Part shown: positions 1-64,000 of the stretch, one piece after another
Layout of the letters: each line of letters begins with the position of its first letter
Numbering within the stretch: the first letter of the stretch is position 1
Assembly (NCBI GenBank): GCA_964469045.1
Contig: CAYXXK010000009.1
Location: 5,012-69,011, forward strand
Source: an uncultured Klebsiella sp.
GTDB lineage: Bacteria > Chloroflexota > Chloroflexia > Chloroflexales > Roseiflexaceae
Length of the DNA: 64,000 nt
Reading direction: 5' to 3'
Translations under genes and position numbers: made by a program
The notes under the pieces: model-generated
Told to the model about the DNA's origin: nothing
What the model saw: only the letters and a program-made list of their open reading frames with translations
The model's database searches: none

Positions 1-1
1 A

Positions 2-355
2 GCTGCCGCAGGCGGGATAAATGACCCTGGTGACTACTATCATGCCGCTATCGTCCTTCTCCACGGAGAAACCGTCGAAGAGTTCGCCACAGCCCTCTAC
101 TTCGCTCGTACTGCCACCCAACGTCATGATCATCGTGCATGGGCGGTTGTTGCCGCTAGCTGGGATCGTCTCCTTATTGCCAAACATCAACCACAGCGCT
201 TCGGCACACAATTTGTGCGAATGAATGGCCGTTGGAGTCTTGGCGAAATAGATCCAAGCGTCAATGATGCCGAACGCGCACTCTACGGGGTACCTCCACT
301 TTGGGTCCAAATAAAAAGCGCCGCTGCCTTGCAGCGACGCGATACAGAACAATAA
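2..355 (+). CDS. hypothetical protein, C-terminal fragment (5' end lies outside the window)
   Basis: Frame is open from the window edge to TAA at 353-355. First codon positions are G-rich. The tail WDRLLIAKHQPQRFGTQF...IDPSVNDAERALYGVPPL resembles, from memory only, the DUF6624-type QxYGTQ / G-x-PPL pattern. The exact antisense frame is also open (see rejected). Confidence 0.5.
   Translation, partial: AAAGGINDPGDYYHAAIVLLHGETVEEFATALYFARTATQRHDHRAWAVVAASWDRLLIAKHQPQRFGTQFVRMNGRWSLGEIDPSVNDAERALYGVPPLWVQIKSAAALQRRDTEQ
309..340 (-). terminator. rho-independent terminator after the response regulator gene
   Basis: 10-bp GC-rich stem gcgccgctgc / gcagcgacgc (318-340, one G-U pair). On the minus strand it is followed by TTTTTATTT. 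It lies about 20 nt past the regulator stop, inside the 3' end of the convergent CDS. Confidence 0.6.
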
Positions 356-360
356 CACAC

Positions 361-1056
361 CTACTCACTGTCACCTTGCTCTTCACGCAATATATATCCG
401 ACACCACGCACCGTATGAATAAGCCGTGATTCGCCGTGTGCCTCGAGCTTTTGCCGCAAATACCGCACATACACCTCGATGATGTTACTTTCACCACCAA
501 AGTCGTATCCCCACACACGATCGTAAATAATATCTCGCGTCAACACCTGTTGTGGATGACGCATAAACAATTCAAGTAACTCATATTCCTTGGCAGTCAA
601 CTCAATGCGACGACCATTCATGGTTGTTTCATGTGCAGCGGTGTCCATTTGCAAATTGTTGTAGCGGAGTATATTCCCCGTATTGCGCCCTTGGACACGA
701 CGAAGTTGTGCTTTGATACGCGCAAGCAACTCCTCAAACGCAAATGGCTTTACCAAATAATCATCCGCTCCAACCTCAAGCCCTTGCACCCGATCCGGCA
801 CTGCATCACGCGCCGTCAACATGATAATCGGCACATCAGAGGCCGAGCGAATTCGCCGTGCAACCTCAAATCCATCGATTTTGGGCAGCATCACATCAAG
901 CACAATTACATCGGGGGGACGTTCGCGTGCGGCAATTAATGCAGCTTGCCCATCAGCCGCTGTTTCAACCACAAATCCTTCAAAGCTTAGTCCACGACGT
1001 AAGTACCCGGCAATCTCTGCCTCATCTTCGACTACAAGAATGCGTTGTTGCGACAT
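361..1056 (-). CDS. OmpR-family two-component response regulator (receiver domain plus winged-helix DNA-binding domain)
   Basis: ILVVEDE...[13 protein letters not shown] receiver motifs; C-terminal [34 protein letters not shown]...[13 protein letters not shown]...IHTVRGVGY winged helix. Confidence 0.9.
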
Positions 1057-1071
1057 GCACCTTCCCCCTAT

Positions 1072-2265
1072 CTATGGCATCCACACAGCAAACACACCAC
1101 GCCCCAGTAGCACCACAGAACTACCCGTTGTTGGTTGCCCTTGAACGACCGTTGACGTTGACATCAGTAACCACTCACCGTCCGCGCTCCATGGCGATAG
1201 CGTGTACGCATCAAAGTAACGAATATAACCGATATACATATCACTCGGGACAAACGATGCCAAAATCTGCCGCTGCCCCGTAACAATATCAATCATCTGC
1301 CACTCAGCTTGTCCATCATCGCGTGCTACCAATACAGCTATCCGTTGCGCATCCGGCGCCCAGAACGCAGCTAATGGCTCGGTGTTACTCAATGTCATCA
1401 ACTGCTGATTGCGCCAAATACGCAACACCCGTTGGTCAGCAGTTGCAGCAATATACGCAAGTGCATCACCTGTTGGTGCATGCATCAATCGCACCGTTGC
1501 TTGCCCCTCGTCGGCAATTGTTTGACTGCGACCATCAAGAAATTGTTGCGTAATCACTGCACGCGGCACATCATTGGGGTTTGCCAACGGTTGTGGATCG
1601 GCGACGTAGTAGTAGCCATCACCCTCATTATTCCACTGTGGCGCCTGAAAGTTCGCAGGATCATTACTGATGACCGTTATTGTATCACTAGCCACGTCAT
1701 ACGTTGAGATCATCCCACCAACACGCCCTATACCACCTGTATGCAACAACAGCATCTGGCTATCATTGCGCCAATGCATATACGATGGCGCACCTCGCGC
1801 AACTTGTGTGATTTGGGTACCATCCCGATGCGCCACATACGTCACGTTTCCACCATCAACCAAAAAAGCAAGATAGCTACTGTTCGGCGACCAAATGAAC
1901 GCGAATGGCATACTGCCGGGCATCGCGTAGAGATCAATAATCTCACCTGATGCAAGTGTAATGACAGTCAACGCAATAGTCGTCTCTGTGGCGCGAGCAA
2001 AAGCCACATACGCACCATTCGGTGACACCACTGGCAATCCATATCCCTCAGGGAGTGCATCACTGCGTAAAGTCACCACCGCACCGTCACGATGAAGCTG
2101 GAGCTCTCCATCAGCCGTAACTGCTATCCAGTCAGGGATGAGCTTGGTGTCGTTTGTGGCTTGCATGAATGCAAGTGGTTTCATTGTTGACCATAATAAT
2201 CCACTGACTGCCACAATAAAGATGCTGGTGATTGCAATAATGACGATAAGCAGACGTTGTACCAC
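1072..2265 (-). CDS. membrane-anchored TolB-like beta-propeller repeat protein
   Basis: N-terminal TM helix followed by repeated SPNGAYVAF / WSPNSSYLAF / WAPDAQRIAV / WSADGEWLL blades typical of TolB/WD40-like propellers. Sits 15 nt upstream of the regulator gene on the same strand. Confidence 0.6.
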   Translation of the reverse strand: MVQRLLIVIIAITSIFIVAVSGLLWSTMKPLAFMQATNDTKLIPDWIAVTADGELQLHRDGAVVTLRSDALPEGYGLPVVSPNGAYVAFARATETTIALTVITLASGEIIDLYAMPGSMPFAFIWSPNSSYLAFLVDGGNVTYVAHRDGTQITQVARGAPSYMHWRNDSQMLLLHTGGIGRVGGMISTYDVASDTITVISNDPANFQAPQWNNEGDGYYYVADPQPLANPNDVPRAVITQQFLDGRSQTIADEGQATVRLMHAPTGDALAYIAATADQRVLRIWRNQQLMTLSNTEPLAAFWAPDAQRIAVLVARDDGQAEWQMIDIVTGQRQILASFVPSDMYIGYIRYFDAYTLSPWSADGEWLLMSTSTVVQGQPTTGSSVVLLGRGVFAVWMP

Positions 2266-2379
2266 GCAGATATCTCCATAGCACGGTGATTCTCTTTGTA
2301 GTATATGCTGTCAATATGGGAAAGAGATGAAACGCATGGTATAACCATACTAGTATGTATTTTTGTACGAGATAATTCT

Positions 2380-3156
2380 ATGCAACCGGTTATTGCGCAC
2401 GAATACGGCGAAGGGGCGCCGCTCATCCTGCTCCATGCGTTCCCCCTGAATCATCAAATGTGGCAACCCCAACTTGCCGTACTTGGACATCGTTACCATA
2501 TCCTCGCATTTGATTACGCTGGCTTTGGCTCATCGTATTGGCATCCGAGCACTCCCGCTGATGCCACGCATATCGATGAATTAGCCCAACACATCATTGA
2601 CACTCTCGATGAATACCAAATCGAGACTGCGGCAGTCGCCGGCCTTTCGATGGGTGGCTACCTTGCGCTCGCACTCTGGCGCATTGCCCCACACCGCATC
2701 AACCGTCTCGCCTTGTGTAACACACGCGCTGCCGCCGACGACGAGTCCACCAAAGCGACCCGTAGCCGGAATACCGCGATCGCCCTCGAACAAGGATCCG
2801 AAGCCATTGCCAATATCATGCTGCCACGCCTGTTGTCTGAATTCACCGGCAATGGCATCAAACGTATCGTGCGCGATATGGCCGCATCAGCACCCTCTCA
2901 CGCCATTGCCAATGCGCTACTGATGATGCGTGAACGTCCTGATGCATCTGCACTCCTACCTCAAATCACCGTGCCAACGCTCATCATCGGTGCCACTCAT
3001 GACCCAATTATCCCCGCCGATGAAAGCCGGGCCATGGCCGCCCAAATCCCCCACGGGCACGCCGTCATCATCGACGAGGTGGGCCACTTGAGTAATCTTG
3101 AGCGGCCTGATCTCTTCAATTCTGCCATCATCAACTGGATGCAACGCGACGTGTAG
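2380..3156 (+). CDS. alpha/beta-fold hydrolase
   Basis: LILLHAFPLNHQMW, nucleophile elbow GLSMGG, C-terminal IDEVGHLSNLERP. Start moved to the ATG at 2380 (MQPVIAHEYGEG). Confidence 0.8.
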   Translation: MQPVIAHEYGEGAPLILLHAFPLNHQMWQPQLAVLGHRYHILAFDYAGFGSSYWHPSTPADATHIDELAQHIIDTLDEYQIETAAVAGLSMGGYLALALWRIAPHRINRLALCNTRAAADDESTKATRSRNTAIALEQGSEAIANIMLPRLLSEFTGNGIKRIVRDMAASAPSHAIANALLMMRERPDASALLPQITVPTLIIGATHDPIIPADESRAMAAQIPHGHAVIIDEVGHLSNLERPDLFNSAIINWMQRDV

Positions 3157-4447
3157 ATACCATCAATCGCCACCACATTGCCAAAATAAGTGTTTCAATC
3201 GGGAATAACACAAGATGCGCCTGCCAAACTCCGGCAGGCGTTGGCGTTATTCGCGTTACAAATACCCATGCTAACCCTAATGTCAACCACACCGCACTCG
3301 CACTCACCAACAACGGCACACGTGTCTGCCCCAACCCACGCATCGCACCTGCAATAATCAAACAAGCAGCCCACCACGGCAAACAGAGTGCAGCCCATCG
3401 TAGTGCCGGTACCGCTGAGTTCAACATCTCCTGCACTACTGTCGCATCACTCACGAACAGTCGCACCACCGGCTCTGGCCATATGAGCAAAAGGCACATC
3501 ACCACAATCATCCAACCGATACCCCATACTAATGCGGTACCCAATAGACGCGGAATACTTGATATCTCATGTGCACCAGAGGATTGTCCCACTAAGGCGG
3601 TCGTCGCAATTGTGAGACCAATGACCGGCAAATACGCAAGCGGCAACACAGTTAATATGACGCGGTGCGCCGCCACATCGATGATACCCAACACTGCAAC
3701 TATTGGCGTCAACAACGTCATCGCACCCAAAATCAATACCTCTTCAAATGCCGTTGGGACGCCAATCTTGCCCAACTGTGTGGCGATTGACCAATCCCCG
3801 AAACGCACTACACCCATCTGCTGCCATAACCCACGCCATAACCAAAGCGCACCAACTGCACGCGCCAAAAGCGTTGCCCACACACTCCCGATCGCACCCA
3901 TACCACTCCAGTCAGCCACCCCAAACATCAGGACGTACCCAAACACGCCGTTGAGCAGATTCACGACAACCCCAATGCGTAACGGAGTCTGTCCATCACC
4001 CATCCCACGATACAACGCCCCAGCAACTAACTGCGCCATCAATAACCACATGCCAATCCCCGTCAATGTGAGCGCATCAGTCGCAATAACCGCTGCCCCA
4101 TCGGCCAACCCAAGCCCACTCATCAACCACGGAGCACCAAACCACGTCATCACACCAATTAATAGTGCGAGTACGCTCCCCCACCAGAGCGATCCACCAA
4201 TAATCTGTTGCTGCCGCGCATAATCCCCTGCTCCGGTTGCATTCGCGATCATGACTGTGGCACCTACCGAAATCGCCATAAAGATCGCCGTTATCACGCC
4301 AATTACTTGTTGTGCAGTACCGATACCAGCCAATGCCTCGATCCCAATCCATGACACAAATATGGTGTCTACGACACCAACTGTCATTTGCAATATCATG
4401 TCAAGAATAATTGGCGTAGCTAACCCTAACACTCTTCGGTGCATCAT
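3131..4447 (-). CDS. MATE-family multidrug/efflux transporter
   Basis: About 12 TM helices and an N-terminal LATPIILDMILQ motif typical of MATE/NorM-like proteins. Start placed at the internal ATG (4447), which has GGAG 6 nt upstream. Confidence 0.85.
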   Translation of the reverse strand: MMHRRVLGLATPIILDMILQMTVGVVDTIFVSWIGIEALAGIGTAQQVIGVITAIFMAISVGATVMIANATGAGDYARQQQIIGGSLWWGSVLALLIGVMTWFGAPWLMSGLGLADGAAVIATDALTLTGIGMWLLMAQLVAGALYRGMGDGQTPLRIGVVVNLLNGVFGYVLMFGVADWSGMGAIGSVWATLLARAVGALWLWRGLWQQMGVVRFGDWSIATQLGKIGVPTAFEEVLILGAMTLLTPIVAVLGIIDVAAHRVILTVLPLAYLPVIGLTIATTALVGQSSGAHEISSIPRLLGTALVWGIGWMIVVMCLLLIWPEPVVRLFVSDATVVQEMLNSAVPALRWAALCLPWWAACLIIAGAMRGLGQTRVPLLVSASAVWLTLGLAWVFVTRITPTPAGVWQAHLVLFPIETLILAMWWRLMVSTRRVASS

Positions 4448-4458
4448 TGACGTCTCCA

Positions 4459-4486
4459 TCATTTAGTTACTCGAGTAACTAAATGA
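4459..4486. promoter_or_regulatory. perfect 28-nt palindrome (14+14) immediately upstream of the MATE gene; candidate operator
   Basis: tcatttagttactc|gagtaactaaatga is read directly from the sequence. It is self-complementary with no mismatch and centred on CTCGAG. Confidence 0.5.
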
Positions 4487-4545
4487 TAAAACACATCTAC
4501 CCTACATGCAAAAAGAGATTTTAATTCGATACATAAGTAATGGGT

Positions 4546-5517
4546 TTAGAGAGAGGCACCAGGTACATATGTCCCAGTCAGCACCACCGATTGGGGGGAT
4601 TTCCCTTGGAGCGTTGTAACAAGATAGTCAATAGCATGCGCGCCAAGCGCAAACGCCGGGAGTTTGACATGTGTCAACGCTGGATATAACATATCTGCCA
4701 CTGTAGAGCCACCAATAGCAGTCACCGCAATATCCTCCGGAATACGTCGTTTCATTTTGAGTGCACAATGATAGACAGCAGCTGCAAGCATATCGTCGTC
4801 ACAACAGAAGAGCGTTGTCTGATCATCAAATTGCTTGATTAATGACTCAATTATCTGCACAATTTGGACAAAATCGAGTGGTACACGAATTTGTCGCGCC
4901 TGAAATGGATGTTGCTGTCCAAATGCGATAAATGCCTCTCGCCGCATCACAAATGTTGGATCGGGCAAATCAACACTCACATGCACAATTCGCTGATGAC
5001 GCTTGACTCCTTGAATCAATAGCATGTGCATCGCTTGATTCACTGCAAATTCAACTGCAGAAACACCGGGAACACGATGCTCAACAGTAGTGATTCGACT
5101 AGCATAGCGTTTGGTTAATGCTGGATTCATCGGTTGCCACAAGACAAACCCATCGATTGCGCGCTCGGCAAGATGTTGTACAACCACCTCTTGCGTCGAC
5201 TGCGTATTGCGACTGTGAACAAGTGCCAACGTATACCCGGCAGCCTGTGCTGCAGATTCTGCCCCAAGATAGACATCACCAAAAAACGGATTATCGACTT
5301 TCGGCACAACCAAGGCCAACACACGTGATTCACCGGTACGCAATGTACGCGCAAGTCGATTTGTCACATACCCCATGGACTGTGCTTCAGCCCGGATTTT
5401 GTCAGCTAACTCAGGTGCCACGCGCTTAGCACTATGCCCATTGAGTACAAGCGATACCGTCGCGCGCGACACACCTACACGATCGGCAATATCTTGATGC
5501 GTTACATTACGCGTCAT
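4546..5517 (-). CDS. LacI-family transcriptional regulator
   Basis: N-terminal HTH VTHQDIADRVGVSRATVSLVLNG followed by a periplasmic-binding-protein-like sugar-binding fold. The ATG at 5517 is preferred over the upstream TTG. Confidence 0.85.
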   Translation of the reverse strand: MTRNVTHQDIADRVGVSRATVSLVLNGHSAKRVAPELADKIRAEAQSMGYVTNRLARTLRTGESRVLALVVPKVDNPFFGDVYLGAESAAQAAGYTLALVHSRNTQSTQEVVVQHLAERAIDGFVLWQPMNPALTKRYASRITTVEHRVPGVSAVEFAVNQAMHMLLIQGVKRHQRIVHVSVDLPDPTFVMRREAFIAFGQQHPFQARQIRVPLDFVQIVQIIESLIKQFDDQTTLFCCDDDMLAAAVYHCALKMKRRIPEDIAVTAIGGSTVADMLYPALTHVKLPAFALGAHAIDYLVTTLQGKSPQSVVLTGTYVPGASL

Positions 5518-6769
5518 CCGTATCCTCAATCAACGTCGCAAACAAATCATCATACGTCTCGGCCCGTCGGATCAAACGCAACTGCCCATCACTCGTATGC
5601 AACACCTCGCCACAGCGCAACTTACCGTTGTAATTAAAGCCCATGGCCCGCCCGTGTGCCCCTGTATCGTGAATCACCATCACGTCGCCAGGATGGACCT
5701 GTGGGAGCTGCCGATTTACCGCAAATTTGTCGTTGTTCTCACACAGCGATCCCACTACATCGTAGTGCTCATCGGTATCATGCGTTGGCGTACCCACCAC
5801 CGTAATATGATGATAGGCCCCGTACATACCTGGGCGCATCAAATCGGCCATCGACGCATCAACACCCACATAATTGCGATACGTGCTCTTGGCGTGGCGT
5901 ACTGTGGTCACCAACATTCCCGCTGGGCCACTAATCACCCGACCACATTCAAGCAATACGCGCGGCGCTGGCATGCCAGTGGGCACGATATATTGATCAA
6001 ATGCCCGCGCCACACCAGCACCCACACGCTCGATATCAACTGGCATATCGTCGGGGTGATAGGGGATCCCAATGCCACCACCGAGATTGATATACTCAAA
6101 TGCAATCCCAAGCTCACGGTAGATATCAGCCGCCAACTGAAAGAGCATGTCAGCCGTGGTCACAAAATAATCGGCATTACGCTCATTCGAGGCAATCATG
6201 GTATGCAACCCAAACCGCGTCACGCCTAATGCTTTGGCCTGCGCATACCCGGCCAACAACTGCGCCTTGGTTGCCCCAAATTTGGCCTCTGCCGGGCGGC
6301 CAATAATCGTATTACCCTCACGCTCAGCACCTGGGTTATACCGGAACGACACCAGCTCGGGCAGTGCCACATCATGTGCCAGCAAGTAATCGAGATGCCC
6401 AACATCATCAAAGTTGATATGCGCACCTAGTTTGAGTGCCATACGGTACTCGTCAATCGGCGTGTTATTCGAGGTGAACATGATGGCATCGCCACGAAGC
6501 CCCAAGCGCCCGGCCATGATTAGCTCAGCAAACGAACTACAATCGAGTCCACATCCTTCTTCGTTGACAATGCGCAAAATCGCCGGGTTCGGTGTCGCTT
6601 TCACGGCAAAATAATTGCGAAAACCAGGCGCCCAGGCAAATGCGCGATTGAGACGGCGTACTGCCTGGCGAATCGTCGTCTCATCATACAAATGAAAGGG
6701 TGTCCTGAATGCGTGCGTCGCCGCAGTAATCACGGCCTCACTCACGGGCAGAGGTTTGGATGTCGTCAT
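5507..6769 (-). CDS. PLP-dependent decarboxylase of the diaminopimelate decarboxylase family (alanine-racemase fold)
   Basis: FAVKATPNP (PLP lysine), GCGLDCSSFAEL, GGGIGIPY and CENNDKF motifs. The exact substrate (DAP versus another amine precursor) cannot be determined by eye. Confidence 0.75.
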   Translation of the reverse strand: MTTSKPLPVSEAVITAATHAFRTPFHLYDETTIRQAVRRLNRAFAWAPGFRNYFAVKATPNPAILRIVNEEGCGLDCSSFAELIMAGRLGLRGDAIMFTSNNTPIDEYRMALKLGAHINFDDVGHLDYLLAHDVALPELVSFRYNPGAEREGNTIIGRPAEAKFGATKAQLLAGYAQAKALGVTRFGLHTMIASNERNADYFVTTADMLFQLAADIYRELGIAFEYINLGGGIGIPYHPDDMPVDIERVGAGVARAFDQYIVPTGMPAPRVLLECGRVISGPAGMLVTTVRHAKSTYRNYVGVDASMADLMRPGMYGAYHHITVVGTPTHDTDEHYDVVGSLCENNDKFAVNRQLPQVHPGDVMVIHDTGAHGRAMGFNYNGKLRCGEVLHTSDGQLRLIRRAETYDDLFATLIEDTDDA

Positions 6770-6795
6770 CGGTTGACGCTTTCTTGCAAAATCAC

Positions 6796-7737
6796 TTAAC
6801 CTGCAGGTGGTATCACTCTATCATCATCGGCATCAAGTGGCAACGTCGAGTGCTCGCTCGCCAGTGGCACCGGCGAGTTGGGCAATGTCGACGGATGCGT
6901 AAAGCCCTCACCAAGCACCTCGAGTGCCTCGCCGATAATCACAAACGCCTTAGGGTCATGCGTATTGACAATTGCTTTGATGACGCCCACCTCGCTACGT
7001 GCCACCGCACACACCAAAATATTGCGCTTGCGGTGCGTATACCCGCCACGCCCCTCAAGCAGTGTCACGCCACGGCCAAGCTCAGCAAAGACATCGCGCA
7101 CAATCGCATTTGGCTCCTGCGTAATAATAAACAGCTGGCGTGAGCCCTTGCCAGCAGCCAAGGTGGCATCAATCACCCGCGTGGCAATAAAAGCCACAAT
7201 CAGGGCGTACAGCGCTTTCTCGGGACCATACAAAAAGAATGCCCCCACGTATATCGCAATATCGACCAGCAGAATCACTCGCCCCGGTGCCACGCCATAG
7301 CGCCGCTCGACAATGCGTGCAATAATGTCGGTTCCACCGGTTGTACCACCGACGCGCAGTACTAGCCCCATGCCGATGCCGTCGAGTAGGCCACCGTAGA
7401 TGCTATACAGCAATGGATCATCTGTCACTATTGGCAAAAACGGCGCAATATAGTCGATACCAAAGGCAAGTAACACTGTGGCATAAACGGTGCGTAACGC
7501 AAACTTGAGACCGCCGAGCATGCGAAAGCCGAAGATAAATAGCGGGATGTTGAACGCAATAATCAGCCAGCCGATTGGCAGCTCAATCAACGAATTTAAC
7601 ATGATGGCAAGGCCCGTCACGCCACCTGCAACGACTTCATTGGGCACCAAAAACGACCGCGCCGCTGTCGCTGAAAGCAATGCACCAAACGTGATGATGC
7701 CGTAGTCACGCGCTGTGCGCCAAACAGTCTGTTGCAT
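6796..7737 (-). CDS. YitT-family integral membrane protein (with DUF2179-like C-terminal domain)
   Basis: Polytopic N-terminal region with GGTTGGTDI, plus a soluble C-terminal VTLLEGRGGYT...VCAVARSEV...IKAIVNTHDPKAFVII module typical of YitT/YpjC proteins. Confidence 0.8.
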   Translation of the reverse strand: MQQTVWRTARDYGIITFGALLSATAARSFLVPNEVVAGGVTGLAIMLNSLIELPIGWLIIAFNIPLFIFGFRMLGGLKFALRTVYATVLLAFGIDYIAPFLPIVTDDPLLYSIYGGLLDGIGMGLVLRVGGTTGGTDIIARIVERRYGVAPGRVILLVDIAIYVGAFFLYGPEKALYALIVAFIATRVIDATLAAGKGSRQLFIITQEPNAIVRDVFAELGRGVTLLEGRGGYTHRKRNILVCAVARSEVGVIKAIVNTHDPKAFVIIGEALEVLGEGFTHPSTLPNSPVPLASEHSTLPLDADDDRVIPPAG

Positions 7738-7790
7738 GCCGATCCCCTCACTTACAAATGCAACCTGTATTGTACCAGCATCATCACCAC

Positions 7791-7834
7791 AAAAAGCCCC
7801 CTCTCGCCGTACGCTGTTGTACGAGGAGAGGGGG
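7791..7834 (-). terminator. rho-independent terminator after the small 72-aa ORF
   Basis: 9-bp stem ccccctctc (7797-7805) / gagaggggg (7826-7834). On the minus strand it is followed by CTTTTTGT. Confidence 0.6.
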
Positions 7835-7853
7835 AGGACGCAATCTTGCGAGT

Positions 7854-8072
7854 TTAGTTGAGTTTGTCAGGACTCATCTGTGGCTTGTGGCGGCGCAACT
7901 TGAGGTCAAGAGCAGCCATCATCGTCTCAGTATCCAAAGAAGCCGCCTCTGCTTGTACTTGCAAACGCGTGTGGCTCCGCTCAATTCCCATAGCGCGCAA
8001 CATCTGCTCTGCTTCTGGGATTTGTGTCATGACTTCGTCGCTGTACGACTGTTCTACGTGTGTGTGATCCAT
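7854..8072 (-). CDS. small hypothetical protein (72 aa)
   Basis: ATG at 8072 has AAGGAGG 7 nt upstream and the ORF has its own terminator downstream. No recognisable domain. Confidence 0.5.
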   Translation of the reverse strand: MDHTHVEQSYSDEVMTQIPEAEQMLRAMGIERSHTRLQVQAEAASLDTETMMAALDLKLRRHKPQMSPDKLN

Positions 8073-8365
8073 TGGGTGGCCTCCTTGCCATGCAATGTTT
8101 TTCGAACCCATTTGTATAGTATTGTATATTTCATATGAGTGCAAGCCTTTTTATTTGTGCATAATATACAAATATATCGTTTTTTTCAAATAAAGCACAT
8201 GCACACGACCGCAGAGTAGCAGGAATGTTGGCGTGGTGTGCAGTTAGTTTATCCAAATCACATGAGCGAGTTCGTATGAAGGAGGGATAAAACGGATTAT
8301 TTGCTGAAAAGCTATTATCATGCTAGGATAGCACGGCAAAAGGGATAATTTTGGGAGTAACGCAG

Positions 8366-9244
8366 ATGAGCATTCTCGTCGACCGCAATACGCGGTTAGT
8401 TGTACAAGGAATCACCGGTCGTGAAGGTGAGTTCCACACCCGCCAAATGGTGGCGTATGGTACCAACGTGGTTGCTGGTGTCACACCAGGTCGCGCTGGG
8501 CAGACCGCCATTGACGGTCAAGTGCCGATTTTCAATACAGTAGCTGACGCCGTCAAGGCTACCGGTGCCAACACCTCAATTATCTATGTGCCGGCCGCAT
8601 TTGCACCAGACGCCATCCGCGAGGCTGCAGCAGCTGGGATTGCCTTAATTGTGTGTATCACTGAAGGCATTCCTGCCAATGACATGGTCAGCACCTATGC
8701 CTATGTCAAAGAATGTGGCGCGCGCTTGGTTGGACCCAACTGCCCCGGTCTGTTGACCCCTGGTCAAGCCAAGGTCGGCATCATCCCCGGCAACATTGCC
8801 ATCCCTGGCCCAGTCGGTATCGTCTCAAAGAGTGGTACGTTGACCTACGAGGCCGTCGATGCCTTGACCCGCATTGGGCTCGGCCAGAGCTCAATCGTCG
8901 GTATCGGTGGTGACCCAATCATCGGCACCAACTACATCGATGTGCTCGAGCAGTTCCAGAACGACCCCGAGACCAAGGCAATTGTCTTGATCGGCGAAAT
9001 CGGTGGCACGGCTGAGCAAGACGCCGCTCGCTACATCGGCAAGCATGTCACCAAGCCCGTCGTCGGCTTCATCGCCGGACGCACCGCCCCCGAGGGCAAG
9101 CGCATGGGTCATGCTGGTGCCATCATCTCAGGTGGCGAAGGTACCGCCCAAGAGAAGATCGAGGCCTTGCAAGCCGTTGGTGTGCATGTCGCAGAGCTCC
9201 CCACTGATATCGCACGCTTGGTCAAAGAGGCAATGGAGAAGTAG
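8366..9244 (+). CDS. sucD: succinate--CoA ligase (ADP/GDP-forming) alpha subunit
   Basis: [27 protein letters not shown] and MGHAGAI (catalytic His) motifs. GGGAG RBS 8 nt upstream of the ATG at 8366. Confidence 0.9.
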
Positions 9245-9267
9245 AGTATCACCCCGGTAAGCATGAT

Positions 9268-9302
9268 AGCGGCGATGCGTATCTACGCGTCGCCGCTTTT
9301 GT
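9268..9302 (+). terminator. rho-independent terminator after sucD
   Basis: Hairpin agcggcgatgcgt...acgcgtcgccgct (9268-9296) followed by TTTTGTAT. Confidence 0.7.
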
Positions 9303-9324
9303 ATATACACAGGAGAGTATCACC

Positions 9325-9777
9325 ATGGCACGCTATCACTTTTATGAGGACTACGAGGTCGGGCTCCAGATGATTACCCCGGCACGAACTATTGGCGAAA
9401 CCGAGGTCAGCATGTTTGCCATGCTCACCGGCGACTTTAATCGACTCCATACCGATGCCGAATATATGAAAGACTCGCCGTTTGGTGAACGCATCGCTCA
9501 TGGGCTTCTCGGTCTCTCGATTGTCAATGGTCTCAAGTATCGCACTGATCTGGACCCAGATGGAATTATTGCGTTCTTAGGATTAAACTGGAACTTCACG
9601 GCGCCGATTCGATTCGGCGATACGATTCATGCGGTGCTCACCGTTGCTAATCTGCGCCCTACCAAAAACCCTGAGCGCGGCATCGTCACCTATGGTGTAC
9701 AGGTCATCAACCAACACGGTGCAGTGGTCCAGCAAGGTGAGATGACGATGATGATCAAACGGCGCTCGGTCGCCTAA
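9325..9777 (+). CDS. MaoC-family (R)-specific enoyl-CoA hydratase / hotdog-fold dehydratase
   Basis: FAMLTGDFNRLHTDAEYMKDSPFGERIAHG is the MaoC hydratase motif. About 150 aa, single hotdog fold. Confidence 0.85.
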   Translation: MARYHFYEDYEVGLQMITPARTIGETEVSMFAMLTGDFNRLHTDAEYMKDSPFGERIAHGLLGLSIVNGLKYRTDLDPDGIIAFLGLNWNFTAPIRFGDTIHAVLTVANLRPTKNPERGIVTYGVQVINQHGAVVQQGEMTMMIKRRSVA

Positions 9778-9813
9778 TCAAAACAGCGGTGCAGGGCAAG
9801 CCCTGCACCGCTG
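9778..9813 (-). terminator. rho-independent terminator after the sigma factor gene (shared with the convergent MaoC gene)
   Basis: Perfect 14-bp stem cagcggtgcagggc / gccctgcaccgctg (9784-9813). On the minus strand it is followed by TTTTGATT. Confidence 0.7.
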
Positions 9814-9826
9814 TACGGCAGTAAAG

Positions 9827-11212
9827 TTACTCGAGATAGCCTTGGAGGCGCGCACCAAACTGGGGCGAACGCAACAAACGCAACGCATCGGCCTCGATTT
9901 GGCGGGTACGTTCACGCGTAATACCGAACGCCACTCCCACCTCTTCGAGCGTCCGGCGACGTCCATCATTCAAGCCATAGCGCATCATCAGAATCGCTCG
10001 TTCGCGCTCTGGCAATTCACTCAATGCCGAGGCGACATCTTGTTGGAGCATGTGACGGGTTGCGATATCAATCGGCGTATCACTGATTTCATCGGCCAAT
10101 AACTCACCAATGTGGCCTTCGCCATCGTTGTTTATGGGTTGTTCGAGTGAAATTGGTTGTGCTGATGCCTGGAGCAAGCGACGTACCTTCCGATCAGAGA
10201 TGCCGAGCTCGGCTGCTACTTCTTCGGGCGTTGGCTCACGCGAAAGCCCTTGCTCAAGGATACGAGTGGCACGACGCATTTGACCAATTGCATCACTCAA
10301 ATGCACAGGCAAACGAATCAAGCGACTCTGCTCCGCGATGGCACGCGTTACCGCCTGACGAATCCACCACGTCGCATAGGTAGAAAAGCGATTTTTGCGC
10401 AGATAATCGAACTTCTCAACGGCACGCATCAGGCCGATGTTCCCCTCTTGCACCAGATCCATGAACGATAATGGGCCACCGATATACTTCTTGGCAACGC
10501 TGACGACGAGGCGCAAATTTGCCTGAATCAAACGACGGCGTGCCTCCTCAGCATCATCGATGCGCCGCTTGAGTTGGCGTTGCTCGCGATCTGTGACGGC
10601 TACCATTATTCGTGCGTTTTCCGGTAGCCCGCCTAGCATCCATGCCAACAACGTATCAGGTGCATACCCATGTTGCACGAGCCGTATATAGAGTGGAGCA
10701 AAAGGCGCAATACCTGTCATACCCGCCATCGTAATCAAGCGCTCGCGCTCACGTACGAGTTCAGCCTGCTCGTCAAAAACCACATCTACAACAACAGGCC
10801 GTTGCAATAGATTATGTTGACTCGCTAACACGATTATCTGTGGCACATCCTGGAGTTGCCCCCCATGCGCTATCCATGCCTGATACCACGTCTGTACATT
10901 GGTTGTATGCGGCATCTGCATGACAAACTGCGTCATCTCGGTCGTCGTATGTAGCTCAGTGGTATGTACAAGGTGCTGCAGGATCTCACGCGCACATATC
11001 CCTGCTTCCATGCGTTGCGCCAAATCAATCTCTTGTGCACCATTGAGCAAGGGAACCTGACCAATCTCACGCAAATACATCTGCACCGAGTCTTCGACAA
11101 TATCGTCTTTGCGCAAATCATCAGTGACAAATTCTTCTGCGACTTCGTCTGTCCACCGTGCATCAGGCCCATTCAACATATCTAATTCATCTGAAACAGG
11201 TTTGATTGACAT
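9827..11212 (-). CDS. rpoD: primary RNA polymerase sigma factor (sigma-70 / SigA family)
   Basis: Region 1.2 ([14 protein letters not shown]), region 2 ([16 protein letters not shown]...[19 protein letters not shown]...[13 protein letters not shown]), region 3, and region 4 ([12 protein letters not shown]...[18 protein letters not shown]). Confidence 0.9.
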
Positions 11213-11330
11213 TTTTCATCTCACATTCTGTGCCGGGCAAACCGCACGCACAATTTAATGTGCATCTATGATTTGATACGATTATGGTCAATCTCTGGAT
11301 GTGTGGCACAAAATGTTATATGTTACTGAA

Positions 11331-11367
11331 GTATAAAAGCCCCTGTGGCGCTTATGCATCACAGGGG
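11331..11367 (-). terminator. rho-independent terminator after the polyprenyl synthase gene
   Basis: 8-bp stem cccctgtg / cacagggg (11340-11367). On the minus strand it is followed by CTTTTATAC. Confidence 0.6.
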
Positions 11368-11385
11368 GGCGTCAACACACGATAA

Positions 11386-12399
11386 TTAAGATCGACGTCG
11401 GAGAATCGTTTCGCCTATTGTACTAAACGCCGCATACACATCAGCTGGAGCATGTACTTCGAGTTGCGCTAACCCACGATGCACACATTGTTCGGCAGCC
11501 TCGTATGCAGCATCAATTCCACCTGCCGCCATAATGGCAGCAATGACCGCTGGCACCTGCTCTGCAACAATTGGCCCTTGCGTGATTTGTCGCAATATCG
11601 GATTGTCGCTTCGTTGTGCAGCGAGAAGCAACGGCAGCGTTATTGTTCCTTCTCGCAAATCATTCCCTGCAGGCTTCCCCAGCACTGCTTCGCTCTCAAC
11701 CATGTCCAAAATATCATCAACAATTTGAAATGCAAGTCCGAGCTCATAGCCGAGCTGTCCAAGTGCAGCTACTGCGCGTTCGCTTCCACCTGCAACAGCG
11801 ACACCGGCACGACATGCAGCCTCAAACAAGACTGCCGTTTTATTGCCGATTTTACGGTAATATTGCGCAGCCGCTTGATCAAACGGCTCCACCATGGTTA
11901 CCGGATTTAATTCACCTTCTACCATGCGCTGTGCCGCTTGCACGTAATAACCAATGATGCGTGGGTCTGGCTCATCGGCTAACTCGCGTGCGGCCAAGCC
12001 AAACAAAAAGTCGCCTACGGCCAGCGCAACTGTGCGATTCCAACGCTTATGCACAGTGGTCCGACCACGTCGTGAGCCAGCATGATCCACCAAATCATCG
12101 TGCACAAGTGATGCTGCATGCAACAACTCAATGGCCACCGCAGGGTGTACCGCCCGTGAAAAATCGTATTCAGCGACTTTTGCAGCCAACAACACCATCA
12201 TGACACGCAAACGCTTGCCGCCCGCTTGCATCGTATATAAGCCAGCCTCTTGAATGGCACCCTGATGCGATCGTATCCGCGCCAAAATATGCTGCTCTAC
12301 TGATGCAAAATCTGCATGCAAACCGGTGGCATGCATTATTTCACTGAGCTGCATCCTCCCTGCTCCGGACGTATTTATTTGGGAGGTCGCAAGCTGCAT
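11386..12399 (-). CDS. trans-polyprenyl diphosphate synthase (medium/long chain; heptaprenyl/octaprenyl type)
   Basis: First Asp-rich motif LVHDDLVD and second motif FQIVDDILD. About 337 aa, which fits this class. Confidence 0.85.
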   Translation of the reverse strand: MQLATSQINTSGAGRMQLSEIMHATGLHADFASVEQHILARIRSHQGAIQEAGLYTMQAGGKRLRVMMVLLAAKVAEYDFSRAVHPAVAIELLHAASLVHDDLVDHAGSRRGRTTVHKRWNRTVALAVGDFLFGLAARELADEPDPRIIGYYVQAAQRMVEGELNPVTMVEPFDQAAAQYYRKIGNKTAVLFEAACRAGVAVAGGSERAVAALGQLGYELGLAFQIVDDILDMVESEAVLGKPAGNDLREGTITLPLLLAAQRSDNPILRQITQGPIVAEQVPAVIAAIMAAGGIDAAYEAAEQCVHRGLAQLEVHAPADVYAAFSTIGETILRRRS

Positions 12400-12504
12400 G
12401 CCGATACCCTCTTTGTCTGCTACGACAATCGTAGTGCGTTAACTATATCACAAAGTCTTCATCTGTCAATGCAACACGATTGCACACATATTGTCGTGCT
12501 TTTG

Positions 12505-12543
12505 TCACAAAATTGCGGTAACGATGATGACTATCGTTACCGC
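12505..12543 (-). terminator. rho-independent terminator after the histidine phosphatase gene
   Basis: 11-bp stem gcggtaacgat / atcgttaccgc (12515-12543). On the minus strand it is followed by AATTTTGTG. Confidence 0.65.
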
Positions 12544-12563
12544 ACTGTCAGATAATGCGCGAC

Positions 12564-13196
12564 TTACCAAGCGCCGCGGACGACCTCAAGCTTGCTCAAG
12601 TGTGAGGCTTCACTGAGGCTAGCAAGATATGTCAAATCAGATTCATACTCAATGACCGAGATGCTGGCATTCGTAACCCAGATGCGATTCATGCCGTCCA
12701 TATGCATGCCGAGCGCATCAGCGACCAAGATTTTGACGACCACATCATGGGTCGAAATCAAAATAGTTTGATCGGGATGTGTTTTGAGCAAGTGCTCTTT
12801 GAAATCCAACACACGCTTCAAAATATTGCTAAAGCTTTCACCACCGGGCATTTGCGAACGGGTTGGATGCAGACGCCACTCACGCAATCCATCGCCAAAC
12901 TTCGCAATAACCTCATCAACCATTAATCCAGCCCATTCGCCATGATCGATTTCGATGATTGCAGGCTCAATCACGAACGGAGTTTCTGGATGGAATTTGT
13001 GCACAGCCTCACCAGTCAACCGTGCGCGCTGAAGTGGGCTTGCATAGATGGTATGGAATTTTTCGGTGCGCAAGCGCTCGGCAAGCGCCTCTGCTTGGCG
13101 CACACCCATCTCAGACAAAGGAGCATCATATTGCCCTTGATACCGTCCGATTCGATTCCATTCACTTTCGCCATGACGAACAATCACTAAACGCAT
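12564..13196 (-). CDS. histidine phosphatase family protein (phosphoglycerate mutase-like)
   Basis: LVIVRHGESEWN catalytic RHG motif and a downstream ISTHD histidine motif. Confidence 0.85.
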   Translation of the reverse strand: MRLVIVRHGESEWNRIGRYQGQYDAPLSEMGVRQAEALAERLRTEKFHTIYASPLQRARLTGEAVHKFHPETPFVIEPAIIEIDHGEWAGLMVDEVIAKFGDGLREWRLHPTRSQMPGGESFSNILKRVLDFKEHLLKTHPDQTILISTHDVVVKILVADALGMHMDGMNRIWVTNASISVIEYESDLTYLASLSEASHLSKLEVVRGAW

Positions 13197-13274
13197 ATGG
13201 TATGCTACCTTTGACTAATCTATTTCACTGATTGGCATTATACCATTGACGACAACATCATATCCATCAGAGAG

Positions 13275-14189
13275 ATGACACACCGCGTTATGAGTACACC
13301 ATCACAACCACTAATGCCTATGTTGCGACAAGCTCTTGATCGTGCCGAGCCAATGGCTTTAGTCTACGATCAACAGCCAGGTGGCGCACAGCAATTTTTG
13401 GCAATTCTTGATGACATTCGTCGTATTGCCGACGAATGTGAGTCTCAAGGGCTTGATATTAATAGTGAACTCGTACGCATCGAGGCATTGGTCGGACGGG
13501 CAATGCGAGAGGCAGAACGATTTGCCAAAGCAAACGCCGGCACGCCAATTCCTGCGACAAGTATTCACGGGCATGCGCTACTTGCTCTTGCAGCGCAACG
13601 TCGCACCATCAAACAAAAGCGTCTGATTACTTCTACCAGTATCATCACCATCATCTTGGCGATCGTCATTTATGCGGTGGTAACTGCACCGCCGACGCCT
13701 GACACCAATACGATTCTCGATCTAGCGGTATCCGGTAAATCCGCCGACGCCTACGCCCTCGCCCAAACCGAACATCGTACATTCCCCGATGATGCCGAAA
13801 CCAAACTCTGGCTCTCCGTGCTTGCCGAAATAAACGGCAACACCGCACAAGCGGCATCACTATGGCAATCACTCCAAGCAAACACCGACGATCGCAACAC
13901 GCTTCTCTATCAACGTGGCAACATGCGTCTGTTGGCACTCAACTTCGCTGGTGCCGCCGCAGATGCTGAGCTCCTCCAGCAAACCACAAAGACATACCCA
14001 GAGGGCATCTTGTTGGCCGCAGGAGTCGCAGAAGCGCGTGGCGATGTAACAACCGCCATAGAGTTGTTTGGTGAAGCAGCGCGCGTTGCAGAGGCTGCAA
14101 ATCGTCAAGAAATGGCGGTTTTGGCGCGCGTGCGTATGGGTAATTTGATGCAATACGGCATCGATGCAACAATCACGCCTATCCCTTAA
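13275..14189 (+). CDS. hypothetical single-pass membrane protein with a helical-repeat (TPR-like) C-terminal half
   Basis: Central TM helix ITSTSIITIILAIVIYAVV. The C-terminal region consists of Ala/Leu-rich helical repeats. No catalytic motif recognised. Confidence 0.6.
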   Translation: MTHRVMSTPSQPLMPMLRQALDRAEPMALVYDQQPGGAQQFLAILDDIRRIADECESQGLDINSELVRIEALVGRAMREAERFAKANAGTPIPATSIHGHALLALAAQRRTIKQKRLITSTSIITIILAIVIYAVVTAPPTPDTNTILDLAVSGKSADAYALAQTEHRTFPDDAETKLWLSVLAEINGNTAQAASLWQSLQANTDDRNTLLYQRGNMRLLALNFAGAAADAELLQQTTKTYPEGILLAAGVAEARGDVTTAIELFGEAARVAEAANRQEMAVLARVRMGNLMQYGIDATITPIP

Positions 14190-14193
14190 CTCA

Positions 14194-15813
14194 CTACTCG
14201 TTCGGTCCAAACAAGTCATCACTTGTTGGGAGCGGTTTGGCAACGACCTGCCCAGCCACAGAGTATCCCTGTGCCATGGTTTTGTAGAATTGCTCATCAT
14301 ACGGGCGAGTCCGTACCACGACTGGCATCGGCACTGCATGCCCCAAAATCAAACACTGTTGGCGCGAATCCAGCGTGGCCAATACGGTTCGCAATGCTGA
14401 TGAACCACTAACACCAGTAAACACCGCATCAATGTCTTTTTCATCATTCAAGAGTGCAGTCACACGACTGCCAAGCTGGCTCATAACATCACTATCAATT
14501 GATGATGGACGCTGATCAACGACCAGCAACGTCACGCTATACTTGCGCATCTCACGGGCAATAGTTCCAAAAATGGTTTGTTTGGCTGAAAGTGGATTGA
14601 GGAACTTATGCGCTTCCTCGATAGTTATGACAAGTTGTGGTGGTTTATCCGCAGGATCTTTACTTGTCAAATACGCCTCGGTACGTTCGCGCCAGCGCTG
14701 GTGGATTTTGCGCGTGATGATATTAGCCACGAGCATATAATCGATGGCGTTATCAAATCGACCGAACTCAAGCACGACGTGCTTTTTTGCCATAAGCTCA
14801 TCAATCAGCGTATTGATGACAGACCCGTTCACGTGATCGCGGACATACTCACGCCGGCGCAATGACTCGAGCTTGCGCTTGAGCGCGCTTAACGAGCCGT
14901 AGTGGGTGCCGGTAGTCTCAGCGAACGCTTGGAGCTCATCTGGTGTCCAATCGAGGAGCGTGCGTAGCCATTTGTCGTGATGTTGGTCAACTAACCGATA
15001 CGCTGATTCGGCAGCCGTTGCATTGAGATTGAGCTCATGTTGGATGAGGAGCACGTCATCGACCTCAATCTCATTAAGGCCAATCAGCACTTCGTGATCA
15101 TAGCTCGAACCACGGCGTTGAGATGAGGTTGCGTCAAGTGTATAAATACGCACACTCGTACCGAATATTTTGCGGAGTCCCTTAACAAAACCTCCACCCT
15201 CCGACGTTGCGTCGTTGCCGTACTCAGAATGCATATCAAAAATTAAGTTTGCTGCGACGCCAGATTTAATCGTGCCACTAAGCAATAACCGCGTCAAAAA
15301 GCTCTTGCCAGTGCCACTTTTGCCAAATACACCGTTCGAGCGTTCGACCAAACGATGCAAGTCAATACACACTGGAACATCCATATCGAGTGGTCGCCCT
15401 ATCTCAAAATGCGTGGCATCTTCGCTACCAAAGACACGCGTAAAGTCGCCTTCGTTGGCTTCGTATACCGGCGAAAAATGAGCCGGGATGGTTTTGACAG
15501 GGAGCATACCCTCGGTAAGATCGCGTGGCAACATCAATGATGGGCGCAAGTCGATCGTGCCATAGGTCGTGGTGCCGGCGAGCACCTCTTGCATGAACAA
15601 GTCATCACTCGGTGGATCAAGCAACACGCCAGGTGAGGTGGCGGCTAATTCAACATCGGTCAGCATCGCAAAAAACTCATGCTGACGCCCTTCAACCAAC
15701 AAAAACTGGCCGACACGCAATGCTTCAATCGATTGACTGCCATCAATGCGCGCGGTGAGTCCATCGGTCAGCGACCCACTGACAATCACACCAAGTCGTG
15801 AACGTTGCGGCAT
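14194..15813 (-). CDS. HerA-like (DUF87) hexameric ATPase / translocase
   Basis: N-terminal barrel-like LGVIVSGSL...VGQFLLVEG, Walker A GKSGTGKS, and Walker B-like TLLVVDQRPS. ATG at 15813 has AAAGGA 8 nt upstream. Confidence 0.8.
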   Translation of the reverse strand: MPQRSRLGVIVSGSLTDGLTARIDGSQSIEALRVGQFLLVEGRQHEFFAMLTDVELAATSPGVLLDPPSDDLFMQEVLAGTTTYGTIDLRPSLMLPRDLTEGMLPVKTIPAHFSPVYEANEGDFTRVFGSEDATHFEIGRPLDMDVPVCIDLHRLVERSNGVFGKSGTGKSFLTRLLLSGTIKSGVAANLIFDMHSEYGNDATSEGGGFVKGLRKIFGTSVRIYTLDATSSQRRGSSYDHEVLIGLNEIEVDDVLLIQHELNLNATAAESAYRLVDQHHDKWLRTLLDWTPDELQAFAETTGTHYGSLSALKRKLESLRRREYVRDHVNGSVINTLIDELMAKKHVVLEFGRFDNAIDYMLVANIITRKIHQRWRERTEAYLTSKDPADKPPQLVITIEEAHKFLNPLSAKQTIFGTIAREMRKYSVTLLVVDQRPSSIDSDVMSQLGSRVTALLNDEKDIDAVFTGVSGSSALRTVLATLDSRQQCLILGHAVPMPVVVRTRPYDEQFYKTMAQGYSVAGQVVAKPLPTSDDLFGPNE

Positions 15814-15870
15814 AACAAACATCCTTTGTGCGTAGAGGTTGGTGCGTTACGTGCATTATACCGTAGCCCA

Positions 15871-15909
15871 ATAAAAGAGGAGTGGGTGGGAGCAAAGCTC
15901 ACCACCCAC
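15871..15909 (-). terminator. probable terminator between nudC and the HerA-like gene
   Basis: 12-bp stem gtgggtgggagc / gctc(a)ccacccac with one bulge (15882-15909). On the minus strand it is followed by the T-rich TCCTCTTTTATT. Confidence 0.55.
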
Positions 15910-16108
15910 CATGTGTGGAAACCGGGTTGCCCCGGGAGGATTAGGGGGCGACGTGAAGCGAGATATCGTTGCCGATATTGTGATGACCGTCGCAATCACC
16001 ACTTGATGTCCTAATCATACCACGCCAAATCTGCACATACATAAGAGATTCATAAGAAGAATCTGAAAATTCAATGCAAATTTGGCAATAGAATCATCAA
16101 CGCATCAT

Positions 16109-16969
16109 TTATTCGTGGTAGTCAAAGCCCGCAATCATGCCGTGTTCAATCTCACGACGCAACCAAATATCAAGAATCTGCCCAGAAATCGCCGTCGAGG
16201 GTGGAGTAAGCGGCATAGCATCACGTTCAAACCAGCGCCCATCAGCCAACTCCTCGGCATCGATTTGGATGTCACCACTTTTGTACTTGGCCAAAAACCC
16301 GACCATAACCTGATGTGGGAACGGCCAATTCTGACTGCCCACGTAACGAATCTGATGCACTTGCACGCCAACTTCTTCGAGCACCTCACGGGCAACACAG
16401 GCCTCGAAACTCTCTCCCGGTTCAACAAAACCAGCTACCAAGCTATAGCGATTGCCCCAGCCAGTTTTGGTGGTCAACAAGACACGATCTGGGCCGTCGT
16501 GGATGAGGACGATGATGGCTGGACTAACGGGCGGAAAAATCTCGAACGCACACGGATCACACCGGTAGCCCCAATTGTTTTCTATAGCGCGGTATGGTTT
16601 GCCGCAGCGCGTACAAAAACGATGCAACGTGCGGAACTCAACGAGTTGTTTGGCATAACTCGCCGCAGCAACCACCTCAGGAGTCACACCGGGATGGTTC
16701 ATCAGGGTGCGCAAGTTGACTGCCTGTAACCCCTCGGAGAGCTCACAATCAGGCGCAACTGATGCAGCATGCACAGCTATCTCACCTTGCGTCCCAAGCG
16801 GGAAGTGCTGAGCGATAGAAATGCTATGCGGGCCATGTGGATCACCAGCAAGTGGTTCAGCCGGCGCATTCACGTCGACCACCAAATCCTCACCGCGCAT
16901 CACATACCACACATGTCGCGCACCTTGGGGACGTTTGGGCGGATACGTCCGAATAAATGGCTCCATCAA
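16109..16969 (-). CDS. nudC: NAD+ diphosphatase / NADH pyrophosphatase (Nudix, NudC type)
   Basis: Zinc ribbon CTRCG...CDPC, Nudix box GFVEPGESFEACVAREVLEEVG, and the NudC-specific SQNWPFP motif. Confidence 0.85.
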   Translation of the reverse strand: MMEPFIRTYPPKRPQGARHVWYVMRGEDLVVDVNAPAEPLAGDPHGPHSISIAQHFPLGTQGEIAVHAASVAPDCELSEGLQAVNLRTLMNHPGVTPEVVAAASYAKQLVEFRTLHRFCTRCGKPYRAIENNWGYRCDPCAFEIFPPVSPAIIVLIHDGPDRVLLTTKTGWGNRYSLVAGFVEPGESFEACVAREVLEEVGVQVHQIRYVGSQNWPFPHQVMVGFLAKYKSGDIQIDAEELADGRWFERDAMPLTPPSTAISGQILDIWLRREIEHGMIAGFDYHE

Positions 16970-16984
16970 TGACCTCTTTGTCTA

Positions 16985-17767
16985 TTAAACGCTACTATCA
17001 TCACCAGGACGATTGAACCAACGGAAGAAGATGACGGTCAAAATGGCAAAGTAAATCAAGCCACCAAACAGCCACATAATCAAGCCAGCCAGCTCTTGAT
17101 CAGCTTGTGCGGTCATGCCCCACGGGCGAGCAACCCCTTCGTAGGCAGGGTAGACCACAAAACCGGCAAACGTCAACAATGCGCCAATAATGGTCGGTGG
17201 AATCGACATGAAGAAGAGAAATAGCATCAACGATCCGGGTGTCGATCGCGGCAACTGCGGGAGTGGGCTGTAGACCGGCCACCATGCCAAAAAAGCCCCC
17301 ACGATAAACATCACATGCTCTAGTACGTGGATGTTTTGGTCTCGCACCGCCAAATCATAATTAGCAGGCACGTGCCAGCCAATCAAAATCGCATTTGAGA
17401 TAATCAGCACAGCGATAGGGTTAACAATAGCTTGGCCAAGCGCCAATACGCTACTATTGCGAAACAATACGCTGCCAAGCGATGAAGGAATACTCCCAAT
17501 CAACAAAATTGCCACTGGTATCATCAGAATCAAATGTTGGACCATGTGCATCGACAATGATACCAGCGAGAGTGTGTCAATCGGCGACACAAGTGCTACC
17601 AGCATCAACAATAACGCCAACAAAAAACGATTACGCTCGACCACAGTAGCGGGTTCTACACCCCATCGTCGCGCCAATGGACCAGTAATGAGCAAATAGC
17701 CAACGGTAAGAAGCGTCAAGGCCATCAAAAGGCCAGGTTCGAAGTTCCAGGCATATAAATTCATCAC
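16985..17767 (-). CDS. ctaG: cytochrome c oxidase assembly factor CtaG (caa3 type, integral membrane)
   Basis: Seven to eight TM helices with MHMVQHLILM and HVLEHVMF histidine motifs. Positioned just after the oxidase structural genes. Confidence 0.8.
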   Translation of the reverse strand: MMNLYAWNFEPGLLMALTLLTVGYLLITGPLARRWGVEPATVVERNRFLLALLLMLVALVSPIDTLSLVSLSMHMVQHLILMIPVAILLIGSIPSSLGSVLFRNSSVLALGQAIVNPIAVLIISNAILIGWHVPANYDLAVRDQNIHVLEHVMFIVGAFLAWWPVYSPLPQLPRSTPGSLMLFLFFMSIPPTIIGALLTFAGFVVYPAYEGVARPWGMTAQADQELAGLIMWLFGGLIYFAILTVIFFRWFNRPGDDSSV

Positions 17768-17819
17768 ATTACCTCAAATACTTAACCCTCTTTATCTTAC
17801 AACATTCGGGCTGATGAGC

Positions 17820-17853
17820 AACAAAAACCGCCACAGGACAACGCCTGTGGCGG
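17820..17853 (-). terminator. rho-independent terminator after coxIV, before ctaG
   Basis: 10-bp stem ccgccacagg / cctgtggcgg (17828-17853). On the minus strand it is followed by TTTTTGTTG. Confidence 0.65.
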
Positions 17854-17868
17854 TACAACTCGTGTGCC

Positions 17869-18201
17869 CTAACCAGCGATACCACCATGCCCTGAGAAGA
17901 GCGTTGACATCACAAGCACCAATGAGACAGCCATCAAGAACGGCACGACAAACAAGAATTGGAAAATCTTGAAGTCGCCCTTGATGTGCATGAAGTACAT
18001 CACCACACCAGCGCCCTTGGCCACCATCAAAATCATCAAGATAGCCAAGAAAAGCTCATGTGGGAACAGATCTTGTACCAAGAAGATAGCAACCTCGACT
18101 GCAGTCACCACTGCAAGAATCAAACCGACAATCCAATAAAAGCGCGTGCTATGCTCGGCGTGGGCCTCGTGGTGCTCCACATGTGCGTCATGATTTGCCA
18201 T
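17869..18201 (-). CDS. cytochrome c oxidase subunit IV (prokaryotic COX4 type)
   Basis: 110 aa with three TM helices and a His-rich N-terminus. Sits directly downstream of subunit III. Confidence 0.8.
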   Translation of the reverse strand: MANHDAHVEHHEAHAEHSTRFYWIVGLILAVVTAVEVAIFLVQDLFPHELFLAILMILMVAKGAGVVMYFMHIKGDFKIFQFLFVVPFLMAVSLVLVMSTLFSGHGGIAG

Positions 18202-18210
18202 GCACCCCTC

Positions 18211-18966
18211 CTACATCAAATAGACAATGGTGAAGATTGCTACCCACACCAAGTCAACAAAGTGCCAGTAGAGACCGCCCAACTCGATATCCATCGGGTT
18301 TTCTGGTGAATCGGGGAACTTGTTCACCTTGACGTATACAGCAAGCAACCAGATGATACCGATGGTCACGTGCAATCCGTGGAACCCGGTCATCACAAAG
18401 AATGTCACGCCGTACAGACTTGGAACAATCGCAGCCTTATGTCCATGATCCTCACCTAACTTGAGAATGGATGGATCAAGATTGAGCGATGCCAAGGTGT
18501 TATAGACCTCGTCACTGATGTGCAGTGAGTACGACGGTGCAAGTTTGAGACCCACATGATACAAGTGGGAGAACTCATAAATCTGACCGCCCACGAACGA
18601 CGCGCCGAGCAAGATGGTAGCCATCTGCCAGAAGCGGAACTTCTTCCAGTCGCGTGCTTTGGATGCAGCTAATGCCAACACCATCGTTAACGAGCTAGCA
18701 AGCAACAATGAGGCCAACACGGTGGTCAACTCGATACCGAGATAGTTGAGGCGTGGGTCAAGCTCCTTGAGGATGCCAGCGCCATTAAGAACCTCTTTGG
18801 TACGAGCGTAGAAAATCAAGTGGGTCACAATCAATGTCGCAAAGAACAAGGTTTCTGAACCGATAAAGGCCCACAACCCCAACTTGCGGCTATCCACACC
18901 CATCGAACCAACGAGCGGCTTTTGGCCGGCCTCGCCGTGGTGTGCATGACTTGCAGAACTGCTCAT
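18211..18966 (-). CDS. cytochrome c oxidase subunit III
   Basis: TGFHGLHVTIG, YWHFVDLVWV and other canonical subunit III motifs. Confidence 0.9.
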   Translation of the reverse strand: MSSSASHAHHGEAGQKPLVGSMGVDSRKLGLWAFIGSETLFFATLIVTHLIFYARTKEVLNGAGILKELDPRLNYLGIELTTVLASLLLASSLTMVLALAASKARDWKKFRFWQMATILLGASFVGGQIYEFSHLYHVGLKLAPSYSLHISDEVYNTLASLNLDPSILKLGEDHGHKAAIVPSLYGVTFFVMTGFHGLHVTIGIIWLLAVYVKVNKFPDSPENPMDIELGGLYWHFVDLVWVAIFTIVYLM

Positions 18967-18981
18967 GAATCCTCCTCATCA

Positions 18982-19008
18982 GGCGCAGCGACTGTACATC
19001 GCTGCGCC
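18982..19008 (-). other. intercistronic stem-loop between coxI and coxIII
   Basis: 10-bp stem ggcgcagcga / tcgctgcgcc. No T-tract follows. It lies just upstream of the coxIII GGAGG RBS. Confidence 0.4.
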
Positions 19009-19019
19009 CTCAATGCTTT

Positions 19020-20960
19020 CTAGTGGTGATGCCCCATGTACGGCGAGTCCTTGCGTGAGTCGACGACCCAGCCACGGATGGCCACAAAGACCATTACGGC
19101 ACCGATGGCGATAAAGCCAAGGGCAGCAACGCGCGTGGGCAAGCCCAAAATGGCTTGGTTGATGTAGATGAAGCCGAGTGAGGCAATCGTCAAACCACCG
19201 GACAAAATCATCGGGCTAAAGGTCAAGCTGGGCATGTGGATGTCCTTGGCGCCCGGCGTGTTCTCATCGGTGTATTCGTAGCGCACCGGTGATGGCTTGC
19301 TTACATGACCGTGATCGTCACCGGCTGCATGTGGGTACTTGGCGTCCCACAATGGGCGGCGGCTGGTCACCACTGGAGTATGGAGGAAGTTGTATGACGG
19401 CGGTGGTGAAGGAATGGTCCACTCTAACGTTGATGCATCCCATGGATCATTACTCGCAACTGCACCATTGCGCAAACTCTTAAACACATTGAACACAAAC
19501 ATCAGCACCGAGAACGCCAACAAGAACGTCCCTACGGTCTCGATTAAGTTCCAAATCTCCCAACCCATGCCGGCCTCGTAGGTGTAGATACGACGTGGCA
19601 TACCCTCTGTACCAACAATATGCATGGGGAAGAAGGTCAGGTTGAACGACACAATCATCAGCCAGAATTGAATCTTGCCTAGCTTCTCGTCAAGCAAGCG
19701 CCCGGTCATTTTGGGGAACCAATAGAAGGCACCCGAGAAGAGACCCAAAATCGAACCGCCGAAGAGCACATAGTGCAAGTGGGCGACGACGTAGTATGAG
19801 TCGGTCTGCTGCAAGTCAATCGGTGGCGATGCCAAGGTGATACCACTGATACCACCGATGATGAACATCGAGATGAAGCCGATAGCGTAGAGCATCGAGG
19901 TGGTCAAGCGCACATCGCCACCCCACATCGTCGCAATCCAGTTGAAGATTTTGACACCAGTTGGAATAGCAATCACCATGCTGGCGCCAGCAAAGAAGGC
20001 GTTGGCCATCGGGCCAAGACCGACACCGAACATGTGGTGTGCCCACACAATGAAGCCCAAGAAGCCGATGGCAACGCCCGAGTAGGCCACAAATGCATAC
20101 CCGAAGATGGGCTTGCGTGAAAAGGTAGGCAGTACCTCTGAGACCATACCCATGACCGGCAAGATCAAGATGTAGACCTCAGGGTGACCAAAGAACCAGA
20201 ACAAGTGCTGCCACAACACGGCATCACCGCCCAAGGCTGGGTTGAAGAAAGCCGCGCCAAACTGGCGGTCGAACAGGAGCTGGATCGAAGCAACGGTGAA
20301 GGTTGGGAATGCGAAGATGATGATAAAGCTGACGACCAAGTTCATCCACACAAACAATGGCATGCGGTTAAGGGTCATCCCTGGTGCACGCATGTTAAGG
20401 ACGGTGACAATGAAATTGAGCGCGCCAGCGATCGAAGCCACACCGGTCAAGCCAAGACCAAGCACCCAGTAGTCCATACCTGAGGTTGGCGAGTAACGGG
20501 TTTGGGTAAGTGGGGCGTATGAAAACCAACCGCCGTTTGGTGCACCACCAGCGATGAAGCTGAAGTAGAGCAACAAACCACCACCCAAGAAGAGCCAAAT
20601 TGACAAGGCATTCAAACGAGGAAACGCCATATCGCGAGCTCCGACCATTAATGGCACGATGTAGTTACCGATACCGACGTTCATGGGCATGATGACCAAG
20701 AACACCATAGTAGTGGCATGCATGGTGAAGAGCTGATTGTAGACATCAGCGCTCAAGAACGTGTTGTTGGGCATACCCAACTGCACACGGATCAACATCG
20801 CCTCGATACCGCCCAGAATGAAGAAGGCAAAGGCGCTGATGATGTAGATGATACCGATTTTCTTATGATCAACGGTGGCCAGCCATGAGCGCCATGAGAA
20901 GCCCTCACTGGTGGCGCTGCCGCTGTGCGTTGAGGTGACGTGTTGCTCAGCAATCGCCAT
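19020..20960 (-). CDS. ctaD: cytochrome c oxidase subunit I (heme-copper oxidase, A type)
   Basis: WLATVDHKKIG, WFFGHPEVYILILP, HHMF and VVAHLHYVL motifs. A C-terminal region of about 100 aa adds two further hydrophobic helices. Confidence 0.95.
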   Translation of the reverse strand: MAIAEQHVTSTHSGSATSEGFSWRSWLATVDHKKIGIIYIISAFAFFILGGIEAMLIRVQLGMPNNTFLSADVYNQLFTMHATTMVFLVIMPMNVGIGNYIVPLMVGARDMAFPRLNALSIWLFLGGGLLLYFSFIAGGAPNGGWFSYAPLTQTRYSPTSGMDYWVLGLGLTGVASIAGALNFIVTVLNMRAPGMTLNRMPLFVWMNLVVSFIIIFAFPTFTVASIQLLFDRQFGAAFFNPALGGDAVLWQHLFWFFGHPEVYILILPVMGMVSEVLPTFSRKPIFGYAFVAYSGVAIGFLGFIVWAHHMFGVGLGPMANAFFAGASMVIAIPTGVKIFNWIATMWGGDVRLTTSMLYAIGFISMFIIGGISGITLASPPIDLQQTDSYYVVAHLHYVLFGGSILGLFSGAFYWFPKMTGRLLDEKLGKIQFWLMIVSFNLTFFPMHIVGTEGMPRRIYTYEAGMGWEIWNLIETVGTFLLAFSVLMFVFNVFKSLRNGAVASNDPWDASTLEWTIPSPPPSYNFLHTPVVTSRRPLWDAKYPHAAGDDHGHVSKPSPVRYEYTDENTPGAKDIHMPSLTFSPMILSGGLTIASLGFIYINQAILGLPTRVAALGFIAIGAVMVFVAIRGWVVDSRKDSPYMGHHH

Positions 20961-20971
20961 TATCGAACTCC

Positions 20972-22072
20972 TTACTTCTCTTCCGGAAGAGTGATGGTCA
21001 ACTTCATACTATCGAGGTATGCAACCAAATCGGCAGCCTCTTGGTCGGTCAACGCCACAGCCTTGCCCTCACCAATCACCTTACCCATCAAGTTGCCTTG
21101 CTTAACGGCCTCAGGATTCTTCAACCACTTTGCTAAGTTCTCGTGGCTGTATGGCAATACGCCTGCAGCAATCGTGACACGGCTTCCGTAGTGGCTCAAG
21201 TTTGGCCCAATCTTGCCGACTGCACCCTCAACACCATCTACCACGTGACAGCTAATACATTGCTTCTTGGCGTCCGCAAATAATGCTGCACCGCGTTGCG
21301 CATCACCCGTCACACCCAATACCTGAATCGTTGTGCTTGGAGCTGCTGGGCGTGCAGCGTACAACTCTTGCCACTTGGCGAATTCTGCTGGCTCAACAGC
21401 AATCACGCGGAAACGCATCTGCGCATGAGCTTCACCACAGAACTCCGCACAAAACGCCCGGTAAATGCCGGGTTCGTTCGCAGTAAATGATAAGTAGTTT
21501 GTCTTGCCAGGAATCATGTAAGTCTTGCCGGCCAACTTCGGTACCCAGAAGTTGTGCATCACGTCAGCAGCCTCAAGCTGAATCTGTACAGGCTGTCCAA
21601 CCGGTATGTACATGTCGCTCGCAGTTACCAACGCACCGTCGTTGTACTGGAACTCAAACCACCACTGGTGGGCAATCGCCTTAATCTTGATGGCTTCAGG
21701 TGGTTGATATGAATTTGCGGCTTGAGTCCGAAACGTCAACACGGCAATTACAAGCACCACAATAGCTGGTGCAATCGTCCAAGCGATTTCGATTTTGGTG
21801 TTGCCATGAACCTGTGCAGGAATGGTCGTTGAGTTATCTTGCTTTGCGCGAAAGCGCCATACCGTGTACACCAATGCGCCTTGCACAATTAAGAAGACGC
21901 CCAACGCCATCCAAAACACTGGCTTGAGCAAATCATCCATAATACGCGTGGCATGGTCACCATACGTGTACACCGTCGTTGCTGGCAGATTGGTACATCC
22001 GGCTAGCAACAGCGCTGAGCCAAGCAAAAAGGCTGATGCCCGCTTTGCGCTCACTTGTGCGTCCTTTCTCAT
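20972..22072 (-). CDS. ctaC: cytochrome c oxidase subunit II fused to a C-terminal cytochrome c domain (caa3 type)
   Basis: CuA site CAEFCGEAHAQM and a C-terminal heme c motif CISCH. Has a lipoprotein-like signal ending LLAGC. Confidence 0.9.
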   Translation of the reverse strand: MRKDAQVSAKRASAFLLGSALLLAGCTNLPATTVYTYGDHATRIMDDLLKPVFWMALGVFLIVQGALVYTVWRFRAKQDNSTTIPAQVHGNTKIEIAWTIAPAIVVLVIAVLTFRTQAANSYQPPEAIKIKAIAHQWWFEFQYNDGALVTASDMYIPVGQPVQIQLEAADVMHNFWVPKLAGKTYMIPGKTNYLSFTANEPGIYRAFCAEFCGEAHAQMRFRVIAVEPAEFAKWQELYAARPAAPSTTIQVLGVTGDAQRGAALFADAKKQCISCHVVDGVEGAVGKIGPNLSHYGSRVTIAAGVLPYSHENLAKWLKNPEAVKQGNLMGKVIGEGKAVALTDQEAADLVAYLDSMKLTITLPEEK

Positions 22073-22459
22073 GCTTTCTCCTCACATGCACCCGCCATAT
22101 CTCGTGCCGTGTGATATGACTCATATAACAATGATGTCGATGCACTACATGGTGTATCGGCATCACTACACACCTGCCCTATGTCATTTGGCACACACAG
22201 AGCGGGAAAATTGCTCATACCGATTATATGCAAATCCCGCAATCCGTCAAACCGAACAAAACCGTTGCATCTATTGGACGTGTGGCATCTTACGGCAGTA
22301 TTTCCATTTTGTGTCTACTCCCTGCCACATCTCGTTTGCCATTCAATAAACTTATGTTACAATCCGTAAACCAATTACGTTAAAGGTAATAGTTTCTGTG
22401 TGTACGTCGCCACACCCATCTTGTGTATGCGTCCAGTGCGCTAGAAAGACATTAGGCAT

Positions 22460-22765
22460 ATGCATCATGCGCATATCTCATCTGCGTTGTCCGAAAACAG
22501 CGACCACGATCGCCATGTAATAACGCGCATCCACCAGTGTTATGCACCGACACTCGACTTGGTCGAATGCGAAATCCTTGATGCGTTGCTCCAGAATGCA
22601 CCGGCTGAATCAATTGCAACGACCACTCAGCTTCATCTTGACACCGTCCGCCGCACCATTAAACACATTGAAGATTTCTTTGGCGTAACATCATCACAAC
22701 AATTGGTTGATAATTGCAATGCACGCGAGTGGAGTAGTGTTATCCACATCAAAAAAGAGCGATAA
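22460..22765 (+). CDS. small LuxR/GerE-type HTH protein (no receiver or ligand domain)
   Basis: ECEILDALLQNAPAESIATTTQLHLDTVRRTIKHIEDFFGV fits the GerE helix-turn-helix pattern. 101 aa. Confidence 0.55.
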   Translation: MHHAHISSALSENSDHDRHVITRIHQCYAPTLDLVECEILDALLQNAPAESIATTTQLHLDTVRRTIKHIEDFFGVTSSQQLVDNCNAREWSSVIHIKKER

Positions 22766-22847
22766 CTTCACGCATTAGTATGATAGCTTAGACAAATTAT
22801 CCGTTAAAATATATTTATATCCAATATGTTTAGCAAGATGACTTGTC

Positions 22848-23738
22848 ATGACAACACGCCTGCAATCACCGCATACTGCAATAGCCATTGTATCGACTAT
22901 CTTGCTCGCAAATTTACTCAATAGTCGCGCAGTGTTTTTGGGACATACTGGGATGTGGGGGATTGGGATATGGCATTGGCTCTTGATAGGCAGCGGTCTA
23001 CTCGCAGCCCTATGGATTTGGTTCGTGGCACCGCTACGCTGGCCACTCGTGGCAACCCTTGGTGCCACCCTCTTTGATATCGGCTGGCATGTTACCAATT
23101 CTATTGACACTGCATATCTTCATTTGGTGAATCCAGGCTACCTGCTCCTCAATATGACACTCATCACGACAATTTGGCAAATCGGTCGTTTGATCCGTTT
23201 CAATCATCCCCATACCCGTGCTAGTGCACTCGTCATGACTGTTCCAACTGTACTGGGATGGAATATCTTTGTGTCACATTCGCCACTTACAGCAGTCTAT
23301 GCAGAAATTTATGGTGGTGGTGAGGCATTAATTGGTCAAGGGTCATCGAGTCTCTTTATTTTTGTGGCAATGTGGAGTGGTGTATGGACCTGGATGCGCC
23401 TCAAGTCAATTCCGTTTGGCACGTTCACCATCATCACCATCATTCTTACCTTCAGCCAAATTGCCATCAAAGGCGAATGGCGGTTTGCCATAATTATGAT
23501 TGGCGCAGCGCTGATTGTCGAGATTAGCCACGCACGATGGCCCAAACACTGGCATCTCAATAGTGTCCTTTGGACAATTTGTTTTGGCGGTGGGTATTTT
23601 GCCACCCTCTCATTAACGACAACCATTGCCTGGGAAACCACAGTTTGGAGTGGCATATTTATTATCATGATGATAATCAGTTATGCATTAGCACGCATCA
23701 GTAACCCATATCACACAACGACAGGAGCCATCGGATGA
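22848..23738 (+). CDS. hypothetical polytopic membrane protein
   Basis: About 8 hydrophobic helices. Its stop overlaps the next start (ATGA at 23735-23738). Confidence 0.6.
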   Translation: MTTRLQSPHTAIAIVSTILLANLLNSRAVFLGHTGMWGIGIWHWLLIGSGLLAALWIWFVAPLRWPLVATLGATLFDIGWHVTNSIDTAYLHLVNPGYLLLNMTLITTIWQIGRLIRFNHPHTRASALVMTVPTVLGWNIFVSHSPLTAVYAEIYGGGEALIGQGSSSLFIFVAMWSGVWTWMRLKSIPFGTFTIITIILTFSQIAIKGEWRFAIIMIGAALIVEISHARWPKHWHLNSVLWTICFGGGYFATLSLTTTIAWETTVWSGIFIIMMIISYALARISNPYHTTTGAIG

Positions 23739-24745
23739 TTGCTGAACGTCTGCACACATCGCGCCTTCATCGTATCGCTGACGCGCTCAGTCAACCACAC
23801 ATCATGGGGTGGTTGATGATGCCAACGGGTATGTGGTTTTTGGCTGGATTATATCTAGATGGGTGGGCACATAATCACGGGAAAGTCGACAATACATTCT
23901 TTACGCCGTGGCATGCAGTCTTCTACTCAGGATTCGGTGCAGTCGCTGTTGTGCTCGGAATATTAGCACTCGCAACCCAGATACGCGGTCAGCTCTGGCA
24001 ACGCGATTTACCAGTTGCGTATCGGAGTGCGATTGTCGCCGCTCCCTTGTTTGCCATGGGCGGTCTCGCCGATTTGTGGTGGCATGAAACATTCGGTTTT
24101 GAGGCAGGCATCGAAATTTTGCTTAGCCCACCACACCTCCTGCTGGCGAGTAGCATGTTTGTCATTTGTGCGGCACCGGCACGCACCTGGACAGCCTACC
24201 ACAATCACAACCCGATTCCAGTGATACTCAGTACGCTCGCTGCGTGGTCAGTGGTTGTCTTCATGCTTCAGTACAACCACCCATACGGCATTATTTGGCC
24301 TGAGCGCAGCGTCATCGGTCAAACTGGGGTGTTAGTCGGGCTTGTCAGTCTCAGCCTACATGCGTTGCTCACGACTGGAGTCGTTCTATGGATGCATGAT
24401 CGACATCTCCCCTATGGCAGTATCACCGCAGTGCTCGTCATTAATGCCCTAATGATCGCCTTGATGGGCGATGAATATCGGTTCGGTTGGGCCGCATTGA
24501 TTGCGGGAATCGGTATTGAAATCGTACGATTTATGAGTCGCACCGCATCGCATTCCAACCAAATACGCGCTCTCACAATCGCCACGCCAGTGCTACTGTG
24601 TGCTGCATACTTTGGGATAATTGCCATGACAACCACATTGCTGTGGCCCCTGAGTTTGTGCGCAAGTGCCATTATTTCATCGACGTTTTGCACATACTCG
24701 TTGTCGTTTATTTGGCCCAAAACCACATATGCGCACGACGCATAA
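23735..24745 (+). CDS. hypothetical polytopic membrane protein with conserved-looking His/Trp loop motifs
   Basis: DGWAHNHG, TPWHAVFYSGF, DLWWHETFGFE and SPPHLL motifs between TM helices. Translationally coupled to the preceding ORF. Confidence 0.65.
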   Translation: MIAERLHTSRLHRIADALSQPHIMGWLMMPTGMWFLAGLYLDGWAHNHGKVDNTFFTPWHAVFYSGFGAVAVVLGILALATQIRGQLWQRDLPVAYRSAIVAAPLFAMGGLADLWWHETFGFEAGIEILLSPPHLLLASSMFVICAAPARTWTAYHNHNPIPVILSTLAAWSVVVFMLQYNHPYGIIWPERSVIGQTGVLVGLVSLSLHALLTTGVVLWMHDRHLPYGSITAVLVINALMIALMGDEYRFGWAALIAGIGIEIVRFMSRTASHSNQIRALTIATPVLLCAAYFGIIAMTTTLLWPLSLCASAIISSTFCTYSLSFIWPKTTYAHDA

Positions 24746-24957
24746 ATTACGTCATCAGCACCATGCTCGTCGCCATCAACACATTCACTAAACAACGTTT
24801 AATTATTTATTGACGTCTACAAACAGTGCGCACATTAAGGTGAGGCATAACACAGATCGTATCAGGCGCTGAGTTGATTCACCTACATATCAACACACTA
24901 TCCCCCCACGTTGTCGAAACAATGTGAGGGGATAGTATGATCATCAATGCATTACAA

Positions 24958-25545
24958 CTAGAGTATGCCTTTGGTGCTTGGCACCGCGTCACCGAGGCGC
25001 GGATCAATACGACTTGCTGCGTCAAGCGCACGACCAAATGCCTTGAAGAGCGCCTCGACCTTGTGATGATCGTTGCGGCCGTACTCAACACGCGCATGCA
25101 GATTCATGCGACCATGGTGCGCAATGCTTTCAAAGAGATGGAAGAGCAAATCCGTACCGAGTGTACCCACCCGCGGCGTGACAAACTCGGCATTGAAGAC
25201 ACAATAAGCCCGCCCACCGAGATCGACGGCCACAAACCCAAGAGCCTCGTCCATCGGCACATAGCTGTGGGCGGTACGCACGATACCACGGCGGTCACCG
25301 AGCGCTTTGTCGATGGCCTGCCCCAGACAAATACACACGTCCTCGGCCGTATGGTGGTCATCGACGTGCAAATCACCGTTGGCGGTGACAGTGATGTCGA
25401 ACTGGCCGTGCTTAGCCATTAGGGTTAACATGTGGTCCAAAAAGCCGATGCCAGTTTGGGCGTGACACTGCCCGGTGCCATCAATGTTAATACTGAGCGT
25501 AATACTTGTTTCACCGGTGGTGCGGGCGATTTGGGCCTGACGCAT
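24958..25545 (-). CDS. hisB: imidazoleglycerol-phosphate dehydratase
   Basis: [32 protein letters not shown] and STKG motifs. Confidence 0.9.
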
Positions 25546-25595
25546 GATAACTCCTCTGAATCAAAATAGCCGTGTTGTCGGTATTTTACTGCAAA

Positions 25596-27983
25596 TCAAC
25601 GCACGGTCAGGGTACACTCACCAGCCAGCACGTCAATGTGACGACTCCACGACCCGTCGCTCTGGCGGTTCATCGTCAGCGTGCCCCAGGCTTGTTGGGT
25701 GAACCACGGCATCACAAAGGTGTCGCCGGTCAACAGTGCAGCCGGTGGATCAAAACGCATCCAGCCCTCGGCGACGTTACAGGCGAAGCCGGTACTTGCC
25801 GGCAAGAGCATCCAAGCCGCCATCGAGCGGGCGTAGTGATGGCCACACTCGACCTCATTCCACGGATTGCGCTTGGTGCCGTCGTGACGGGCGCGCAAGG
25901 CCTTGACGAGGCGTGTGGCGTTTTTGAGGTCGCCTTGAGTGAGCAAGTGGGCGGCCACGTGGTACTCGATGCCGGTCCAGACTTCGTCGGAGTAGACAAA
26001 CGGGAATCGCGGTCGCCCGCCGTTGGGCCACGAGCACAACACCAGCCCTTGCTCGTCTTCGAGCACATAGGTGCGCTGTGTGTTGATGTGACTCTGGAAC
26101 GACACGCGGAAGTTGTGCTTCACAATTGCCTGCAATGTCTGATCGATCATCTCACGTGGTACCAAATCACCCAAATCGAGCAAGGTGGCATGGAGTTGAC
26201 CCAAGAGTTGATCGGTCAAAATCCCTTGGCCGTGCTGATAGCGCTCAGCGTCGACATCGTCGAGGTGTTGAATGAAATAACTGCCGTTCCAGCACAACTC
26301 AACAAAGCGCTGTTGGCCACGAGTGACACACGCGCGCCAGCGCGCCGCACTTTCGTCATCACCGATGACTTCGGCCAGCGCAGCCCCAGCCTGCAACCCA
26401 GCCAAGTAATAGAGCGTACTGAGCGGATTGGCGCCATAGAACTCGATGTCGTATGTATTGTGCTGACGGCCATCGGGCACGCCGTCACGGTCGGTGTCCC
26501 AGTGGGCATCGGCATAATCAACGGCACGCTTGAGACCTGGATAAATCGCATCGAGCCACGGGCGATCACCGCTGAGTTGCCACTCGCGCCAGGCGCGCAA
26601 GACACAGCCCATTTGGCCATCGATGCAGGCCTCGGGGCGCTGATCGCCCCAGCCCCAGACGAATTCTTCGCCGAATTTTTGGAAGGTACGGAAGATCATG
26701 TAGCCGTCGGCCTCGGTCTCAACCGTGAACTCAATCGTGCGCATGACGCGCTCAAGTTGCGGGAAGAGATACGCCATGGCGTAGGCGTAACTCCAGACGT
26801 GCGTACATGAGCCGGGGCAACAGCCGGCATCATCAAAACACCCCTCCCAGCCATAAAAATCGCCGTCAGCCAGCCAAAAACAGGTGGTTGAGCGCATTGG
26901 TACAATCGTGGCCGCTAACGCGTCACGCATCGGCTCGGGGAGCGTCATCTGTGCAAGGACATCGCGAAATTGGCGAGTTTGGTAGGTGAGTTCGTCTTGC
27001 CGCTGTATCAAATCGGTGACCACAGCTGCCGCTGATGGATAGATGGTGGCATAGTGGTTTTGGGTGAGCGGCGCTGTGGCCTTCTCCCAGGTTTTACGCC
27101 GATTGGGCACGTACCAAGCCAGCACGAATGTGATGGTCTGTTGGGCACCGGGAGCCAAGGTGAGGTGAGCGGCGAGCGAGCCAGTATCGGCGGCACCGCG
27201 TGGTGCGGGTGTGGCGTAGGCGGGGTCAGTCAAACACCCGTCGCCATGGATGTCATCCCAAAAATCCTGCACGTAATCCCACCAACCGCCTCGTAACCAG
27301 GCAGTGCGGTAACTGACATTGGAGTGCGTTGTCGCTAAGACCAACTCAGCGTACTCAAGGGCATCAGGTGATTGGAGGGTATTGCGGTAGTTCAGCTGAT
27401 GATAGGTGGATGCATCGTAGGTAATCAGACCACCACCCGGTCCCGACAGATTACCGTATTTGTCGAAGTGGACGCCGGCCGTGGCATCATACAACGAAAA
27501 TGCCAAGGTTATGTCGAGCGTTGATGCAGATGTATTGGTGACGGTATAGTTCAACACGGCGGCCGGCATACCAGAATCAACCGGGTTCAGTGGCACAAAC
27601 GGCGTAAAGGCCTCGAGTTGTACTGTTACCGGCACAGCTTCATCACTCAGCGCAAGCTCGGCGATGGGATAGATACCAGCGAGACTCGACGTAGCAAACC
27701 GGGGCAACCCATAGGCGGTATGCGGATGATAGCCATGAGAGAGGGCATGGGTGCCAGCAATAGGTCCCTCAAGGATCCGGGTAATGCGCTCGCCACCGTG
27801 GGGCAACACAGAGATGCAGGCGAAGGTGTTGGGCAAGTAGGTACCCTTGGCCGGCGCATTGAAAATCTCCCAATCCTGCAAGTTACCGCGAACACCCAGC
27901 GAGACGTTACCTGAGCCAATCCCGCCAAGTGGGAAAGCGGCTTGGGTGGCGGATGGAGCATACTGACGCGATCGGTCGTTCAT
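25596..27983 (-). CDS. GH116-like beta-glucosidase (non-lysosomal glucosylceramidase / DUF608 family)
   Basis: N-terminal FPLGGIGSGNVSLGVRGNLQDWEIFN signature and a large (alpha/alpha)6-like C-terminal half. No signal peptide seen. Confidence 0.8.
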   Translation of the reverse strand: MNDRSRQYAPSATQAAFPLGGIGSGNVSLGVRGNLQDWEIFNAPAKGTYLPNTFACISVLPHGGERITRILEGPIAGTHALSHGYHPHTAYGLPRFATSSLAGIYPIAELALSDEAVPVTVQLEAFTPFVPLNPVDSGMPAAVLNYTVTNTSASTLDITLAFSLYDATAGVHFDKYGNLSGPGGGLITYDASTYHQLNYRNTLQSPDALEYAELVLATTHSNVSYRTAWLRGGWWDYVQDFWDDIHGDGCLTDPAYATPAPRGAADTGSLAAHLTLAPGAQQTITFVLAWYVPNRRKTWEKATAPLTQNHYATIYPSAAAVVTDLIQRQDELTYQTRQFRDVLAQMTLPEPMRDALAATIVPMRSTTCFWLADGDFYGWEGCFDDAGCCPGSCTHVWSYAYAMAYLFPQLERVMRTIEFTVETEADGYMIFRTFQKFGEEFVWGWGDQRPEACIDGQMGCVLRAWREWQLSGDRPWLDAIYPGLKRAVDYADAHWDTDRDGVPDGRQHNTYDIEFYGANPLSTLYYLAGLQAGAALAEVIGDDESAARWRACVTRGQQRFVELCWNGSYFIQHLDDVDAERYQHGQGILTDQLLGQLHATLLDLGDLVPREMIDQTLQAIVKHNFRVSFQSHINTQRTYVLEDEQGLVLCSWPNGGRPRFPFVYSDEVWTGIEYHVAAHLLTQGDLKNATRLVKALRARHDGTKRNPWNEVECGHHYARSMAAWMLLPASTGFACNVAEGWMRFDPPAALLTGDTFVMPWFTQQAWGTLTMNRQSDGSWSRHIDVLAGECTLTVR

Positions 27984-28051
27984 CGTTGAACTCCTGCATA
28001 AACGAGTACCATCAGCGGGTCGTCTTGATTATGTCACATGCCAGAGGAGTG

Positions 28052-30511
28052 TCAAGTACGCCCAAGCAAATCATCACGAATGACGCCAATGACATCATAA
28101 AAGGTCATGTACAGATTAAATTTCTCTGCTTCACGAAGTGTTTGCGATACAATGCCGCGTGCCATTTGCAATTGTTGTTCGACCATTTGATCAAGCATGA
28201 CTCCACGATAGAGTCGGCGTTCTTCACGAAATTGTTGGCACAATGCGCTGAGTACGAGTGTCTCGTGTGCAAAGCCTAAACGCATCAACAATGCACTATA
28301 AATATCCATGATATACAGCATATCCTGCATGCCACCAGCTCGATGCAGCACGGTAAATGTCTCAATTAAATTACTGCGAGTTTCATCAAGTTCTCCGGCA
28401 AGTACGCTGATTGCCGCCAAACGCAGGTGACAATTTGCCATGTTAATAGGCATTGCAATACGGTTGAACTCTTGTCGCGCATAATGGAGATAATTGCGGG
28501 CGCCTGCGAAGTCACCGACGGCCATCAGAATCAAACCACGGTTATAGGCAGCATCAAGTAATCCTATAGTCACACCTGAATCGCGAAATAACGTCATGGC
28601 ATTATCGTTATACTCAAGTGCCTGGCGCAAATCGCCTACAGAAAAGTGCATAAAAGCCAACATATCGTAAGCACGCGCTTGCCAAGTAAGTTTGTTTTCG
28701 GCACCAAAATAATCAATTGCACGATGAAGATCGTCACATAATTCTACAAAGATACCGTGATCCATGGCATCAGCATCATGTAAACCATTAAGGCCATACT
28801 CAATGGCCGTACGCGCCCAAACGAACGATGCATTACTTGCGTTTGCTAACACATAGGCTTGGCGCAGGTATGTCAACGATAGGTTAATCAACCCACGGTT
28901 TCCGTACAAACTACCAAGCACATAGAGCAACTCCGCACGTTGTGGATGGTCACTAGGGAGTAGCAGTTCACAGCGCTCACACAAGCTGACGGCATCGGTT
29001 GTGAGTCCATGACGAATCCACAACGTATGCCAATTCACAAGAATCGCCACAGCCTCACTCACCAAGTTACTCGATAACAATAACTCAACCATATGAAGAG
29101 TGACAACGACATCGTTGGTCGTCACAAATGAGTTGTTGTGCTGAAAAACATCTTCCCACTTTACATCAATAAACAGCGTTGCCTTGGCCAGTTCACGCAT
29201 CAACTGATACTGTCGTTCATGCGTCATGCGTTGTTGAACGACTTGGCGAATCACGGCATGTACCGCATATAAATCCGCATCACCCCGTACTTGATAGATG
29301 ACTTGTCGTTGCTCGAGCGCATCCATCATACTCGGCAGCGCATACTCACTAATCGCAAATAAATGTTGGCTAACAAATTGTAGAAAGCGCAACGGGATAT
29401 GCAGACGACTGATACTTAACAACATCACAATCCGCATCTCGGTCGGATTCAGATAGTCAAGCGCCAATGCGACTGAATCACGCGACGATACAGGGTTTGG
29501 TTGCTGAGTCACTGCATTTGCAATCATAGCGATTAACAGCGGATTACCGTCTACTGCACGACATGAATTCAACACATAGGCGGCATCAATACGCGTACCG
29601 CCTGCCTGCAAAAAGACGCGCATGAAGAGTTGGCACGCAGCAGCGCGCTCATGGTCGGTGCGCAATGGTGGAACGGTAATGGCGTGTTGAATATCAATCA
29701 CCTCAGCAAGTTGAGCCATGCGCGAGGTTACCACAAAACGCAACGATGGAAAGTGTGTCATCATTTGCCGCAGGAGCACAGCAGGCGCCACGGCATTTTG
29801 TTCATCTGCATTATCGACCAGTACATACGAAGACTGCGTTTCGAGGACCATTTTGAGTCGTAACAAAATAGGCTCATTCGCAAGTGGTTTGATTTGGAAT
29901 GTCAAGGCTAGTTGTTGATAAAGCTGTCCTATCGATGATACTGTTGATACATCCAAATAGAACGTACGTTGTCCATGTGTAATCTCGTATTGACGCATTA
30001 ATTCTAGTGCAATCGCAGTTTTGCCAATTCCAGCTTCGCCAACCAACACAATATGGTGTCGTTGCAACATGATGTCACGCAATGATTCAAGCAAATAATC
30101 ACGCCCAATCAATGGGGCATTCACGCTTGGAGACGGCGGATAAAAGCCGTACTGCTGAAGCGCATGTTGCCACATATGGCGAGAAAAATACACATGAAAG
30201 TGTTGGAGCTGATCAACAGGGACGCGGATTGCCACAGCCAACTGCATGAATTCTTCTGCGCTCCAAATACCCGGTTGGCACTCAAATAACACATCAACCG
30301 TTGCAATAAACACCGCCATTGGTGCGGTACTATCACGTTCTGGCCGAGTCAAAAACATGTCATCAAAGCGTGCTCGGGTGAGATCCACGCCACGACGGCG
30401 CAATAAAGTGATGACATCTGGTACAAATATTTGATGCGAACGCAGGCGTTGAAACGCCAGCTTCATGAAATGAATAATTGTTGGTTTATCAAAAAACGTA
30501 TACGTAGTCAT
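28052..30511 (-). CDS. STAND-class P-loop NTPase (NB-ARC-like) with C-terminal TPR array and an unassigned N-terminal domain of about 130 aa
   Basis: Walker A VLVGEAGIGKT (30017-30040) and Walker B YVLVDNADE. The C-terminal half has repeated A-x-x-Y / G-x-L / A TPR-like helices. Spot GC counts are clearly below those of its neighbours. Confidence 0.8.
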   Translation of the reverse strand: MTTYTFFDKPTIIHFMKLAFQRLRSHQIFVPDVITLLRRRGVDLTRARFDDMFLTRPERDSTAPMAVFIATVDVLFECQPGIWSAEEFMQLAVAIRVPVDQLQHFHVYFSRHMWQHALQQYGFYPPSPSVNAPLIGRDYLLESLRDIMLQRHHIVLVGEAGIGKTAIALELMRQYEITHGQRTFYLDVSTVSSIGQLYQQLALTFQIKPLANEPILLRLKMVLETQSSYVLVDNADEQNAVAPAVLLRQMMTHFPSLRFVVTSRMAQLAEVIDIQHAITVPPLRTDHERAAACQLFMRVFLQAGGTRIDAAYVLNSCRAVDGNPLLIAMIANAVTQQPNPVSSRDSVALALDYLNPTEMRIVMLLSISRLHIPLRFLQFVSQHLFAISEYALPSMMDALEQRQVIYQVRGDADLYAVHAVIRQVVQQRMTHERQYQLMRELAKATLFIDVKWEDVFQHNNSFVTTNDVVVTLHMVELLLSSNLVSEAVAILVNWHTLWIRHGLTTDAVSLCERCELLLPSDHPQRAELLYVLGSLYGNRGLINLSLTYLRQAYVLANASNASFVWARTAIEYGLNGLHDADAMDHGIFVELCDDLHRAIDYFGAENKLTWQARAYDMLAFMHFSVGDLRQALEYNDNAMTLFRDSGVTIGLLDAAYNRGLILMAVGDFAGARNYLHYARQEFNRIAMPINMANCHLRLAAISVLAGELDETRSNLIETFTVLHRAGGMQDMLYIMDIYSALLMRLGFAHETLVLSALCQQFREERRLYRGVMLDQMVEQQLQMARGIVSQTLREAEKFNLYMTFYDVIGVIRDDLLGRT

Positions 30512-30538
30512 GGTCTATGCGTTTCATAAGTTCCAAAT

Positions 30539-30763
30539 TTATGCGTCCCAAGTGGGTTTTTCCCAACCAAAATCAATCTGGTGGCGACGGAGGAGCGATT
30601 GCAATTTGGGGTCCTCTTCGGCTAATTCGACGATGCGGCTCAGTGCTGCATTAAATGCATCTTGCATTCCATCGGGGTATTTGGCAAAACGCTCAGGTGG
30701 CACATCAAAAATCAACGCCACATGAAAACGCAGATAACCATCACTCGTGTGTTTGGGAGGCAT
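30539..30763 (-). CDS. small hypothetical protein (74 aa) upstream of the STAND gene
   Basis: ATG at 30763 has GGAG about 9 nt upstream. Its stop lies 27 nt before the STAND start. No recognisable domain. Confidence 0.45.
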   Translation of the reverse strand: MPPKHTSDGYLRFHVALIFDVPPERFAKYPDGMQDAFNAALSRIVELAEEDPKLQSLLRRHQIDFGWEKPTWDA

Positions 30764-30837
30764 ATCAATCACTCCGTCTCTAAATCTACATAGCTCGCTA
30801 ATCTGTATCATAGCACGGTCGTATCATGCGAGTCAGA

Positions 30838-30867
30838 TTGCATCTACAATCCGGCGTGTGGTATACT
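30838..30867 (+). promoter_or_regulatory. candidate sigma-70 promoter for tRNA-Arg
   Basis: TTGCAT (30838-30843), an 18-nt spacer, then TATACT (30862-30867). The tRNA 5' end lies 12 nt downstream. Confidence 0.4.
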
Positions 30868-30878
30868 GCTAGAAGCGT

Positions 30879-30954
30879 GGCCCGGTAGCTCAATGGATAG
30901 AGCATCAGTCTTCGGAACTGAGTGTTGGGGGTTCGATTCCCTCCCGGGTCGCCA
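30879..30954 (+). tRNA. tRNA-Arg (anticodon UCG), CCA encoded
   Basis: Cloverleaf folded by hand: acceptor GGCCCGG/CCGGGTC, D stem GCTC/GAGC, anticodon stem TCAGT/ACTGA with loop CT-TCG-GA, T stem GGGGG/CCCTC with loop TTCGATT, discriminator G, CCA. 76 nt. Confidence 0.9.
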
Positions 30955-31112
30955 CAAACAACCCACAGATGCGCAGTGTTTCAACTTGCGTTCTGTGGGT
31001 TTTGCGTTCGTCCTCCATTTTGTCACATGACTCCGTGCCACGCACATACCACGCGTTGGTCTTTTTTCTTTATAATCAACACAACAACACAACTCTACTA
31101 AGGAGTGCAGCC

Positions 31113-32330
31113 ATGCAACAGCAATACGACGCAATCATTGTCGGTGGTGGTATTTTGGGCTGGAGCACGGCATATCATCTGCACATGCGTGGAATCAACG
31201 ACATCGCCGTGATTGATGTCGCCCATCCCGCTGAGGCGACCACTGGTGCCGGTGCAGGCTTTGTGGGTACCTGGGCCGCAGGATTCGGACCAAACACCTG
31301 GGGCGCAGAAGAGTTGGCCATTGAGCAGTATAGCCTTGCGTTCTATCGTACCCTCGGTCAGCGTCATGCCATTCAGCTCCGTACCAACGGCAATTTGTTT
31401 GTGGCACGCACGGCTCACGGTTATAACACCTGGATTGCCCCGATGCTCAATCACCCTTTGACGCCTTCCAACACCCAAGCATTGAGCGCCGGCGAACTCG
31501 TCGAGATGAGCAACGGCTGTTTAGCTCACACAGAGGTTTATGGTGCGGTCTATCACCCGCATGGCATCCAAATTCACACCACACCCACCCTCAAGGCCAT
31601 GGTACACGAAGCCGTACAACAAGGAGTTACCAGTATTGTCGGCGAGTTGGTTACCAGCATTGAGATGCGCCACGGCGCCGTCACCGGCGTCACCACCAAT
31701 ACCGGCGCGCACTATGCATCAGAGCGGGTTATTTTGGCGTGTGGCGCCTGGAGCAATCACCTGATTAGCAGCGTCAGCGATCCTCTACCACTCTACCGCC
31801 TTGTCGCAACGCGCGTAATTAGCCCGAGTTGCGGTATCCCATCCACACTCCCCACCTTGATGATCCCCGAGATGGGCGCCTGGATTCGCGAGCACCAAGG
31901 TGGCCTGATGTGGGGCACCGGCGATGGCTATGCGCCACTCCACAACCTGCCAACCGAGGCCGCACCGGGTACCCGACCACATCACCCCGAGTTGCTCAAT
32001 CAGCTCACGGCAACGGTGGGCGAATCGCTACAACGCCTCTTCCCTACGGCAGATATTAGTGTGGCCGAATGGACGCAAGGCATGCCAGTGTATACCGTCG
32101 ATCGTCGTTTTTGTGCCGGATCAGTGCCACACGTACCAGGGTTATGGGCAGTCACCGGCGATAATGAAGCAGGAGTCACACATGCGCCTGGGCTAGGCCG
32201 CATGATGGCAGATTTGGTGATTGACGGGAGTAGCGACTGGGTGAACCATTTTGCCTTTGCGCTGAATCGCTTTGGCAAACGTTATGAGAACGAACTTGCC
32301 GTCGCATCAGCAATGCCGCCGCGACGCTAA
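31113..32330 (+). CDS. FAD-dependent oxidoreductase (DAO family; sarcosine/glycine oxidase-like)
   Basis: N-terminal YDAIIVGGGILG dinucleotide-binding motif. AAGGAG RBS upstream of the ATG at 31113. Confidence 0.85.
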   Translation: MQQQYDAIIVGGGILGWSTAYHLHMRGINDIAVIDVAHPAEATTGAGAGFVGTWAAGFGPNTWGAEELAIEQYSLAFYRTLGQRHAIQLRTNGNLFVARTAHGYNTWIAPMLNHPLTPSNTQALSAGELVEMSNGCLAHTEVYGAVYHPHGIQIHTTPTLKAMVHEAVQQGVTSIVGELVTSIEMRHGAVTGVTTNTGAHYASERVILACGAWSNHLISSVSDPLPLYRLVATRVISPSCGIPSTLPTLMIPEMGAWIREHQGGLMWGTGDGYAPLHNLPTEAAPGTRPHHPELLNQLTATVGESLQRLFPTADISVAEWTQGMPVYTVDRRFCAGSVPHVPGLWAVTGDNEAGVTHAPGLGRMMADLVIDGSSDWVNHFAFALNRFGKRYENELAVASAMPPRR

Positions 32331-32344
32331 TTGAGGAGACCCCC

Positions 32345-32554
32345 TTGAAGAACTCAACCATATGGTGGCGAATCACGTTGTTATGTGCAGTCGCAGCCGC
32401 AATCACACTGATTACATTCAACCTCGTCGGGAGTACAGTAGACGCTCAAGGCGTGCTCAACGAGCCGTTCTTCTTACTGCCACTCTTTTGGGTCTTTTCA
32501 CTCAGCAGCAGCATCTCAGCAGTCATTGCATTGGTGATACGGCGCACACGATGA
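32345..32554 (+). CDS. possible small two-TM membrane protein (69 aa, TTG start)
   Basis: Two hydrophobic helices. Its stop overlaps the ATG of the next gene (ATGA at 32551-32554), which suggests translational coupling. Only a TTG start is available. Confidence 0.4.
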   Translation: MKNSTIWWRITLLCAVAAAITLITFNLVGSTVDAQGVLNEPFFLLPLFWVFSLSSSISAVIALVIRRTR

Positions 32555-32925
32555 TTCGTTATGTCACAATTGTGGTTGATGAGTATGATGCAGCAATCGC
32601 CTACTACACACAGCTGCTCGATTATGTTGTGCGTGAGGATGTTGCACTGACACCGCACAAACGCTGGGTGGTGATTGGCAGTGCCGATAGGCAGGGTTGT
32701 GGGTTATTACTTGCAAAAGCATCGACGCCCGAGCAACATGCGCATATCGGCAATCAAACGGGCGGCCGGGTGGCGTTTTTTTACTCCACAGACAATTTTG
32801 ACGAGACATATGCCCGCATGCGTGCACTGGGTGTCACATTCCTCGAACAACCACGATACGAAGCGTACGGCCCTGTAGTGCAATTTGTCGATCAATACGG
32901 CAACAAATGGGATTTATTGGGATAA
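32551..32925 (+). CDS. VOC-family protein (glyoxalase/bleomycin-resistance fold)
   Basis: About 124 aa, running from MIRYVTIVVDEYDAAIAYY to VQFVDQYGNKWDL, which is typical of VOC beta-alpha-beta-beta-beta modules. Confidence 0.8.
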   Translation: MIRYVTIVVDEYDAAIAYYTQLLDYVVREDVALTPHKRWVVIGSADRQGCGLLLAKASTPEQHAHIGNQTGGRVAFFYSTDNFDETYARMRALGVTFLEQPRYEAYGPVVQFVDQYGNKWDLLG

Positions 32926-33006
32926 ACAAGGATGATATGAGAGACGCATGGTCATGCGTCTCTCATATCATCCCACATGCGTCTCTACGCATCAACAGGG
33001 AACGAT

Positions 33007-33966
33007 TTACCAGGCGCTGGCGTCGGTCAAAGCCTTGATGGCATCGGCCGGCAAGACCAAATTGGCCGACGCAGTCAAATCCTGCACTTGCGCGACGGTA
33101 GTACCGCTGGCGATCGCAGCAGTGATGCCAGGGCGGGCCATGATCCAGGCCAAGGCAACTTGGCCGGGGGTGGTATTGAGCTCAGCAGCTACCCGCTCAA
33201 CCTCGGCAAGCACCTTGAAGCCGCGCTCGTTCATGTAATTATTCTGCACGCCACCGGCACGTGGGGTGCTTGGCAACGGCTGGCCAGCTTTGTACTTGCC
33301 CGAGAAGAAGCCGCTCGCCAGTGATGAATAGGTAATCACACCCACGCCCTCGCTGATACACATCGGCTCAAGCTCGCGCTCGTAATCGGCACGCATCACC
33401 AAATTGTAGCGCGGCTGGACACAGTCGTAGCGGGCGACATTGAGCGAATCGCTTACCCACAACGACTTGGTCAAACGCCATGCGCTGTAGTTTGAGGCGC
33501 CGATATAGCGTACTTTGCCTGATGACACCAGGTCTTCGAACGCACGCATCGTCTCGTCGAGCGGCGTATTTAGGTCATCAGCATGGGCTTGGTAGAGATC
33601 GATGTAGTCAGTCTTGAGGCGCTTCAATGAGTCCTCGACACACTTGATGATGCGGTAACGCGAGAGACCCTCGTCGTTGGGGCCATCGCCCATGCGCATA
33701 CCGACCTTGGTGGCTACGATCAGGTTATGACGATTGCCACGAGCCTGCATCCAGTCACCCAAAATGCGCTCTGACTCACCACCGACGTGGCCCGGAGCCC
33801 AGCGCGAGTAGACGTCGGCAGTATCGATGAAGTTCCCACCGCCAGCTACGAAGGTGTCAAGCACCTCAAAGGAACGTTGGGCATCTGTGGTCCAGCCCAA
33901 TACATTACCGCCAAAACAAATCGGTGTCACATTCAGGCCGGTACGGCCCATGCGGCGAGTCTGCAT
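33007..33966 (-). CDS. aldo/keto reductase
   Basis: GRTGLNVTPICFGGNVLG, FIDTADVY, IVATK, DLYQAH and IGASNY motifs. Confidence 0.9.
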   Translation of the reverse strand: MQTRRMGRTGLNVTPICFGGNVLGWTTDAQRSFEVLDTFVAGGGNFIDTADVYSRWAPGHVGGESERILGDWMQARGNRHNLIVATKVGMRMGDGPNDEGLSRYRIIKCVEDSLKRLKTDYIDLYQAHADDLNTPLDETMRAFEDLVSSGKVRYIGASNYSAWRLTKSLWVSDSLNVARYDCVQPRYNLVMRADYERELEPMCISEGVGVITYSSLASGFFSGKYKAGQPLPSTPRAGGVQNNYMNERGFKVLAEVERVAAELNTTPGQVALAWIMARPGITAAIASGTTVAQVQDLTASANLVLPADAIKALTDASAW

Positions 33967-34105
33967 CGTATGTACTCCCTTGAAGTATCAACTTACGAAT
34001 AGTCACATGTATATTGTAACGAAATTTATCCCTCATCACGGCGTCTGTGTTATAAATCGGGTATGATAGATGTAGGTTTCACGCTACATTGGGCATAGTA
34101 CTGCG

Positions 34106-34522
34106 ATGTCATCTAGCAACAATCCATCAACGCGACTATGGCAGGAACCAGAAACTGCGGATTTGCTTCGCCGTGAAATCGACGATGCACACCGCACAAT
34201 CAGGGCACTCATGCGCCGCCTCGCTGACGAACAAGATCAACAAGTCAAAACCAAACACGCCTACGAGCAAATGAAGTCGAACATCATGGAAATGAATCGC
34301 GAGTTTGTAGCAGTAGAGCGTGAACGCGATATGTGGCGTCAACGTGCCGAACAGCACGGTAATGTTGAATGGCCTGACATGCTCCCACAACTCACCCCCG
34401 ACGAAATTAGTGCTATTCGACGCGCCATGGCACGACTACATCATCCCGATCATGGCGGGGATAGCGAACGCATGAAAGAATGGAACAAGATACTCGACCG
34501 GATCGATAAAAAACGGAAATAG
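34106..34522 (+). CDS. coiled-coil protein with a short C-terminal J-domain-like segment (HPD motif)
   Basis: ISAIRRAMARLHHPDHGGDSERMKEWNKILDRI reads as helix II, HPD, helix III of a J domain. The N-terminal 90 aa are charged and helical. Confidence 0.55.
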   Translation: MSSSNNPSTRLWQEPETADLLRREIDDAHRTIRALMRRLADEQDQQVKTKHAYEQMKSNIMEMNREFVAVERERDMWRQRAEQHGNVEWPDMLPQLTPDEISAIRRAMARLHHPDHGGDSERMKEWNKILDRIDKKRK

Positions 34523-34584
34523 TCAGACATTGCTTTCACTTATAATGTCACCAATATGCAATCACAAACGATGAGGAGCAATTC

Positions 34585-36081
34585 ATGCGACAAAGTGGTA
34601 TACTCCTGCACCCGACATCATTACCATCACGCTGGGGCATTGGCGACCTAGGCGCGGCAGCCTATCAATTTGTTGATTTGCTCTTGCATACACGACAACA
34701 AGTGTGGCAGGTTTTGCCACTTGGGCCTACTGGGTACGGCGACTCGCCATATCAGTGTTTCTCTGCGTTTGCAGGGAATCCCCTGCTCATCAGTCCTGAT
34801 TTGCTCCTCAGCCAAGGATTATTAACAGCGGAAGACATCACAGATTACCCATATTTTGGCGACGGCGGTGTTGATTTTGGCAATGTTATTCCTGCTAAAC
34901 TCGCGTTGTTGCGCAAATCTTTTTACCGTTTTCGCAGTGCAAAAAGCGAAGCTGTAGCCGAATTTGCCAATTTTTGTAGTATCGAGGCCAGTTGGCTCGG
35001 CAACTATGCGTTATTTATGGCGCTCAAAGACAAACACGGCGGCCAGACATGGAGCAGTTGGCCAACCCCACTCGCTAAGCGCGACGCAAAGGCGCTTGCA
35101 GATGCAAGTAATGAGTTACAGGCAGAGGTATCGTTCTATGCCTACCTACAATTCTTGTTCTTCCGTCAATGGCGGGCCATCCGTCAATACGCCAACGAAC
35201 GTGGTATCACGATAATTGGCGATGCGCCGATTTTTGTAGCGTATGACAGTGCGGATGTCTGGAGTTCACCAGAACTCTTTTATCTCGACGAAAGTGGTCT
35301 GCCCACGGTGGTAGCCGGCGTGCCACCTGACTACTTCAGCGAAGACGGTCAGCGCTGGGGCAATCCACTCTACCGATGGGACGCCCACAAAGCACAGGGG
35401 TACCGCTGGTGGATTGAGCGAATTCGGGCCAATGCGGCGTTGTACGACCTGGTGCGCCTCGACCACTTCCGCGGCTTTGCCGCCTACTGGGAGGTGCCAG
35501 CGAGTGAGCCGACCGCCCGTATCGGTCGTTGGGTTGATGGGCCAGGCCAAGATTTGTTCACGGCGTTGAGCAATGCGCTGGGCACCTTACCAATAATTGC
35601 CGAGGATCTCGGCTTAATTACGCCGGACGTCATGAAGTTACGCGACGACAATCGCTTGCCCGGCATGAAGATTCTGCAATTTGCCTGGCACGGCGACCCG
35701 ACTGAGCCGTTTTTGCCACAAAACTACGTCAGCAACTGTGTCGTCTACACCGGCACCCATGACAACGACACCAGCGTCGGCTGGTATAAGAGTGCACCAG
35801 AGCATGAGCGCGTCAACTTGCATGCCTATACCGGGTTACCTCATCACGAATTCGATCCGGCTTGGGAATTGTTGCGCATGGCATGGGCATCGGTGGCCAA
35901 CACGGCCATCATCCCGCTCCAAGACATGCTCAGCCTCGACACCGATGCCCGAATGAACTATCCCGGACGACTCGGCGGCAACTGGAGCTGGCGTTTCAGA
36001 TTCACGGACATCCCCGATTATTTGCTCGATCGGTTACGTGACTACACCGTACGCTATAACCGTGCACCACGCGCGCAATAA
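34585..36081 (+). CDS. malQ: 4-alpha-glucanotransferase (amylomaltase, GH77)
   Basis: SGILLHPTSLPS..GIGDLG, YSPYQ-like DSPYQCFSAFAGNP, RLDHFRGF, AEDLG and YTGTHDN motifs. Confidence 0.9.
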   Translation: MRQSGILLHPTSLPSRWGIGDLGAAAYQFVDLLLHTRQQVWQVLPLGPTGYGDSPYQCFSAFAGNPLLISPDLLLSQGLLTAEDITDYPYFGDGGVDFGNVIPAKLALLRKSFYRFRSAKSEAVAEFANFCSIEASWLGNYALFMALKDKHGGQTWSSWPTPLAKRDAKALADASNELQAEVSFYAYLQFLFFRQWRAIRQYANERGITIIGDAPIFVAYDSADVWSSPELFYLDESGLPTVVAGVPPDYFSEDGQRWGNPLYRWDAHKAQGYRWWIERIRANAALYDLVRLDHFRGFAAYWEVPASEPTARIGRWVDGPGQDLFTALSNALGTLPIIAEDLGLITPDVMKLRDDNRLPGMKILQFAWHGDPTEPFLPQNYVSNCVVYTGTHDNDTSVGWYKSAPEHERVNLHAYTGLPHHEFDPAWELLRMAWASVANTAIIPLQDMLSLDTDARMNYPGRLGGNWSWRFRFTDIPDYLLDRLRDYTVRYNRAPRAQ

Positions 36082-36093
36082 CCACACAATCAC

Positions 36094-36121
36094 GAGCGCA
36101 CTGAGAATATCCAGTGCGCTC
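36094..36121 (+). terminator. possible terminator after malQ
   Basis: 10-bp stem gagcgcactg / cagtgcgctc. It is followed only by a weak ATTGCTTTC tract. Confidence 0.45.
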
Positions 36122-36147
36122 ATTGCTTTCACTACAAAGAACAATCA

Positions 36148-36591
36148 ATGTCAATTACAGCCTATATTGCCGATCAACCACTTGATCGACAGCCAATTAT
36201 CACTCAACTACACGAACAGATTGTCACAAACCTGCCAGATGGATTCGTGGCGACCATACAATACCGCATGATTGGCTACGTGGTGCCACATTCACGCTAT
36301 CCGGCAGGGTATCATGTCAATCCACAAGAGCCCTTGCCATTTATGGCACTGGCAAACCAAAAACACCACATTGCCGTCTACCACCTCGGGTTATACGCCG
36401 ATAGCACGCTGATGGCATGGTTTGTAGCACAACACGAGGCACAAACCAGCACCAAACTCAATATGGGCGCGAGCTGCATCCGTTTTAATCCCAAAAAGGC
36501 TATCCCGTACGACTTGATTGGAGCGCTATCGCGCAAAATGAATATAGACGAGTGGATTGCCCGCTACGAGTCGCGTCGACCCGCATCCTAA
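36148..36591 (+). CDS. DUF1801 (YdhG-like) domain protein
   Basis: Size and the pattern MSITAYIA...LHEQI...MIGY...HIAVYHLGLY...CIRF fit the DUF1801 family as I recall it. Confidence 0.6.
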   Translation: MSITAYIADQPLDRQPIITQLHEQIVTNLPDGFVATIQYRMIGYVVPHSRYPAGYHVNPQEPLPFMALANQKHHIAVYHLGLYADSTLMAWFVAQHEAQTSTKLNMGASCIRFNPKKAIPYDLIGALSRKMNIDEWIARYESRRPAS

Positions 36592-39500
36592 CGCTGGACA
36601 ACAACCGCAACCACCCGTTGATTGTTGGTGGTACTCGTATCAAGCCATGGCTGATTTGCGCGGTCATTTGCACTCCGTACAACGACCGTTACCGATGCAG
36701 TGCCAAGCGAACTCCCAGATATCAACGGAAGTGTGATTACTGATGTGGTATTTGCATTAATCGGGCCAGCAACGACACGCACCAATGGTGTAGCTAGCGT
36801 GAGTGCAATTCTTTTGGGCATACCATCATCAACAAATCTACCACTTGCAGCTGATACCCAGTATTGTCCATCAACGCTGACCTGCATCCGATAGTCACTG
36901 ATATTGCCGTTACTCCCTGCGCCTCGTGGCGTGTAAATAACACTGCCAAGTGCATACCAATTCCCCATATCAATGGTCAACATGTGTGGATGTGCCGATA
37001 CCGCACCACAATAATCCGTGTGCCAATATGTTGCCGTATCGCCATCAAATGCGTTTCGTGCCGGCGCAGATTCACAACTTGTCTCTTGGCTACTTACCTG
37101 TATGGCACGCCACGCACTCTTCGGAATAGCCATTCCCTGAGGGTTGAAGGCGGTCAATTCTGCGACTGCCGTCCATGGCCCATCATTGCCTGCTTCACCG
37201 TCGGCGATTAATCGCATATACCGGTAGCCACTCCGCCATCCTTGACTGTTCGTAGGCATGCGAAACGTACGTGGAAGCGTAGCCTCAATGATGACATTAG
37301 AAACAGCATCAGCGCCAACGTTACGTATCGTCAATGGAATGTCAACGCGCGCATTGCGTCGTGTACTAATCGTGGTTGCTGCAGTCACCGCAACATCAGC
37401 AGTATATGGCGACAGAAACTTCGCCTCAAGTGGGCGAGCTGACTCATACACATACCCGCCTCCGGCCGGAATCTCCCACGCAACCGATGCGTGTGACGTA
37501 CTACTTGCATTTTGGTGCAACAATTCGATGTAATACCGTTGTCCGGCCCTGAGATATATGGATGCGGAGCGTTGGCGACTATCAACAAAGTTCGTAAACC
37601 CACGAAAACTCGTAGCGCTCGTCAAGTCAATAATCGTCACCGAATCGGTTACACGAGCAGACGTACTCAGGCGTAAGCGCGCACTATCATCGCCGGCCAG
37701 CCAAAACCGATAATTACCGCTCACTGGCGGGTGGAGGTACGCTCGTAATCGTTGACCAACAGACGTAGACGTCGTAGATGCCAACTCAAATGTCCCTGTG
37801 CGGATTGTTTGTGTAGTCGGATAGCGCGGGTAATTTGAATGACTCGTCAAACTAGCAATTGTGCTTCCTGCTACTGCATTCCACCGTTCATACAGCACTC
37901 GTCCAGATCCCTGCGTAGCATGGCGTGATTGCGTACCATCAATCAACCATGGACCTGCAATGGCCCGCTGTGCAGTACATGCCGTGATTGTTGCACTAGT
38001 CAGACTAAAGCTCCACTTTTGAAAATGGGGAGCGATATTGGTTTTTGTCACACCACACAACGTTTGCACAAAATAGTTGATTTTTTTAGCATCTGTATCA
38101 AGCGCATCATACGCACTCTGGCTCATATCTCGGTAATGGCGAATCATCTGGGTATACATACCCCAGTTAAGTGTTGGATGTGCGATGCGTACCTGCTCAA
38201 ACAAGGTCAACTGATCAAATGGATCTGCATCTTGCCATTTGTTGGTGATAGACGTGTTATTTAGACGTGCCTGTGCGCGTTTGTAGACATCATCCAACAT
38301 CAACCGCGATGTACCGTGGAGTTTTTCTTCGACATAGAGCGACCACCAGTTGACACTGACTTCGCCACCCATGACATCGGCCCACGCGCCCATCTGGTAG
38401 TTATGACCGATTTCATGCCACACTCCCCACCCTTCAGCACGGCGTGACACATCTGCAGGATCAACCAGCGACCATGCCGTATAGACCATGACCGGAAATC
38501 CATTATGGCCCCAACCAGCACTTATTTGTATATCTTCGGCGATACGTTGCTTGCCTTGTGGTGCAGTATGGGGACGCGCAGCGGTTGGGGATAACCCAGC
38601 CAGCTCATTAATTTTGGTCGATACAGCATCATAATGCGTTGTTAGCTCAACCATTTCAGCATATGTGCGCGTGCGAATTTCGCTTGACGGCGCATGAATA
38701 ACCAACAAATCACTCTCTATTTCGGCAAACGGTACATCCAAATCTCGCCGGGCCAACCACTGTTCTTCTGTAGTCACTCCACGCTTAAAGTACGGTGCTT
38801 GGACAGCATCAGCAATGGTTACCGTAATCGTCGTATTTCGGCTCTGATCCGACCGCAACAGAATAGGGCCACCATACGGTGTGCGGACGTAGTTCACTCC
38901 AGGCTCCAGCTTTACCGTCATGGCAATACGAGGATTACGGCGAAATATGCCGTCACCGACGACATTACCACTATCAGGATAGAGCTCATCAGTATGGACA
39001 CCAAGCTGGGCATACACCTGCGCCATATCAGCACTCGTTGCACCCGACACGGTTATCGTAATAATTTCACTCGGAGCCGCATACAACCCAGTGCTCATCC
39101 AATTTTGTGGCGGCACGTTCATGCGCAGATACCCATGATCACGAAACGCAAGATCAAACACAAACGATTGACTGACGCGATCGGTTTCGCCGACGAGGCC
39201 AGGGAAAATTTCGGGATTACGCACAGCCGACGTCGGAATACTGAATGGCGGTTGTATTCGTGCAACACGATCACGCACTGCATCAAGCGCATAGGCCGAC
39301 GTATCACTCACCACCATTGGATAGGATATCGTTGTTGCGGCGTTGGTCGTCAATGTCGCCAAATCATCAGCGTACCAATAAAACTGTTGATTGTAGCCAT
39401 CATGATTTGGATAGAGCACTAATCGCTTGACATCAACATATACATCAAGTGCAAGATTGGTGGATTGCAAGCGATAGCCATTCACAAAATCAGGGTTTGG

Positions 39501-39842
39501 CTCGGTTTCAATGACATTTGCACCACCATCGCTACAGTCAGCCATATGCAGATCCCAGCTCCATGCAGTAATCTGGGCAATACACAAACTCGCATCGGCA
39601 CGATGTGACCATTGGCCGCTGGCATTCACCGTCCAATACTGCGTATCGAGGCCACGGCACGTGTCAAGGGTAATCTCGCCACCAAGCGACGATCCAGTGA
39701 TACAGAAGCCCGGCAGTGCTCGACTATAGATCATATCGCCACTGCCCGAAGCATGCGTCGATGGCGCTGTCAAAGGCATCCACAAAAGCATCATAACGAA
39801 TACAAGCACAGCCATACGTCGATACCATACATCACGATACAT
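36588..39842 (-). CDS. secreted M60-like (enhancin-type) zinc metallopeptidase with ricin-type lectin, PA14-like and F5/8 type C (discoidin) domains
   Basis: Signal peptide; beta-trefoil QxW motifs (TQYW, QQFYW); HEIGHNYQ zincin motif; PA14-like GNYRFWLAGDDSARLRLS; discoidin-like NAFDGDTATYWHTDY. Start set at 39842 (AGGTGG RBS) to avoid overlap with the upstream gene. Confidence 0.8.
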   Translation of the reverse strand: MYRDVWYRRMAVLVFVMMLLWMPLTAPSTHASGSGDMIYSRALPGFCITGSSLGGEITLDTCRGLDTQYWTVNASGQWSHRADASLCIAQITAWSWDLHMADCSDGGANVIETEPNPDFVNGYRLQSTNLALDVYVDVKRLVLYPNHDGYNQQFYWYADDLATLTTNAATTISYPMVVSDTSAYALDAVRDRVARIQPPFSIPTSAVRNPEIFPGLVGETDRVSQSFVFDLAFRDHGYLRMNVPPQNWMSTGLYAAPSEIITITVSGATSADMAQVYAQLGVHTDELYPDSGNVVGDGIFRRNPRIAMTVKLEPGVNYVRTPYGGPILLRSDQSRNTTITVTIADAVQAPYFKRGVTTEEQWLARRDLDVPFAEIESDLLVIHAPSSEIRTRTYAEMVELTTHYDAVSTKINELAGLSPTAARPHTAPQGKQRIAEDIQISAGWGHNGFPVMVYTAWSLVDPADVSRRAEGWGVWHEIGHNYQMGAWADVMGGEVSVNWWSLYVEEKLHGTSRLMLDDVYKRAQARLNNTSITNKWQDADPFDQLTLFEQVRIAHPTLNWGMYTQMIRHYRDMSQSAYDALDTDAKKINYFVQTLCGVTKTNIAPHFQKWSFSLTSATITACTAQRAIAGPWLIDGTQSRHATQGSGRVLYERWNAVAGSTIASLTSHSNYPRYPTTQTIRTGTFELASTTSTSVGQRLRAYLHPPVSGNYRFWLAGDDSARLRLSTSARVTDSVTIIDLTSATSFRGFTNFVDSRQRSASIYLRAGQRYYIELLHQNASSTSHASVAWEIPAGGGYVYESARPLEAKFLSPYTADVAVTAATTISTRRNARVDIPLTIRNVGADAVSNVIIEATLPRTFRMPTNSQGWRSGYRYMRLIADGEAGNDGPWTAVAELTAFNPQGMAIPKSAWRAIQVSSQETSCESAPARNAFDGDTATYWHTDYCGAVSAHPHMLTIDMGNWYALGSVIYTPRGAGSNGNISDYRMQVSVDGQYWVSAASGRFVDDGMPKRIALTLATPLVRVVAGPINANTTSVITLPLISGSSLGTASVTVVVRSANDRANQPWLDTSTTNNQRVVAVVVQR

Positions 39843-39864
39843 AGACCACCTGTTACATTTTTGT

Positions 39865-40980
39865 TTATTGCATGCGTGCAAGCAACTCAAACACGATGGG
39901 TTGCATACGCTCAATGCCCCACATCAACCACCCGCTGTACCACAACCATCCCACCGAGCCAAACAAAAGAACAACGACGATACCACGCCGCGATCGACGA
40001 GGCATAGTCACTACAGTTGCATCGTGAAGTGTATCAACCCGCTCATGCAAGCGATTGATTTCAATGCGCATATCTGCCGTAATTTGTTGCTGTGCGGCCA
40101 ACACACGATGCACTTTTTCTAGGGTAAGAAGCGTTTGCGTATCAGGACCTTTGGGGACAGGCAAGGCGGCAATATAGTGTTGCAGTTGATCGATCCGCTC
40201 TTCAAGCATACGCCGACCATCCACAACGGCTTCTGCGGTACCACTGACAAGCAGCAGTTGATCCTGCCGTAATTGGCTCACCTGCAGTTGCAACGTCTCT
40301 AGATGCCGTTGAGTTTGCTGTGTCTCTTGTTGATGTGTCGAAATACTCGCCTCTATGTCGAGAATCTGTTGTGCATATTGCGTGTACTGCTCCTTTTGAC
40401 GTACTGCATCTGCATGTTGTTGCTGTGCCTGTTGGATTGCTGTCAGCTGAGACGCATATTCAAGGCTTTGGGCACGAGCATACACGAGTTGGAGTTGAAT
40501 GCGTCGCTCTGCTGACTGATAGTGTTCCGGCAAAAGTGCCACCATCTGCATCATACGCGCAATCGAATCAATAATCATGGCGCCCGTCAATTGCCCCTGA
40601 TGATTCAACGCATTGCGCCGTAGTCGAATCAAACGCAACTCTTTCAATGGCGGTACAAACGCCGGTCGCACATCGACTTGCGCGGATCCGTTCGGCGCAA
40701 ACAGTACCGATGCATACCCAGTACGACCAGTATGCAACCCGCCATCGTGTGTCATCAGGTGAATAAGCGCCAAAAAATCAGGCCGTGGTTGACCATCAAC
40801 AAAATCCACATAAATCGCCGTGCGCTCACGCTTCGCTAGGCTATGCAAATGACTACTAAGTCGCTCGCCAAAATGCGCACGCATATGATCAAGTACATAC
40901 GGCGCATAGGCCGTCTGAAACAATTCGATTGCCTGTGCCATATACAATCGTTGGAGGGGCACTTCGGTAGCATGAACCAT
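39865..40980 (-). CDS. Swt1-like HEPN domain protein with long Gln-rich coiled coil and a C-terminal TM anchor
   Basis: N-terminal helical domain ending LKELRLIRLRRNALNHQ (Rx4H at 40600-40617); about 170 aa of heptad-like Q/L-rich sequence; C-terminal hydrophobic helix GIVVVLLFGSVGWLWYSGWLMWG. ATG at 40980 has GGAGG upstream. Confidence 0.65.
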   Translation of the reverse strand: MVHATEVPLQRLYMAQAIELFQTAYAPYVLDHMRAHFGERLSSHLHSLAKRERTAIYVDFVDGQPRPDFLALIHLMTHDGGLHTGRTGYASVLFAPNGSAQVDVRPAFVPPLKELRLIRLRRNALNHQGQLTGAMIIDSIARMMQMVALLPEHYQSAERRIQLQLVYARAQSLEYASQLTAIQQAQQQHADAVRQKEQYTQYAQQILDIEASISTHQQETQQTQRHLETLQLQVSQLRQDQLLLVSGTAEAVVDGRRMLEERIDQLQHYIAALPVPKGPDTQTLLTLEKVHRVLAAQQQITADMRIEINRLHERVDTLHDATVVTMPRRSRRGIVVVLLFGSVGWLWYSGWLMWGIERMQPIVFELLARMQ

Positions 40981-41059
40981 TTCGTATACCTCCATTGCGC
41001 AGTATGCGTATCATAGCACGGCATCATATGCGATTGCACCTGACCATTTGAGATGCGTC

Positions 41060-41098
41060 GCTCCCTCCACGCCGTAGTGAACGACGCATGGAGGGAGC
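41060..41098 (-). other. stem-loop downstream of rmuC (no T-tract)
   Basis: 10-bp stem gctccctcca / tggagggagc, with an alternative 6-bp pairing tgcgtc / gacgca. Confidence 0.45.
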
Positions 41099-41128
41099 AA
41101 CAACACGGATAGGCGAACGCATCACACA

Positions 41129-42211
41129 TCAGTCATTGATTTGTTTAATCTGAGTGATCTCAACTTCAGGCTCAGAAGGTATCAAAACCTCGATTGACTC
41201 GGGGCGCAGTTGATTGATTTTCTCGAGTTGTGGCACCACACGCGTGTTCCACGAGCTAGCCATTGCGTTGAGCGACTTATTGAGTTTGGCCAGATTGGTG
41301 CCAATATCGTCGTAATGCCCCATAAACGTCTTGAGTCGTTTAGTAAGTTCTTTGATCGAATCAAGCAGGCTCAAGGCGTTGGCAACCTCTTGACGTTGGC
41401 GCCAGCTGAAGTTTGCGGTACGCAACAGGGCCATCAACGTACCCGGTGTGGCAATGATGATATTGCGACTCAACGCAAAATCGACAATAGAATCGACATC
41501 ACTACGCCCCTCGTCCGCAAACGCCAAACTCCCCTCTACCTGGATGTACATCACGGTAAACGGCAGACTATTATTATCTCCGTGATAATTGCGTTTCACC
41601 AAGGCCATCACATGATCTTTGATGGCTTGATACTGCTGTCGCGCCAGTTCGGTGCGAGACTTTGCGTCAGGTGCTGCAACACCCTCAACATAGGCATTCA
41701 GCGAGATTTTGGCATCGACATAGACAACCGAATTATTGGCAAATTTAATTGCCATATCGGGGCGCCCCTCAGCAGTCCCACGTTGCACATCAAAATCAAC
41801 ATACTCACTCATACCACTCAACTCCACCAGCCGGCGCAACTGCAGCTCTCCCCAACTACCCATTTGTTTGTTGTTGCGCAAGGCACTGTCGAGCTTTTGT
41901 GTCTCACGACTAATTTGCTCACTGGCAGTTACCACTTGACGAATATTCTCACCGAGCTGCCCGAGTTTTTCGGATTGCGCCACTTGCAACTCACCCATAC
42001 GTGACTCGATACGTTGCACCTCTTGGCTGATGCGCACAATCGTCTCATCTAACATGGCCTTGGTGGTTGCACTTGTTTCATCTAATACCTCAGTGGCAAT
42101 ACTTTTGGCCTGTTCTTGGCGCTTGCCGTAATACAACATGGCTGCGCCTGCTGACAATGCAGCCCCCAACATAAAGCCAATCCCATACGCAAATGTCGGT
42201 TCCACACACAT
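41129..42211 (-). CDS. rmuC: DNA recombination protein RmuC (N-terminal TM helix and coiled coil, C-terminal PD-(D/E)xK-like nuclease domain)
   Basis: MGSWGELQLRRLVELSGM...VDFDVQ...RPDMAI...VYVDAKISL...FTVMYIQVE matches the RmuC family pattern. Confidence 0.85.
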   Translation of the reverse strand: MCVEPTFAYGIGFMLGAALSAGAAMLYYGKRQEQAKSIATEVLDETSATTKAMLDETIVRISQEVQRIESRMGELQVAQSEKLGQLGENIRQVVTASEQISRETQKLDSALRNNKQMGSWGELQLRRLVELSGMSEYVDFDVQRGTAEGRPDMAIKFANNSVVYVDAKISLNAYVEGVAAPDAKSRTELARQQYQAIKDHVMALVKRNYHGDNNSLPFTVMYIQVEGSLAFADEGRSDVDSIVDFALSRNIIIATPGTLMALLRTANFSWRQRQEVANALSLLDSIKELTKRLKTFMGHYDDIGTNLAKLNKSLNAMASSWNTRVVPQLEKINQLRPESIEVLIPSEPEVEITQIKQIND

Positions 42212-42280
42212 TTCCTTTCACAATAATTACCTATTACGTCACCAAAAATATTGTAGCATATATTTTACATGTACTACATT

Positions 42281-42308
42281 AAAAAAAATAGGGGAGCTAC
42301 AGCTCCCC
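42281..42308 (-). terminator. rho-independent terminator closing the HEPN-like / zinc-ribbon-TM gene pair
   Basis: Perfect 8-bp stem ggggagct / agctcccc (42291-42308). On the minus strand it is followed by T8 (42281-42288). It sits in a region of about 27 percent GC. Confidence 0.7.
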
Positions 42309-42470
42309 TAAAAATTTCATCGCATTACAATCAATAAAATTGATGTTTATTTAAAAAAATTATATGAGCGAAAAATGATAGTTTTGTGAGTAATTTTTAG
42401 CAGTTTATTTGCACATTTCCCCGCACACATATCAAACATTTTCTATGCACACGCATAATCTATGACAGGG

Positions 42471-43010
42471 TCATTCACGTGCGTATTCCGCCAAGATGCG
42501 TGCATAATCGCGCGCACGAAATGCGGTAAGTGTGGCAAGAAGTTGGAGTGCGGTCATTAGAAATCCAACAGAAGTGAGCATTGGCCAAGTATGCACTGCT
42601 GGTGCCCAGGCCAACTGCCAGTTACGCCACAGACTTATCGTAAGCACACACGCAACGCCCAAACATGCAAGAGCACTAATAAACGCAACTACTCCCAAAA
42701 ATTGATAGAACGACGCTTGTCGCATCAACACCCGAACAGTTGGGCGCGCAATAGGATGTACCTCACCATGCACATTCGGCTGTGGACGCCTAAAGAGCGA
42801 CAGATAGTCATCATCAACGCGATCCTTGACAGGTGGGATGACTACTAACTGCTGACCACTCAATGCCGGGGCATCGTCACGGATCGCAGTAACCGGCACA
42901 TCGATGATGTGCGCATGCACTAGTGATGTATGACATGTTGCACATACGACATTCGTCAAGGCGCATACACGCTTGCAGTTAGGGCACACTTTGTGCCGAA
43001 TTTTGGGCAT
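42471..43010 (-). CDS. hypothetical zinc-ribbon protein with two C-terminal TM helices
   Basis: CPNC-x10-CATC at the N-terminus and two hydrophobic helices (FLGVVAFISALACLGVACVLTISLW; MLTSVGFLMTALQLLATLTAF). ATG at 43010 with GAGG upstream is preferred over the GTG at 43043. Confidence 0.55.
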   Translation of the reverse strand: MPKIRHKVCPNCKRVCALTNVVCATCHTSLVHAHIIDVPVTAIRDDAPALSGQQLVVIPPVKDRVDDDYLSLFRRPQPNVHGEVHPIARPTVRVLMRQASFYQFLGVVAFISALACLGVACVLTISLWRNWQLAWAPAVHTWPMLTSVGFLMTALQLLATLTAFRARDYARILAEYARE

Positions 43011-43105
43011 CAACACACCTCTGCACATACGCTCTATTGCCACATGCGCTGGTGCGCAATGACATGCCAGACACCCCTAACACAAAAAAATAGCCCATCA
43101 GTATG

Positions 43106-44161
43106 CTATACATCGGTGGTAGTAATGGTGATACCCCGTACATTCGCTTTGTCGAACATGACTTTGGTGACACGACAATACCCACGAAACACCACATCAG
43201 ATTGACCTGACACTCTTTGGAACAGTGGAACTGGCATGGTATGCTCACCAATAACGCCTTGCCAATCATCAAGCAACTTCACAGGGTTCTCAAGCATAAC
43301 CATACCCTCAGCACCTATGGCTTGTACAGGTGCCACCACATAACAAAATCGTCTATTTACCATTGGCATGTCGAAACGAATACTGCCGGCGAGGCGTTGA
43401 TATACCTCAAGCCGTGAAAGAGATGCACCACGCACAACGCCATCGAGTTGAAGCGCAATTCGTTGTGCATACAGTCCATCATCTGCATACAGTGCTCGTT
43501 CGCTCGCAAGTCGCCTCGTCATTTTGTTACGCATATTCTGCATATGTGAATACAATCGTCGCAGGAATCCCAACACACCATCGCTAAAATGTGCCGAGCG
43601 AAACATGGCATCATGAACGAGTGCATTGCGCACTTTGGTGAATTGTTCAAGCAGATGGAAGGTGTGCACATCAACATCATGACTCCACAGCAAAAAGCGA
43701 CAGATGCGCAATGCTTCGGTCACATCTCGTTTGAGTTTGTATTTTTGCTGTGGATCATTCTGGATTACTTCGTAAATTTCAGCTTCTTCGGCAGCCGTCA
43801 ATGGTTGCGTCCCATTAATCACGGCCATGCGCTGACGATACATGGCCCGCAAGCGATTTTCGATGAGAGAGCAGAGCAGCATGACGGCACCCATGCGGGC
43901 AAGCATGCTGTCAGATGCGAAGGTCAATGCATCATCCTGCATCGCGTCATCTTCTATAGTTTGTTCGGACGGAACGATTTGACGAATTTGTTTCATTGCC
44001 GATTCAAGATCAACATACACTGCGCTCGTATCAACTGTTTTGACCACGCCGATGATACGTTCAAAATCAACACTGGGTATCAGTGGGTATTTTTGTTTTG
44101 TGTGCTCATAATTTTGAAATGTAGCTTCAACAAGCTGGAAGCGTACGTGATTGTTTGACAT
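43106..44161 (-). CDS. hypothetical protein with a central HEPN-like domain (Rx4H) and an unassigned C-terminal domain
   Basis: Helical region LLCSLIENRLRAMYRQ ... LLEQFTKVRNALVHDAMF (R178-H183 encoded at 43613-43630). GAGG RBS and a TATAAT box (44191-44196) lie upstream. Confidence 0.55.
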   Translation of the reverse strand: MSNNHVRFQLVEATFQNYEHTKQKYPLIPSVDFERIIGVVKTVDTSAVYVDLESAMKQIRQIVPSEQTIEDDAMQDDALTFASDSMLARMGAVMLLCSLIENRLRAMYRQRMAVINGTQPLTAAEEAEIYEVIQNDPQQKYKLKRDVTEALRICRFLLWSHDVDVHTFHLLEQFTKVRNALVHDAMFRSAHFSDGVLGFLRRLYSHMQNMRNKMTRRLASERALYADDGLYAQRIALQLDGVVRGASLSRLEVYQRLAGSIRFDMPMVNRRFCYVVAPVQAIGAEGMVMLENPVKLLDDWQGVIGEHTMPVPLFQRVSGQSDVVFRGYCRVTKVMFDKANVRGITITTTDV

Positions 44162-44371
44162 GGCAGAACCTCATAGCATGGTACACAATCATTATACTGC
44201 CGTGTCACGTTATGGGTATGTTGAATTTGGCTGATACATGTCACACCGACACACAAGCAGTGCAATTAATCACGGGGCGGTGTATGCCATCACCTCAATG
44301 CCCATGAGTACGTCGCTCGATAGCAATAATCAAAACCTACCTGATGTGCAATACATCTCACACGTGCGATA

Positions 44372-44407
44372 GCACCACGTTCATACCAGTCGTTGTGAAC
44401 GTGGTGC
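44372..44407. other. perfect 12-bp stem-loop between the PARG operon and the HEPN-like operon
   Basis: gcaccacgttca (44372-44383) / tgaacgtggtgc (44396-44407) with a 12-nt loop. No flanking T-tract on either strand. Confidence 0.5.
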
Positions 44408-44481
44408 AACTTGACTGACAGTATGTAGTCAAAGCATAGTCACGGCAACAAGATGCAGTACAAGTCACATGCCTGTCCCCC

Positions 44482-45366
44482 CTATCCACCAAACACGCGC
44501 CCATCAAAATACCGCATAAACGCCTGATAATTCAGTGGAGGATCATACATATCAGCCACCGCAAAATCAATCGCCACAAACCGACGCATATCAACCACAT
44601 CCATCATGTCATCCATAATTTGTGCAATATCTTCGGGATTATTGCCAAATGCACCACATCCCCATGCCCCCAAAATCAAAATGTCGGCGTCGAGTGTCGT
44701 CGCCACCTGAAAGACTTTTTGAGTGCGATATTGCATGTGCAATCCTATCTCACCCACACGGTCTGGCATATACCGGTGCACAGCATTCGCGTGCACTGCT
44801 GCACTCGTAATCACATCGGCATGCCACGGCGTGTCGATGAATTGACCATCATGATGTCGAAAGAACGGTACCGTCGGCGAAACAATCACCGTGTCGTTAT
44901 AAAACGGATTCCGATGATGTGATGTATCAAAGTAGAACTCATCATCGCGCAGCGAGTGGACCAGCGTTGATGCGCGCGCCAATGACTCCTCTTGTGCCTG
45001 TGAACCATTCAACCAACCACCACCTGGCGAAACGGCACTCGCTAGATTCAAAATGGCCACGCGAAATCCTTGCATCACCCGCGCCTCAGCTACTGCCAAT
45101 GTCGTCTGGTTGTACACAAATGTGTGCACCTGTGCATGCCGAGGAGCGCTCATCATTGGCGTGACACCGGGTCGGTATACGACCTGCCCCTGCGTCGCTG
45201 CATCGCGCGCCGCCCGAATATCAACTTGAGTCCCATGCGCATTTGTGTACCAGCCGCGCGCGGTAATCGCCTGCGTCTCGCGACACATGGTGGCCGATGC
45301 ATGCCGGGGCATAATTAAGGTGTCGAGCGTCAACGTGGGGAGCATCAGTTTCTCTGGGGTTTTCAT
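44482..45366 (-). CDS. bacterial-type poly(ADP-ribose) glycohydrolase (TIGR02452 / DUF2263 macrodomain family)
   Basis: PARG signature GGG-WLNGSQA-QEE (encoded at 44986-45024), plus ILNLASA and LILGAWGCGAFGN motifs. ATG at 45366 has AAGGAG upstream. Confidence 0.85.
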   Translation of the reverse strand: MKTPEKLMLPTLTLDTLIMPRHASATMCRETQAITARGWYTNAHGTQVDIRAARDAATQGQVVYRPGVTPMMSAPRHAQVHTFVYNQTTLAVAEARVMQGFRVAILNLASAVSPGGGWLNGSQAQEESLARASTLVHSLRDDEFYFDTSHHRNPFYNDTVIVSPTVPFFRHHDGQFIDTPWHADVITSAAVHANAVHRYMPDRVGEIGLHMQYRTQKVFQVATTLDADILILGAWGCGAFGNNPEDIAQIMDDMMDVVDMRRFVAIDFAVADMYDPPLNYQAFMRYFDGRVFGG

Positions 45367-45379
45367 TGCATTTCTCCTT

Positions 45380-45874
45380 TTAGAGTCTCCAATTACCGGC
45401 TGCAATCCACGCCGCCAAATCAAACTGATGTGATTTCTTTACGGCCGGATTGATGCGTGTTTGTGCCGCATGTTGTATCAACCGCTGGTGTGCTGGGCGT
45501 ACAATCGCCATCGCCGCCACTGCATCACCAGGCTCAGCAAATAATGCTACAGATCCGGGTACCGATGCATATGCGCCGACTTCACCTTCCTCAGCAAACA
45601 TACCCGTCAATGTAATCTGCCAATCGGTCACCGCATCGATTTGATTAAACACACCTTCATCCACCACGATGTTGATTTCGTTGCGAGTAAATATCAATAC
45701 CTCAATCATGCCGACATTCAGCCGTAACGCATCACGGTTACATGTCAGCGTCCATTTGTCTGGTGCAATCTGTTGTGCATATGCCATGCTCTCTGCGAGC
45801 ATGCACAATAATCCGGCACGCATGCGTGCATCAGGAAGATGTTTTTGGACGAATTGAAAGACATCGGTGGCCAT
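45380..45874 (-). CDS. hypothetical protein (164 aa), first gene of the PARG operon
   Basis: ATG at 45874 has AAGGA upstream. Its stop is 13 nt before the PARG start. I recognise no domain. Confidence 0.55.
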   Translation of the reverse strand: MATDVFQFVQKHLPDARMRAGLLCMLAESMAYAQQIAPDKWTLTCNRDALRLNVGMIEVLIFTRNEINIVVDEGVFNQIDAVTDWQITLTGMFAEEGEVGAYASVPGSVALFAEPGDAVAAMAIVRPAHQRLIQHAAQTRINPAVKKSHQFDLAAWIAAGNWRL

Positions 45875-45981
45875 ATGTTTTCCTTTCTGAGATACTTCTA
45901 CGCACAATGACAACACCATCATTCATCGTGTGGCTATGTAAAAACCAATTCCACGCACGTATGTGCAAAGAACTATGATTG

Positions 45982-46698
45982 TTATGGCATTTGTGCAAGT
46001 AATCGGCCAATCTCTTTGTCAAACTCAACTACTTCTACGACCCAGTCGTACACCACACGGCGGGATGCGGCACTCGGTGAGCCAAACGCAATCTCGACAC
46101 GCATCTCAACAAACGCAGGAATCATCGTATCGCGCATCAATTTGAGGTAATACGCTATTTCAGTTGGTTGATCCGCACAGGTAGGCACTCGCATACCATT
46201 CAAACCAGCGAACACTTCGTTGACGGCGCCTTCGCTCGTCCCCGGCAAGTATATTTCTTGCACGTAATATGCCATGACATTGGCCAATACCCCAGCATCT
46301 TTGCGCATTTGGGTAGCTTTTTGTATGAATGGCGCAAGCTCTTTTTTGCATGCAGAAATACGATCAACTGTAGCCGTCGGCACCGGTGTCTCTGTTGGCA
46401 CACGTGTCTTTGTTGGAGGTATTGTCTCCGTCGGCACCGGTGTGTCGGTCGGAACCACCGTCTCCGTTGCCGTCGCTGTCGGAATCATCGTCTCCGTTGC
46501 CGTCGCTGTCGGAACCATCGTCTCCGTTGCCGTCGCTGTCGGAATCATCGTCTCTGTTGGGGCCAACGTGGCAGTAGCTGTTGTCGTGGGCACGCGCACG
46601 ATTGCCGTCATCCGCTCTTGGGCTTCAGGAGTCAATAAAATCACCATCATCATCACGACTGTTAGCACAATAATCGTACGCATATTGCTGCTCTTCAT
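45982..46698 (-). CDS. secreted or membrane-anchored protein with Thr/Pro-rich tandem-repeat linker and unknown C-terminal domain
   Basis: N-terminal hydrophobic helix, a (TATATETM[IV]P)n linker, and a C-terminal domain of about 125 aa containing two Cys. Confidence 0.65.
   Translation of the reverse strand: MKSSNMRTIIVLTVVMMMVILLTPEAQERMTAIVRVPTTTATATLAPTETMIPTATATETMVPTATATETMIPTATATETVVPTDTPVPTETIPPTKTRVPTETPVPTATVDRISACKKELAPFIQKATQMRKDAGVLANVMAYYVQEIYLPGTSEGAVNEVFAGLNGMRVPTCADQPTEIAYYLKLMRDTMIPAFVEMRVEIAFGSPSAASRRVVYDWVVEVVEFDKEIGRLLAQMP
46451..46560. repeat. 30-nt in-frame tandem repeat, about 3.7 copies
   Basis: ggaa(c/t)ca(c/t)cgtctccgttgccgtcgctgtc repeats head to tail and encodes TATATETM(I/V)P units on the minus strand. 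Confidence 0.85.
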
Positions 46699-46822
46699 TT
46701 CTACACCTACTTTTTTATTCTTTTCACTCGCATACTATACCACAAAATACGTAATAATGTTACAATCCAACATGTCATATGGTGACACAACTTGAGCAAA
46801 CATGCACACGAAAGGAAAGCAG

Positions 46823-47152
46823 ATGTCAACGAATGAATCGATCTACACCGCCCTCTCAGTATCATTCATTGGGGTAATTGCCGATCTGCGCGATGCAGAC
46901 AAGTCAGTGCAACAGGCGCGTCGTGTGCGTGACAAGGCCCAACGCGACGCTATCAAGGCCATCAGGCTCCACCGCAGAGCGATTGCGATTGCTGGTGGAC
47001 CAAACGCCATGGCCGACCATCATCTCGCGTTAAGTCAACAACACGTCAAAGAGACGCAAGAGGCGTACGAGCGCGCTCTTGCGTCAGCGATTAAGACGTA
47101 CCGGTGGGTAATACAACAATGGCTCGATCAGCAGCAGACGACTACGCTCTGA
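46823..47152 (+). CDS. hypothetical helical protein (109 aa)
   Basis: AAGGAAAG RBS before the ATG at 46823. Charged helical sequence with no recognised domain. Confidence 0.5.
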   Translation: MSTNESIYTALSVSFIGVIADLRDADKSVQQARRVRDKAQRDAIKAIRLHRRAIAIAGGPNAMADHHLALSQQHVKETQEAYERALASAIKTYRWVIQQWLDQQQTTTL

Positions 47153-48509
47153 CCACCTCCACCTTATATTGTTGGGTCATGGCGCCATCAGCCGCAACCA
47201 CACGCAGCTCGAGCGTTGCGCTTTCAACCAAAAATGGCTGGCATGACAGATGTGACACGCCGTTAATGGTCAGGCTCGTATAATCAGTTGCGGTTACTAC
47301 CGGACTAATCGTGACCGCCCCTGTAGCAACAATCGTGTACGTCACCTGTAATGGTGTAAATGCGGGTGACAAGACACCACCGTGTACTACGATATTGGCG
47401 AGTGTTGCAATCCGTATCGACGGTAGCGACAAGTACCGCTCTTGGGGCACGTTAATCGCCACCCAATCAGCATCTGTGATGCGGTTGCCACGCTGGACCC
47501 ACCAGCCACCGCGTGGGCGCAGTGAAGGCGTCGGAGTCACCCGATCATCAACCACATCTTGCACCAACGCCAGCAAACTATCAAGATATGCCGCATCAAG
47601 TGGACCATCGTTATGTCCACCATATATTACATCGACACGACCACGCATCAGTGCATCGTATCGACGTAGTGACGACAAATAATAGTCAATCGGAGATGCA
47701 CTTGGGATTTGCATCCATAGTGCGTGTGGTACGGTAGGCGTATTACTACCAAATGCATCACCAGCAATCAACAAACGGCGCGTCGCCTCATAAAAGACCA
47801 TACTCCCATGTGAGTGCCCCGGTACATGCAAGACGTCAAATCGCCAATCACCTACATCAAATACCATGCCAGCGTGGATATCAATAATACCGCTCAAATC
47901 CAACTGGAGTCCCATTCGCTCACCAAATGCGCGTACCATCGGCAAATCAAGATGACTCATATACACGTCATACGAATCTTCGAATTGCCCAAGTGCCGCC
48001 ACATGATCAGGATGGCCATGCGTGATACAGACAGTTAATGGTAGATCGCCGATGAACTGTTGTACAAGTGTACGCAACTGCCCATTTCCCAACCCTGCAT
48101 CAAACAACAAAGCGCCCTTTTTGCCTTTTACCAGATACATGTTGGTGTCATCGTAATCACGAATTTGCCAAAACCCCGGCAACACTTCGTGATAAATGTA
48201 TGCGTCCGTATCGCGTCGGTCAATCGTATAGGCAAATGTCACCACATCACTCGGCGCGCAATGAGGAGCTGTTGCTTGCGCTGTCACCACATAGTCCATA
48301 CGGACTCCTTTGGTGCCGTGGTTAATTGCGGCCAACATCGGCAAATCATCCGGTGTACATATCGCACTATCGGCCGACGGCACTGTTCCATCAAGGGTGT
48401 AGCGAATCACAGCATCAGGAGTAGCACACAGGAGTGTAATTTGTTGGGCCACAGCAAATATGCCAGGGGGTGGGAACGCTGTCGGTGTAGCAGTTTTGGG
48501 ATTCATCAT
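47142..48509 (-). CDS. MBL-fold metallo-hydrolase flanked by Ig-like accessory domains (chitobiase-C/FN3-associated-like N-terminus, cadherin-like beta-sandwich C-terminus)
   Basis: Metal motif ITHGHPDH and a downstream HVPGHSHG. N-terminal ITLLCATPDAVIRYTLDGTVP; C-terminal LSPAFTPLQVTYT...YKVEV. Confidence 0.8.
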   Translation of the reverse strand: MMNPKTATPTAFPPPGIFAVAQQITLLCATPDAVIRYTLDGTVPSADSAICTPDDLPMLAAINHGTKGVRMDYVVTAQATAPHCAPSDVVTFAYTIDRRDTDAYIYHEVLPGFWQIRDYDDTNMYLVKGKKGALLFDAGLGNGQLRTLVQQFIGDLPLTVCITHGHPDHVAALGQFEDSYDVYMSHLDLPMVRAFGERMGLQLDLSGIIDIHAGMVFDVGDWRFDVLHVPGHSHGSMVFYEATRRLLIAGDAFGSNTPTVPHALWMQIPSASPIDYYLSSLRRYDALMRGRVDVIYGGHNDGPLDAAYLDSLLALVQDVVDDRVTPTPSLRPRGGWWVQRGNRITDADWVAINVPQERYLSLPSIRIATLANIVVHGGVLSPAFTPLQVTYTIVATGAVTISPVVTATDYTSLTINGVSHLSCQPFLVESATLELRVVAADGAMTQQYKVEVVRA

Positions 48510-48599
48510 GACTCCAAATACAGTGACTGGTGTGGTACATCGAGTATACCGCAGGGAATTCGTTCAATTTGCGCACCCAAATATTCGTACAATATCAAT

Positions 48600-49064
48600 A
48601 TGAATATATTCATGCACATGCGTCATCTCATCATCGGCTCCTATATACTCCTCGTTGCCTGTACTCCAGCGGCAGTTAAGCCCGTTATCGTCACTGTGGT
48701 TATTCCTTACGGTAGTGACCGCACTCCCACGCCACTTGTCGCAACCACCCGAATCCTCGGAGCCAACAAGGCGTACGTTGACACCTTACTGAGCACCTGG
48801 TCGGTACGCACCGATCGCACTTCGATGAGTGACACAGCGATTTATCGTTATACCCAAGATGTGACGTTAATTGTAGCATTTCGCAATGATGTGGCAATCG
48901 GCGTCTATGTCATCGATAATCCTGCGGCCGGTATTATCGGAATTCCACCAGCACGCGCTGATGAATTAGTCGATCTCATCGGTGGGATTATCAATCCTGA
49001 CTCGCTCGTCGTCGACGAGTTCGGGTTTCGTGAATTTGGTATCGGTGACGTCACCAGTTGGTAG
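48600..49064 (+). CDS. probable lipoprotein, unknown function
   Basis: Signal-like segment ending LLVAC (lipobox-like). It is the only non-antisense part of the long 48060-49064 ORF. The start is uncertain (48600, 48612 or 48618). Confidence 0.5.
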   Translation: MNIFMHMRHLIIGSYILLVACTPAAVKPVIVTVVIPYGSDRTPTPLVATTRILGANKAYVDTLLSTWSVRTDRTSMSDTAIYRYTQDVTLIVAFRNDVAIGVYVIDNPAAGIIGIPPARADELVDLIGGIINPDSLVVDEFGFREFGIGDVTSW

Positions 49065-49074
49065 GGAGCACGGT

Positions 49075-49341
49075 ATGTGGATTCTTTTTGTGGTCATGGT
49101 AGCCGGAATAGCTTTTCTAATGGGAGGGAGTTATATCAATCGCCCATCGACACAATTGATTGAACGCAAACGCCAAGCCTATCACCATACGCGTGCAATA
49201 TATGCTACACACCCCGAAAACGCCAACTATCGCTCCCTCATTGAGCGTGTCGGGCGTGAGTATATCGCAGTCGAAGACCCTGTTATTTTTAACGAAGATG
49301 ATCTCGCACATGATATTGACACAATTCGTCAGCTACACTAA
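49075..49341 (+). CDS. small single-TM hypothetical protein (88 aa)
   Basis: GGGAG RBS before the ATG at 49075. N-terminal TM helix WILFVVMVAGIAFLMGG. Confidence 0.45.
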   Translation: MWILFVVMVAGIAFLMGGSYINRPSTQLIERKRQAYHHTRAIYATHPENANYRSLIERVGREYIAVEDPVIFNEDDLAHDIDTIRQLH

Positions 49342-49425
49342 TCCATGTATGCCACAACTACTTACGCCCTCACTATATGCTATAGTAGAGCAAGGTATGT
49401 ATTTAGCATGTTGACTGAGGTGTGC

Positions 49426-51072
49426 ATGGTTCATCATCTGCAGAAGCTTATATTTATAGTAATAATTACATTCATCATCTCACTCTTCCCCGCTACAACG
49501 TGGGCCGCTGAACCGCGCTGCTTTTCCGAGACTGGACACTGTATCACTGGTCCGATTCGTCAATACTGGGAGCGCAACGGTGGTCTAAGCGTCTTCGGGT
49601 TCCCCAAAGGCACACAAACCAAAGAGTTAGTTGAAGGTATCCCACTAACAGTGCAATGGTTTGAACGCGATCGACTCGAAATTCAACCAAACGGACTTGT
49701 CACCGCTGGGCGCCTCGGGGCGCGCGTCCTTGAGTTACAAGGCACATCATGGCAGCATGGAACACAAGAACGACTCAACGGATGCCAAACGTTTTCCGAG
49801 ACTGGCCATCGCATCTGCGGAGAGTTCGCTCGTTTTTGGCAACGCAACGGCGGCGTCACTCGTTTCGGATTTCCCATCAGCGCTGAATACGTCACAACCA
49901 TCGAAGGTCGAACTTTGACCGTGCAGTACTTCGAGCGCCGGCGCTTCGAGTTGCACCCCGGCAATCAAGTATTGCTCGGCTTGCTCGGCAACGAAGTGCA
50001 GGCCATTCAGCAGTATCAGAACTGGTTTTACAATGTCCCCACCAATCCACATATGCACTGGGTAACTGCTGAGGGACCACGACTGATGGCTGGAGGGCAA
50101 CCGTTTGATGTCCGTGGCATGAATTACGTGCGCGCCACAGGCGTCGATGCAAGCCGCTGTTGGTCGCTCCAATTCGGTGCCGACGCTAATTGTGCCTGGG
50201 ATGTACCAGCTATGACCGCCGACCTCGACCGATTACGTGGGTTAGGCGTCAACACGGTCCGACTCTTTTTAAATTACTACGTTTTCGGCGGTGCCGTGCC
50301 TATTTTTGATAGTGCAGGTCGACCAAATATCGCGCTCCAACATCTCGAAGAGTTGATTAATCTCGCCAACGCTCGTGGCATGTATGTTATTCCAGTGTTG
50401 TTAATCGACCACCCCAAACACGAGATGGATCCAGATCATTATGCTAGTGCAATCACTTCGCATGTACGCCCGCTCGTCAGTCATTTTGCCAATCGCCCAG
50501 GTATTTTGGCATGGGACGTGTTTAATGAGCCTGATATCGGCAGCGAAGTTGATTTACGTTGTTGGGATTGGGACAACGCTGATTATCCTGAGTGTTTTCC
50601 CTTAGCCGAAAAACGGATGCGCTTCGTTGAAGCCATGCTCCGCGAAGTCAAAGCACAAGACCCCAATCGATTGCGGACTACTGGTCTCGCATTCGCCAAA
50701 AGTCATTTCGAGCCACGCGAGGCATCACTCCGCATCGCTGACATGGTCGACTTCTACACATTCCATTATTACGACGACTCGCCGTATGACAGCGGTCGCT
50801 ACAAAGCACACTGGTACTACGGCAAAGGATTTACGCATGACCTCTATCGTTCACTCCAAGAACTCAAAGCACTTGGGCAGAACAAGCCGGTCATTGTCAC
50901 CGAAATCGGCTTTGTCACCGAAGGACGTGAAGCCACACGCTCAATTGCACAACATCACACCGATCTCAAAATTGCACGTGAACTCATCCGCGAAAGTGGT
51001 GGGTCAGGCTTAGTCATTTGGTCATTCCAATCCACATTTGATGATGCGATTGGAGACGTTTTTCCACGGTAA
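49426..51072 (+). CDS. secreted clan GH-A glycoside hydrolase (GH5-like) with two N-terminal Cys-containing repeats of about 60 aa
   Basis: Signal peptide. Duplicated module CF-SETGH-C-x-G-x-F-x-x-W-x-RNGG...FGFP...LTVQ(W/Y)FER-R-(L/F)E. TIM-barrel motifs VNTVRLF, FNEPD (acid/base) and VTEIGF (nucleophile). Confidence 0.75.
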   Translation: MVHHLQKLIFIVIITFIISLFPATTWAAEPRCFSETGHCITGPIRQYWERNGGLSVFGFPKGTQTKELVEGIPLTVQWFERDRLEIQPNGLVTAGRLGARVLELQGTSWQHGTQERLNGCQTFSETGHRICGEFARFWQRNGGVTRFGFPISAEYVTTIEGRTLTVQYFERRRFELHPGNQVLLGLLGNEVQAIQQYQNWFYNVPTNPHMHWVTAEGPRLMAGGQPFDVRGMNYVRATGVDASRCWSLQFGADANCAWDVPAMTADLDRLRGLGVNTVRLFLNYYVFGGAVPIFDSAGRPNIALQHLEELINLANARGMYVIPVLLIDHPKHEMDPDHYASAITSHVRPLVSHFANRPGILAWDVFNEPDIGSEVDLRCWDWDNADYPECFPLAEKRMRFVEAMLREVKAQDPNRLRTTGLAFAKSHFEPREASLRIADMVDFYTFHYYDDSPYDSGRYKAHWYYGKGFTHDLYRSLQELKALGQNKPVIVTEIGFVTEGREATRSIAQHHTDLKIARELIRESGGSGLVIWSFQSTFDDAIGDVFPR

Positions 51073-51086
51073 TTTGCGATACAATC

Positions 51087-51127
51087 AACACAACAGGGCG
51101 TCATGTATGGCACCCTGTTGTGTTTTG
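51087..51127 (+). terminator. rho-independent terminator after the GH-A gene
   Basis: 12-bp stem aacacaacaggg / ccctgttgtgtt running into TTTTG. Confidence 0.6.
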
Positions 51128-51285
51128 CGCACGAATGAATTTGTTCACAATTATTTTATTTCCGTATACTAAATTTTTCATAAATATGTCATACTTTCGT
51201 ATGATTTTATGAAAACCTATTTACAAATCGTTAAATCTTTAATAGAATTGCCTCATCAGATAACAGACAACCAAAGAGGTCTAGA

Positions 51286-54200
51286 ATGGAATCGTCACGT
51301 CATATACGAGGCATTATGCGTGTTTGGTTACTTTTGACATTAATTGTTAGTATGTTTACTCCCACCTGGCTCACCCCCCACCCCTCCGCAGAAAGTCACC
51401 CCCTCGTTCGCAAACTCGACACCGTTGAGACAGACATGGCAGCACATGCCGTCGGCAGCGAGTGGCACAATCCGAATGACACACCAATGGTGGTCAACTT
51501 GGGGCAGACGTCACCAGATATGCCTGTTGCCGGTATGGATCAATGGTTGAGTGCCCGCGGTCAATCAATTGAACCACGTGCAAATGTCGTTGGCACAAAA
51601 AAATACCTCGTCATGCGCGTCTATGCGCAAGACCAAGCTGCAACCAGTTATTACGCCAAAGATTTGGCTGATGAGGGCGTGACTGGTCTCACCCGCAGTG
51701 TTGAAGAAGATATTATGAAGCCGCTCAAACAACTCTTCACCGATACTACATATGGCAAAGTCACACTCGCATGGGACATCACCGACCTCTATCAACTCCC
51801 AAAAAGTCGCAGTTACTATATCAACGACTGCAAAAGTGTCGATGCTAGCGGTACAGTCATCGGAGAATCCGGCGACATGAGTTTGGCATGTGGCGATGGG
51901 CTCAGCGAAACCAACAAAACACAACGCATCTACAGCGATGCCGTCAGTGCCATCCCAAGTGGGTACGACTTCACAGATTATGTGGGTATTGTAGTAATCT
52001 TCAACGAAACCAATCTTACACGCATGTATCGTGGCGTCGGTGGCCGTTGCAATACGGATACTACCGCATTACCTGGTGTGGGGAGAAACACCGTATATGG
52101 CTGTGTCAACATTACCGAAAATCCTGTTGAAGGCGATGGTGTGACGTTTGGACGTCTAGGCCACGAAATGGCGCATGCGCTCCAGCAAGGCGACGTACGA
52201 CACCCTAGTTTCTACGCAAATAAATATGAACTCCTTGACGCAAGCTATCCTGGTCAGATTGGTGCTTTTGCCAAACAAGATGACCAAGACTTCCCCGGGT
52301 GGTTGCCAGATGCGCAATACATTGACATCAGCGATGGCAAAACCACCGACCGCACCTGTTTGCGTGTGCTCGAGCGAGTCCCTGATGCGCGGCCACAAGT
52401 CATTCGTGTCCAAATTACGGGATCACGGTACTACTTGATATCAGCCCGTCACCGGATTCTTGGTGACGAATTATCTTGGAACGCAGCTGGCATCCCAGAC
52501 GAGGGCATTCTCGTCGAACGCGTCAACGAAAGCCCCGGCAAGGATGCAGCTGGCAATCAGCTCCCATGGGTGACGGTCATACCCAAAAGCGGTACTTGGA
52601 ATTTATTCAAAAAAGGCGACAATAACATCTTAATTGGCGATAACGTCTATTTGACGGTCCAGTCAAATGCTCAGAGTGGCATCAGCGATGGCGAAATCTA
52701 CTGTGTGCGCGTTACGTTTGGGCCAGCTGTCAACGAACCTGACGTTGCTATTCGCCCATGGCGTGAGGCGCCTGGCAACACTTACGAAACCACCGACATC
52801 TGGGTGGATAGCCCCTTCAACGGGTACGATGTGTATCGCAACGGTATGTGGAACGACCTTTCTGGCGTACCAGTCCCTAGAGGCAACGGCGACGCACCGG
52901 GAGTTGACGCAGTAAATCGCCTCTATGCACGCGTCCGCAACGTCGGCACCATTGATGCAACCGACATCACCGTCCGCTTCAAGGTATCAACTCCCATCGG
53001 TGTGGGAGTCAACAACGATACAAACTGGGTAGAGGTAGGTACGGTCGACAAAACCACTTTCCCTGCCTTAGCCAGCTTGCCCGCTGGTGGTTATACCGAC
53101 GTCTACATTGAATGGACTCCTAGTGTTGAGCTTACTGACGAACAAATCGAGGCTGGCATATTCGAGTATCACACCTGTGTCCGAGTCACAATAGATGACG
53201 TTGCAGGTGAGGTCACGACCGGCAATCAAGACGGCGACCAAGAACAAGAGAACATTCGCGAGTTTGAGGCCACACCAGTCAGAAGCAATATCTACCGCCA
53301 CGACTTCAACCTGCATAACAACGACATGACCGCTCCAAAGACCTACACACTTAACCTCGAGGGTAACTTACCACCAACGTGGGAGGTGACGCTCAACGAT
53401 GGTGATCCATCAATTACGGTGCCGGCTAACAGTAGTGTCACCATTCCAATTACAGTCACTGCCAATAGTAGTGCTGTCATCGGCACCAAATTTAGCTTGC
53501 AAGTCAACGCAAGTAGCGTGCGCATGTTGTTGACCGATAACATTGATGCTAACGGCGACGGCGTCGTTGATAGTGGCAGGATCCCAGCTGATGAAGGCGA
53601 TGCCGCCCGATTTGAAGGAGAAAACGTGCATCGCGACGAGAATGTCCAAGGTGGTTTTGACTTTGACATTCGGGTACTTGCCCCCACCGAAATCGCATGT
53701 CGGCCATACGGGCGCGGTGCACGTGTCGAGGTACAAGGTGAACTCAATGGATTCGAGGGCATTCACCAAGCAGGTACCCCGTTGCGTGCCTATGCACAAA
53801 TCTTTGACAGCGCCAAAAACCCGATTCCTCTTGATGATCGATCTGTCAGCGATATTGGTTCGAATGGCGCATTTCAGATGAACTTTAGCGCACTCACCCA
53901 AGACAAAACTGCTACCTTGCCCGCATTTGTGCGTTGTATATTCCCTGGCACCCATCTTTTGGCCAGTAGTACCACTGGATTTGTTCCTATTGACACAACC
54001 AATTTTGCACCAACACTCACCCCAGAGCCATGGGGCGGCAGCCAGTTCCATTTTGGACTCAGTCTTAACAGCTTTTTGCCACCAACACATATCTACTACG
54101 ATCGGGTCAGTCTGACAAGCGCCACAACCAACCAGTTCAAATGTAGTGTAGGGCGCTGCCCACTATTGGTTGATGGTCAGCACGGTCGTGGTGTACAGTT

Positions 54201-55809
54201 TAATTCTGCTGATGACTCTTATCTCCAAAGTAACGCAGCAGTTACGCTCAACAACACGTTTGCCGTGTCATTATGGGCACGTCGAAGCAAAGTCGATGGC
54301 GCAAGTACCATGCTCTCGCACGGATTGAGTGCTGTGCCGAACCAACACTTCAACATGGGGTTTGACGACAACAATCACTTCACGTGTGGCATTTATGGTG
54401 ACGAGATCATTAGTCGTGATCCCATCAACAATACGGACTGGCATCACTACGTGTGTGTTGTGAGTGGTCGAAGTCGCAAACTATATGTTGACAATGTTGA
54501 AGTTATCAGCAAAAACAGTGCATCAGTCACGACCTACAATATCACCAGCAAGGTCAATATTGCCCGGCGCGTAGATCAAGTTAATTCTTTCAACGGCGCG
54601 ATTGACGAGGTCAACATATTCACCCTCGTCCCTACAGTAGCCACAATACATGCGCTCTATACTGCACCAGGCGCAACCTACACCGGTCAAATCCCAATCA
54701 GTCATCTCACCTTTAATGAGATGCAAATCAATAGTGGGACCAGTCGCATTAGTTGTGAAGGCGCCGCCTGCCCAGTCGTCACCTACCCCAATACCGATTA
54801 CTCCGTCCGACCACTCGAGCGCATTGGCGCAGTACAACTCCAAAAGAGTCGCGCACTCACCATCTCATCAACGGCAGGAGTTGTCGCCGGTAGCGATAGC
54901 ACCCTGATGTTCTGGGCACGATTTGGCAACCTAAATGATATCGGTAATCTCGTCAACCAAACCCAAGTGAATCGTGCAAATGTGACCGTATCTGCAGCTA
55001 ATCGCCTCAGCTTTGCCAATCTCAACTACAACTACAACAGCACGCTCTATCCATTCAATCGATGGCACCATTACGCATTCGTCAAAAAAGGGAATGCACT
55101 CGCCATCTACATCAACGGCAATAATGTGGCTAGTGGAATTGCGAGCGCCACGCTTTTGCCATTCCGCGTCTACAGCGCCGCATCAATGCACATTGGTGGA
55201 ATCAGTGCTGGAAATGGAGAACTGTCCGCTGTTGAACTGTATAACACGGCGTTGACTGATACCGATATCGTCACGCGCTTTGCCAAAAACATTGACGCAG
55301 CCTACCGTAGCCCCACGCTTTCATCGACACGCACACAATCGCCAACAAAGTTGCGTTTATCGCCGACGCGTACCGCAACCATCAATCTCCTACCACAAAC
55401 CAAAACATCCATTGTAGGTCGTACCGCCACCGCATCTCGAGCAGCAGCCGCAACTGAAACCCAAAAGGCAGCTCACCTAACCCAGACTGCCGTACGGTGG
55501 GGTGGATATCAGTTAACAGAAACGGCGTTTATACAAACGGCCACCGCCCTGAGTGTGAGTTCACCGACCAAAATTGTCATCCGAATCCCAAGCAAGACGG
55601 CGGTCGCAACACTCACCCCTGCTCGATCAAATACGCCGACTCAAAGTCATACACCGAGCGCAACACGCCCATCTGCAACAGCGACCAACACCCTTTCGCC
55701 CACAAAAACATTCACCAAATCGCCGACCAAGGTTATCATCAGACCAACAGCAACCAACACACCCAAACTCATCATCACGCGCACACGCACGTCCACTCCT
55801 ATCAAATAA
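51286..55809 (+). CDS. giant secreted multidomain protein: HExxH metalloprotease-like region, Ig/CARDB-like modules, two LamG (concanavalin-A-like) domains, and a Ser/Thr/Pro-rich C-terminal tail
   Basis: Signal/TM segment; GRLGHEMAHALQ zincin-like motif; LamG-like W-H-H-Y-x-x-V...LY(V/I)(D/N)(N/G) twice (WHHYVCVV..KLYVDN; WHHYAFVK..AIYING); PT/ST-rich tail. GAGG RBS at the start. Confidence 0.75.
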   Translation: MESSRHIRGIMRVWLLLTLIVSMFTPTWLTPHPSAESHPLVRKLDTVETDMAAHAVGSEWHNPNDTPMVVNLGQTSPDMPVAGMDQWLSARGQSIEPRANVVGTKKYLVMRVYAQDQAATSYYAKDLADEGVTGLTRSVEEDIMKPLKQLFTDTTYGKVTLAWDITDLYQLPKSRSYYINDCKSVDASGTVIGESGDMSLACGDGLSETNKTQRIYSDAVSAIPSGYDFTDYVGIVVIFNETNLTRMYRGVGGRCNTDTTALPGVGRNTVYGCVNITENPVEGDGVTFGRLGHEMAHALQQGDVRHPSFYANKYELLDASYPGQIGAFAKQDDQDFPGWLPDAQYIDISDGKTTDRTCLRVLERVPDARPQVIRVQITGSRYYLISARHRILGDELSWNAAGIPDEGILVERVNESPGKDAAGNQLPWVTVIPKSGTWNLFKKGDNNILIGDNVYLTVQSNAQSGISDGEIYCVRVTFGPAVNEPDVAIRPWREAPGNTYETTDIWVDSPFNGYDVYRNGMWNDLSGVPVPRGNGDAPGVDAVNRLYARVRNVGTIDATDITVRFKVSTPIGVGVNNDTNWVEVGTVDKTTFPALASLPAGGYTDVYIEWTPSVELTDEQIEAGIFEYHTCVRVTIDDVAGEVTTGNQDGDQEQENIREFEATPVRSNIYRHDFNLHNNDMTAPKTYTLNLEGNLPPTWEVTLNDGDPSITVPANSSVTIPITVTANSSAVIGTKFSLQVNASSVRMLLTDNIDANGDGVVDSGRIPADEGDAARFEGENVHRDENVQGGFDFDIRVLAPTEIACRPYGRGARVEVQGELNGFEGIHQAGTPLRAYAQIFDSAKNPIPLDDRSVSDIGSNGAFQMNFSALTQDKTATLPAFVRCIFPGTHLLASSTTGFVPIDTTNFAPTLTPEPWGGSQFHFGLSLNSFLPPTHIYYDRVSLTSATTNQFKCSVGRCPLLVDGQHGRGVQFNSADDSYLQSNAAVTLNNTFAVSLWARRSKVDGASTMLSHGLSAVPNQHFNMGFDDNNHFTCGIYGDEIISRDPINNTDWHHYVCVVSGRSRKLYVDNVEVISKNSASVTTYNITSKVNIARRVDQVNSFNGAIDEVNIFTLVPTVATIHALYTAPGATYTGQIPISHLTFNEMQINSGTSRISCEGAACPVVTYPNTDYSVRPLERIGAVQLQKSRALTISSTAGVVAGSDSTLMFWARFGNLNDIGNLVNQTQVNRANVTVSAANRLSFANLNYNYNSTLYPFNRWHHYAFVKKGNALAIYINGNNVASGIASATLLPFRVYSAASMHIGGISAGNGELSAVELYNTALTDTDIVTRFAKNIDAAYRSPTLSSTRTQSPTKLRLSPTRTATINLLPQTKTSIVGRTATASRAAAATETQKAAHLTQTAVRWGGYQLTETAFIQTATALSVSSPTKIVIRIPSKTAVATLTPARSNTPTQSHTPSATRPSATATNTLSPTKTFTKSPTKVIIRPTATNTPKLIITRTRTSTPIK

Positions 55810-55818
55810 ACGCAACAT

Positions 55819-55850
55819 ACAGGGCACCATGATAATTCATGGTGCCCTGT
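55819..55850. terminator. 13-bp hairpin between convergent genes (giant protein and kdgK)
   Basis: acagggcaccatg / catggtgccctgt. T-tracts are weak on both strands. Confidence 0.5.
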
Positions 55851-55875
55851 ATCACTGATAGCCATCCCACCAATG

Positions 55876-56787
55876 TTACAACGCTATCGATGGGTACCCG
55901 GCATAATCACCCAGATGCGCCACTGACCCAGCGCCCACAATTGCTCCAAGATGCAACGACTCAGGAATGCTCTTGCCACGCAAACGCCCAGCAATGAACC
56001 CAGCATCGAAGCCATCACCGGCGCCAACCGGATCAATCACACGCTCCGCTTTGACGACCGTGGCTTCAAAGCGCTCCCCATCGTGAATCGCCAATGCCCC
56101 GCGCTCAGCGCGCTTGAGTACCACCGTCTTGATACCGAGTGCCACCGCTGACTGCAAGTAGTGCTCGTCATCGCCCTCGCCAAACATGGCGGCCGCATCC
56201 TCGTGGCCCATCAAAATAATGTCGCTCGCCTGCGCCATCGGAATCATACCCGCGCGCGCCTGCTCGGCACTCCACAAGCGTGGGCGGAAGTTCGGGTCAA
56301 AGGTAATCATGCACCCCGCCGCCTTAGCCAGCTCAATTGCCCGAGTGCAGGTCGCAGCCGCACGCTCGCTCAACGCCGGCGTAATGCCCGTCATATGTAC
56401 GGCCTTGACACCTACAAAGTGCTCGGGCTTGAGATCCTCGGGGCCCATATTGGCTGCCGCAGACCCTGCACGGTAGTAAAACACTCTGCGCATGCCGTCT
56501 GGCAACCACTCGCGAAAGAAGACACCCGTCGGCTTGGTCGCATCAATTGCAACCGCACTCGTGTCGACTCCCTCACCCGCCAAAATGCTAATCATCTTGC
56601 GACCAAACGGATCGTTACCGACACGTGAATGCCAGCGTACCGAGATGCCGAGGCGTGCCAGTGCAATCGCACAATTGGCCTCAGCGCCACCAATATCCCA
56701 CTTCAGCAACGGCGCATCGTCGATTTGGACGGGATCGGGCGGATAGAGCACCGCCATGCACTCACCAAAGGTCATTACATCTGGCAT
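55876..56787 (-). CDS. kdgK: 2-dehydro-3-deoxygluconokinase (PfkB family)
   Basis: GGAEANCAIALARLG N-terminal motif and DPVGAGDGFDAGF PfkB signature. Sits 3 nt after eda. Confidence 0.85.
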   Translation of the reverse strand: MPDVMTFGECMAVLYPPDPVQIDDAPLLKWDIGGAEANCAIALARLGISVRWHSRVGNDPFGRKMISILAGEGVDTSAVAIDATKPTGVFFREWLPDGMRRVFYYRAGSAAANMGPEDLKPEHFVGVKAVHMTGITPALSERAAATCTRAIELAKAAGCMITFDPNFRPRLWSAEQARAGMIPMAQASDIILMGHEDAAAMFGEGDDEHYLQSAVALGIKTVVLKRAERGALAIHDGERFEATVVKAERVIDPVGAGDGFDAGFIAGRLRGKSIPESLHLGAIVGAGSVAHLGDYAGYPSIAL

Positions 56788-56790
56788 ATG

Positions 56791-57423
56791 CTACTTACTC
56801 CCTAGTGCATTCACACAGGCACGGGCTCCGTCAGTCAAGACCTGCCAATCGCCACTTGCAACGGCCTTGGCCGGCACCAAACTACCGCCGATACCGACGC
56901 CCACAGCCCCTGCATCGAGGTAACTCTTGAGGTTGTCTGCGCCAATCCCACCGGTGGGCATCAAACGCAAAAACGGCAACGGCGCCAAGACATCCTTGAT
57001 GTAGCCCGGGCCCAGCGTACGTGCGGGGAAGATTTTGACGAATGCCGCACCTGCCTCATGGGCCGTCAAGGCCTCGGTCGGCGTAAACGCGCCACACGCA
57101 GTAGGTATATTTGACTTGGCTGCAATACTGATAACGTTCGGTCGGACTGTCGGCGTCACCACAAATTGGGCACCAGCATCAATGGCGCCTGCGGCATCAT
57201 CGGCAGTCAACGCTGTGCCTACCCCGATGAGCATACGATCACCCATGGCCGACCGCACTTTGCTAATTGCCGCAAATGCGCCTTGACCAGTCAAGGTGTA
57301 TTCAATTGCGGTAATCCCGCCAGCGAGCAAGGCCTCAGCAACCTCAAGAGCGCGGTCGTAATTGTCTAATCGCACGATGGCGACGATTTTCGCAGCTGCT
57401 AAGGCCGCGATTCGTGTATCCAT
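56791..57423 (-). CDS. eda: 2-dehydro-3-deoxyphosphogluconate (KDPG) / KHG aldolase
   Basis: IVAIVRL, GGITAIEYTL, GVGT, and FVKIFPA (Schiff-base Lys) followed by PTGGI. AAGGAG RBS before the ATG at 57423. Confidence 0.85.
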   Translation of the reverse strand: MDTRIAALAAAKIVAIVRLDNYDRALEVAEALLAGGITAIEYTLTGQGAFAAISKVRSAMGDRMLIGVGTALTADDAAGAIDAGAQFVVTPTVRPNVISIAAKSNIPTACGAFTPTEALTAHEAGAAFVKIFPARTLGPGYIKDVLAPLPFLRLMPTGGIGADNLKSYLDAGAVGVGIGGSLVPAKAVASGDWQVLTDGARACVNALGSK

Positions 57424-57482
57424 GCACAGCTCCTTTGCTGACCTGGTCAAACCTGTCAGACGGTATGAAAGGGACACCTGTA

Positions 57483-58556
57483 TTATATCCTACCGCGCCA
57501 GACCACAAACGATTTGGTGGCACGCACCTGCACCACCTCGCCAAAGAACCGTTGCAACATCGGCTCATACGCCAAAAACGCATTCGCCACGAGATACAAC
57601 TGCCCCCGTGGGCGCAAATGACGTGCCGCCGCCGCCACAAACGCCTGCACCATGCTATCATCGGTACGCTTGCCCGCATGAAAGGGCGGGTTGGTCACCA
57701 CCACATCATACTGCGCATCCCACGGCAAACCATCGAGCACATCACCCCAGGCCACGCGCACCTGCGCATCATTGACAAACGAGTGCTGCATGGCTTTAAC
57801 CGCCAGCGCATCGACATCAATCACGTCAACCGCGACTGCCCCGGCATCACACATTGCGCCCGCCAACACACCCGCACCACCACCGATATCGAGCACGCGC
57901 CGGCCACGCACATCGGGCAACGCCGCAATCAACTCAGCACTGCCTACGTCGAGACGATCAGCTGCAAAGACACCGGGGTAGGTGTAGTAGGTACGGTGCG
58001 CATGCTCAAATGTGGCAGGCGTTATGTCACTCACCGCAAGATTATCATGCGGTTTGATTGCAGTCACCACACGCTGATGCGCTTTGGAGCGCTCATTGAC
58101 ACTGCCAAACAGCGCGCTGACATCACGGGCGGCGCTTTTGCCACCCGCGTCATTCGGACCTGCTGCAATCAATACCCCACCCGGACGCAGGTGGCGCGCC
58201 GCCTCATGGAGACGCATGCGCCAGGCCTCGCGCGTTGCGGACACCTCAATCAGTGCCACATCGTATTCACCCGCAGGCACCAGTCCATCTATGCTCCACT
58301 GCGCCGGAATACCCGCATGCGCCAGCGTGCGCTCAGCCGCCTGGCGCATGCCTGCATGGCGCATCACTACGGTTGTTTGAGTGTGGGGTGGCAAGAGCAA
58401 TGCCGGCAAAGCCGCACTCACGTCACACAGAAGCAATCGATCCGGCGCGAGCGTAACGCTTTCTAATGCCAAAAGCTCAGCTGCAGCGGTCGGCAACAGG
58501 CCAGACGGTAGACCGCCACGACCAAAGACTGTCACACCGCGCCCAGCTATCTGCAT
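57483..58556 (-). CDS. class I SAM-dependent methyltransferase, RsmC/RsmD-like (rRNA guanine-N2 type)
   Basis: VLDIGGGAGVL SAM motif and the VTNPPFHAG catalytic motif. The start is uncertain (58556 or 58592). Confidence 0.75.
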   Translation of the reverse strand: MQIAGRGVTVFGRGGLPSGLLPTAAAELLALESVTLAPDRLLLCDVSAALPALLLPPHTQTTVVMRHAGMRQAAERTLAHAGIPAQWSIDGLVPAGEYDVALIEVSATREAWRMRLHEAARHLRPGGVLIAAGPNDAGGKSAARDVSALFGSVNERSKAHQRVVTAIKPHDNLAVSDITPATFEHAHRTYYTYPGVFAADRLDVGSAELIAALPDVRGRRVLDIGGGAGVLAGAMCDAGAVAVDVIDVDALAVKAMQHSFVNDAQVRVAWGDVLDGLPWDAQYDVVVTNPPFHAGKRTDDSMVQAFVAAAARHLRPRGQLYLVANAFLAYEPMLQRFFGEVVQVRATKSFVVWRGRI

Positions 58557-58581
58557 CGTCGAGGATTGCCATGTCGCTGCA

Positions 58582-59694
58582 TCAACGCCCATAAAAACGC
58601 ACGGCTTCCATGTCGAGATGCAGGCCAAGCCCAGGGGCATCAGGGATTGCGAGCATGCCGTCGGCATCGAGTTTCCACGGCGTTGCAACAAGTTTGTCGA
58701 TGTACGGCGATCCAGTCAGGTACTCGACAAAATCGGTCTGTGCAAACGCCGCCGCAAGTTGCAAATCAGCGGCTAGGCCGACGGCGGTGTTCCAGCCATG
58801 GGGAATAAAGCGCACGCCATTCTCCTCGGCCATCCAGGCAATTCGGCGCTCTTCACTGATACCGCCCACCTTGGTCACATCGGGTTGCACAATATCGAAT
58901 GCACCCGCCTGGAGCCACGGTTGGAACGATTGGCGGCGCGTCAGCACCTCGCCACCCGCAATCGGCAACCGCGCCTGGCGCCGCAACGCCACATAATCAT
59001 TGAGGGCATCAGGTTTGAGTGCCTCTTCGAACCAATACACGTCATAACTGGCCAACATCTCGGCCGTACGCACCGCCCACTTAAACCCCTGCCCCCAATA
59101 GGCATCACTTGCGCCGGCATCAACCATCAACCAGCCATCACCGATAGCCTCACGGGCGGCGCGCACAATCGCCTCGTCGACCGCATTGCTCTCGCGGCCA
59201 AATGGCCCCCAACCGATTTTGAAAGCGCGGAAGCCCTCGGCCTTGAGCGCCAGTAGGTGCTCGGTGATAATCGCAGGCTCCTCCATCAAAATAGAGGCGT
59301 ACGGGCGCACACGCTCGCGGTAGCGACCACCGAGCAGGCGACTAATCGGCTGACGCGTCACCTGCCCCAAAATATCCCACAATGCAATATCAATGCCGCT
59401 AATCGTATGGGTAATTGCGCCGCCCCGCCCCAACCAAAAGGTGTGCTGGTGGAGTTTTTCACTGACACGCTCTGGGTCAATCGCCGACTCACCGCGGTAG
59501 CGCGGCTCGAGCACTTGCAGTGCACCTTTGACGAGGGCGTCGTTGGTGTATACGCTGCCGTAGCCGACCAAACCCTCGTCGGTATGGACTTCGATAAGGG
59601 TATGAATGCAATCATCAGGCTTGATTTCTTCGCTCCAGCCACCCTCGGGCGAGGCGCCATAGAGGCCAATGGCCTTGATTTCACGAATCTTCAT
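58582..59694 (-). CDS. enolase-superfamily enzyme (mandelate racemase/muconate lactonising family), probably an acid-sugar dehydratase
   Basis: N-terminal capping domain, GIDIALWDILG, and barrel metal ligands in LMVDAG...FEEAL. The context with eda and kdgK suggests a 2-keto-3-deoxy acid-sugar product (inference). Confidence 0.8.
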   Translation of the reverse strand: MKIREIKAIGLYGASPEGGWSEEIKPDDCIHTLIEVHTDEGLVGYGSVYTNDALVKGALQVLEPRYRGESAIDPERVSEKLHQHTFWLGRGGAITHTISGIDIALWDILGQVTRQPISRLLGGRYRERVRPYASILMEEPAIITEHLLALKAEGFRAFKIGWGPFGRESNAVDEAIVRAAREAIGDGWLMVDAGASDAYWGQGFKWAVRTAEMLASYDVYWFEEALKPDALNDYVALRRQARLPIAGGEVLTRRQSFQPWLQAGAFDIVQPDVTKVGGISEERRIAWMAEENGVRFIPHGWNTAVGLAADLQLAAAFAQTDFVEYLTGSPYIDKLVATPWKLDADGMLAIPDAPGLGLHLDMEAVRFYGR

Positions 59695-59760
59695 TGATTC
59701 CTCCTATACGAATGCGCCCCGCCGAACAAGCCGGACGAGGCGCATGCAATCAACCACAAA

Positions 59761-60576
59761 TTAATGCTTGGGTTTGCCGAGCTCAATCGAGCGCTCAAAG
59801 GCTGCTTTGATACCCTCGGTAACGGCAGTGCGCAACCCGGCCTTCTCCATGGCATTGACACCGGCAGCCGTCGTACCAGCCGGCGAGGTCACGTCGTTGC
59901 GCAACTCGGCCGGGTGCTTGCGACTCGCCAAGGCGTACTGCATCGATCCAAGCAGATTCTGCTCGGCGAGTTGCTTGGCCAGGTGGCGGGGCAACCCGAT
60001 TGAGACGCCGGCGTCAATCATCGCCTCGAGAATCAAAAAGACATAGGCTGGACCACTGCCTGACACGGCCGTCACGTGATTGATGTAGTACTCATCGTCA
60101 ACATACACAGCCTGTCCAAGTGACGAAAGCACCTGCTGCGCCCAGCTTTTTTGCACGTCAGTCACAGCAGATACGGCAGTCCACCCCGAAATCCCGGCAC
60201 CAATCATGGCAGGGGTATTGGGCATGGCTCGCACCACCGCCGCATGATTCAACCCGTCGCGCAACGTGGCAATCGTGATGCCCGCCATAATCGAGAGCAC
60301 CAGCGCGCCAGACGGGATATGGCCGTTGAGCTCAGGCAAGACCACTCCGGCTAGCTGCGGCTTGATGGCAAAAACCACCACATCGGCCGTCGCCACCGCT
60401 TCGCGGTTGCTGGCAACCATGTTGATGCCGTACTGCTGATGCATTGCCTCACGCCGATCGGGGCGTGGCTCAGATGCCGTGATATGTGATGCAGGGATAC
60501 CGTGAGTGAGCAGGCCACCAATCATGGCCTCGCCCATCATGCCGGCCCCAATCATGCTAATGCGTGGATGCGTCAT
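59761..60576 (-). CDS. proC: pyrroline-5-carboxylate reductase
   Basis: ISMIGAGMMGEAM Rossmann motif, RAMPNTPA, and TSPAGTT. Confidence 0.9.
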   Translation of the reverse strand: MTHPRISMIGAGMMGEAMIGGLLTHGIPASHITASEPRPDRREAMHQQYGINMVASNREAVATADVVVFAIKPQLAGVVLPELNGHIPSGALVLSIMAGITIATLRDGLNHAAVVRAMPNTPAMIGAGISGWTAVSAVTDVQKSWAQQVLSSLGQAVYVDDEYYINHVTAVSGSGPAYVFLILEAMIDAGVSIGLPRHLAKQLAEQNLLGSMQYALASRKHPAELRNDVTSPAGTTAAGVNAMEKAGLRTAVTEGIKAAFERSIELGKPKH

Positions 60577-60579
60577 GCG

Positions 60580-61905
60580 CTATACCTCGATGTTGGCAAA
60601 CATGTCGACGCCAGGCACGGTGTACGGGCGACAGAACGCCGTTACTTCGGCTTTAACCTGCGCCACCACCTGCTCGTCGTTAATGTTGCTAATCACACGA
60701 TCAATGAAGCCAGCTACCACATCCATCTCGGCTTCTTTCATGCCACGGGTCGTCATGGCGGCCGAACCAAAGCGGATACCTGACGTCACCAGTGGTGAAC
60801 GTGGATCGTTCGGGATGACGTTTTTGTTGGCGGTGATATGTGCCTGGTCAAGCACAAGCTCGGCCTGCTTGCCGGTAACGTTTTTGTTGGTCAAATCGAC
60901 CATCATCAAGTGGTTGTCGGTGCCGTTCGACAAAATCGTGAAGCCGCGTTTCATCAAGCCACTTGCCAATGCTTGGGCGTTCTTGATCACTTGAGCTGCG
61001 TACTCCTTGAACTCGGGCTGCAAATTCTCACCGAACCCGACCGCCTTGGCAGCCACCACATGCATCAATGCACCACCTTGCGCACCGGGGATGACTTGCT
61101 TGTCAAGCACCTCAGACATCATCAAGGTGCGACCGCTCTTGGCGGCCTTCTGGCCGAATGGATTCTCAAAATCCTGACCCATCAAGATAATACCGCCGCG
61201 TGGGCCACGCAACGTCTTGTGCGTCGTCGAGGTCACCACATGGGCGTAGGGGATTGGACTGGGCAAGTGGCCCGCGGCAATCAAGCCAGCTGGGTGGGCA
61301 ATGTCGGCGAACAAGTAGGCACCGACTTTGTCGGCAATCTCGCGGAAAATCGAGAAGTCAATCGCACGCGAATACGCACTCGCACCCACTGTAATCAACT
61401 TGGGGCGCTCACGCTCCGCCATCTCGAGGACGTTTTCGTAGTCGATATAACCGGTCTCGAGATTGATGCCGTACTGTACAAAGTTGTACATCTTACCAGA
61501 GAAGTTCACGGGCGACCCGTGCGTCAAGTGACCACCATGGCCGAGGTTCATGCCGAGCACTTTGTCGCCTGGATTCAAGAAGGTAAAGTAGACCGCAGTA
61601 TTGGCCTGCGTGCCCGAGTGCGGTTGCACATTGGCGTAGGCAGCACCAAAGAGTTCTTTGGCCCGATCACGCGCCAAGTTCTCAACTTGGTCTACCCATT
61701 CACATCCGCCGTAGTAGCGATTACCGGGGTAGCCTTCGGCATATTTGTTGGTCAACACTGACCCTTGCGCCTCCATCACGGCGCGGCTGGTGTAGTTTTC
61801 ACTGGCAATCAGCTCAAGACCATCGCGCTGCCGCGTTGCTTCGCCAACGAGCATCCGGGCAACCGTAGGATCGGCCTTGACAAGGGTATCGAGTGGTGAC
61901 ATCAC
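60580..61905 (-). CDS. glyA: serine hydroxymethyltransferase
   Basis: [36 protein letters not shown] (PLP lysine). Confidence 0.95.
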
Positions 61906-62066
61906 AATTCTCTCCTCATACCGAACAACCTGTGATAATTATAACGCAATAATTTGATGTGCTTCTGTTCCCTCTTTTTTCTCGCTGAGTCGCGGTGGCG
62001 CAGAGATATCGCCCACCTCTCTGCGTACCCTGCGCCCCTGCGTGCCACATATGTCTGAACGATTCT

Positions 62067-62807
62067 TTATCGCAATTTGTCGATGTACTTAATCGCCTCA
62101 CGACAAATTGCCTGGAGCAGCATGATCTCTCGGGCATTGGGCTGCGCCCGATGCGTCAAACTGCGCAACGAGCGCATTTTGGCTGGCGCACTCGGGCTCT
62201 TAAAGAAGTCAATCGCCCGCAGGGCCTCCTCGAGCGTCGCCACAAACTCATCAATGCGTGGCAGAGGCGCCGGCGGGTAAGTAATCCGCCGATCCGGGCG
62301 AACCGGCGGTTCGGCCATGTGCACCTCGTAACAGACCAACAGGACCGCCTGCGCCAAGTTCAGTGAAGCATACGTCGGGTCGGTCGCAATCGTCACAAAT
62401 TGTTGACACTGATCAAGTTCTGCTTGTTGCAAACCGTTGTCCTCGGGGCCAAACAACAGTCCCACCTGATGCCCCTCGGCTGTCTTCTGGACGATGCTCG
62501 GCACCGACTGACGCAACTCAAGCGGCGGCAATGGTGTATCGCGGTGTCGAGCCGTGGTACCCACCACCCACGTCAAATCGTGGAGTGCCTCATGGAGCGT
62601 CGGATAGACCTCGATGGCATCGACTACGTCTTGACTGCGGTGGGCCACCTGTTCGATCAACTCGGGCTCGTACTCGCGCGGGTTCACCAGACGCAAGCGG
62701 CGAAAGCCCATATTTTTCATGGCTCGAACTGTCGAAGCCACATTGATTTGGCGTTGTGGGTGATACAAAATCACCGTTATTGCATCGCGAAATGTTGATT
62801 CAACCAC
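62067..62807 (-). CDS. SpoU/TrmH-class RNA 2'-O-methyltransferase (TrmJ-like)
   Basis: ITVILYHPQRQINVASTVRAMKNMGF and LLFGPEDNGL motifs. GTG at 62807 (GAGGGA upstream) is preferred over GTG at 62906, which would leave only 18 nt to the divergent hemW start. Confidence 0.7.
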   Translation of the reverse strand: MVESTFRDAITVILYHPQRQINVASTVRAMKNMGFRRLRLVNPREYEPELIEQVAHRSQDVVDAIEVYPTLHEALHDLTWVVGTTARHRDTPLPPLELRQSVPSIVQKTAEGHQVGLLFGPEDNGLQQAELDQCQQFVTIATDPTYASLNLAQAVLLVCYEVHMAEPPVRPDRRITYPPAPLPRIDEFVATLEEALRAIDFFKSPSAPAKMRSLRSLTHRAQPNAREIMLLQAICREAIKYIDKLR

Positions 62808-62924
62808 GTCTCGTCCCTCATCTGCACGACAAACTCTTTCATCAGTATACCCAATCCCCTCAGCACCGACCAAGACTGGTACAATACACACAGACGTGAT
62901 GCTCACGCACCAAAGGAAACACGC

Positions 62925-64000
62925 ATGGATTGGCGAGCCACATCATCGGGTGCCCGACACCTGTATATTCATATTCCGTTCTGTCACCGACGCTGCTCCT
63001 ACTGCGATTTCAACACCTATGCCAACATGGAGGATCGCATCGAGGCCTATGTCGATGCACTGTGCGCCGAGTTAGCCAGTCTACCCCGCGCTACAGCCCC
63101 TGTTATCCCTCAAGCGCACCCTCACCCGCTGATGCGCGCTGATTTGCCCCCGACTATCTTCTTGGGTGGGGGCACGCCCAGCATGTTGCCACTGCATTTG
63201 ATGGAGCGCGTTTTACAGGCAGCCGATGCTGTCGTGCCTTTTGCCGGCGCCGAGGTCACCGTCGAATGCAACCCAGGCACAGTACTCGGCCGCGATTATT
63301 TGCGCCAAATCCGGGCCATGGGCGTCAATCGCATCAGCATGGGCGTCCAAAGCTTGCACGACCCACTCCTGCGCATGCTCGGGCGCATCCACACGGCAGA
63401 CGAGGCCAAAGCGAGTTATCTCGATGCGCGCGCTGCGGGATTTGATTCGGTCAACCTCGACTTTATCTTTGGCCTGCCCGGCCAAACCATCGCCGACTGG
63501 CAAACCACGCTCCACCAGGCCGTGCAATGGGATGTCGACCACTTTGCGATTTACTCGCTCATCCTCGAAGAGAGCACGCCGCTCTACGCCCAAGTCATGG
63601 GTGGGCGCCTCAGCGTGCCCGATGACGACATCACCGGTCAAATGTACGAATACACCATGGAGTACCTGGCCACCCAAGGCTATCACCAATACGAAATTTC
63701 AAACTGGGGGCGTGGCACCGCCGGCATCGGCGGTCTCCCCAAACACACTGGCCTGCACAACGTCGCCTATTGGCTCAACGCCGATTACCACGCTGCCGGA
63801 TCCGGCGCCCACGGGCATCTCGACAATCAGCGCTTTGTGGTGCGTCTCGGTGTCGACGACTATATCAATCATGCCGGGCATGGTCAATCCCCCTTGCAGT
63901 CGACAACACCTCTCACCCAAGCCGATCAACTCGCTGAGACGATGATGATGGGGCTCCGTCTCAACCAAGGTATCAGCTTTGCCCACATCATAGATCGCTG
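62925..64000 (+). CDS. hemW: radical SAM heme chaperone HemW (coproporphyrinogen-III-oxidase-like), 3' end outside the window
   Basis: My own translation from the ATG at 62925 (AAGGAA RBS) gives MDWRATSSGARHLYIHIPFCHRRCSYCDFNTY (CxxxCxxC radical SAM cluster), then IFLGGGTPSML and EVTVECNPG...GVNRISMGVQS. The frame stays open to the window end, so it is absent from the ORF track. Confidence 0.85.
   Translation, partial: MDWRATSSGARHLYIHIPFCHRRCSYCDFNTYANMEDRIEAYVDALCAELASLPRATAPVIPQAHPHPLMRADLPPTIFLGGGTPSMLPLHLMERVLQAADAVVPFAGAEVTVECNPGTVLGRDYLRQIRAMGVNRISMGVQSLHDPLLRMLGRIHTADEAKASYLDARAAGFDSVNLDFIFGLPGQTIADWQTTLHQAVQWDVDHFAIYSLILEESTPLYAQVMGGRLSVPDDDITGQMYEYTMEYLATQGYHQYEISNWGRGTAGIGGLPKHTGLHNVAYWLNADYHAAGSGAHGHLDNQRFVVRLGVDDYINHAGHGQSPLQSTTPLTQADQLAETMMMGLRLNQGISFAHIIDR

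Follow-up and report, generated by a model that had tools for sequence, protein, structure and literature searches.

A predicted tail-anchored membrane protein with a divergent Swt1-type HEPN domain and a long helical stalk in uncultured freshwater Roseiflexaceae

Background

In many immune and toxin systems, among them Cas13, Csm6/Csx1, RnlA, the Abi proteins, RNase L and Ire1, a HEPN RNase is the module that kills or arrests, and how such RNases are restrained is a central question. A composite RNase site at the dimer interface is typical of these enzymes. Tethering of an endoribonuclease to the membrane is known from RNase Y, where a single TM anchor and a coiled-coil region hold the enzyme in place. 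For bacterial HEPN proteins, three groups with TM helices were predicted by Anantharaman et al. in 2013: DUF4145 proteins with an N-terminal WP-TM, proteins of the STY4199 type with an Abi2/Swt1 HEPN domain behind a TM helix, and proteins of the form HEPN-2TM-Zn-ribbon (PMC3710099). These membrane proteins were predicted to degrade RNA upon a stimulus (PMC3710099). In Csx28, the accessory protein of type VI-B2 CRISPR systems, the HEPN-like domain has no nuclease activity and assembles an octameric pore (bioRxiv 10.1101/2021.11.02.466367). Read as a statement on membrane-tethered HEPN proteins in general, the remark in the initial annotation of this locus that no characterised HEPN head on a long membrane stalk is known was too strong, since Ire1 (KEN/HEPN) and Csx28 have been characterised and TM-HEPN proteins have been predicted (PMC3710099).

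The protein described in this paper is, as read from its sequence, a tail-anchored inner-membrane protein in which a helical stalk of about 165 residues joins a divergent HEPN domain of the Swt1 type to one TM helix.

Results and discussion

Gene, start codon and promoter

The window, that is the whole stretch of 64,000 nucleotides that was analysed, contains an ORF of 376 aa at 39865..40995 (-). Within it, the CDS of the tail-anchored HEPN protein (P0001) extends over 39865..40980 (-), stop codon included, and encodes 371 aa. The ATG at 40980, already preferred in the initial annotation, is the real start: a ribosome-binding site GGAGG (40989..40993 (-)) lies 8 nt before it, and in the alignment the same Met opens all homologues of the 371-aa protein. 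This site is kept across the orthologous loci with GGAGA as the single exception. Further upstream, an extended -10 promoter element, TGCTATGAT (41010..41018 (-)), is conserved as TGCTAT[G/C/A]AT in 5/5 orthologous loci, while the remainder of the spacer between the RmuC and HEPN genes is unalignable. We infer that this element is the HEPN gene's own promoter; it was not listed by the promoter consensus scanner because a good -35 is absent. No Rfam family scored above threshold in 39500-42500.

The N-terminal HEPN domain

Residues 8-150 (40531..40959 (-)) form a Swt1-like HEPN domain according to hhalign comparison with PF18731 domains. The segment LKELRLIRLRRNALNHQGQLT, residues 112-132, includes the Rx4H catalytic motif R122-N123-A-L-N-H127 (40600..40617 (-)), with R122 encoded at 40615-40617 and H127 at 40600-40602, exactly where the dyad had been placed before. 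Conservation of this pair among homologues had been proposed in the initial annotation as a check that could refute a HEPN assignment, and both residues turned out to be invariant, as is the whole motif, in 17 orthologues. Across 17 homologues of 46-64% identity, R121, R122, N123, L125 and H127 do not vary, and this conservation is far above that of a chance Rx4H. In the paralogues the motif reads RNxWAH or, in one variant, RNSWANH (Rx5H).

One alternative is that the Rx4H arose by chance in a helical domain unrelated to HEPN, in which case the protein would be no more than a membrane protein with a coiled coil and of no recognised type. Two results agree with this. The N-terminal domain of the 371-aa protein scores only 13.5 bits against PF18731 (E 0.093), under the Pfam gathering threshold of 27.5 bits, and Foldseek with the model of residues 1-160 found no match with E < 0.3 and no HEPN structure in PDB and BFVD. 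Opposed to this are the profile comparisons. When the family N-terminal alignment was compared by hhalign with 12 bona fide PF18731 domains, the probability was 98.4% (E 4.2e-15 over 122 columns), against 0.2% and E 0.28 for the reversed control; with the orthologues alone it was 95.5% (E 1.4e-8). The paralogues match Pfam HEPN_Swt1 directly at E 1e-5 to 4e-4 (21-26 bits), and the match at 1e-5 covers positions 2-110 of 115. In a reciprocal search, the family profile matches the bona fide Swt1-HEPN proteins of the genus. Moreover, the RN..H of the family aligns with the RN..AH of PF18731 in hhalign, D68 and F94 correspond to its conserved D and F, and none of these core positions of Swt1 (D, F, R, N, H) varies. 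A chance motif is therefore very improbable. The Swt1-like reading of the initial annotation, for which a profile search had been suggested, is supported at the level of homology, with the protein's own Pfam score remaining sub-threshold. As the catalytic residues are conserved, the HEPN reading stands after all checks that could be computed, and we hold the architecture and the HEPN homology with high confidence.

The AlphaFold model of residues 1-160, a single-chain model, has a pLDDT of 81 and a pTM of 0.79, and its helices (9-51, 69-77, 112-126, 133-148) fall where Swt1 domains have helices. The full-length model is poor (pLDDT 64.7) and gave no Foldseek match in PDB; likewise, phmmer and the family profile found nothing meaningful among PDB sequences. 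Scans of the 371-aa protein with Pfam, PADLOC and NCBIfam returned no significant family and only coiled-coil noise.

A further mark of the family is the DGGL motif at residues 79-82 (40735..40746 (-)), which opens an insert of about 35 residues peculiar to this family. None of the four residues (D79, G80, G81, L82) differs in any orthologue or paralogue, and nothing equivalent to the insert exists in the bona fide Swt1 domains compared. The only hit among PDB sequences, 30 residues of yeast PMS1 (E 0.04) with a DF..LIHL..EDGGLR look-alike, was taken as chance.

Stalk, membrane anchor and topology

Behind the HEPN domain lies a Gln/Leu-rich helical stalk (residues 157-320, 40021..40512 (-); 18% Gln, 13% Leu), in which AlphaFold places helices at 157-245, 249-271 and 281-320. 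Hydrophobic 3.5-residue periodicity over the stalk exceeds that of shuffled sequences (P ~0.001). Its only matches are weak ones to SMC, JetC and ZorA coiled-coil models. Two stretches of the stalk stand out. The conserved hinge LRQDQLLLVSGTAEAVVDGR (residues 237-256, 40213..40272 (-)) has a mean pairwise identity of 0.70, compared with 0.42-0.45 in the flanking stalk, and its G247, located in a predicted helix break at 245-249, is invariant across the paralogues too. The membrane-proximal segment at residues 291-320 (40021..40110 (-); LAAQQQITADMRIE.NR.HE) reaches a mean pairwise identity of 0.72. The coiled coil of about 170 aa described earlier is confirmed as a helical stalk, but two conserved breaks divide it, and it may be either a single extended coiled coil or a hairpin folded back on itself.

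The TM helix GIVVVLLFGSVGWLWYSGWLMWGI occupies residues 333-356 (39913..39984 (-)). A single 19-residue window, IVVVLLFGSVGWLWYSGWL at 334-352, exceeds a Kyte-Doolittle value of 1.6, which agrees with the one C-terminal TM helix originally proposed. RRSRR stands just before the helix, and the N-terminus is therefore placed in the cytoplasm. On the other side of the membrane, only a short, poorly conserved tail remains (residues 357-371, 39868..39912 (-), mean pairwise identity 0.33), and in the paralogues the tail after the TM helix has only 7-11 residues. An ectodomain able to sense the outside of the cell is absent from the 371-aa protein.

Within the TM helix, GWLWYSGWLMWG is nearly invariant among the orthologues, and every member of the family has W345. 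The conservation of GWLWYSGWLMWG goes well beyond the need of a simple anchor, and it agrees with a non-catalytic membrane protein, in which the HEPN-like domain would bind RNA or protein or mediate oligomerisation and the Trp/Gly-rich TM helices would form a pore or scaffold as in Csx28. Precedent is given by Csx28 itself (bioRxiv 10.1101/2021.11.02.466367); also in favour of this reading, the HEPN domains of eukaryotic Swt1 are thought to be inactive (PMC3710099). However, the full R-N-x3-H is invariant in the orthologues and kept in all paralogues (one as Rx5H), whereas the Csx28 motif is divergent; the TM sequences of the paralogues are quite different; and neither Cas13b nor another activator is found among the neighbours. 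A non-catalytic protein is for these reasons improbable, and the protein is somewhat more likely than not an active RNase.

Distribution and evolution of the family

The family is tiny, with about 24 clusters among 5.8 billion proteins; an exhaustive phmmer search with the N-terminal domain against 1.84 billion representatives gave four clusters, all of the same family. It is confined to one genus of uncultured freshwater Roseiflexaceae, where 10/25 genomes carry it, and is absent from 36 other Chloroflexales genomes. Two paralogous lineages of identical architecture exist; the orthologue was found in 5/25 and a paralogue in 9/25 genomes of the genus. No relatives were found in phages and plasmids by tblastn.

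These data bear on the possibility of a housekeeping or regulatory membrane RNase, parallel to RNase Y or to Ire1 RIDD, that serves envelope or secretion homeostasis and not defence. The substrates to be trimmed or degraded by such an enzyme would be mRNAs under translation at the membrane, such as that of the secreted and probably co-transcribed M60 peptidase. Purifying selection on the HEPN gene fits a housekeeping role. It acts on all three parts of the protein, with dN/dS at 0.12 for the G017 and G009 orthologues and at 0.06 for the stalk. Additionally, the genus keeps another membrane-anchored Swt1-HEPN protein (HEPN, TM, sunset domain) in about 20/25 genomes. Against this role, presence in just 10/25 genomes of the genus and nowhere else means that the family is dispensable, and the gene evolves 7-15 times faster than the neighbouring RmuC and GH77 genes (dN 0.37-0.43 versus 0.04-0.06 and 0.02-0.03, compared between the same genomes). 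The low identity was not put down to allelic replacement or recent transfer, synonymous sites being near saturation at all genes of the locus.

Genomic neighbourhood and possible partners

The locus is chromosomal, syntenic and vertically inherited, no mobile-element genes occur near it, and the gene has its own conserved promoter; all of this also suits a housekeeping RNase. Upstream lies the RmuC gene (41129..42211 (-); PF02646, E 7e-67), a separate transcription unit that adjoins the HEPN gene in 5/6 orthologous loci and is followed, after its stop, by a hairpin at 41060-41098. RmuC was rejected as an obligate partner, since the HEPN gene has a promoter of its own, the paralogues are not beside RmuC, and one genome (G015) has an RCC1-repeat gene instead. 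In other species the slot after RmuC is taken by HNH_2, YbjN-like and AAA genes.

Downstream, a secreted M60-like peptidase gene recognised by its Pfam domains (36588..39842 (-)) starts 22 nt past the HEPN stop. Since the spacing is 20-30 nt in four loci and the M60 product has a signal peptide, this arrangement again agrees with housekeeping at the membrane, and the two genes are probably co-transcribed. Nevertheless, G015 lacks M60 and G009 has it in fragments, yet the HEPN gene is intact in both, which counts against that role and excludes the peptidase as an obligate partner.

No antitoxin or immunity gene is visible near the HEPN gene, a further point in keeping with housekeeping; the 148-nt spacer towards RmuC holds the promoter and the hairpin and, in our judgement, no credible small gene. 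A HEPN-MNT or other HEPN toxin-antitoxin pair was likewise rejected, the neighbours being RmuC and M60 with no adjacent small antitoxin or nucleotidyltransferase. On the side of defence or stress, a further HEPN protein is encoded close by, as are a TM protein with a Zn ribbon, PARG and RmuC. The paralogue is surrounded by core genes (DUF4349, dnaX, recR, ABC-2 transporter), which agrees with a housekeeping role. Taking both sides together, we consider a housekeeping or regulatory RNase rather unlikely.

Proposed function

In the reading preferred here, the protein is an endoribonuclease that is dimerised by its stalk, tethered to the membrane and active in stress or phage defence; to this reading, as a whole and on sequence evidence, a probability of about 0.5 is given. 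The stalk and the Trp/Gly-rich TM helix would pair two chains in parallel. Such pairing would bring two HEPN domains face to face, and both Rx4H motifs may then make up the composite RNase site, so that RNA would be cut on the membrane's inner face. The hinge at 237-256 and the membrane-proximal segment at 291-320 are the candidate places where activity is gated. The protein would act as a stand-alone stress or antiphage effector of the abortive-infection type, triggered by a membrane-borne signal; this role is suggested because of the patchy distribution, the fast evolution and the location in a variable stretch with other conflict-type genes. The gene's own promoter, the purifying selection and the earlier prediction for bacterial membrane HEPN proteins (PMC3710099) also speak for the preferred reading.

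Defence or stress rather than housekeeping is a tentative assignment, at somewhat less than even odds. In PADLOC-DB 2.0, the 371-aa protein has only weak coiled-coil matches (DruC, JetC, ZorA; E >= 0.007), and the paralogues have one, to PDC-S37 (E 4.9e-4). Counted against the preferred reading are the lack of a PADLOC model match, of phage or plasmid relatives and of mobile genes. Further points on this side are the sub-threshold Pfam score, the lack of a HEPN structure in Foldseek, the position of the paralogue among core genes, the lack of an antitoxin to restrain a toxic RNase, the missing ectodomain, and syntenic, vertical inheritance.

By analogy, the protein might also be a minimal bacterial counterpart of Ire1, an ectodomain-free RNase whose TM helix senses the bilayer and whose hinge relays the signal to the HEPN dimer. 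Lipid packing, depolarisation or phage-made lesions would be the cues, the signal would travel many nanometres, and mRNAs under translation at the membrane would be cut. This is a long shot.

For the stalk-dimerised endoribonuclease, the interest lies in its compactness: one gene encodes all 371 aa, partner and ectodomain are both lacking, and the bilayer and the stalk are the only possible inputs. It would therefore be a clean model for the question of a membrane-gated bacterial RNase. Its importance is limited by the size of the family and its confinement to uncultured freshwater Roseiflexaceae, with activity and role both predicted.

Comparison with known systems

The HEPN domains of the HmaC/DUF499 ATPases of Hma defence are homologous to that of the 371-aa protein (hhalign against the HmaC-type subset 97.5%, E 8.5e-12), and both have D, F and RN..H at the conserved positions; the PF18731 reference domains used are the N-terminal part of HmaC (PADLOC PDLC00662, E 7e-214). 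The 371-aa protein differs in having neither the DUF499 AAA+ ATPase nor a methylase or helicase partner, in its DGGL insert of about 35 residues, stalk and TM anchor, and in its sub-threshold Pfam score. Identity with HmaC was rejected, only the stalk and TM helix following the HEPN domain.

With the three predicted groups of bacterial membrane HEPN proteins, the 371-aa protein shares a cytoplasmic, apparently active HEPN domain in an inner-membrane protein and predicted RNA cleavage at the membrane; with the STY4199-type group it shares the same Abi2/Swt1 superfamily branch. In those groups, TM helices are N-terminal to HEPN or between HEPN and the Zn ribbon, and outer domains are present, whereas here the HEPN domain comes first, then the stalk of about 165 residues and a C-terminal anchor with practically no outer part. 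Membership in the STY4199 type, in which a conserved TM helix stands before HEPN and behind an outer alpha-helical domain, was rejected, the HEPN domain being N-terminal and the sole TM helix at 333-356. To our knowledge, none of the predicted bacterial membrane HEPN groups with a canonical motif has been tested experimentally.

The HEPN-TM-sunset protein of the genus (G000:C11:35191-35526, L044) also has an N-terminal Swt1-type HEPN domain and passes the membrane once (hhalign subset 97.2%, E 4.6e-11). It is a bona fide PF18731 protein (E 8.7e-25), the only one found by a six-frame PF18731 search of the genome to which the window belongs (C11:35191), and it differs in lacking a stalk and in having a sunset domain (NF051437) at its C-terminus, outside the membrane.

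Csx28 is likewise a small membrane protein of bacteria; it carries a HEPN-like domain of four helices and has a role in defence. It differs in its N-terminal TM helix, divergent HEPN motif, face-to-back octameric pore, activation by Cas13b and lack of a coiled-coil stalk. No sequence similarity between the two was found, and membership was rejected on the basis of the C-terminal anchor, the canonical motif and the lack of a cas gene among the annotated neighbours.

Among the KEN-type HEPN proteins (Ire1, RNase L), a functional analogy for signal-gated RNA cleavage at a membrane is offered by a membrane-anchored protein, Ire1, whose HEPN RNase is activated by dimerisation or oligomerisation. 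It is eukaryotic, with a kinase domain, a lumenal sensor and a C-terminal HEPN domain, and the KEN type is not specifically related to the Swt1 type (PMC3710099). RNase Y has its anchor at the N-terminus, an HD and KH catalytic part and a near-universal presence in Firmicutes, in contrast to the genus-restricted and patchy family described here. What is new in this protein is the order of its parts: a HEPN domain, a long stalk and a C-terminal anchor.

Gene structure and HEPN identity

The minus-strand gene at 39865-40980 encodes a protein of 371 aa. The 376-aa ORF (39865..40995) described in the initial annotation is present in the sequence, and its preferred start, the ATG at 40980, has a GGAGG 8 nt upstream and corresponds to the same aligned Met that begins all homologues; the ATG at 40995 belongs to the ribosome-binding site's conserved ATGGAGG. 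R122 and H127 of the proposed Rx4H dyad are encoded at 40600-40617, as claimed. The Q/L-rich stretch was also recovered, with residues 157-320 (18% Gln, 13% Leu) predicted by AlphaFold to form three long helices (157-245, 249-271, and 281-320); the hydrophobic residues of this stalk follow a 3.5-residue period that exceeds shuffles (P about 0.001). The single C-terminal TM helix anticipated earlier matches the sole qualifying hydrophobic window (334-352, inside GIVVVLLFGSVGWLWYSGWLMWGI). Since this hydrophobic segment sits near the C-terminus, preceded by RRSRR and followed by 15 residues, the protein is probably tail-anchored, and the positive-inside rule would place the remainder in the cytoplasm.

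Scans of the protein against Pfam, PADLOC, and NCBIfam returned coiled-coil noise and nothing else. The isolated N-terminal 165 residues scored 13.5 bits (E 0.093) against PF18731 (HEPN_Swt1), below the cut-off of 27.5 bits; the profile evidence for a HEPN domain came instead through paralogues and profile-profile comparison. A genome search revealed a second lineage in the same genus, 388-445 residues long and 26-30% identical to the target, in which an N-terminal domain is likewise followed by Q-rich helices and a C-terminal TM helix. These paralogues match PF18731 at E 1e-5 to 4e-4, covering positions 2-110 of 115. The family N-terminal alignment (18 sequences) was compared with an alignment of twelve genuine Chloroflexales PF18731 domains (source set E 1e-43 to 1e-9), giving 98.4% probability (E 4.2e-15, 122 columns) and supporting the Swt1-like reading of the initial annotation. 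Orthologues alone gave 95.5% (E 1.4e-8), paralogues alone 98.5% (E 3.7e-15), and the reversed control 0.2% (E 0.28). In this alignment RRNALNH falls on RNKWAH, and D68 and F94 fall on a conserved D and F. Reciprocally, the family HMM matches the genuine Swt1-HEPN proteins of the genus at E 2e-6 to 9e-4. Because profile comparisons, motif superposition, and reciprocal matches agree, homology to the Swt1-type HEPN branch can be regarded as established at the sequence level.

Compared with canonical PF18731 members, the domain carries an extra insert of ~35 residues starting with an invariant DGGL. AlphaFold gave a poor model of the full-length protein (pLDDT 64.7) and a good model of the N-terminal domain (pLDDT 81, pTM 0.79); with both models, Foldseek found no match in PDB or BFVD. 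Residues 68-97 of the family profile, D(F/V)xALI(H/Y)L(M/L)TxDGGLR, resemble DFNELIHLIKEDGGLRR of the yeast PMS1 C-terminal domain (PDB 4e4w_B; E 0.04 over 30 residues), a likeness that is probably due to chance.

Conservation and distribution

The expected conservation of the R/H pair was found: R121, R122, N123, L125, and H127 are invariant in all 17 orthologues (46-64% identity). Across orthologues and paralogues together, R122, N123, D68, DGGL(79-82), F94, G247, and W345 are invariant and H127 nearly so, the exception being one paralogue clade with RNSWANH (Rx5H). Mean pairwise identity is 0.72-0.74 in the HEPN helices, 0.42-0.45 in most of the stalk, 0.70 in the hinge (residues 237-256), 0.72 in the membrane-proximal segment (residues 291-320), and 0.62 in the TM helix, where GWLWYSGWLMWG is almost fixed. 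The islands at 237-256 and 291-320 show that the stalk is no mere spacer. For the closest orthologue pair (dS 0.62), dN/dS is 0.12 overall, with 0.14 in the head, 0.06 in the stalk, and 0.26 in the C-terminus. When the window is compared with syntenic relatives, synonymous sites are near saturation in every locus gene, and dN is 0.02-0.03 for GH77, 0.04-0.06 for RmuC, 0.16-0.24 for the M60 peptidase, and 0.37-0.43 for the target. The target is constrained yet among the fastest-evolving genes of the locus, equalled or exceeded only by the Zn-ribbon TM protein.

The family is small, with 17 clusters (single-sequence query) or 24 (profile) among 5.8 billion proteins and four members among 1.84 billion representatives. 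Every named record is a freshwater Roseiflexaceae or Chloroflexota MAG. Within the genus, the orthologue occurs in 5 of 25 genomes, the paralogue in 9, both in 4, and at least one member in 10; none was found in 36 other Chloroflexales genomes, and no relatives of the target were found in phage and plasmid collections. The paralogue is flanked by DUF4349 and an ABC-2 permease, with dnaX and recR close by.

Locus context

The order PARG, 351-aa HEPN protein, Zn-ribbon TM protein, RmuC (41129-42211, minus strand), target, M60 peptidase (36588-39842, minus strand), and GH77 (opposite strand) recurs in the window's own genome, in related genomes G009, G011, and G017, and in one metagenome contig. 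In a further related genome, G015, M60 is missing and an RCC1-repeat gene stands in for RmuC; this gene (L003 1108-3675, G015:C50; 855-aa product, PF25390, E 2e-106) occupies the position, upstream of the target, that RmuC and the Zn-ribbon gene hold elsewhere. In target-less species of the genus, RmuC is followed by an HNH_2 endonuclease with YbjN/TY-Chap1-like and AAA ATPase genes, or by a secreted metallo-beta-lactamase-fold protein (L063 1520-4373; L065 4121-5536), indicating that the slot is variable. Contig CAYZZI010000033.1 (L071 / L001), titled 'uncultured Klebsiella sp.', is syntenic with the Roseiflexaceae locus at 70-96% protein identity, and by its sequence the taxon label is evidently wrong.

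The M60 gene starts 22 nt past the target stop with no terminator in between, and is therefore probably co-transcribed. As a needed partner it was rejected as dispensable, being absent from G015 and split in G009 (L070 4129-7127, G009:C108) into four reading frames, by decay or assembly error, beside an intact target.

The RmuC-target spacer is unalignable between species except for TGCTAT(G/C/A)AT followed by the ribosome-binding site (five species). The conserved element, TGCTATGAT at 41010-41018 (minus strand), lies about 16 nt before the GGAGG at 40989-40993 (minus strand, conserved across the five species). It is putatively the target's own extended -10 promoter, and its position would imply a transcript whose 5' UTR is about 20 nt long. 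A long GC-rich hairpin (41060-41098, minus strand), directly after the RmuC stop and with no T-tract behind it, is found in the window only and is not conserved in orthologous loci.

At 42471-44161 (minus strand), a 351-aa RNALVH protein and an adjacent Zn-ribbon protein with TM segments also show high dN (0.2-0.5); the pair looks like a split form of the fused 'HEPN, two TM helices, Zn-ribbon' group (PMC3710099).

Possible role and comparison with known systems

In HEPN RNases, two chains dimerize face to face, contributing two Rx4-6H motifs (PMC3710099; bioRxiv 10.1101/2021.11.02.466367). By analogy with established HEPN biology, stalks and TM helices pairing in parallel could form a composite RNase site at the membrane, with the conserved hinge and membrane-proximal segment as candidate control points. 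The stalk may be extended, its 164 helical residues then spanning about 24 nm, or it may fold back at the hinge, which would put the head near the membrane. That the protein is instead a non-catalytic pore or scaffold resembling Csx28 seems improbable.

Patchiness, rapid evolution, and two other conflict-type modules nearby favor a stress or antiphage effector, to which we assign a probability of roughly 0.4. The fixed chromosomal position, the paralogue's setting among core genes, and the absence of an accompanying restraint gene (no antitoxin-like gene was seen beside the target or the paralogue lineage) point to a regulatory or housekeeping membrane RNase, a somewhat less likely role.

Among sequence families, PF18731 is nearest to the domain; it is represented locally by HmaC ATPases of Hma systems (PADLOC E 7e-214) and by a HEPN-TM-sunset protein encoded in the same genus. 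The latter (G000:C11:35191-35526, locus L044 311-1108 in the window's own genome) is a genuine Swt1-HEPN protein of 265 aa (PF18731, E 8.7e-25), in which the HEPN domain precedes a single TM helix and a 'sunset' domain at the C-terminus (NF051437, E 1.4e-12). About 20 of 25 genomes in the genus encode a homologue; therefore, membrane-anchored HEPN proteins are a theme of this lineage. Of characterized HEPN proteins, Csx28 and Ire1 are also membrane proteins, with layouts that differ from that of the target. Anantharaman et al. 2013 (PMC3710099) predicted three bacterial TM-HEPN groups, for which a stimulus-triggered breakdown of RNA at the membrane was proposed. The order of HEPN domain, long stalk, and C-terminal anchor is found in none of the three groups, and the target, judged by its predicted layout, is a new architectural variant of this predicted class of bacterial membrane HEPN proteins.

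Follow-up and report, generated by a model that had tools for sequence, protein, structure and literature searches.

Organization of the block

Six genes lie head to tail on the minus strand of a 64-kb window, the whole stretch of DNA that was analyzed: g6, a poly(ADP-ribose) glycohydrolase gene (g5, PARG), g4, g3, an RmuC-family gene (g2) and g1, which is followed by the gene of a secreted M60-like peptidase (Table 1). The open reading frame list gives six minus-strand frames at 39865-45922, and gene callers run on the source contig returned the same six genes with slightly shorter starts. A preliminary description had proposed that this block is a candidate conflict or defence island; its gene content, including the identification of RmuC and PARG, was confirmed, and its interpretation is partly supported by the results below.

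Table 1. Genes, domains and RNA structures of the block and the adjoining peptidase gene
Feature	Coordinates	Strand	Description
g6	45380..45874	(-)	164 aa, no assigned function; 13 nt upstream of PARG; open reading frame and gene call
g5, microbial-type poly(ADP-ribose) glycohydrolase (PARG)	44482..45366	(-)	294 aa from ATG at 45366
Stem-loop in the 320-nt PARG-g4 spacer	~44372..44407	(-)	-21.7 kcal/mol, z=-3.9
g4	43106..44161	(-)	351 aa; variable N-terminus, helical HEPN-like domain, beta-rich SRA/PUA-like C-terminal domain
g4 HEPN-like domain	43490-43906	(-)	~residues 86-224; alignments A1 and A3, AF2 model
g4 SRA/PUA-like C-terminal domain	43115-43429	(-)	~residues 245-349; AF2 model, Foldseek
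g4 motif R178-N179-A-L-V-H183	43613..43630	(-)	Rx4H type; family alignment
g3	42471..43010	(-)	179 aa; N-terminal Cys4 zinc ribbon, two hydrophobic helices at the C-terminus; follows g4 in the g4-g3 unit
Intrinsic terminator 3' of g3	42279..42310	(-)	GGGGAGCT-loop-AGCTCCCC plus T8
g2, RmuC-family protein	41129..42211	(-)	360 aa, hydrophobic N-terminus; PF02646 E=7e-67
Strong hairpin ~30 nt past the RmuC stop codon	~41058..41102	(-)	-34.2 kcal/mol, z=-6.5
g1	39865..40980	(-)	371 aa; N-terminal Swt1-like HEPN candidate, coiled coil, C-terminal membrane anchor
g1 HEPN candidate domain	RRNALNH at 40600-40617	(-)	~residues 1-160; alignment A2, AF2 secondary structure
M60-like peptidase, secreted	36588..39842	(-)	PF13402 E=1.4e-45; ricin, PA14 and F5/8-C domains

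The terminator and the two stem-loops reported earlier were all recovered. The hairpin of the g3 terminator (42310-42289) has a 9-bp stem and a T8 tail (-16.9 kcal/mol, z=-4.1), and is also present in the related loci L004 and L029, with a degenerate copy in L011. It is placed within the spacer between RmuC and g3 (42212-42470), the sole truly AT-rich one (GC 0.297 vs a window value of 0.519); all others, at 0.39-0.53, are not unusually AT-rich, as they had been said to be. The hairpin past RmuC is likely to be the RmuC terminator, one that is devoid of a T tract; hairpins of other sequence (-25 to -29 kcal/mol) occupy the equivalent position in L004, L007, L011, L029 and L032. The stem-loop between PARG and g4, matched in stability by 0 of 200 shuffles and followed by no T tract, is likely where the g6-PARG unit ends. 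For the region as a whole, the total of terminator-like and promoter-like sites was not above that of shuffled sequences.

The block, for which at least three or four transcription units had first been proposed, is composed of four: g6-PARG, g4-g3 with its terminator, RmuC with its hairpin, and g1-M60. They are taken as separate because the g3 terminator and the RmuC hairpin recur in orthologous loci, because a 50%-identical g6 homologue stands alone without PARG at L015-L018, because PARG is missing upstream of g4 in L032, and because in L008 g4 and g1 are present without g3, RmuC or M60 between them.

The block occupies a fixed chromosomal position and evolves at contrasting rates

The order g4-g3-RmuC-g1-M60 peptidase was found again at about eight related Chloroflexota/Roseiflexaceae metagenome loci with a glycoside-hydrolase side and an aldo-keto-reductase side in common, and the g4-g3-RmuC-g1 part is stable in 8 of 9 lineage loci. 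Both order and flanks (GH5, a LamG protein, GH77, aldo-keto reductase) are kept in L004, L007, L011, L026, L028, L029 and L032. No integrase was found in the window, no tRNA adjoins the block (the only one in the window is at 30879) and no meaningful repeats flank it, in line with the earlier reading on integrase and repeats. Since order and flanks recur in the absence of these hallmarks, a mobile island is rejected as a description of the block. With the block syntenic between metabolic flanks in related MAGs and with no known defence gene near it in the 64-kb window, the proposal of a six-gene defence island is not upheld. The comparison with relatives that had been suggested to separate island from core thus revealed fixed synteny, with a core-like RmuC and divergent g4, g1 and g3.

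Identity at the same position is 91-94% for RmuC and 96% for GH77 vs 57% for g4, 54% for g1 and 38% for g3, and dN relative to L007 is 0.03 for GH77, 0.05 for RmuC, 0.175 for PARG, 0.36 for g4, 0.40 for g1 and 0.65 for g3. Synonymous sites are saturated against related MAGs, core genes included; where measurable, dN/dS is 0.1-0.2, which indicates purifying selection overall. The secreted neighbours (M60 and the LamG protein) are likewise fast-evolving. The fast evolution of g4-g3 might mean relaxed constraint, with an overall dN/dS well below 1.

RmuC, PARG and g6 are best read as neighbours by synteny

The g2 product is an ordinary RmuC nuclease of the lineage, monocistronic, core-like, strongly constrained (on par with GH77 and the aldo-keto reductase) and bounded by terminators of its own. 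Its RmuC domain is matched by the PADLOC RT-RmuC model (E=1e-30). PARG matches PF10021 (E=1.5e-36) and TIGR02452 (E=8.8e-66), carries the GGG-x7-QEE signature in the sequence PGGGWLNGSQAQEE and is 76-86% identical among relatives. The g6 gene, probably co-transcribed with PARG, gave no match in Pfam, NCBIfam, PADLOC or PDB, and its family is confined to Chloroflexota MAGs. The pair is an ADP-ribose-removing enzyme with a lineage-specific partner, and shows no sign of a conflict function. The preliminary description cautioned that these genes may be together by chance; this is largely right for RmuC, PARG and g6, for which synteny is the best explanation of their presence.

g4 plausibly joins a HEPN-type RNase to an SRA-like domain

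In a six-frame translation of the window, the RNALxH motif occurs exactly twice, in g4 and in g1, as noted earlier, and R-N-x3-H is invariant in both families. R178, N179, H183, A185 and R211 of g4 are invariant in 23 family members, the distant ones being just ~17-28% identical to g4. The family is rare and belongs to the Chloroflexota, with 17 representatives among 1.84 billion proteins. One member found in that search, P0049, which hits the g4 profile at E=1.4e-6, scores 27 bits with DUF4145, above the Pfam gathering score of 23.1, and also matches HepT-like (E=0.01); further members match HEPN_RiboL-PSP and DUF3644 weakly. The g4 protein itself had no direct match among HEPN, SRA, PADLOC, NCBIfam or PDB sequence models, and its link to DUF4145 is transitive via P0049. 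The profile similarities of g4 and g1 are to HEPN families only. The claim of two HEPN proteins is supported by the invariant motif and these similarities. Homology of g1 to g4 is undetectable (hhalign probability 0.4%).

The AF2 model of g4 is of medium confidence (pLDDT 70.5, pTM 0.72) and was built from 15 sequences. SRA domains were the best Foldseek matches of its C-terminus in two independent libraries (PDB and BFVD): the SUVH5 SRA 3q0d (E=0.048) and a ScoMcrA-like SRA protein (E=0.015), each with prob 1.0 and TM-score <=0.5, with SauUSI and AspBHI also among the PDB matches. Full-length Pfam scans listed no SAD_SRA match, and no HEPN structure was retrieved by Foldseek for g4 or for g1. 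The C-terminal domain therefore models, weakly (E-values 0.015-0.05), as SRA-like, and g4 is plausibly a fast-evolving HEPN-type RNase candidate fused to this domain.

Three distant g4 relatives reside in defence islands

Three distant g4 relatives are located in defence islands with type III R-M, BREX-1, BREX-3 and GmrSD-like genes. P0036 lies directly 3' of type III Mod/Res, has an NsnB-like ATPase gene and a GmrSD-like gene as neighbours, and is followed by an overlapping gene for a small membrane protein. P0038 is flanked by a GmrSD-like gene and BrxL/PglZ. Two g4-family paralogues adjoin BrxF/BrxC/BrxHI, and paralogues are arranged in tandem. The contexts of L021 and L023, two of the five distant relatives, are uninformative. 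The link to defence islands first proposed for the block as a whole is seen for distant relatives of one component, g4, and these occur without g1, RmuC or PARG.

Directly after g4 in 8 of 9 lineage loci comes g3, the zinc-ribbon membrane protein of the preliminary description. Its C9, C12, C23 and C26 (CxxC...CxxC) are invariant and its hydrophobic segments conserved in five orthologues that are 40-44% identical; database searches gave no match to g3. Together, g4 and g3 plausibly form an undescribed candidate abortive-infection module, for which we infer an RNase activity, ligand sensing, an anti-phage role and a role for g3. The SRA-like domain would bind either a nucleic acid carrying a modified base or a modified nucleotide arising on infection; binding would let the HEPN domains pair up as an active RNase dimer, which would cleave cellular or phage RNA and arrest the infected cell, while g3 might tether or gate this activity at the membrane. 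In its own lineage, g4-g3 stands at a fixed position with no defence genes adjoining, a situation atypical of defence systems.

g1 is a tail-anchored protein with a probable Swt1-like HEPN head

The middle of g1 is a coiled coil of ~165 residues and the C-terminal anchor reads WLWYSGWLMWG. R126, R127, N128, L130 and H132, as well as the WLWYSGW anchor, are invariant in the family (alignment A2), and identity among relatives is 45-56%. HEPN_Swt1 gave sub-threshold Pfam matches in 4 of 6 sequences tested (13-18 bits, under the gathering score of 27.5), and in one orthologue the match covers positions 1-111 of the 115 in the model. We found no described example of this architecture, in which a HEPN head precedes a long coiled coil and a membrane anchor at the C-terminus. 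With its tail anchor, its coiled coil and a probable Swt1-like HEPN head, g1 may be a second membrane-proximal RNase, on weaker evidence than g4-g3. A gap of 22 nt separates g1 from the M60 gene, an adjacency kept in L004, L007, L026, L028 and L029; the peptidase is probably co-transcribed with g1 and outside any defence function.

Alternative readings of the block

Combined, these results slightly favour a reading of the 6-kb stretch as a vertically inherited neighbourhood of Roseiflexaceae-like freshwater Chloroflexota, made of four independent units that do not form one system and in which g4-g3 is the sole credible immune candidate. What is observed here are the gene structure, the synteny, the contrasts in rate, the invariant motifs, the profile links and the island contexts of g4 relatives. 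Given the order kept in 8 of 9 loci, g4-g3 or g1 may be functionally linked to RmuC.

It is possible, if rather unlikely, that g4, g3 and g1 have no immune role and are lineage-specific housekeeping or regulatory genes, for example for membrane-proximal RNA processing or M60 export, that evolve fast under weak constraint and whose relatives have defence neighbours by coincidence. The syntenic site amid metabolic genes, the window free of defence neighbours, the overall purifying selection, the likewise fast-evolving M60 and LamG proteins and the two uninformative contexts are consistent with this. However, the three relatives in strong defence islands are independent, the family is patchy and rare with tandem paralogues, and prokaryotic HEPN proteins with an intact Rx4H are overwhelmingly RNases of conflict systems (PMC3710099).

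That all six genes act jointly, as one island or multi-component system of two HEPN RNases, an RmuC DNase, membrane proteins and an ADP-ribose eraser, is improbable. The genes are tightly packed on one strand, the g4-g3-RmuC-g1 order is stable, defence-effector RmuC domains exist (e.g. Shield ShdA; PMC10270631) and the RT-RmuC model does match; but the terminators dividing the four units are conserved, RmuC evolves at a housekeeping rate while non-synonymous divergence is 7-13 times faster in its neighbours, PARG and g6 need not accompany the others, L008 has g4 and g1 without RmuC and g3, distant g4 relatives do without g1, RmuC or PARG, and mobile-element hallmarks and known defence neighbours are both absent.

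A Shield-like arrangement, in which the membrane RmuC would be the conserved effector and the fast-diversifying g4-g3 upstream and g1 downstream its sensors or regulators, is more doubtful still. The hydrophobic N-terminus of RmuC resembles ShdA, g3 and g1 are stably found next to RmuC, and a conserved core with variable accessories recalls the Shield subtypes (PMC10270631). Against this, ShdA is defined by a defence-island context with housekeeping RmuC explicitly excluded (PMC10270631), and the context here is metabolic; RmuC is isolated by terminators at both sides and is missing between g4 and g1 in L008, and the g4 family occurs elsewhere without it.

Finally, a DarT/DarG-type toxin-antitoxin pair with g6 as writer and PARG as eraser of ADP-ribose is very hard to sustain, as the 13-nt gap and the retention of the pair at several loci are set against a g6 that resembles no ADP-ribosyltransferase nor anything else in profile, PADLOC and PDB searches, that occurs without PARG in a Chloroflexaceae relative and that, like PARG, is fairly conserved (73-86% identity).

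Comparison with known systems

DUF4145, a family of the HEPN clan, has members encoded in R-M and McrBC operons and members fused to zinc-ribbon and TM modules (PMC3710099), and in RAZR, an abortive-infection protein, it is the catalytic RNase (PMC13017515). The g4-g3 module shares with these the catalytic-type Rx4H motif in a helical domain, a family member (P0049) at the DUF4145 threshold and a zinc-ribbon element. It differs in that g4 is too divergent for a direct DUF4145 match, has an additional C-terminal SRA-like domain and is an RNase by prediction; furthermore, the zinc finger of RAZR is on the same polypeptide whereas here the zinc ribbon belongs to g3, a membrane protein encoded apart from g4.

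The g1 N-terminal domain is likened to the Swt1/Abi2 clade of HEPN proteins by its sole Pfam similarity, HEPN_Swt1, and by the invariant RRNxLxH; it departs from them in family scores that are all sub-gathering, in giving no fold match and in its coiled-coil and anchor architecture. Like ShdA of Shield, which is reported in Pseudomonas only (PMC10270631), g2 is a membrane-anchored RmuC-domain protein, but it is monocistronic, conserved in a core-like manner and outside any defence-island context.

SRA-containing type IV restriction enzymes (ScoMcrA, SauUSI, the AspBHI/MspJI family) provide the best structural matches of the g4 C-terminus, and distant g4 relatives adjoin GmrSD-like type IV enzymes. 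Unlike in these enzymes, the partner domain in g4 is a HEPN of RNase type and not an HNH, PD-(D/E)xK or PLD DNase; g4 has no Pfam SAD_SRA match and its structural scores are marginal. In its proposed logic, a putative reader of modified nucleotides from the PUA superfamily coupled to a toxic effector, g4 resembles PUA-Cal-HAD and related predicted systems, and HEPN is among the effectors fused to the PUA-like domain in the PUA-Cal-HAD study (bioRxiv 10.64898/2026.01.15.699771).

Gene content and organization of the block

Gene calls were taken from a public copy of the contig (ENA ERZ4216102 NODE_138, 78 kb), in which the same six genes are found with slightly shorter starts. The preliminary description, which regarded the block as a candidate six-gene conflict or defence island, is mostly right in what it observed and partly supported in how it interpreted it. 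Six open reading frames are indeed carried by the minus strand at 39865-45922, and the absence of an integrase and of flanking repeats was confirmed. The domain assignments of two genes are firm: g2 belongs to the RmuC family (PF02646, 226 bits, E=7e-67, model positions 3-285 of 291) and g5 is a microbial-type PARG (PF10021, E=1.5e-36; TIGR02452, E=8.8e-66) containing GGGWLNGSQAQEE, which we take to be the bacterial PARG signature (GGG-X6-8-QEE). The g3 product is a zinc-ribbon transmembrane protein, as described: among orthologues with no more than 40-44% identity to it, all four cysteines (CxxC...CxxC) are invariant and both hydrophobic helices are kept. Direct searches with g1, g3, g4 and g6 gave no significant match in the Pfam, NCBIfam and PADLOC profiles or in PDB sequences.

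Positions of the block genes and nearby features, with protein identity to orthologues in the relatives' loci L007, L026 or L028
Feature	Position	Strand	Length or content	Identity
g6	45874-45380	minus	164 aa	73%
PARG (g5)	45366-44482	minus	294 aa	76%
g4	44161-43106	minus	351 aa	57%
g3	43010-42471	minus	179 aa	38%
RmuC (g2)	42211-41129	minus	360 aa	93-94%
Hairpin after RmuC	41058-41102
g1	40980-39865	minus	371 aa	54%
M60-like secreted peptidase	36588-39842		1084 aa; begins 22 nt past g1 end; ricin, PA14 and F5/8-C domains	76%
Protein with Thr/Pro/Ala-rich linker	45982-46698	minus	238 aa
Tandem repeats in that linker	46351-46589		30-nt and 18-nt units
MBL-fold hydrolase	47142-48509	minus
LamG-domain protein	51286-55809		1507 aa
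tRNA	30879
GH77				96%
Aldo-keto reductase				97-98%
GH5				89%

Several transcription units had been proposed for the block, and this is supported by a terminator after g3, a hairpin after RmuC and the separability of g6 and PARG. The terminator and the two stem-loops described earlier were confirmed and are far above shuffled sequence in stability. The terminator after g3 (GGGGAGCT/AGCTCCCC+T8) is also present in L004 and L029, two loci of the same lineage, and is degenerate in a third, L011. At every orthologous locus (L004, L007, L011, L029 and L032), the RmuC stop codon is succeeded by a hairpin (-25 to -34 kcal/mol) whose sequence is unrelated each time and which has no T tract after it. 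RmuC is thus bracketed by terminators, and the hairpin may represent a terminator style of this lineage that is conserved in structure and devoid of a U tract. Unusually AT-rich spacers had been reported throughout the block; this was dropped, as the RmuC-g3 spacer is the single one that qualifies (GC 0.297 vs 0.519 for the window).

Two genes upstream of the block encode products of extracellular appearance. The 238-aa protein carries a hydrophobic N-terminus and a linker built of TATATETM[VI]P units, shares 83-87% identity with relatives in its C-terminal part, and is probably secreted or anchored. The MBL-fold hydrolase has an unusual, extracellular-looking architecture, with a chitobiase/hexosaminidase C-terminal-like domain at its N-terminus and a cadherin-like domain at its C-terminus.

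The block lies in a conserved neighbourhood

Among 5.8 billion proteins, g4 and g1 have no more than 16-17 relatives each when clustered at 90%, and all named relatives come from MAGs of Chloroflexota, Roseiflexaceae or Chloroflexaceae. The order g4-g3-RmuC-g1-M60 is found in eight other loci (L004, L007, L011, L026, L028/L031, L029/L030 and L032), L028/L031 showing it only from RmuC onward. The outer flanks are also common to these loci: a GH5 cellulase and a LamG protein of about 1500 aa border one end, GH77 and an aldo-keto reductase the opposite end. Synonymous sites are saturated between the genomes of the lineage, even in GH77 and the aldo-keto reductase; the genomes sharing the block are old relatives. 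One of the loci, L010/L004 (CAYZZI010000033.1, GCA_964482795.1), is titled 'uncultured Klebsiella sp.'; its gene order is that of the Chloroflexota loci, its proteins are 74-91% identical to theirs, and on these sequence grounds the Klebsiella label is probably wrong.

Two properties expected of an island were examined. Firstly, the block does not behave as a mobile or variable element: synteny is kept in 8/9 lineage loci, no integrase, flanking repeats or adjacent tRNA were found, and the sole tRNA lies about 9 kb away. Secondly, it does not qualify as a defence island by clustering: PADLOC detected no known defence protein save a generic RmuC-domain similarity to the RT-RmuC model, and the genes annotated by Pfam over 20 kb surrounding it are of metabolic or secreted type (glycoside hydrolases, a peptidase and an MBL-fold protein). 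Synteny and presence throughout the lineage had been named beforehand as the outcome speaking against an island, and this outcome was largely observed for the block as a whole, because order and flanks are shared among old relatives, hallmarks of mobility are absent and no defence protein was detected by PADLOC. What was taken for a six-gene island is a conserved neighbourhood with two candidate conflict gene sets, one of them reasonable and the other weak.

Local flux is minor. An M50 peptidase gene is inserted between PARG and g4 in L004. Upstream of g4 in L032, genes for an RCC1-repeat protein, a kinase-like protein and a PP2C phosphatase stand in place of PARG (L032:420-6016), and in L008, another locus of a relative, an 856-aa RCC1-repeat protein takes the place of g3 and RmuC between g4 and g1 (L008:1105-3675), the C-terminal part of this protein having no Pfam match; M60 is absent from this locus. 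The RCC1-repeat, kinase-like and PP2C genes found beside g4 in some members of the lineage indicate local gene flux around g4.

Rates of divergence differ within the block

Since synonymous sites are saturated, attempted dN/dS estimates gave dS>1 or undefined values, and rates were compared by dN only. Relative to L007, dN is 0.03 for GH77, 0.05 for RmuC, 0.36 for g4, 0.40 for g1 and 0.65 for g3, so that the non-synonymous divergence of g4, g3 and g1 is about 7-20 times that of RmuC and GH77 at the same chromosomal positions. In its conservation RmuC resembles a core housekeeping gene. The fast divergence of g4, g3 and g1 is compatible with an arms race and also with relaxed constraint. Secreted neighbours of the block are also fast: in relatives, identity is 70-81% for the M60-like peptidase and 54% for the LamG protein, compared to 96% for GH77.

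A pairing of g6 with PARG as toxin and antitoxin was rejected because g6 occurs alone, a 50%-identical homologue being present without PARG in a Chloroflexaceae MAG, and because g6 is devoid of ART similarity. Co-orientation and suggestive domains (RmuC, PARG, HEPN) are insufficient for calling an island, which matters for genome scanning; within one 6-kb block, comparison of rates and synteny in relatives told core-like genes from candidate conflict genes.

The candidate HEPN proteins g4 and g1

The preliminary description had proposed two HEPN proteins with a shared core, and RNALxH does occur exactly twice, in g1 and g4, in the six-frame translation of the 64-kb window. The motif is invariant in both families, and both proteins are HEPN candidates; a HEPN fold match was obtained for neither. 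A paralogous origin of the two genes was rejected despite the common motif, since alignment of the families with hhalign reveals no homology.

One mark of HEPN proteins is conservation of an Rx4-6H motif, in which a polar residue often comes next to the arginine. Such a motif is present in g4 as R178-N179-x3-H183, which does not vary among 23 family members. The g4 profile, run with HMMER over 1.84 billion representative proteins, found only 17. In the combined alignment of the family, whose distant members are about 17-28% identical to g4, R178, N179, H183, A185 and R211 are invariant and an E-x-R pair in an earlier helix is widely retained. Direct similarity of g4 to a HEPN-clan family was not detected in Pfam at E<=0.1. 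P0049, a member of the g4 family (E=1.4e-6 to the g4 profile), matches DUF4145 with 27 bits, above the gathering score of 23.1, and a HepT-like family at E=0.01; two other members, P0036 and P0045, weakly match HEPN_RiboL-PSP (E 0.008 and 0.046), and members of the family other than P0049 weakly match DUF3644. DUF4145 belongs to the HEPN clan, is typically encoded in R-M and McrBC operons and is sometimes fused to zinc-ribbon and transmembrane modules (PMC3710099); it also forms the catalytic RNase of RAZR, an abortive-infection protein (PMC13017515). The AF2 model of g4 (pLDDT 70.5, pTM 0.72) is all-helical at residues 86-224 and beta-rich in the C-terminal domain; Foldseek with the full-length model retrieved no HEPN structure, and the wider g4-family profile gave zero matches among PDB sequences.

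The C-terminal domain of g4 is suggestive of an SRA-like fold, as judged from the model. The top Foldseek match in the PDB is the SRA domain of SUVH5 (3q0d, E=0.048, probability 1.0, target-normalised TM-score 0.50), the PDB list also including SauUSI and AspBHI, and in BFVD, an independent viral library, a ScoMcrA-like SRA protein ranks first (E=0.015, probability 1.0). SAD_SRA was not listed in the full-length Pfam scans.

The g1 protein is composed of an N-terminal domain with an invariant RRNxLxH, a coiled coil of about 165 residues and an invariant WLWYSGW C-terminal anchor. HEPN_Swt1 is the only Pfam family touching its head (4/6 sequences tested, E=0.0036-0.11); the scores in the g1 family, 13-18 bits, are all under the gathering score of 27.5, and one match spans the whole model. 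Foldseek returned long coiled-coil noise only and no fold match for g1. Matches to DUF4407 in g1 relatives cover the coiled-coil/TM part, lie below threshold and were treated as compositional. The g1 protein may act on its own as a HEPN RNase tethered to the membrane, or it may just as well work for the M60 peptidase, with which it is probably co-transcribed.

Some distant relatives of g4 are found in defence islands

Five genomic contexts of distant g4 relatives were compared, three of them being unmistakable defence islands. P0036 is separated by 22 nt from the type III Mod/Res pair upstream of it (PADLOC MTase_III, E=3.5e-167; REase_III, 5.7e-173) and is followed by an overlapping gene for a small membrane protein; an NsnB/PDC-M55A-like ATPase, a GmrSD-like protein and a UvrD+PDDEXK pair are nearby. 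P0038 is flanked by a GmrSD-like gene and BrxL/PglZ. In a Roseiflexaceae MAG (CANJHS010000027.1; L014:8342-10166), two tandem g4 paralogues, a short form (234 aa) that lacks the C-terminal beta domain and a long form (344 aa), are divergent beside BrxF, BrxC/DUF6079 and BrxHI in a BREX type-3-like locus. The two further contexts are short and uninformative. The defence idea is thus retained for g4 and, by adjacency, for g3, and not for the six-gene set. No g4 relatives turned up when viral contigs were scanned, which gives no indication of a phage origin. Between the GmrSD-like gene and P0038, an ORF of 142-149 aa (L025:2490-2939) looks EVE/PUA-like by eye and has no Pfam or PADLOC match.

We tentatively propose, as a possible rather than a probable reading, that g4-g3 is an undescribed immune module restricted to Chloroflexota, in which an SRA-like domain reading modified DNA or nucleotides is fused to a DUF4145-like HEPN RNase with a zinc-ribbon membrane partner, and which is chromosomally fixed and diversifying in place. 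In the mechanism that we infer, the SRA-like domain of g4 would sense a modified base or nucleotide arising in infection, the HEPN domains would then dimerise into an active RNase causing cell arrest, and g3 would localise or gate this activity at the membrane; g1 might have either of the roles considered for it, and RmuC, PARG and g6 would be bystanders. In the boldest version, g1 and the conserved RmuC would act with g4-g3 as one locus. If g4-g3 is immune, it adds a sensor-effector pairing of an SRA-type modified-base reader with a HEPN RNase, and a defence-type gene held and diversifying at a fixed chromosomal site and not moving on mobile elements. The source phylum would be Chloroflexota, from which tested defence systems seem to have been drawn only rarely.

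Comparison with known systems

Membership in Shield (ShdA) calls for an RmuC-domain protein in a defence island or with ShdB-E partners (PMC10270631); g2 flanks metabolic and secreted-enzyme genes and its conservation is core-like, which sets it apart. HEPN-MNT toxin-antitoxin systems are defined by an adjoining minimal nucleotidyltransferase antitoxin, and neither g4 nor g1 has an NTase-like gene beside it. RAZR has its components arranged differently: a zinc finger at the N-terminus and a DUF4145 HEPN at the C-terminus are joined in one polypeptide, whereas here the zinc ribbon is on the separate membrane protein g3, and g4 is without a zinc finger and has an extra SRA-like domain. An SRA-type modified-base reader driving a HEPN RNase was not described as a tested system in the libraries and literature searched. 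On the proposed reading, g4-g3 would pair a sensor resembling those of type IV restriction with an abortive-infection effector that cuts RNA. Fusions between PUA-like readers and HEPN effectors are already on record from computational work (bioRxiv 10.64898/2026.01.15.699771); the kind is therefore known, and the g4 family would be a variant of this PUA-HEPN kind.

What the first reader, a model, noticed from the sequence alone, without database searches (positions are those of the whole stretch)
42281..44196. Self-contained two-gene operon: HEPN-like 351-aa protein plus zinc-ribbon two-TM protein (candidate abortive-infection-type module)
Boundaries read from the sequence:
- Upstream there is a perfect TATAAT box (44191-44196) and a GAGG RBS.
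- Downstream there is an 8-bp GC hairpin followed by T8 (42281-42308).

Gene 1 (351 aa):
- It has a helical core ending LLEQFTKVRNALVHDAMF (Rx4H encoded at 43613-43630), preceded by a helix LLCSLIENRLRAMYRQ. That fits a HEPN four-helix domain.
- It also has an N-terminal segment of about 80 aa and a C-terminal domain of about 130 aa, and I cannot assign either.

Gene 2 (179 aa, 95 nt downstream):
- It has a CPNC-x10-CATC zinc ribbon and two C-terminal TM helices.

Interpretation:
- A predicted RNase-type domain paired with a small membrane protein is a recurring logic in phage-defence and toxin-antitoxin modules.
- I do not recognise this particular pair as a named system.
- Both flanking intergenic regions are strongly AT-rich. 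Lines 42241-42300 and 42361-42420 counted 27 and 28 percent GC.
Basis: partly seen in the sequence, partly recalled or inferred. Interest (0 to 1): 0.7.

Follow-up and report, generated by a model that had tools for sequence, protein, structure and literature searches.

The report
RNase fused to modified-base reader
The two genes are real, and the larger one encodes a rare, unannotated protein that joins a predicted RNA-cutting (HEPN) domain to a domain shaped like the readers of methylated DNA used by modification-dependent restriction enzymes, so it is most likely an unusual anti-phage sensor-effector, here paired with a small zinc-binding membrane protein.

Summary
The sequence observation holds: a 351-aa and a 179-aa ORF on the minus strand, an Rx4H motif, a zinc ribbon and a strong terminator. 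Two details fail. Only the downstream spacer is AT-rich, and the TATAAT has no -35 partner.

- **Gene 1, HEPN part.** R178, N179 and H183 are invariant down to 18-27% identity. One relative passes Pfam's threshold for DUF4145, a HEPN-clan family. Matches to solved HEPN toxin structures are weak.
- **Gene 1, C-terminal domain.** It models (pLDDT 86) as an SRA-like barrel. Its 15 best PDB matches are all 5mC/5hmC-reading SRA domains or the equivalent domains of type IV restriction enzymes.
- **Rarity.** The family has about 30 members among billions of proteins, and no library names it.
- **Distant relatives.** They sit beside type III R-M, BREX, GmrSD and DISARM-like genes.
- **The window's own clade (Chloroflexota).** The pair lies in a conserved, mostly housekeeping block and evolves fast.
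- **Gene 2.** It occurs only in this clade, always next to gene 1. One sub-clade has an RCC1-repeat protein in its place.

Best reading: a modification-sensing HEPN RNase with an exchangeable partner. It is a new variant of a known theme, with moderate interest.

The parts
44191..44196 (-). TATAAT, candidate -10 box about 30 nt upstream of the gene 1 start
   Evidence: Exact match. No -35 partner, and the scan does not call it a promoter. Weak evidence only.
44169..44172 (-). GAGG ribosome-binding site, 7 nt before the gene 1 ATG
   Evidence: Read from the sequence.
43106..44161 (-). Gene 1, 351 aa: N-terminal region, HEPN-like domain and SRA-like domain
   Evidence: ORF. 16 close and about 14 distant homologues. 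AF2 model with pLDDT 71.
43913..44161 (-). Gene 1 residues 1-83: N-terminal region specific to the close clade, unassigned
   Evidence: 39-63% identity within the clade and not alignable to distant homologues. Low model confidence.
43487..43912 (-). Gene 1 residues 84-225: HEPN-like helical domain
   Evidence: Invariant G91, E101, R103, Y108, R178, N179, H183, A185 and R211. 71-87% identity within the clade. Relative P0031 passes the DUF4145 cut-off. Weak Foldseek matches to HepT toxins.
43613..43630 (-). Codons for R178-N-A-L-V-H183, the predicted catalytic Rx4H motif
   Evidence: Invariant in all 24 aligned family members.
43109..43486 (-). Gene 1 residues 226-351: SRA-like (PUA-superfamily) beta-barrel, predicted modified-base reader
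   Evidence: Domain model with pLDDT 86. The top 15 PDB matches are all SRA or SRA-like domains, best E = 2.4e-3, Foldseek probability 0.90-1.00 for the first ten, TMq 0.50-0.58 for the plant and UHRF1 SRA domains. The top viral match is a ScoMcrA-like SRA protein.
43011..43105 (-). 95-nt spacer between gene 1 and gene 2, with AGAGG 7 nt before the gene 2 ATG
   Evidence: no significant structure, z = -0.72.
42471..43010 (-). Gene 2, 179 aa: zinc ribbon, conserved linker motif and a membrane hairpin
   Evidence: ORF. Orthologue alignment A4. Always found next to gene 1.
42930..42986 (-). Gene 2 residues 9-27: CPxC-x10-CxxCH zinc ribbon
   Evidence: C9, C12, C23, C26 and H27 are invariant. Sub-threshold match to the Pfam double zinc ribbon.
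42627..42710 (-). Gene 2 residues 101-128: first transmembrane helix
   Evidence: Kyte-Doolittle 19-residue mean of 2.0-2.65.
42519..42584 (-). Gene 2 residues 143-164: probable second transmembrane helix
   Evidence: Mean hydropathy about 1.56, just under the 1.6 threshold used (hand count on the sequence printed). Hydrophobic in all orthologues.
42281..42310 (-). Intrinsic terminator: 9-bp stem, 4-nt loop, T8
   Evidence: sequence.

Best explanation
**What gene 1 is.** Gene 1 encodes a single-chain sensor-effector. A C-terminal SRA-like barrel is predicted to recognise a modified base. The base could be in invading DNA, read by base flipping as in SRA domains and MspJI/AspBHI-type enzymes, or in a modified nucleotide or RNA. 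This barrel is joined to a DUF4145-like HEPN domain whose invariant R-N-x3-H site is predicted to cleave RNA.

**How it would act.** That would shut down translation of phage or host RNA. In effect it would be an RNA-cutting counterpart of a type IV restriction enzyme, acting as a back-up to DNA-modification-based immunity.

**What gene 2 is.** Gene 2 is a lineage-specific, exchangeable partner: a cytoplasmic zinc ribbon tethered to the membrane by a helical hairpin. It most likely holds or regulates gene 1 at the membrane, as an inhibitor or gate. Less likely, it is a second effector.

**Shown:** the gene structures, the conserved motifs, the predicted folds, the genomic contexts and the pattern of conservation.

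**Inferred:** RNase activity, the ligand, the activation step, the role of gene 2 and the defence function itself.
For: **HEPN domain**
- The R178/N179/H183 motif is invariant in 24 family members, down to 18-27% identity.
- Relative P0031 matches gene 1 at E = 4e-5 in 1.84 billion proteins. It scores 27.0 bits against DUF4145, whose cut-off is 23.1 bits, and it has sub-threshold HepT matches over the motif helix.
- DUF4145 is a HEPN-clan family linked to R-M systems (PMC3710099). It includes the experimentally shown RNase RAZR (PMC13017515).

**Reader domain**
- The domain model has pLDDT 86.
- Its 15 best PDB matches are exclusively SRA or SRA-like domains: SUVH5/6, KRYPTONITE, UHRF1, ScoMcrA, AspBHI, MspJI and SauUSI.
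- The full-length model gives the same answer against the PDB and against the viral library.

**Defence role, from the contexts of distant homologues**
- One lies directly after a type III R-M Mod and Res pair, near an AAA_15/21 ATPase and GmrSD.
- In two loci the order is GmrSD, then a 149-aa protein, then the homologue. One of these abuts BREX brxL/pglZ.
- One lies next to BrxC.
- A HEPN-only form follows a MmeI/Eco57I-type methyltransferase among SNF2 and DEAD-DUF1998 helicases.

**Pattern of conservation**
- Gene 1 (57%) and gene 2 (38%) evolve much faster than their neighbours RmuC (90%) and GH77 (96%).

**Precedent**
- PUA-like reader domains fused to HEPN and other effectors have been noted computationally (bioRxiv 10.64898/2026.01.15.699771).
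- HEPN RNases have been proposed as back-up effectors in R-M and BREX loci.
Against: - The window protein itself matches no HEPN or SRA profile. Structural matches to HepT are weak (probability 0.66, E about 1).
- The SRA matches are modest (TM about 0.5-0.58, rmsd 5-6 A, 10-14% identity). The base-binding pocket was not examined.
- In this genome and its close relatives the pair sits in a vertically inherited, syntenic and mostly housekeeping block. That block includes GH77, an M60 peptidase, RmuC, PARG, GH5, an aldolase and a kinase.
- No mobile-element hallmarks were seen in that block, and no homologues exist on known plasmids or phages. This is unlike typical defence genes.
- No methyltransferase or other immunity gene is adjacent here.
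- Nothing shows that gene 2 interacts with gene 1. One sub-clade keeps gene 1 without gene 2.
Confidence: 0.5

Rival explanations
1. The pair is a two-gene abortive-infection or toxin-antitoxin module in which the HEPN RNase is the toxin and the zinc-ribbon membrane protein is its antitoxin or membrane effector. The C-terminal domain plays no reading role.
For: - The two genes are adjacent and co-oriented, with a 47-98 nt spacer, in every locus where gene 2 occurs.
- A strong terminator follows gene 2.
- Both genes evolve fast.
- Architectures combining HEPN (DUF4145), a zinc ribbon and TM segments are on record (PMC3710099). RAZR is a zinc-finger HEPN abortive-infection protein.
Against: - Gene 2 is absent from all distant family members. 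It is replaced by an RCC1-repeat protein in a sister sub-clade that keeps an intact Rx4H. An essential antitoxin would not be lost in this way.
- HEPN toxins normally pair with MNT antitoxins, and none is present.
- The model ignores a confidently modelled SRA-like domain that is kept in most family members.
Confidence: 0.2
2. This is a lineage-specific housekeeping function. Gene 1 would be an RNA-processing or RNA-surveillance nuclease whose PUA-superfamily barrel binds a structured or modified host RNA such as tRNA or rRNA. Alternatively, the barrel reads host DNA methylation. Gene 2 would localise the protein at the membrane. There would be no role in immunity.
For: - There is strict synteny over about 16 kb between genomes whose gene 1 proteins are only 57% identical. 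The flanking genes are metabolic and secreted-enzyme genes.
- There are no hits on plasmids or phages.
- The catalytic core is strongly conserved.
- PUA-like folds (PUA, YTH, EVE) also bind RNA (PMC7641849; PMC11090510).
Against: - Every distant homologue whose contig carried recognisable neighbours lies in an R-M, BREX or GmrSD neighbourhood.
- The family is extremely rare and patchy, which is not what a housekeeping RNase looks like.
- The best structural matches are DNA 5mC/5hmC readers, not RNA-binding PUA or YTH domains.
- The partner gene was swapped within the clade.
Confidence: 0.2
3. The SRA-like assignment is a fold coincidence. The C-terminal domain would be a generic small beta-barrel used for oligomerisation or for binding a protein trigger. 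RAZR, for example, is triggered by phage proteins. The HEPN RNase would then be activated by something other than a modified base.
For: - Foldseek E-values are only 2e-3 to 1e-1, TM is about 0.5, and sequence identity is 10-14%.
- There is no match to the SAD_SRA Pfam family.
- HEPN-only family members exist (P0027, P0028, P0031).
- RAZR shows that a DUF4145-type HEPN can be activated by phage protein assemblies.
Against: - The 15 top PDB matches, and the single good viral match, all belong to one functional class.
- Probabilities are 0.90-1.00 for the first ten.
- Relatives lie beside GmrSD and R-M genes, where modified-base reading is the recurring theme.
Confidence: 0.1

Closest known systems
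DUF4145-like HEPN RNases (Pfam PF13643, clan CL0291), including RAZR (ring-activated zinc-finger RNase)
   Same: - It has a helical domain with an invariant R-N-x3-H motif.
- A family member passes the DUF4145 cut-off.
- DUF4145 proteins are recorded as fused or adjacent to R-M components, and as fused with zinc-ribbon and TM segments.
- RAZR combines a Cys4 zinc ribbon with this HEPN type and acts by abortive infection through RNA cleavage.
   Different: - The window protein itself does not reach any DUF4145 or HEPN profile.
- The zinc ribbon is on a separate membrane protein, not fused.
- An SRA-like domain is attached, which was not seen in the passages of the RAZR paper or the 2013 HEPN survey that were read.
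- No PADLOC model matches.
Modification-dependent (type IV) restriction enzymes with SRA or SRA-like readers: SRA-HNH (TagI, ScoA3IV), MspJI, AspBHI, SauUSI, ScoMcrA
   Same: - The C-terminal domain has the same fold class as their modified-cytosine-reading domains.
- It has the same reader-plus-nuclease, single-polypeptide logic.
- Relatives sit next to GmrSD, R-M and BREX genes.
   Different: - The effector is a HEPN domain, predicted to be an RNase, and not an HNH, PD-(D/E)xK or PLD DNase.
- There is no SAD_SRA sequence signature.
PUA-like reader domains fused to alternative effectors (the PUA-Cal-HAD family and relatives)
   Same: A preprint reports PUA-like domains fused to HEPN, TIR, HNH and McrB effectors. 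It shows for one member that a modified nucleotide (m6-dAMP) is the trigger. This is the same sensor-plus-exchangeable-effector logic.
   Different: - No sequence relation to that PUA family was tested.
- Our barrel resembles SRA rather than the PUA family described there.
- The partner genes differ (no HAD phosphatase).
CoCoNuT type IV systems and HEPN accessory effectors of BREX and BREX-related loci
   Same: Both are predicted RNA-targeting arms of restriction-type immunity. In both, HEPN domains sit alongside modified-base readers and are placed in or beside BREX and R-M operons.
   Different: - There is no McrB GTPase, McrC, coiled-coil nuclease tandem or helicase.
- Ours is a small stand-alone protein.
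- In this genome it is not next to any such system.

Membership tests
HEPN superfamily (Pfam clan CL0291) | Conserved Rx4-6H motif, usually with N, D or H after the R | tested here: met
   R178-N179-x3-H183 is invariant in 16 close and 8 or more distant homologues.
HEPN superfamily (Pfam clan CL0291) | Significant profile match of the protein itself to a HEPN-clan family | tested here: not met
   No Pfam, NCBIfam or PDB-sequence match for the window protein or for the family profile.
HEPN superfamily (Pfam clan CL0291) | Transitive link: a demonstrable homologue belongs to a HEPN-clan family | tested here: met
   P0031 matches gene 1 at E = 4e-5 in 1.84 billion proteins. It scores 27.0 bits on DUF4145, above the 23.1-bit cut-off. 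It also gives HepT-like E = 0.01 and HepT_toxin E = 2.5e-4 over the motif helix.
HEPN superfamily (Pfam clan CL0291) | All-alpha helical-bundle core resembling solved HEPN domains | tested here: inconclusive
   The model is helical over residues 86-224. Foldseek matches to HepT toxins 7ae9, 7ae6 and 7bxo are weak (probability 0.2-0.66, E 1-3, TMt 0.4-0.59).
HEPN superfamily (Pfam clan CL0291) | Metal-independent endoribonuclease activity | not testable with these tools
   Needs biochemistry.
SRA / SRA-like modified-base readers (PUA-like superfamily) | SRA-type beta-barrel fold | tested here: met
   The domain model has pLDDT 86. The 15 best PDB matches are all SRA or SRA-like, with best E = 2.4e-3, probability 0.90-1.00 for the first ten, and TMq 0.50-0.58 for the plant and UHRF1 SRA domains. 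This is corroborated.
SRA / SRA-like modified-base readers (PUA-like superfamily) | Sequence membership of Pfam SAD_SRA | tested here: not met
   No Pfam match at E <= 1. The resemblance is structural only, as I recall being the case for the MspJI/AspBHI reader domains (my own knowledge, not checked here).
SRA / SRA-like modified-base readers (PUA-like superfamily) | Pocket that accepts a flipped 5mC/5hmC, with flanking finger loops | not tested
   Residue-level structural alignments were not available. Conserved positions R250, G259, S260, P266, Y274, F314 and G327 were not mapped onto a pocket.
Type IV (modification-dependent) restriction endonucleases | Reader domain coupled to a DNA-cleaving domain (HNH, PD-(D/E)xK, PLD or GmrSD type) | tested here: not met
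   No DNase domain was found by profiles or in the model. The only catalytic candidate is HEPN.
RAZR | N-terminal Cys4 zinc ribbon fused to a DUF4145 HEPN domain in one polypeptide | tested here: not met
   Gene 1 has no zinc ribbon. The ribbon is in gene 2, together with the TM helices.
HEPN-MNT (type VII) toxin-antitoxin | Adjacent minimal nucleotidyltransferase antitoxin | tested here: not met
   The neighbours are the zinc-ribbon membrane protein, PARG and RmuC. No MNT is present.
Known defence systems in PADLOC-DB v2 | Match of either protein to a system model | tested here: not met
   No matches for gene 1 or gene 2 at E <= 1.

The most novel reading that the evidence does not exclude
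Gene 1 defines an uncharacterised class of 'RNA-cutting type IV restriction' proteins. An SRA-like base-flipping reader detects modified bases in incoming phage DNA, or in its breakdown products, and directly switches on a fused HEPN RNase. A swappable partner sets the threshold or the location: here a membrane-tethered zinc ribbon, elsewhere an RCC1-repeat protein or a GmrSD-linked small protein. In this Chloroflexota lineage the module has become a fixed core-genome gene rather than a mobile island gene.
Probability: 0.3. Interest if true: 0.7.

Novelty: new variant of a known kind. Interest (0 to 1): 0.52.

Why it matters
**If the prediction holds.** This would be a compact, single-protein link between reading DNA modifications and cleaving RNA. 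Modification-dependent restriction enzymes characterised so far cut DNA. RNA-targeting versions have been predicted computationally (CoCoNuTs, PUA-like-HEPN fusions), and the papers read here do not report a test of an SRA-like-HEPN fusion.

**Why it is a good test case.**
- The family is small and unannotated.
- It has clean, invariant catalytic residues.
- It occurs naturally both with and without the reader domain, and with different partners.
- This makes it a tractable system for asking how a reader domain gates a HEPN RNase.

**Possible use.** A modification-triggered RNase could also be useful as a detection tool.

**If the prediction fails.** The result still assigns folds to a family that no library names. 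It also shows that the membrane-protein pairing is lineage-specific rather than a conserved system.

Tried and rejected
**Profile and sequence libraries (nothing usable)**
- Pfam, PADLOC, NCBIfam and PHROGs on gene 1 and gene 2 gave no usable match.
- Sequence and profile searches of the PDB found nothing meaningful. I tried the full family profile, a HEPN-only profile and P0031 alone.
- tblastn of gene 1 against plasmid and phage collections gave no match.

**Homology searches**
- Gene 2 returned only 2 proteins. Its other orthologues had to be found by position.
- A second search with the broad profile A2 added only P0031.
- A2 was too divergent for a metagenome locus scan. A1 was used instead and gave 6 loci.

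**Ideas tested and not supported**
- Is the neighbouring 376-aa RRNALNH protein a paralogue of gene 1? BLASTP finds nothing. hhalign aligns only the 29-column motif region at 2.5% probability. Homology is not shown.
- Is there a terminator or attenuator between gene 1 and gene 2? The fold is not better than shuffled sequence.
- Does RmuC belong to the module? It matches a PADLOC DRT-associated RmuC model only through the generic RmuC domain. It is 90% conserved and is absent from the RCC1 sub-clade. I treated it as a neighbour, not a component.
- Is the TATAAT a full promoter? It is not supported by a -35 hexamer.
Full report
**1. The observation**

The two ORFs exist as described. Gene 1 is 43106-44161 (-), 351 aa. 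Gene 2 is 42471-43010 (-), 179 aa, and lies 95 nt downstream. An alternative GTG start at 43043 is ruled out, because the orthologues begin at the same MxxI(R/H)xKVCP.

The following features are all present:
- The Rx4H codons at 43613-43630.
- The helix LLCSLIENRLRAMYRQ.
- The CPNC-x10-CATC ribbon.
- The two GAGG sites, each 7 nt before an ATG.
- The TATAAT at 44191-44196.
- The hairpin plus T8 at 42281-42310.

The hairpin is the only strong terminator-like site in 41000-45600 (9-bp stem, 6 G-C pairs, T8).

Two details fail:
- Only the downstream spacer is AT-rich (29.7% GC). The upstream spacer is 47.5% GC.
- The TATAAT has no -35 partner and is not called by the promoter scan. TATAAT is, however, rare in the window, with 12 sites against 20.7 expected.

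The second transmembrane segment of gene 2 is marginal, at about 1.56 by hand count on the sequence. The first is clear (2.0-2.65). The spacer between the genes shows no significant structure.

**2. A very small, unnamed family**

Gene 1 has only 16 relatives among 5.8 billion clustered proteins. It has 15 among 1.84 billion representatives read exhaustively by HMMER. No Pfam, PADLOC, NCBIfam or PHROGs model matches it. It has no homologue on known plasmids or phages.

Named relatives are Chloroflexota / Roseiflexaceae MAGs from lake metagenomes. One record is titled 'uncultured Klebsiella', but it is syntenic with the Chloroflexota contigs and is probably mislabelled.

**3. The helical core is HEPN-like**

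- Across 24 aligned members, down to 18-27% identity, the invariant residues are R178, N179, H183, A185 and R211. In a HEPN-only alignment, G91, E101, R103, Y108 and L157 are also invariant.
- The AlphaFold2 model (pLDDT 71) is helical over residues 86-224.
- The window protein reaches no HEPN profile directly.
- Its relative P0031 matches gene 1 at E = 4e-5 in the exhaustive search. P0031 scores 27.0 bits on Pfam DUF4145, above the 23.1-bit cut-off. It also has sub-threshold HepT matches over the motif helix.
- Other members give weak RiboL-PSP-HEPN and DUF3644 matches.
- DUF4145 is a HEPN-clan family that Anantharaman et al. found fused or adjacent to R-M components, and fused with zinc-ribbon and TM segments (PMC3710099).
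- RAZR, a zinc-finger plus DUF4145 protein, is an experimentally shown abortive-infection RNase (PMC13017515).
- Foldseek similarity of the helical part to HepT toxin structures is weak (probability up to 0.66).

I rate HEPN membership as well supported but not proven.

**4. The C-terminal domain is SRA-like**

This is the main new finding. The full-length model's best PDB matches were SUVH5 SRA domains, SauUSI and AspBHI.

A separate model of residues 220-351, built with a 25-sequence alignment, reached pLDDT 86. Its 15 best PDB matches are all SRA or SRA-like modified-cytosine readers:
- SUVH6, SUVH5, KRYPTONITE and UHRF1.
- The reader domains of the type IV enzymes ScoMcrA, AspBHI, MspJI and SauUSI.

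The best E-value is 2.4e-3. Foldseek probability is 0.90-1.00 for the first ten matches. TMq is 0.50-0.58 for the plant and UHRF1 SRA domains and lower for several of the restriction enzymes.

Against the viral structure library, the single good match is a 'ScoMcrA-like SRA domain-containing protein'.

There is no SAD_SRA sequence match. The resemblance is therefore structural only, and the base-binding pocket was not examined.

**5. Genomic context: two different pictures**

*(a) The window and its close clade (57-74% identity).* The order u180-PARG-gene1-gene2-RmuC-u376-M60 peptidase-GH77 is conserved. The surroundings are metabolic and secreted-enzyme genes. This is a vertically inherited block, not a variable island.

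Within the block, the protein identities between the window and L001 are:

| Protein | Identity (%) |
|---|---|
| GH77 | 96 |
| RmuC | 90 |
| GH5 | 89 |
| PARG | 76 |
| M60 peptidase | 75 |
| u180 | 69 |
| gene 1 | 57 |
| u376 | 55 |
| gene 2 | 38 |

Inside gene 1, the HEPN core stays at 71-87% identity. The SRA-like domain falls to 40-64% and the N-terminus to 39-63%.

*(b) Distant homologues (about 30% identity).* These lie in loci of 36-56% GC, and every one whose contig carried recognisable neighbours has defence genes beside it:
- One lies directly after a type III R-M Mod and Res pair. It overlaps a 200-aa N-terminally anchored membrane protein and is near an AAA_15/21 ATPase and GmrSD.
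- In two loci the order is GmrSD, then a 147/149-aa protein, then the homologue. One of these abuts BREX brxL/pglZ.
- One locus has tandem HEPN-only and full-length paralogues beside BrxC.
- A HEPN-only form follows a MmeI/Eco57I-type methyltransferase among SNF2 and DEAD-DUF1998 helicases and a NERD helicase.

The loci holding P0023 (L018, L019) are short and carry only unannotated neighbours.

**6. Gene 2**

- It is a real, conserved protein. C9, C12, C23, C26 and H27 are invariant, as is a PP-x5-D-x2-YL-x-LF-x-RP motif. These are followed by a hydrophobic hairpin.
- Flanking arginines suggest that both ends are cytoplasmic. This is inference.
- It is found only in the close clade and always next to gene 1.
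- The pairing is not obligatory. In a sister sub-clade (P0011, P0005, L008), gene 1 keeps an intact Rx4H but is followed by an 851-870-aa RCC1-repeat protein, with a 4-nt overlap in L026. There gene 2 and RmuC are missing.
- None of the distant homologues has a gene 2 relative.

**7. Mechanism**

The best-supported reading is a reader-coupled RNase. The SRA-like domain senses a modified base, and the HEPN domain cleaves RNA. The protein would serve as a back-up arm of modification-based immunity.

This theme has been proposed for HEPN domains in R-M and BREX loci, for CoCoNuTs and for PUA-like reader-effector fusions. Gene 2 would be an exchangeable regulator or membrane tether.

- Shown: the motifs, the predicted folds, the contexts and the conservation pattern.
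- Inferred: the activity, the ligand, the activation step, the role of the partner and the immune function.

The main counter-argument is the stable, housekeeping-like location in this lineage. It keeps a non-immune RNA-processing or epigenetic-reader role alive, at about 0.2.

**8. Comparison and novelty**

The protein is not a member of any named system:
- It fails the defining feature of type IV restriction enzymes, because it has no DNase domain.
- It fails that of RAZR, because the zinc ribbon is not fused.
- It fails that of HEPN-MNT toxin-antitoxin pairs, because there is no MNT.

It works like a hybrid of these. I classify it as a new variant of a known kind: an unannotated DUF4145-like HEPN family carrying an SRA-like reader, with lineage-specific partners. 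Interest is moderate. The logic is anticipated in recent computational work, but this architecture is unnamed in every library searched and untested in the papers read, and it is easy to test.

Noticed in passing
window 39865-40995 (-): A 376-aa protein with an invariant RRNxLxHQGxLTG motif (an Rx4H like that of HEPN), a long Q-rich coiled coil and a C-terminal TM helix (GWLWYSGWLMWGI). It stays near gene 1 even in loci that lack gene 2 and RmuC. No library matches it. Profile comparison with the gene 1 HEPN region aligns only the motif (2.5% probability). It may be a second, membrane-anchored HEPN-like protein.
   Followed up: partly
L008 1105-3675; L026 3603-6215; L029 1379-3934: In a sister sub-clade, gene 1 is followed by an 851-870-aa RCC1-repeat protein with an unassigned C-terminal region that looks kinase-like by eye. 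In L026 the two genes overlap by 4 nt. This protein takes the place of gene 2 and RmuC.
   Followed up: partly
L014 140-3270; L017 342-4090: A conserved trio: a GmrSD-family enzyme, then a 147/149-aa unannotated protein, then a gene 1 homologue. In L017 the trio abuts BREX brxL/pglZ. The small protein's sequence looks EVE/ASCH-like by eye, but no profile matched.
   Followed up: partly
L009 8342-10166: Tandem paralogues of the family, one HEPN-only (234 aa) and one full-length (344 aa), lie next to a 1255-aa BrxC/DUF6079 ATPase on the opposite strand.
   Followed up: partly
window 28052-30511 (-): An 819-aa STAND-type protein (NACHT/AAA_22 plus TPR), about 12 kb from the finding. It is the only other conflict-type gene seen in the surveyed part of the window, 28-58 kb.
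   Followed up: no
window 44482-45922 (-): A microbial-type PARG (PF10021) is preceded by a conserved 164-180-aa protein with no family match. The two ORFs overlap and are syntenic in all close relatives. In L002 an M50 peptidase gene is inserted between PARG and gene 1.
   Followed up: partly
window 45982-46698 (-): A 238-aa protein with an N-terminal hydrophobic segment and PT-rich tandem repeats (PTATATETM[VI]). No family match.
   Followed up: no
window 42359-42364 (-): A second exact TATAAT lies in the 24-29% GC spacer between the terminator and RmuC. It is a plausible RmuC promoter element.
   Followed up: no
L002 / L005 (record CAYZZI010000033.1): The record title says 'uncultured Klebsiella sp.', but the contig is syntenic, gene for gene, with Chloroflexota / Roseiflexaceae MAG contigs. 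It is probably a mislabelled bin.
   Followed up: no
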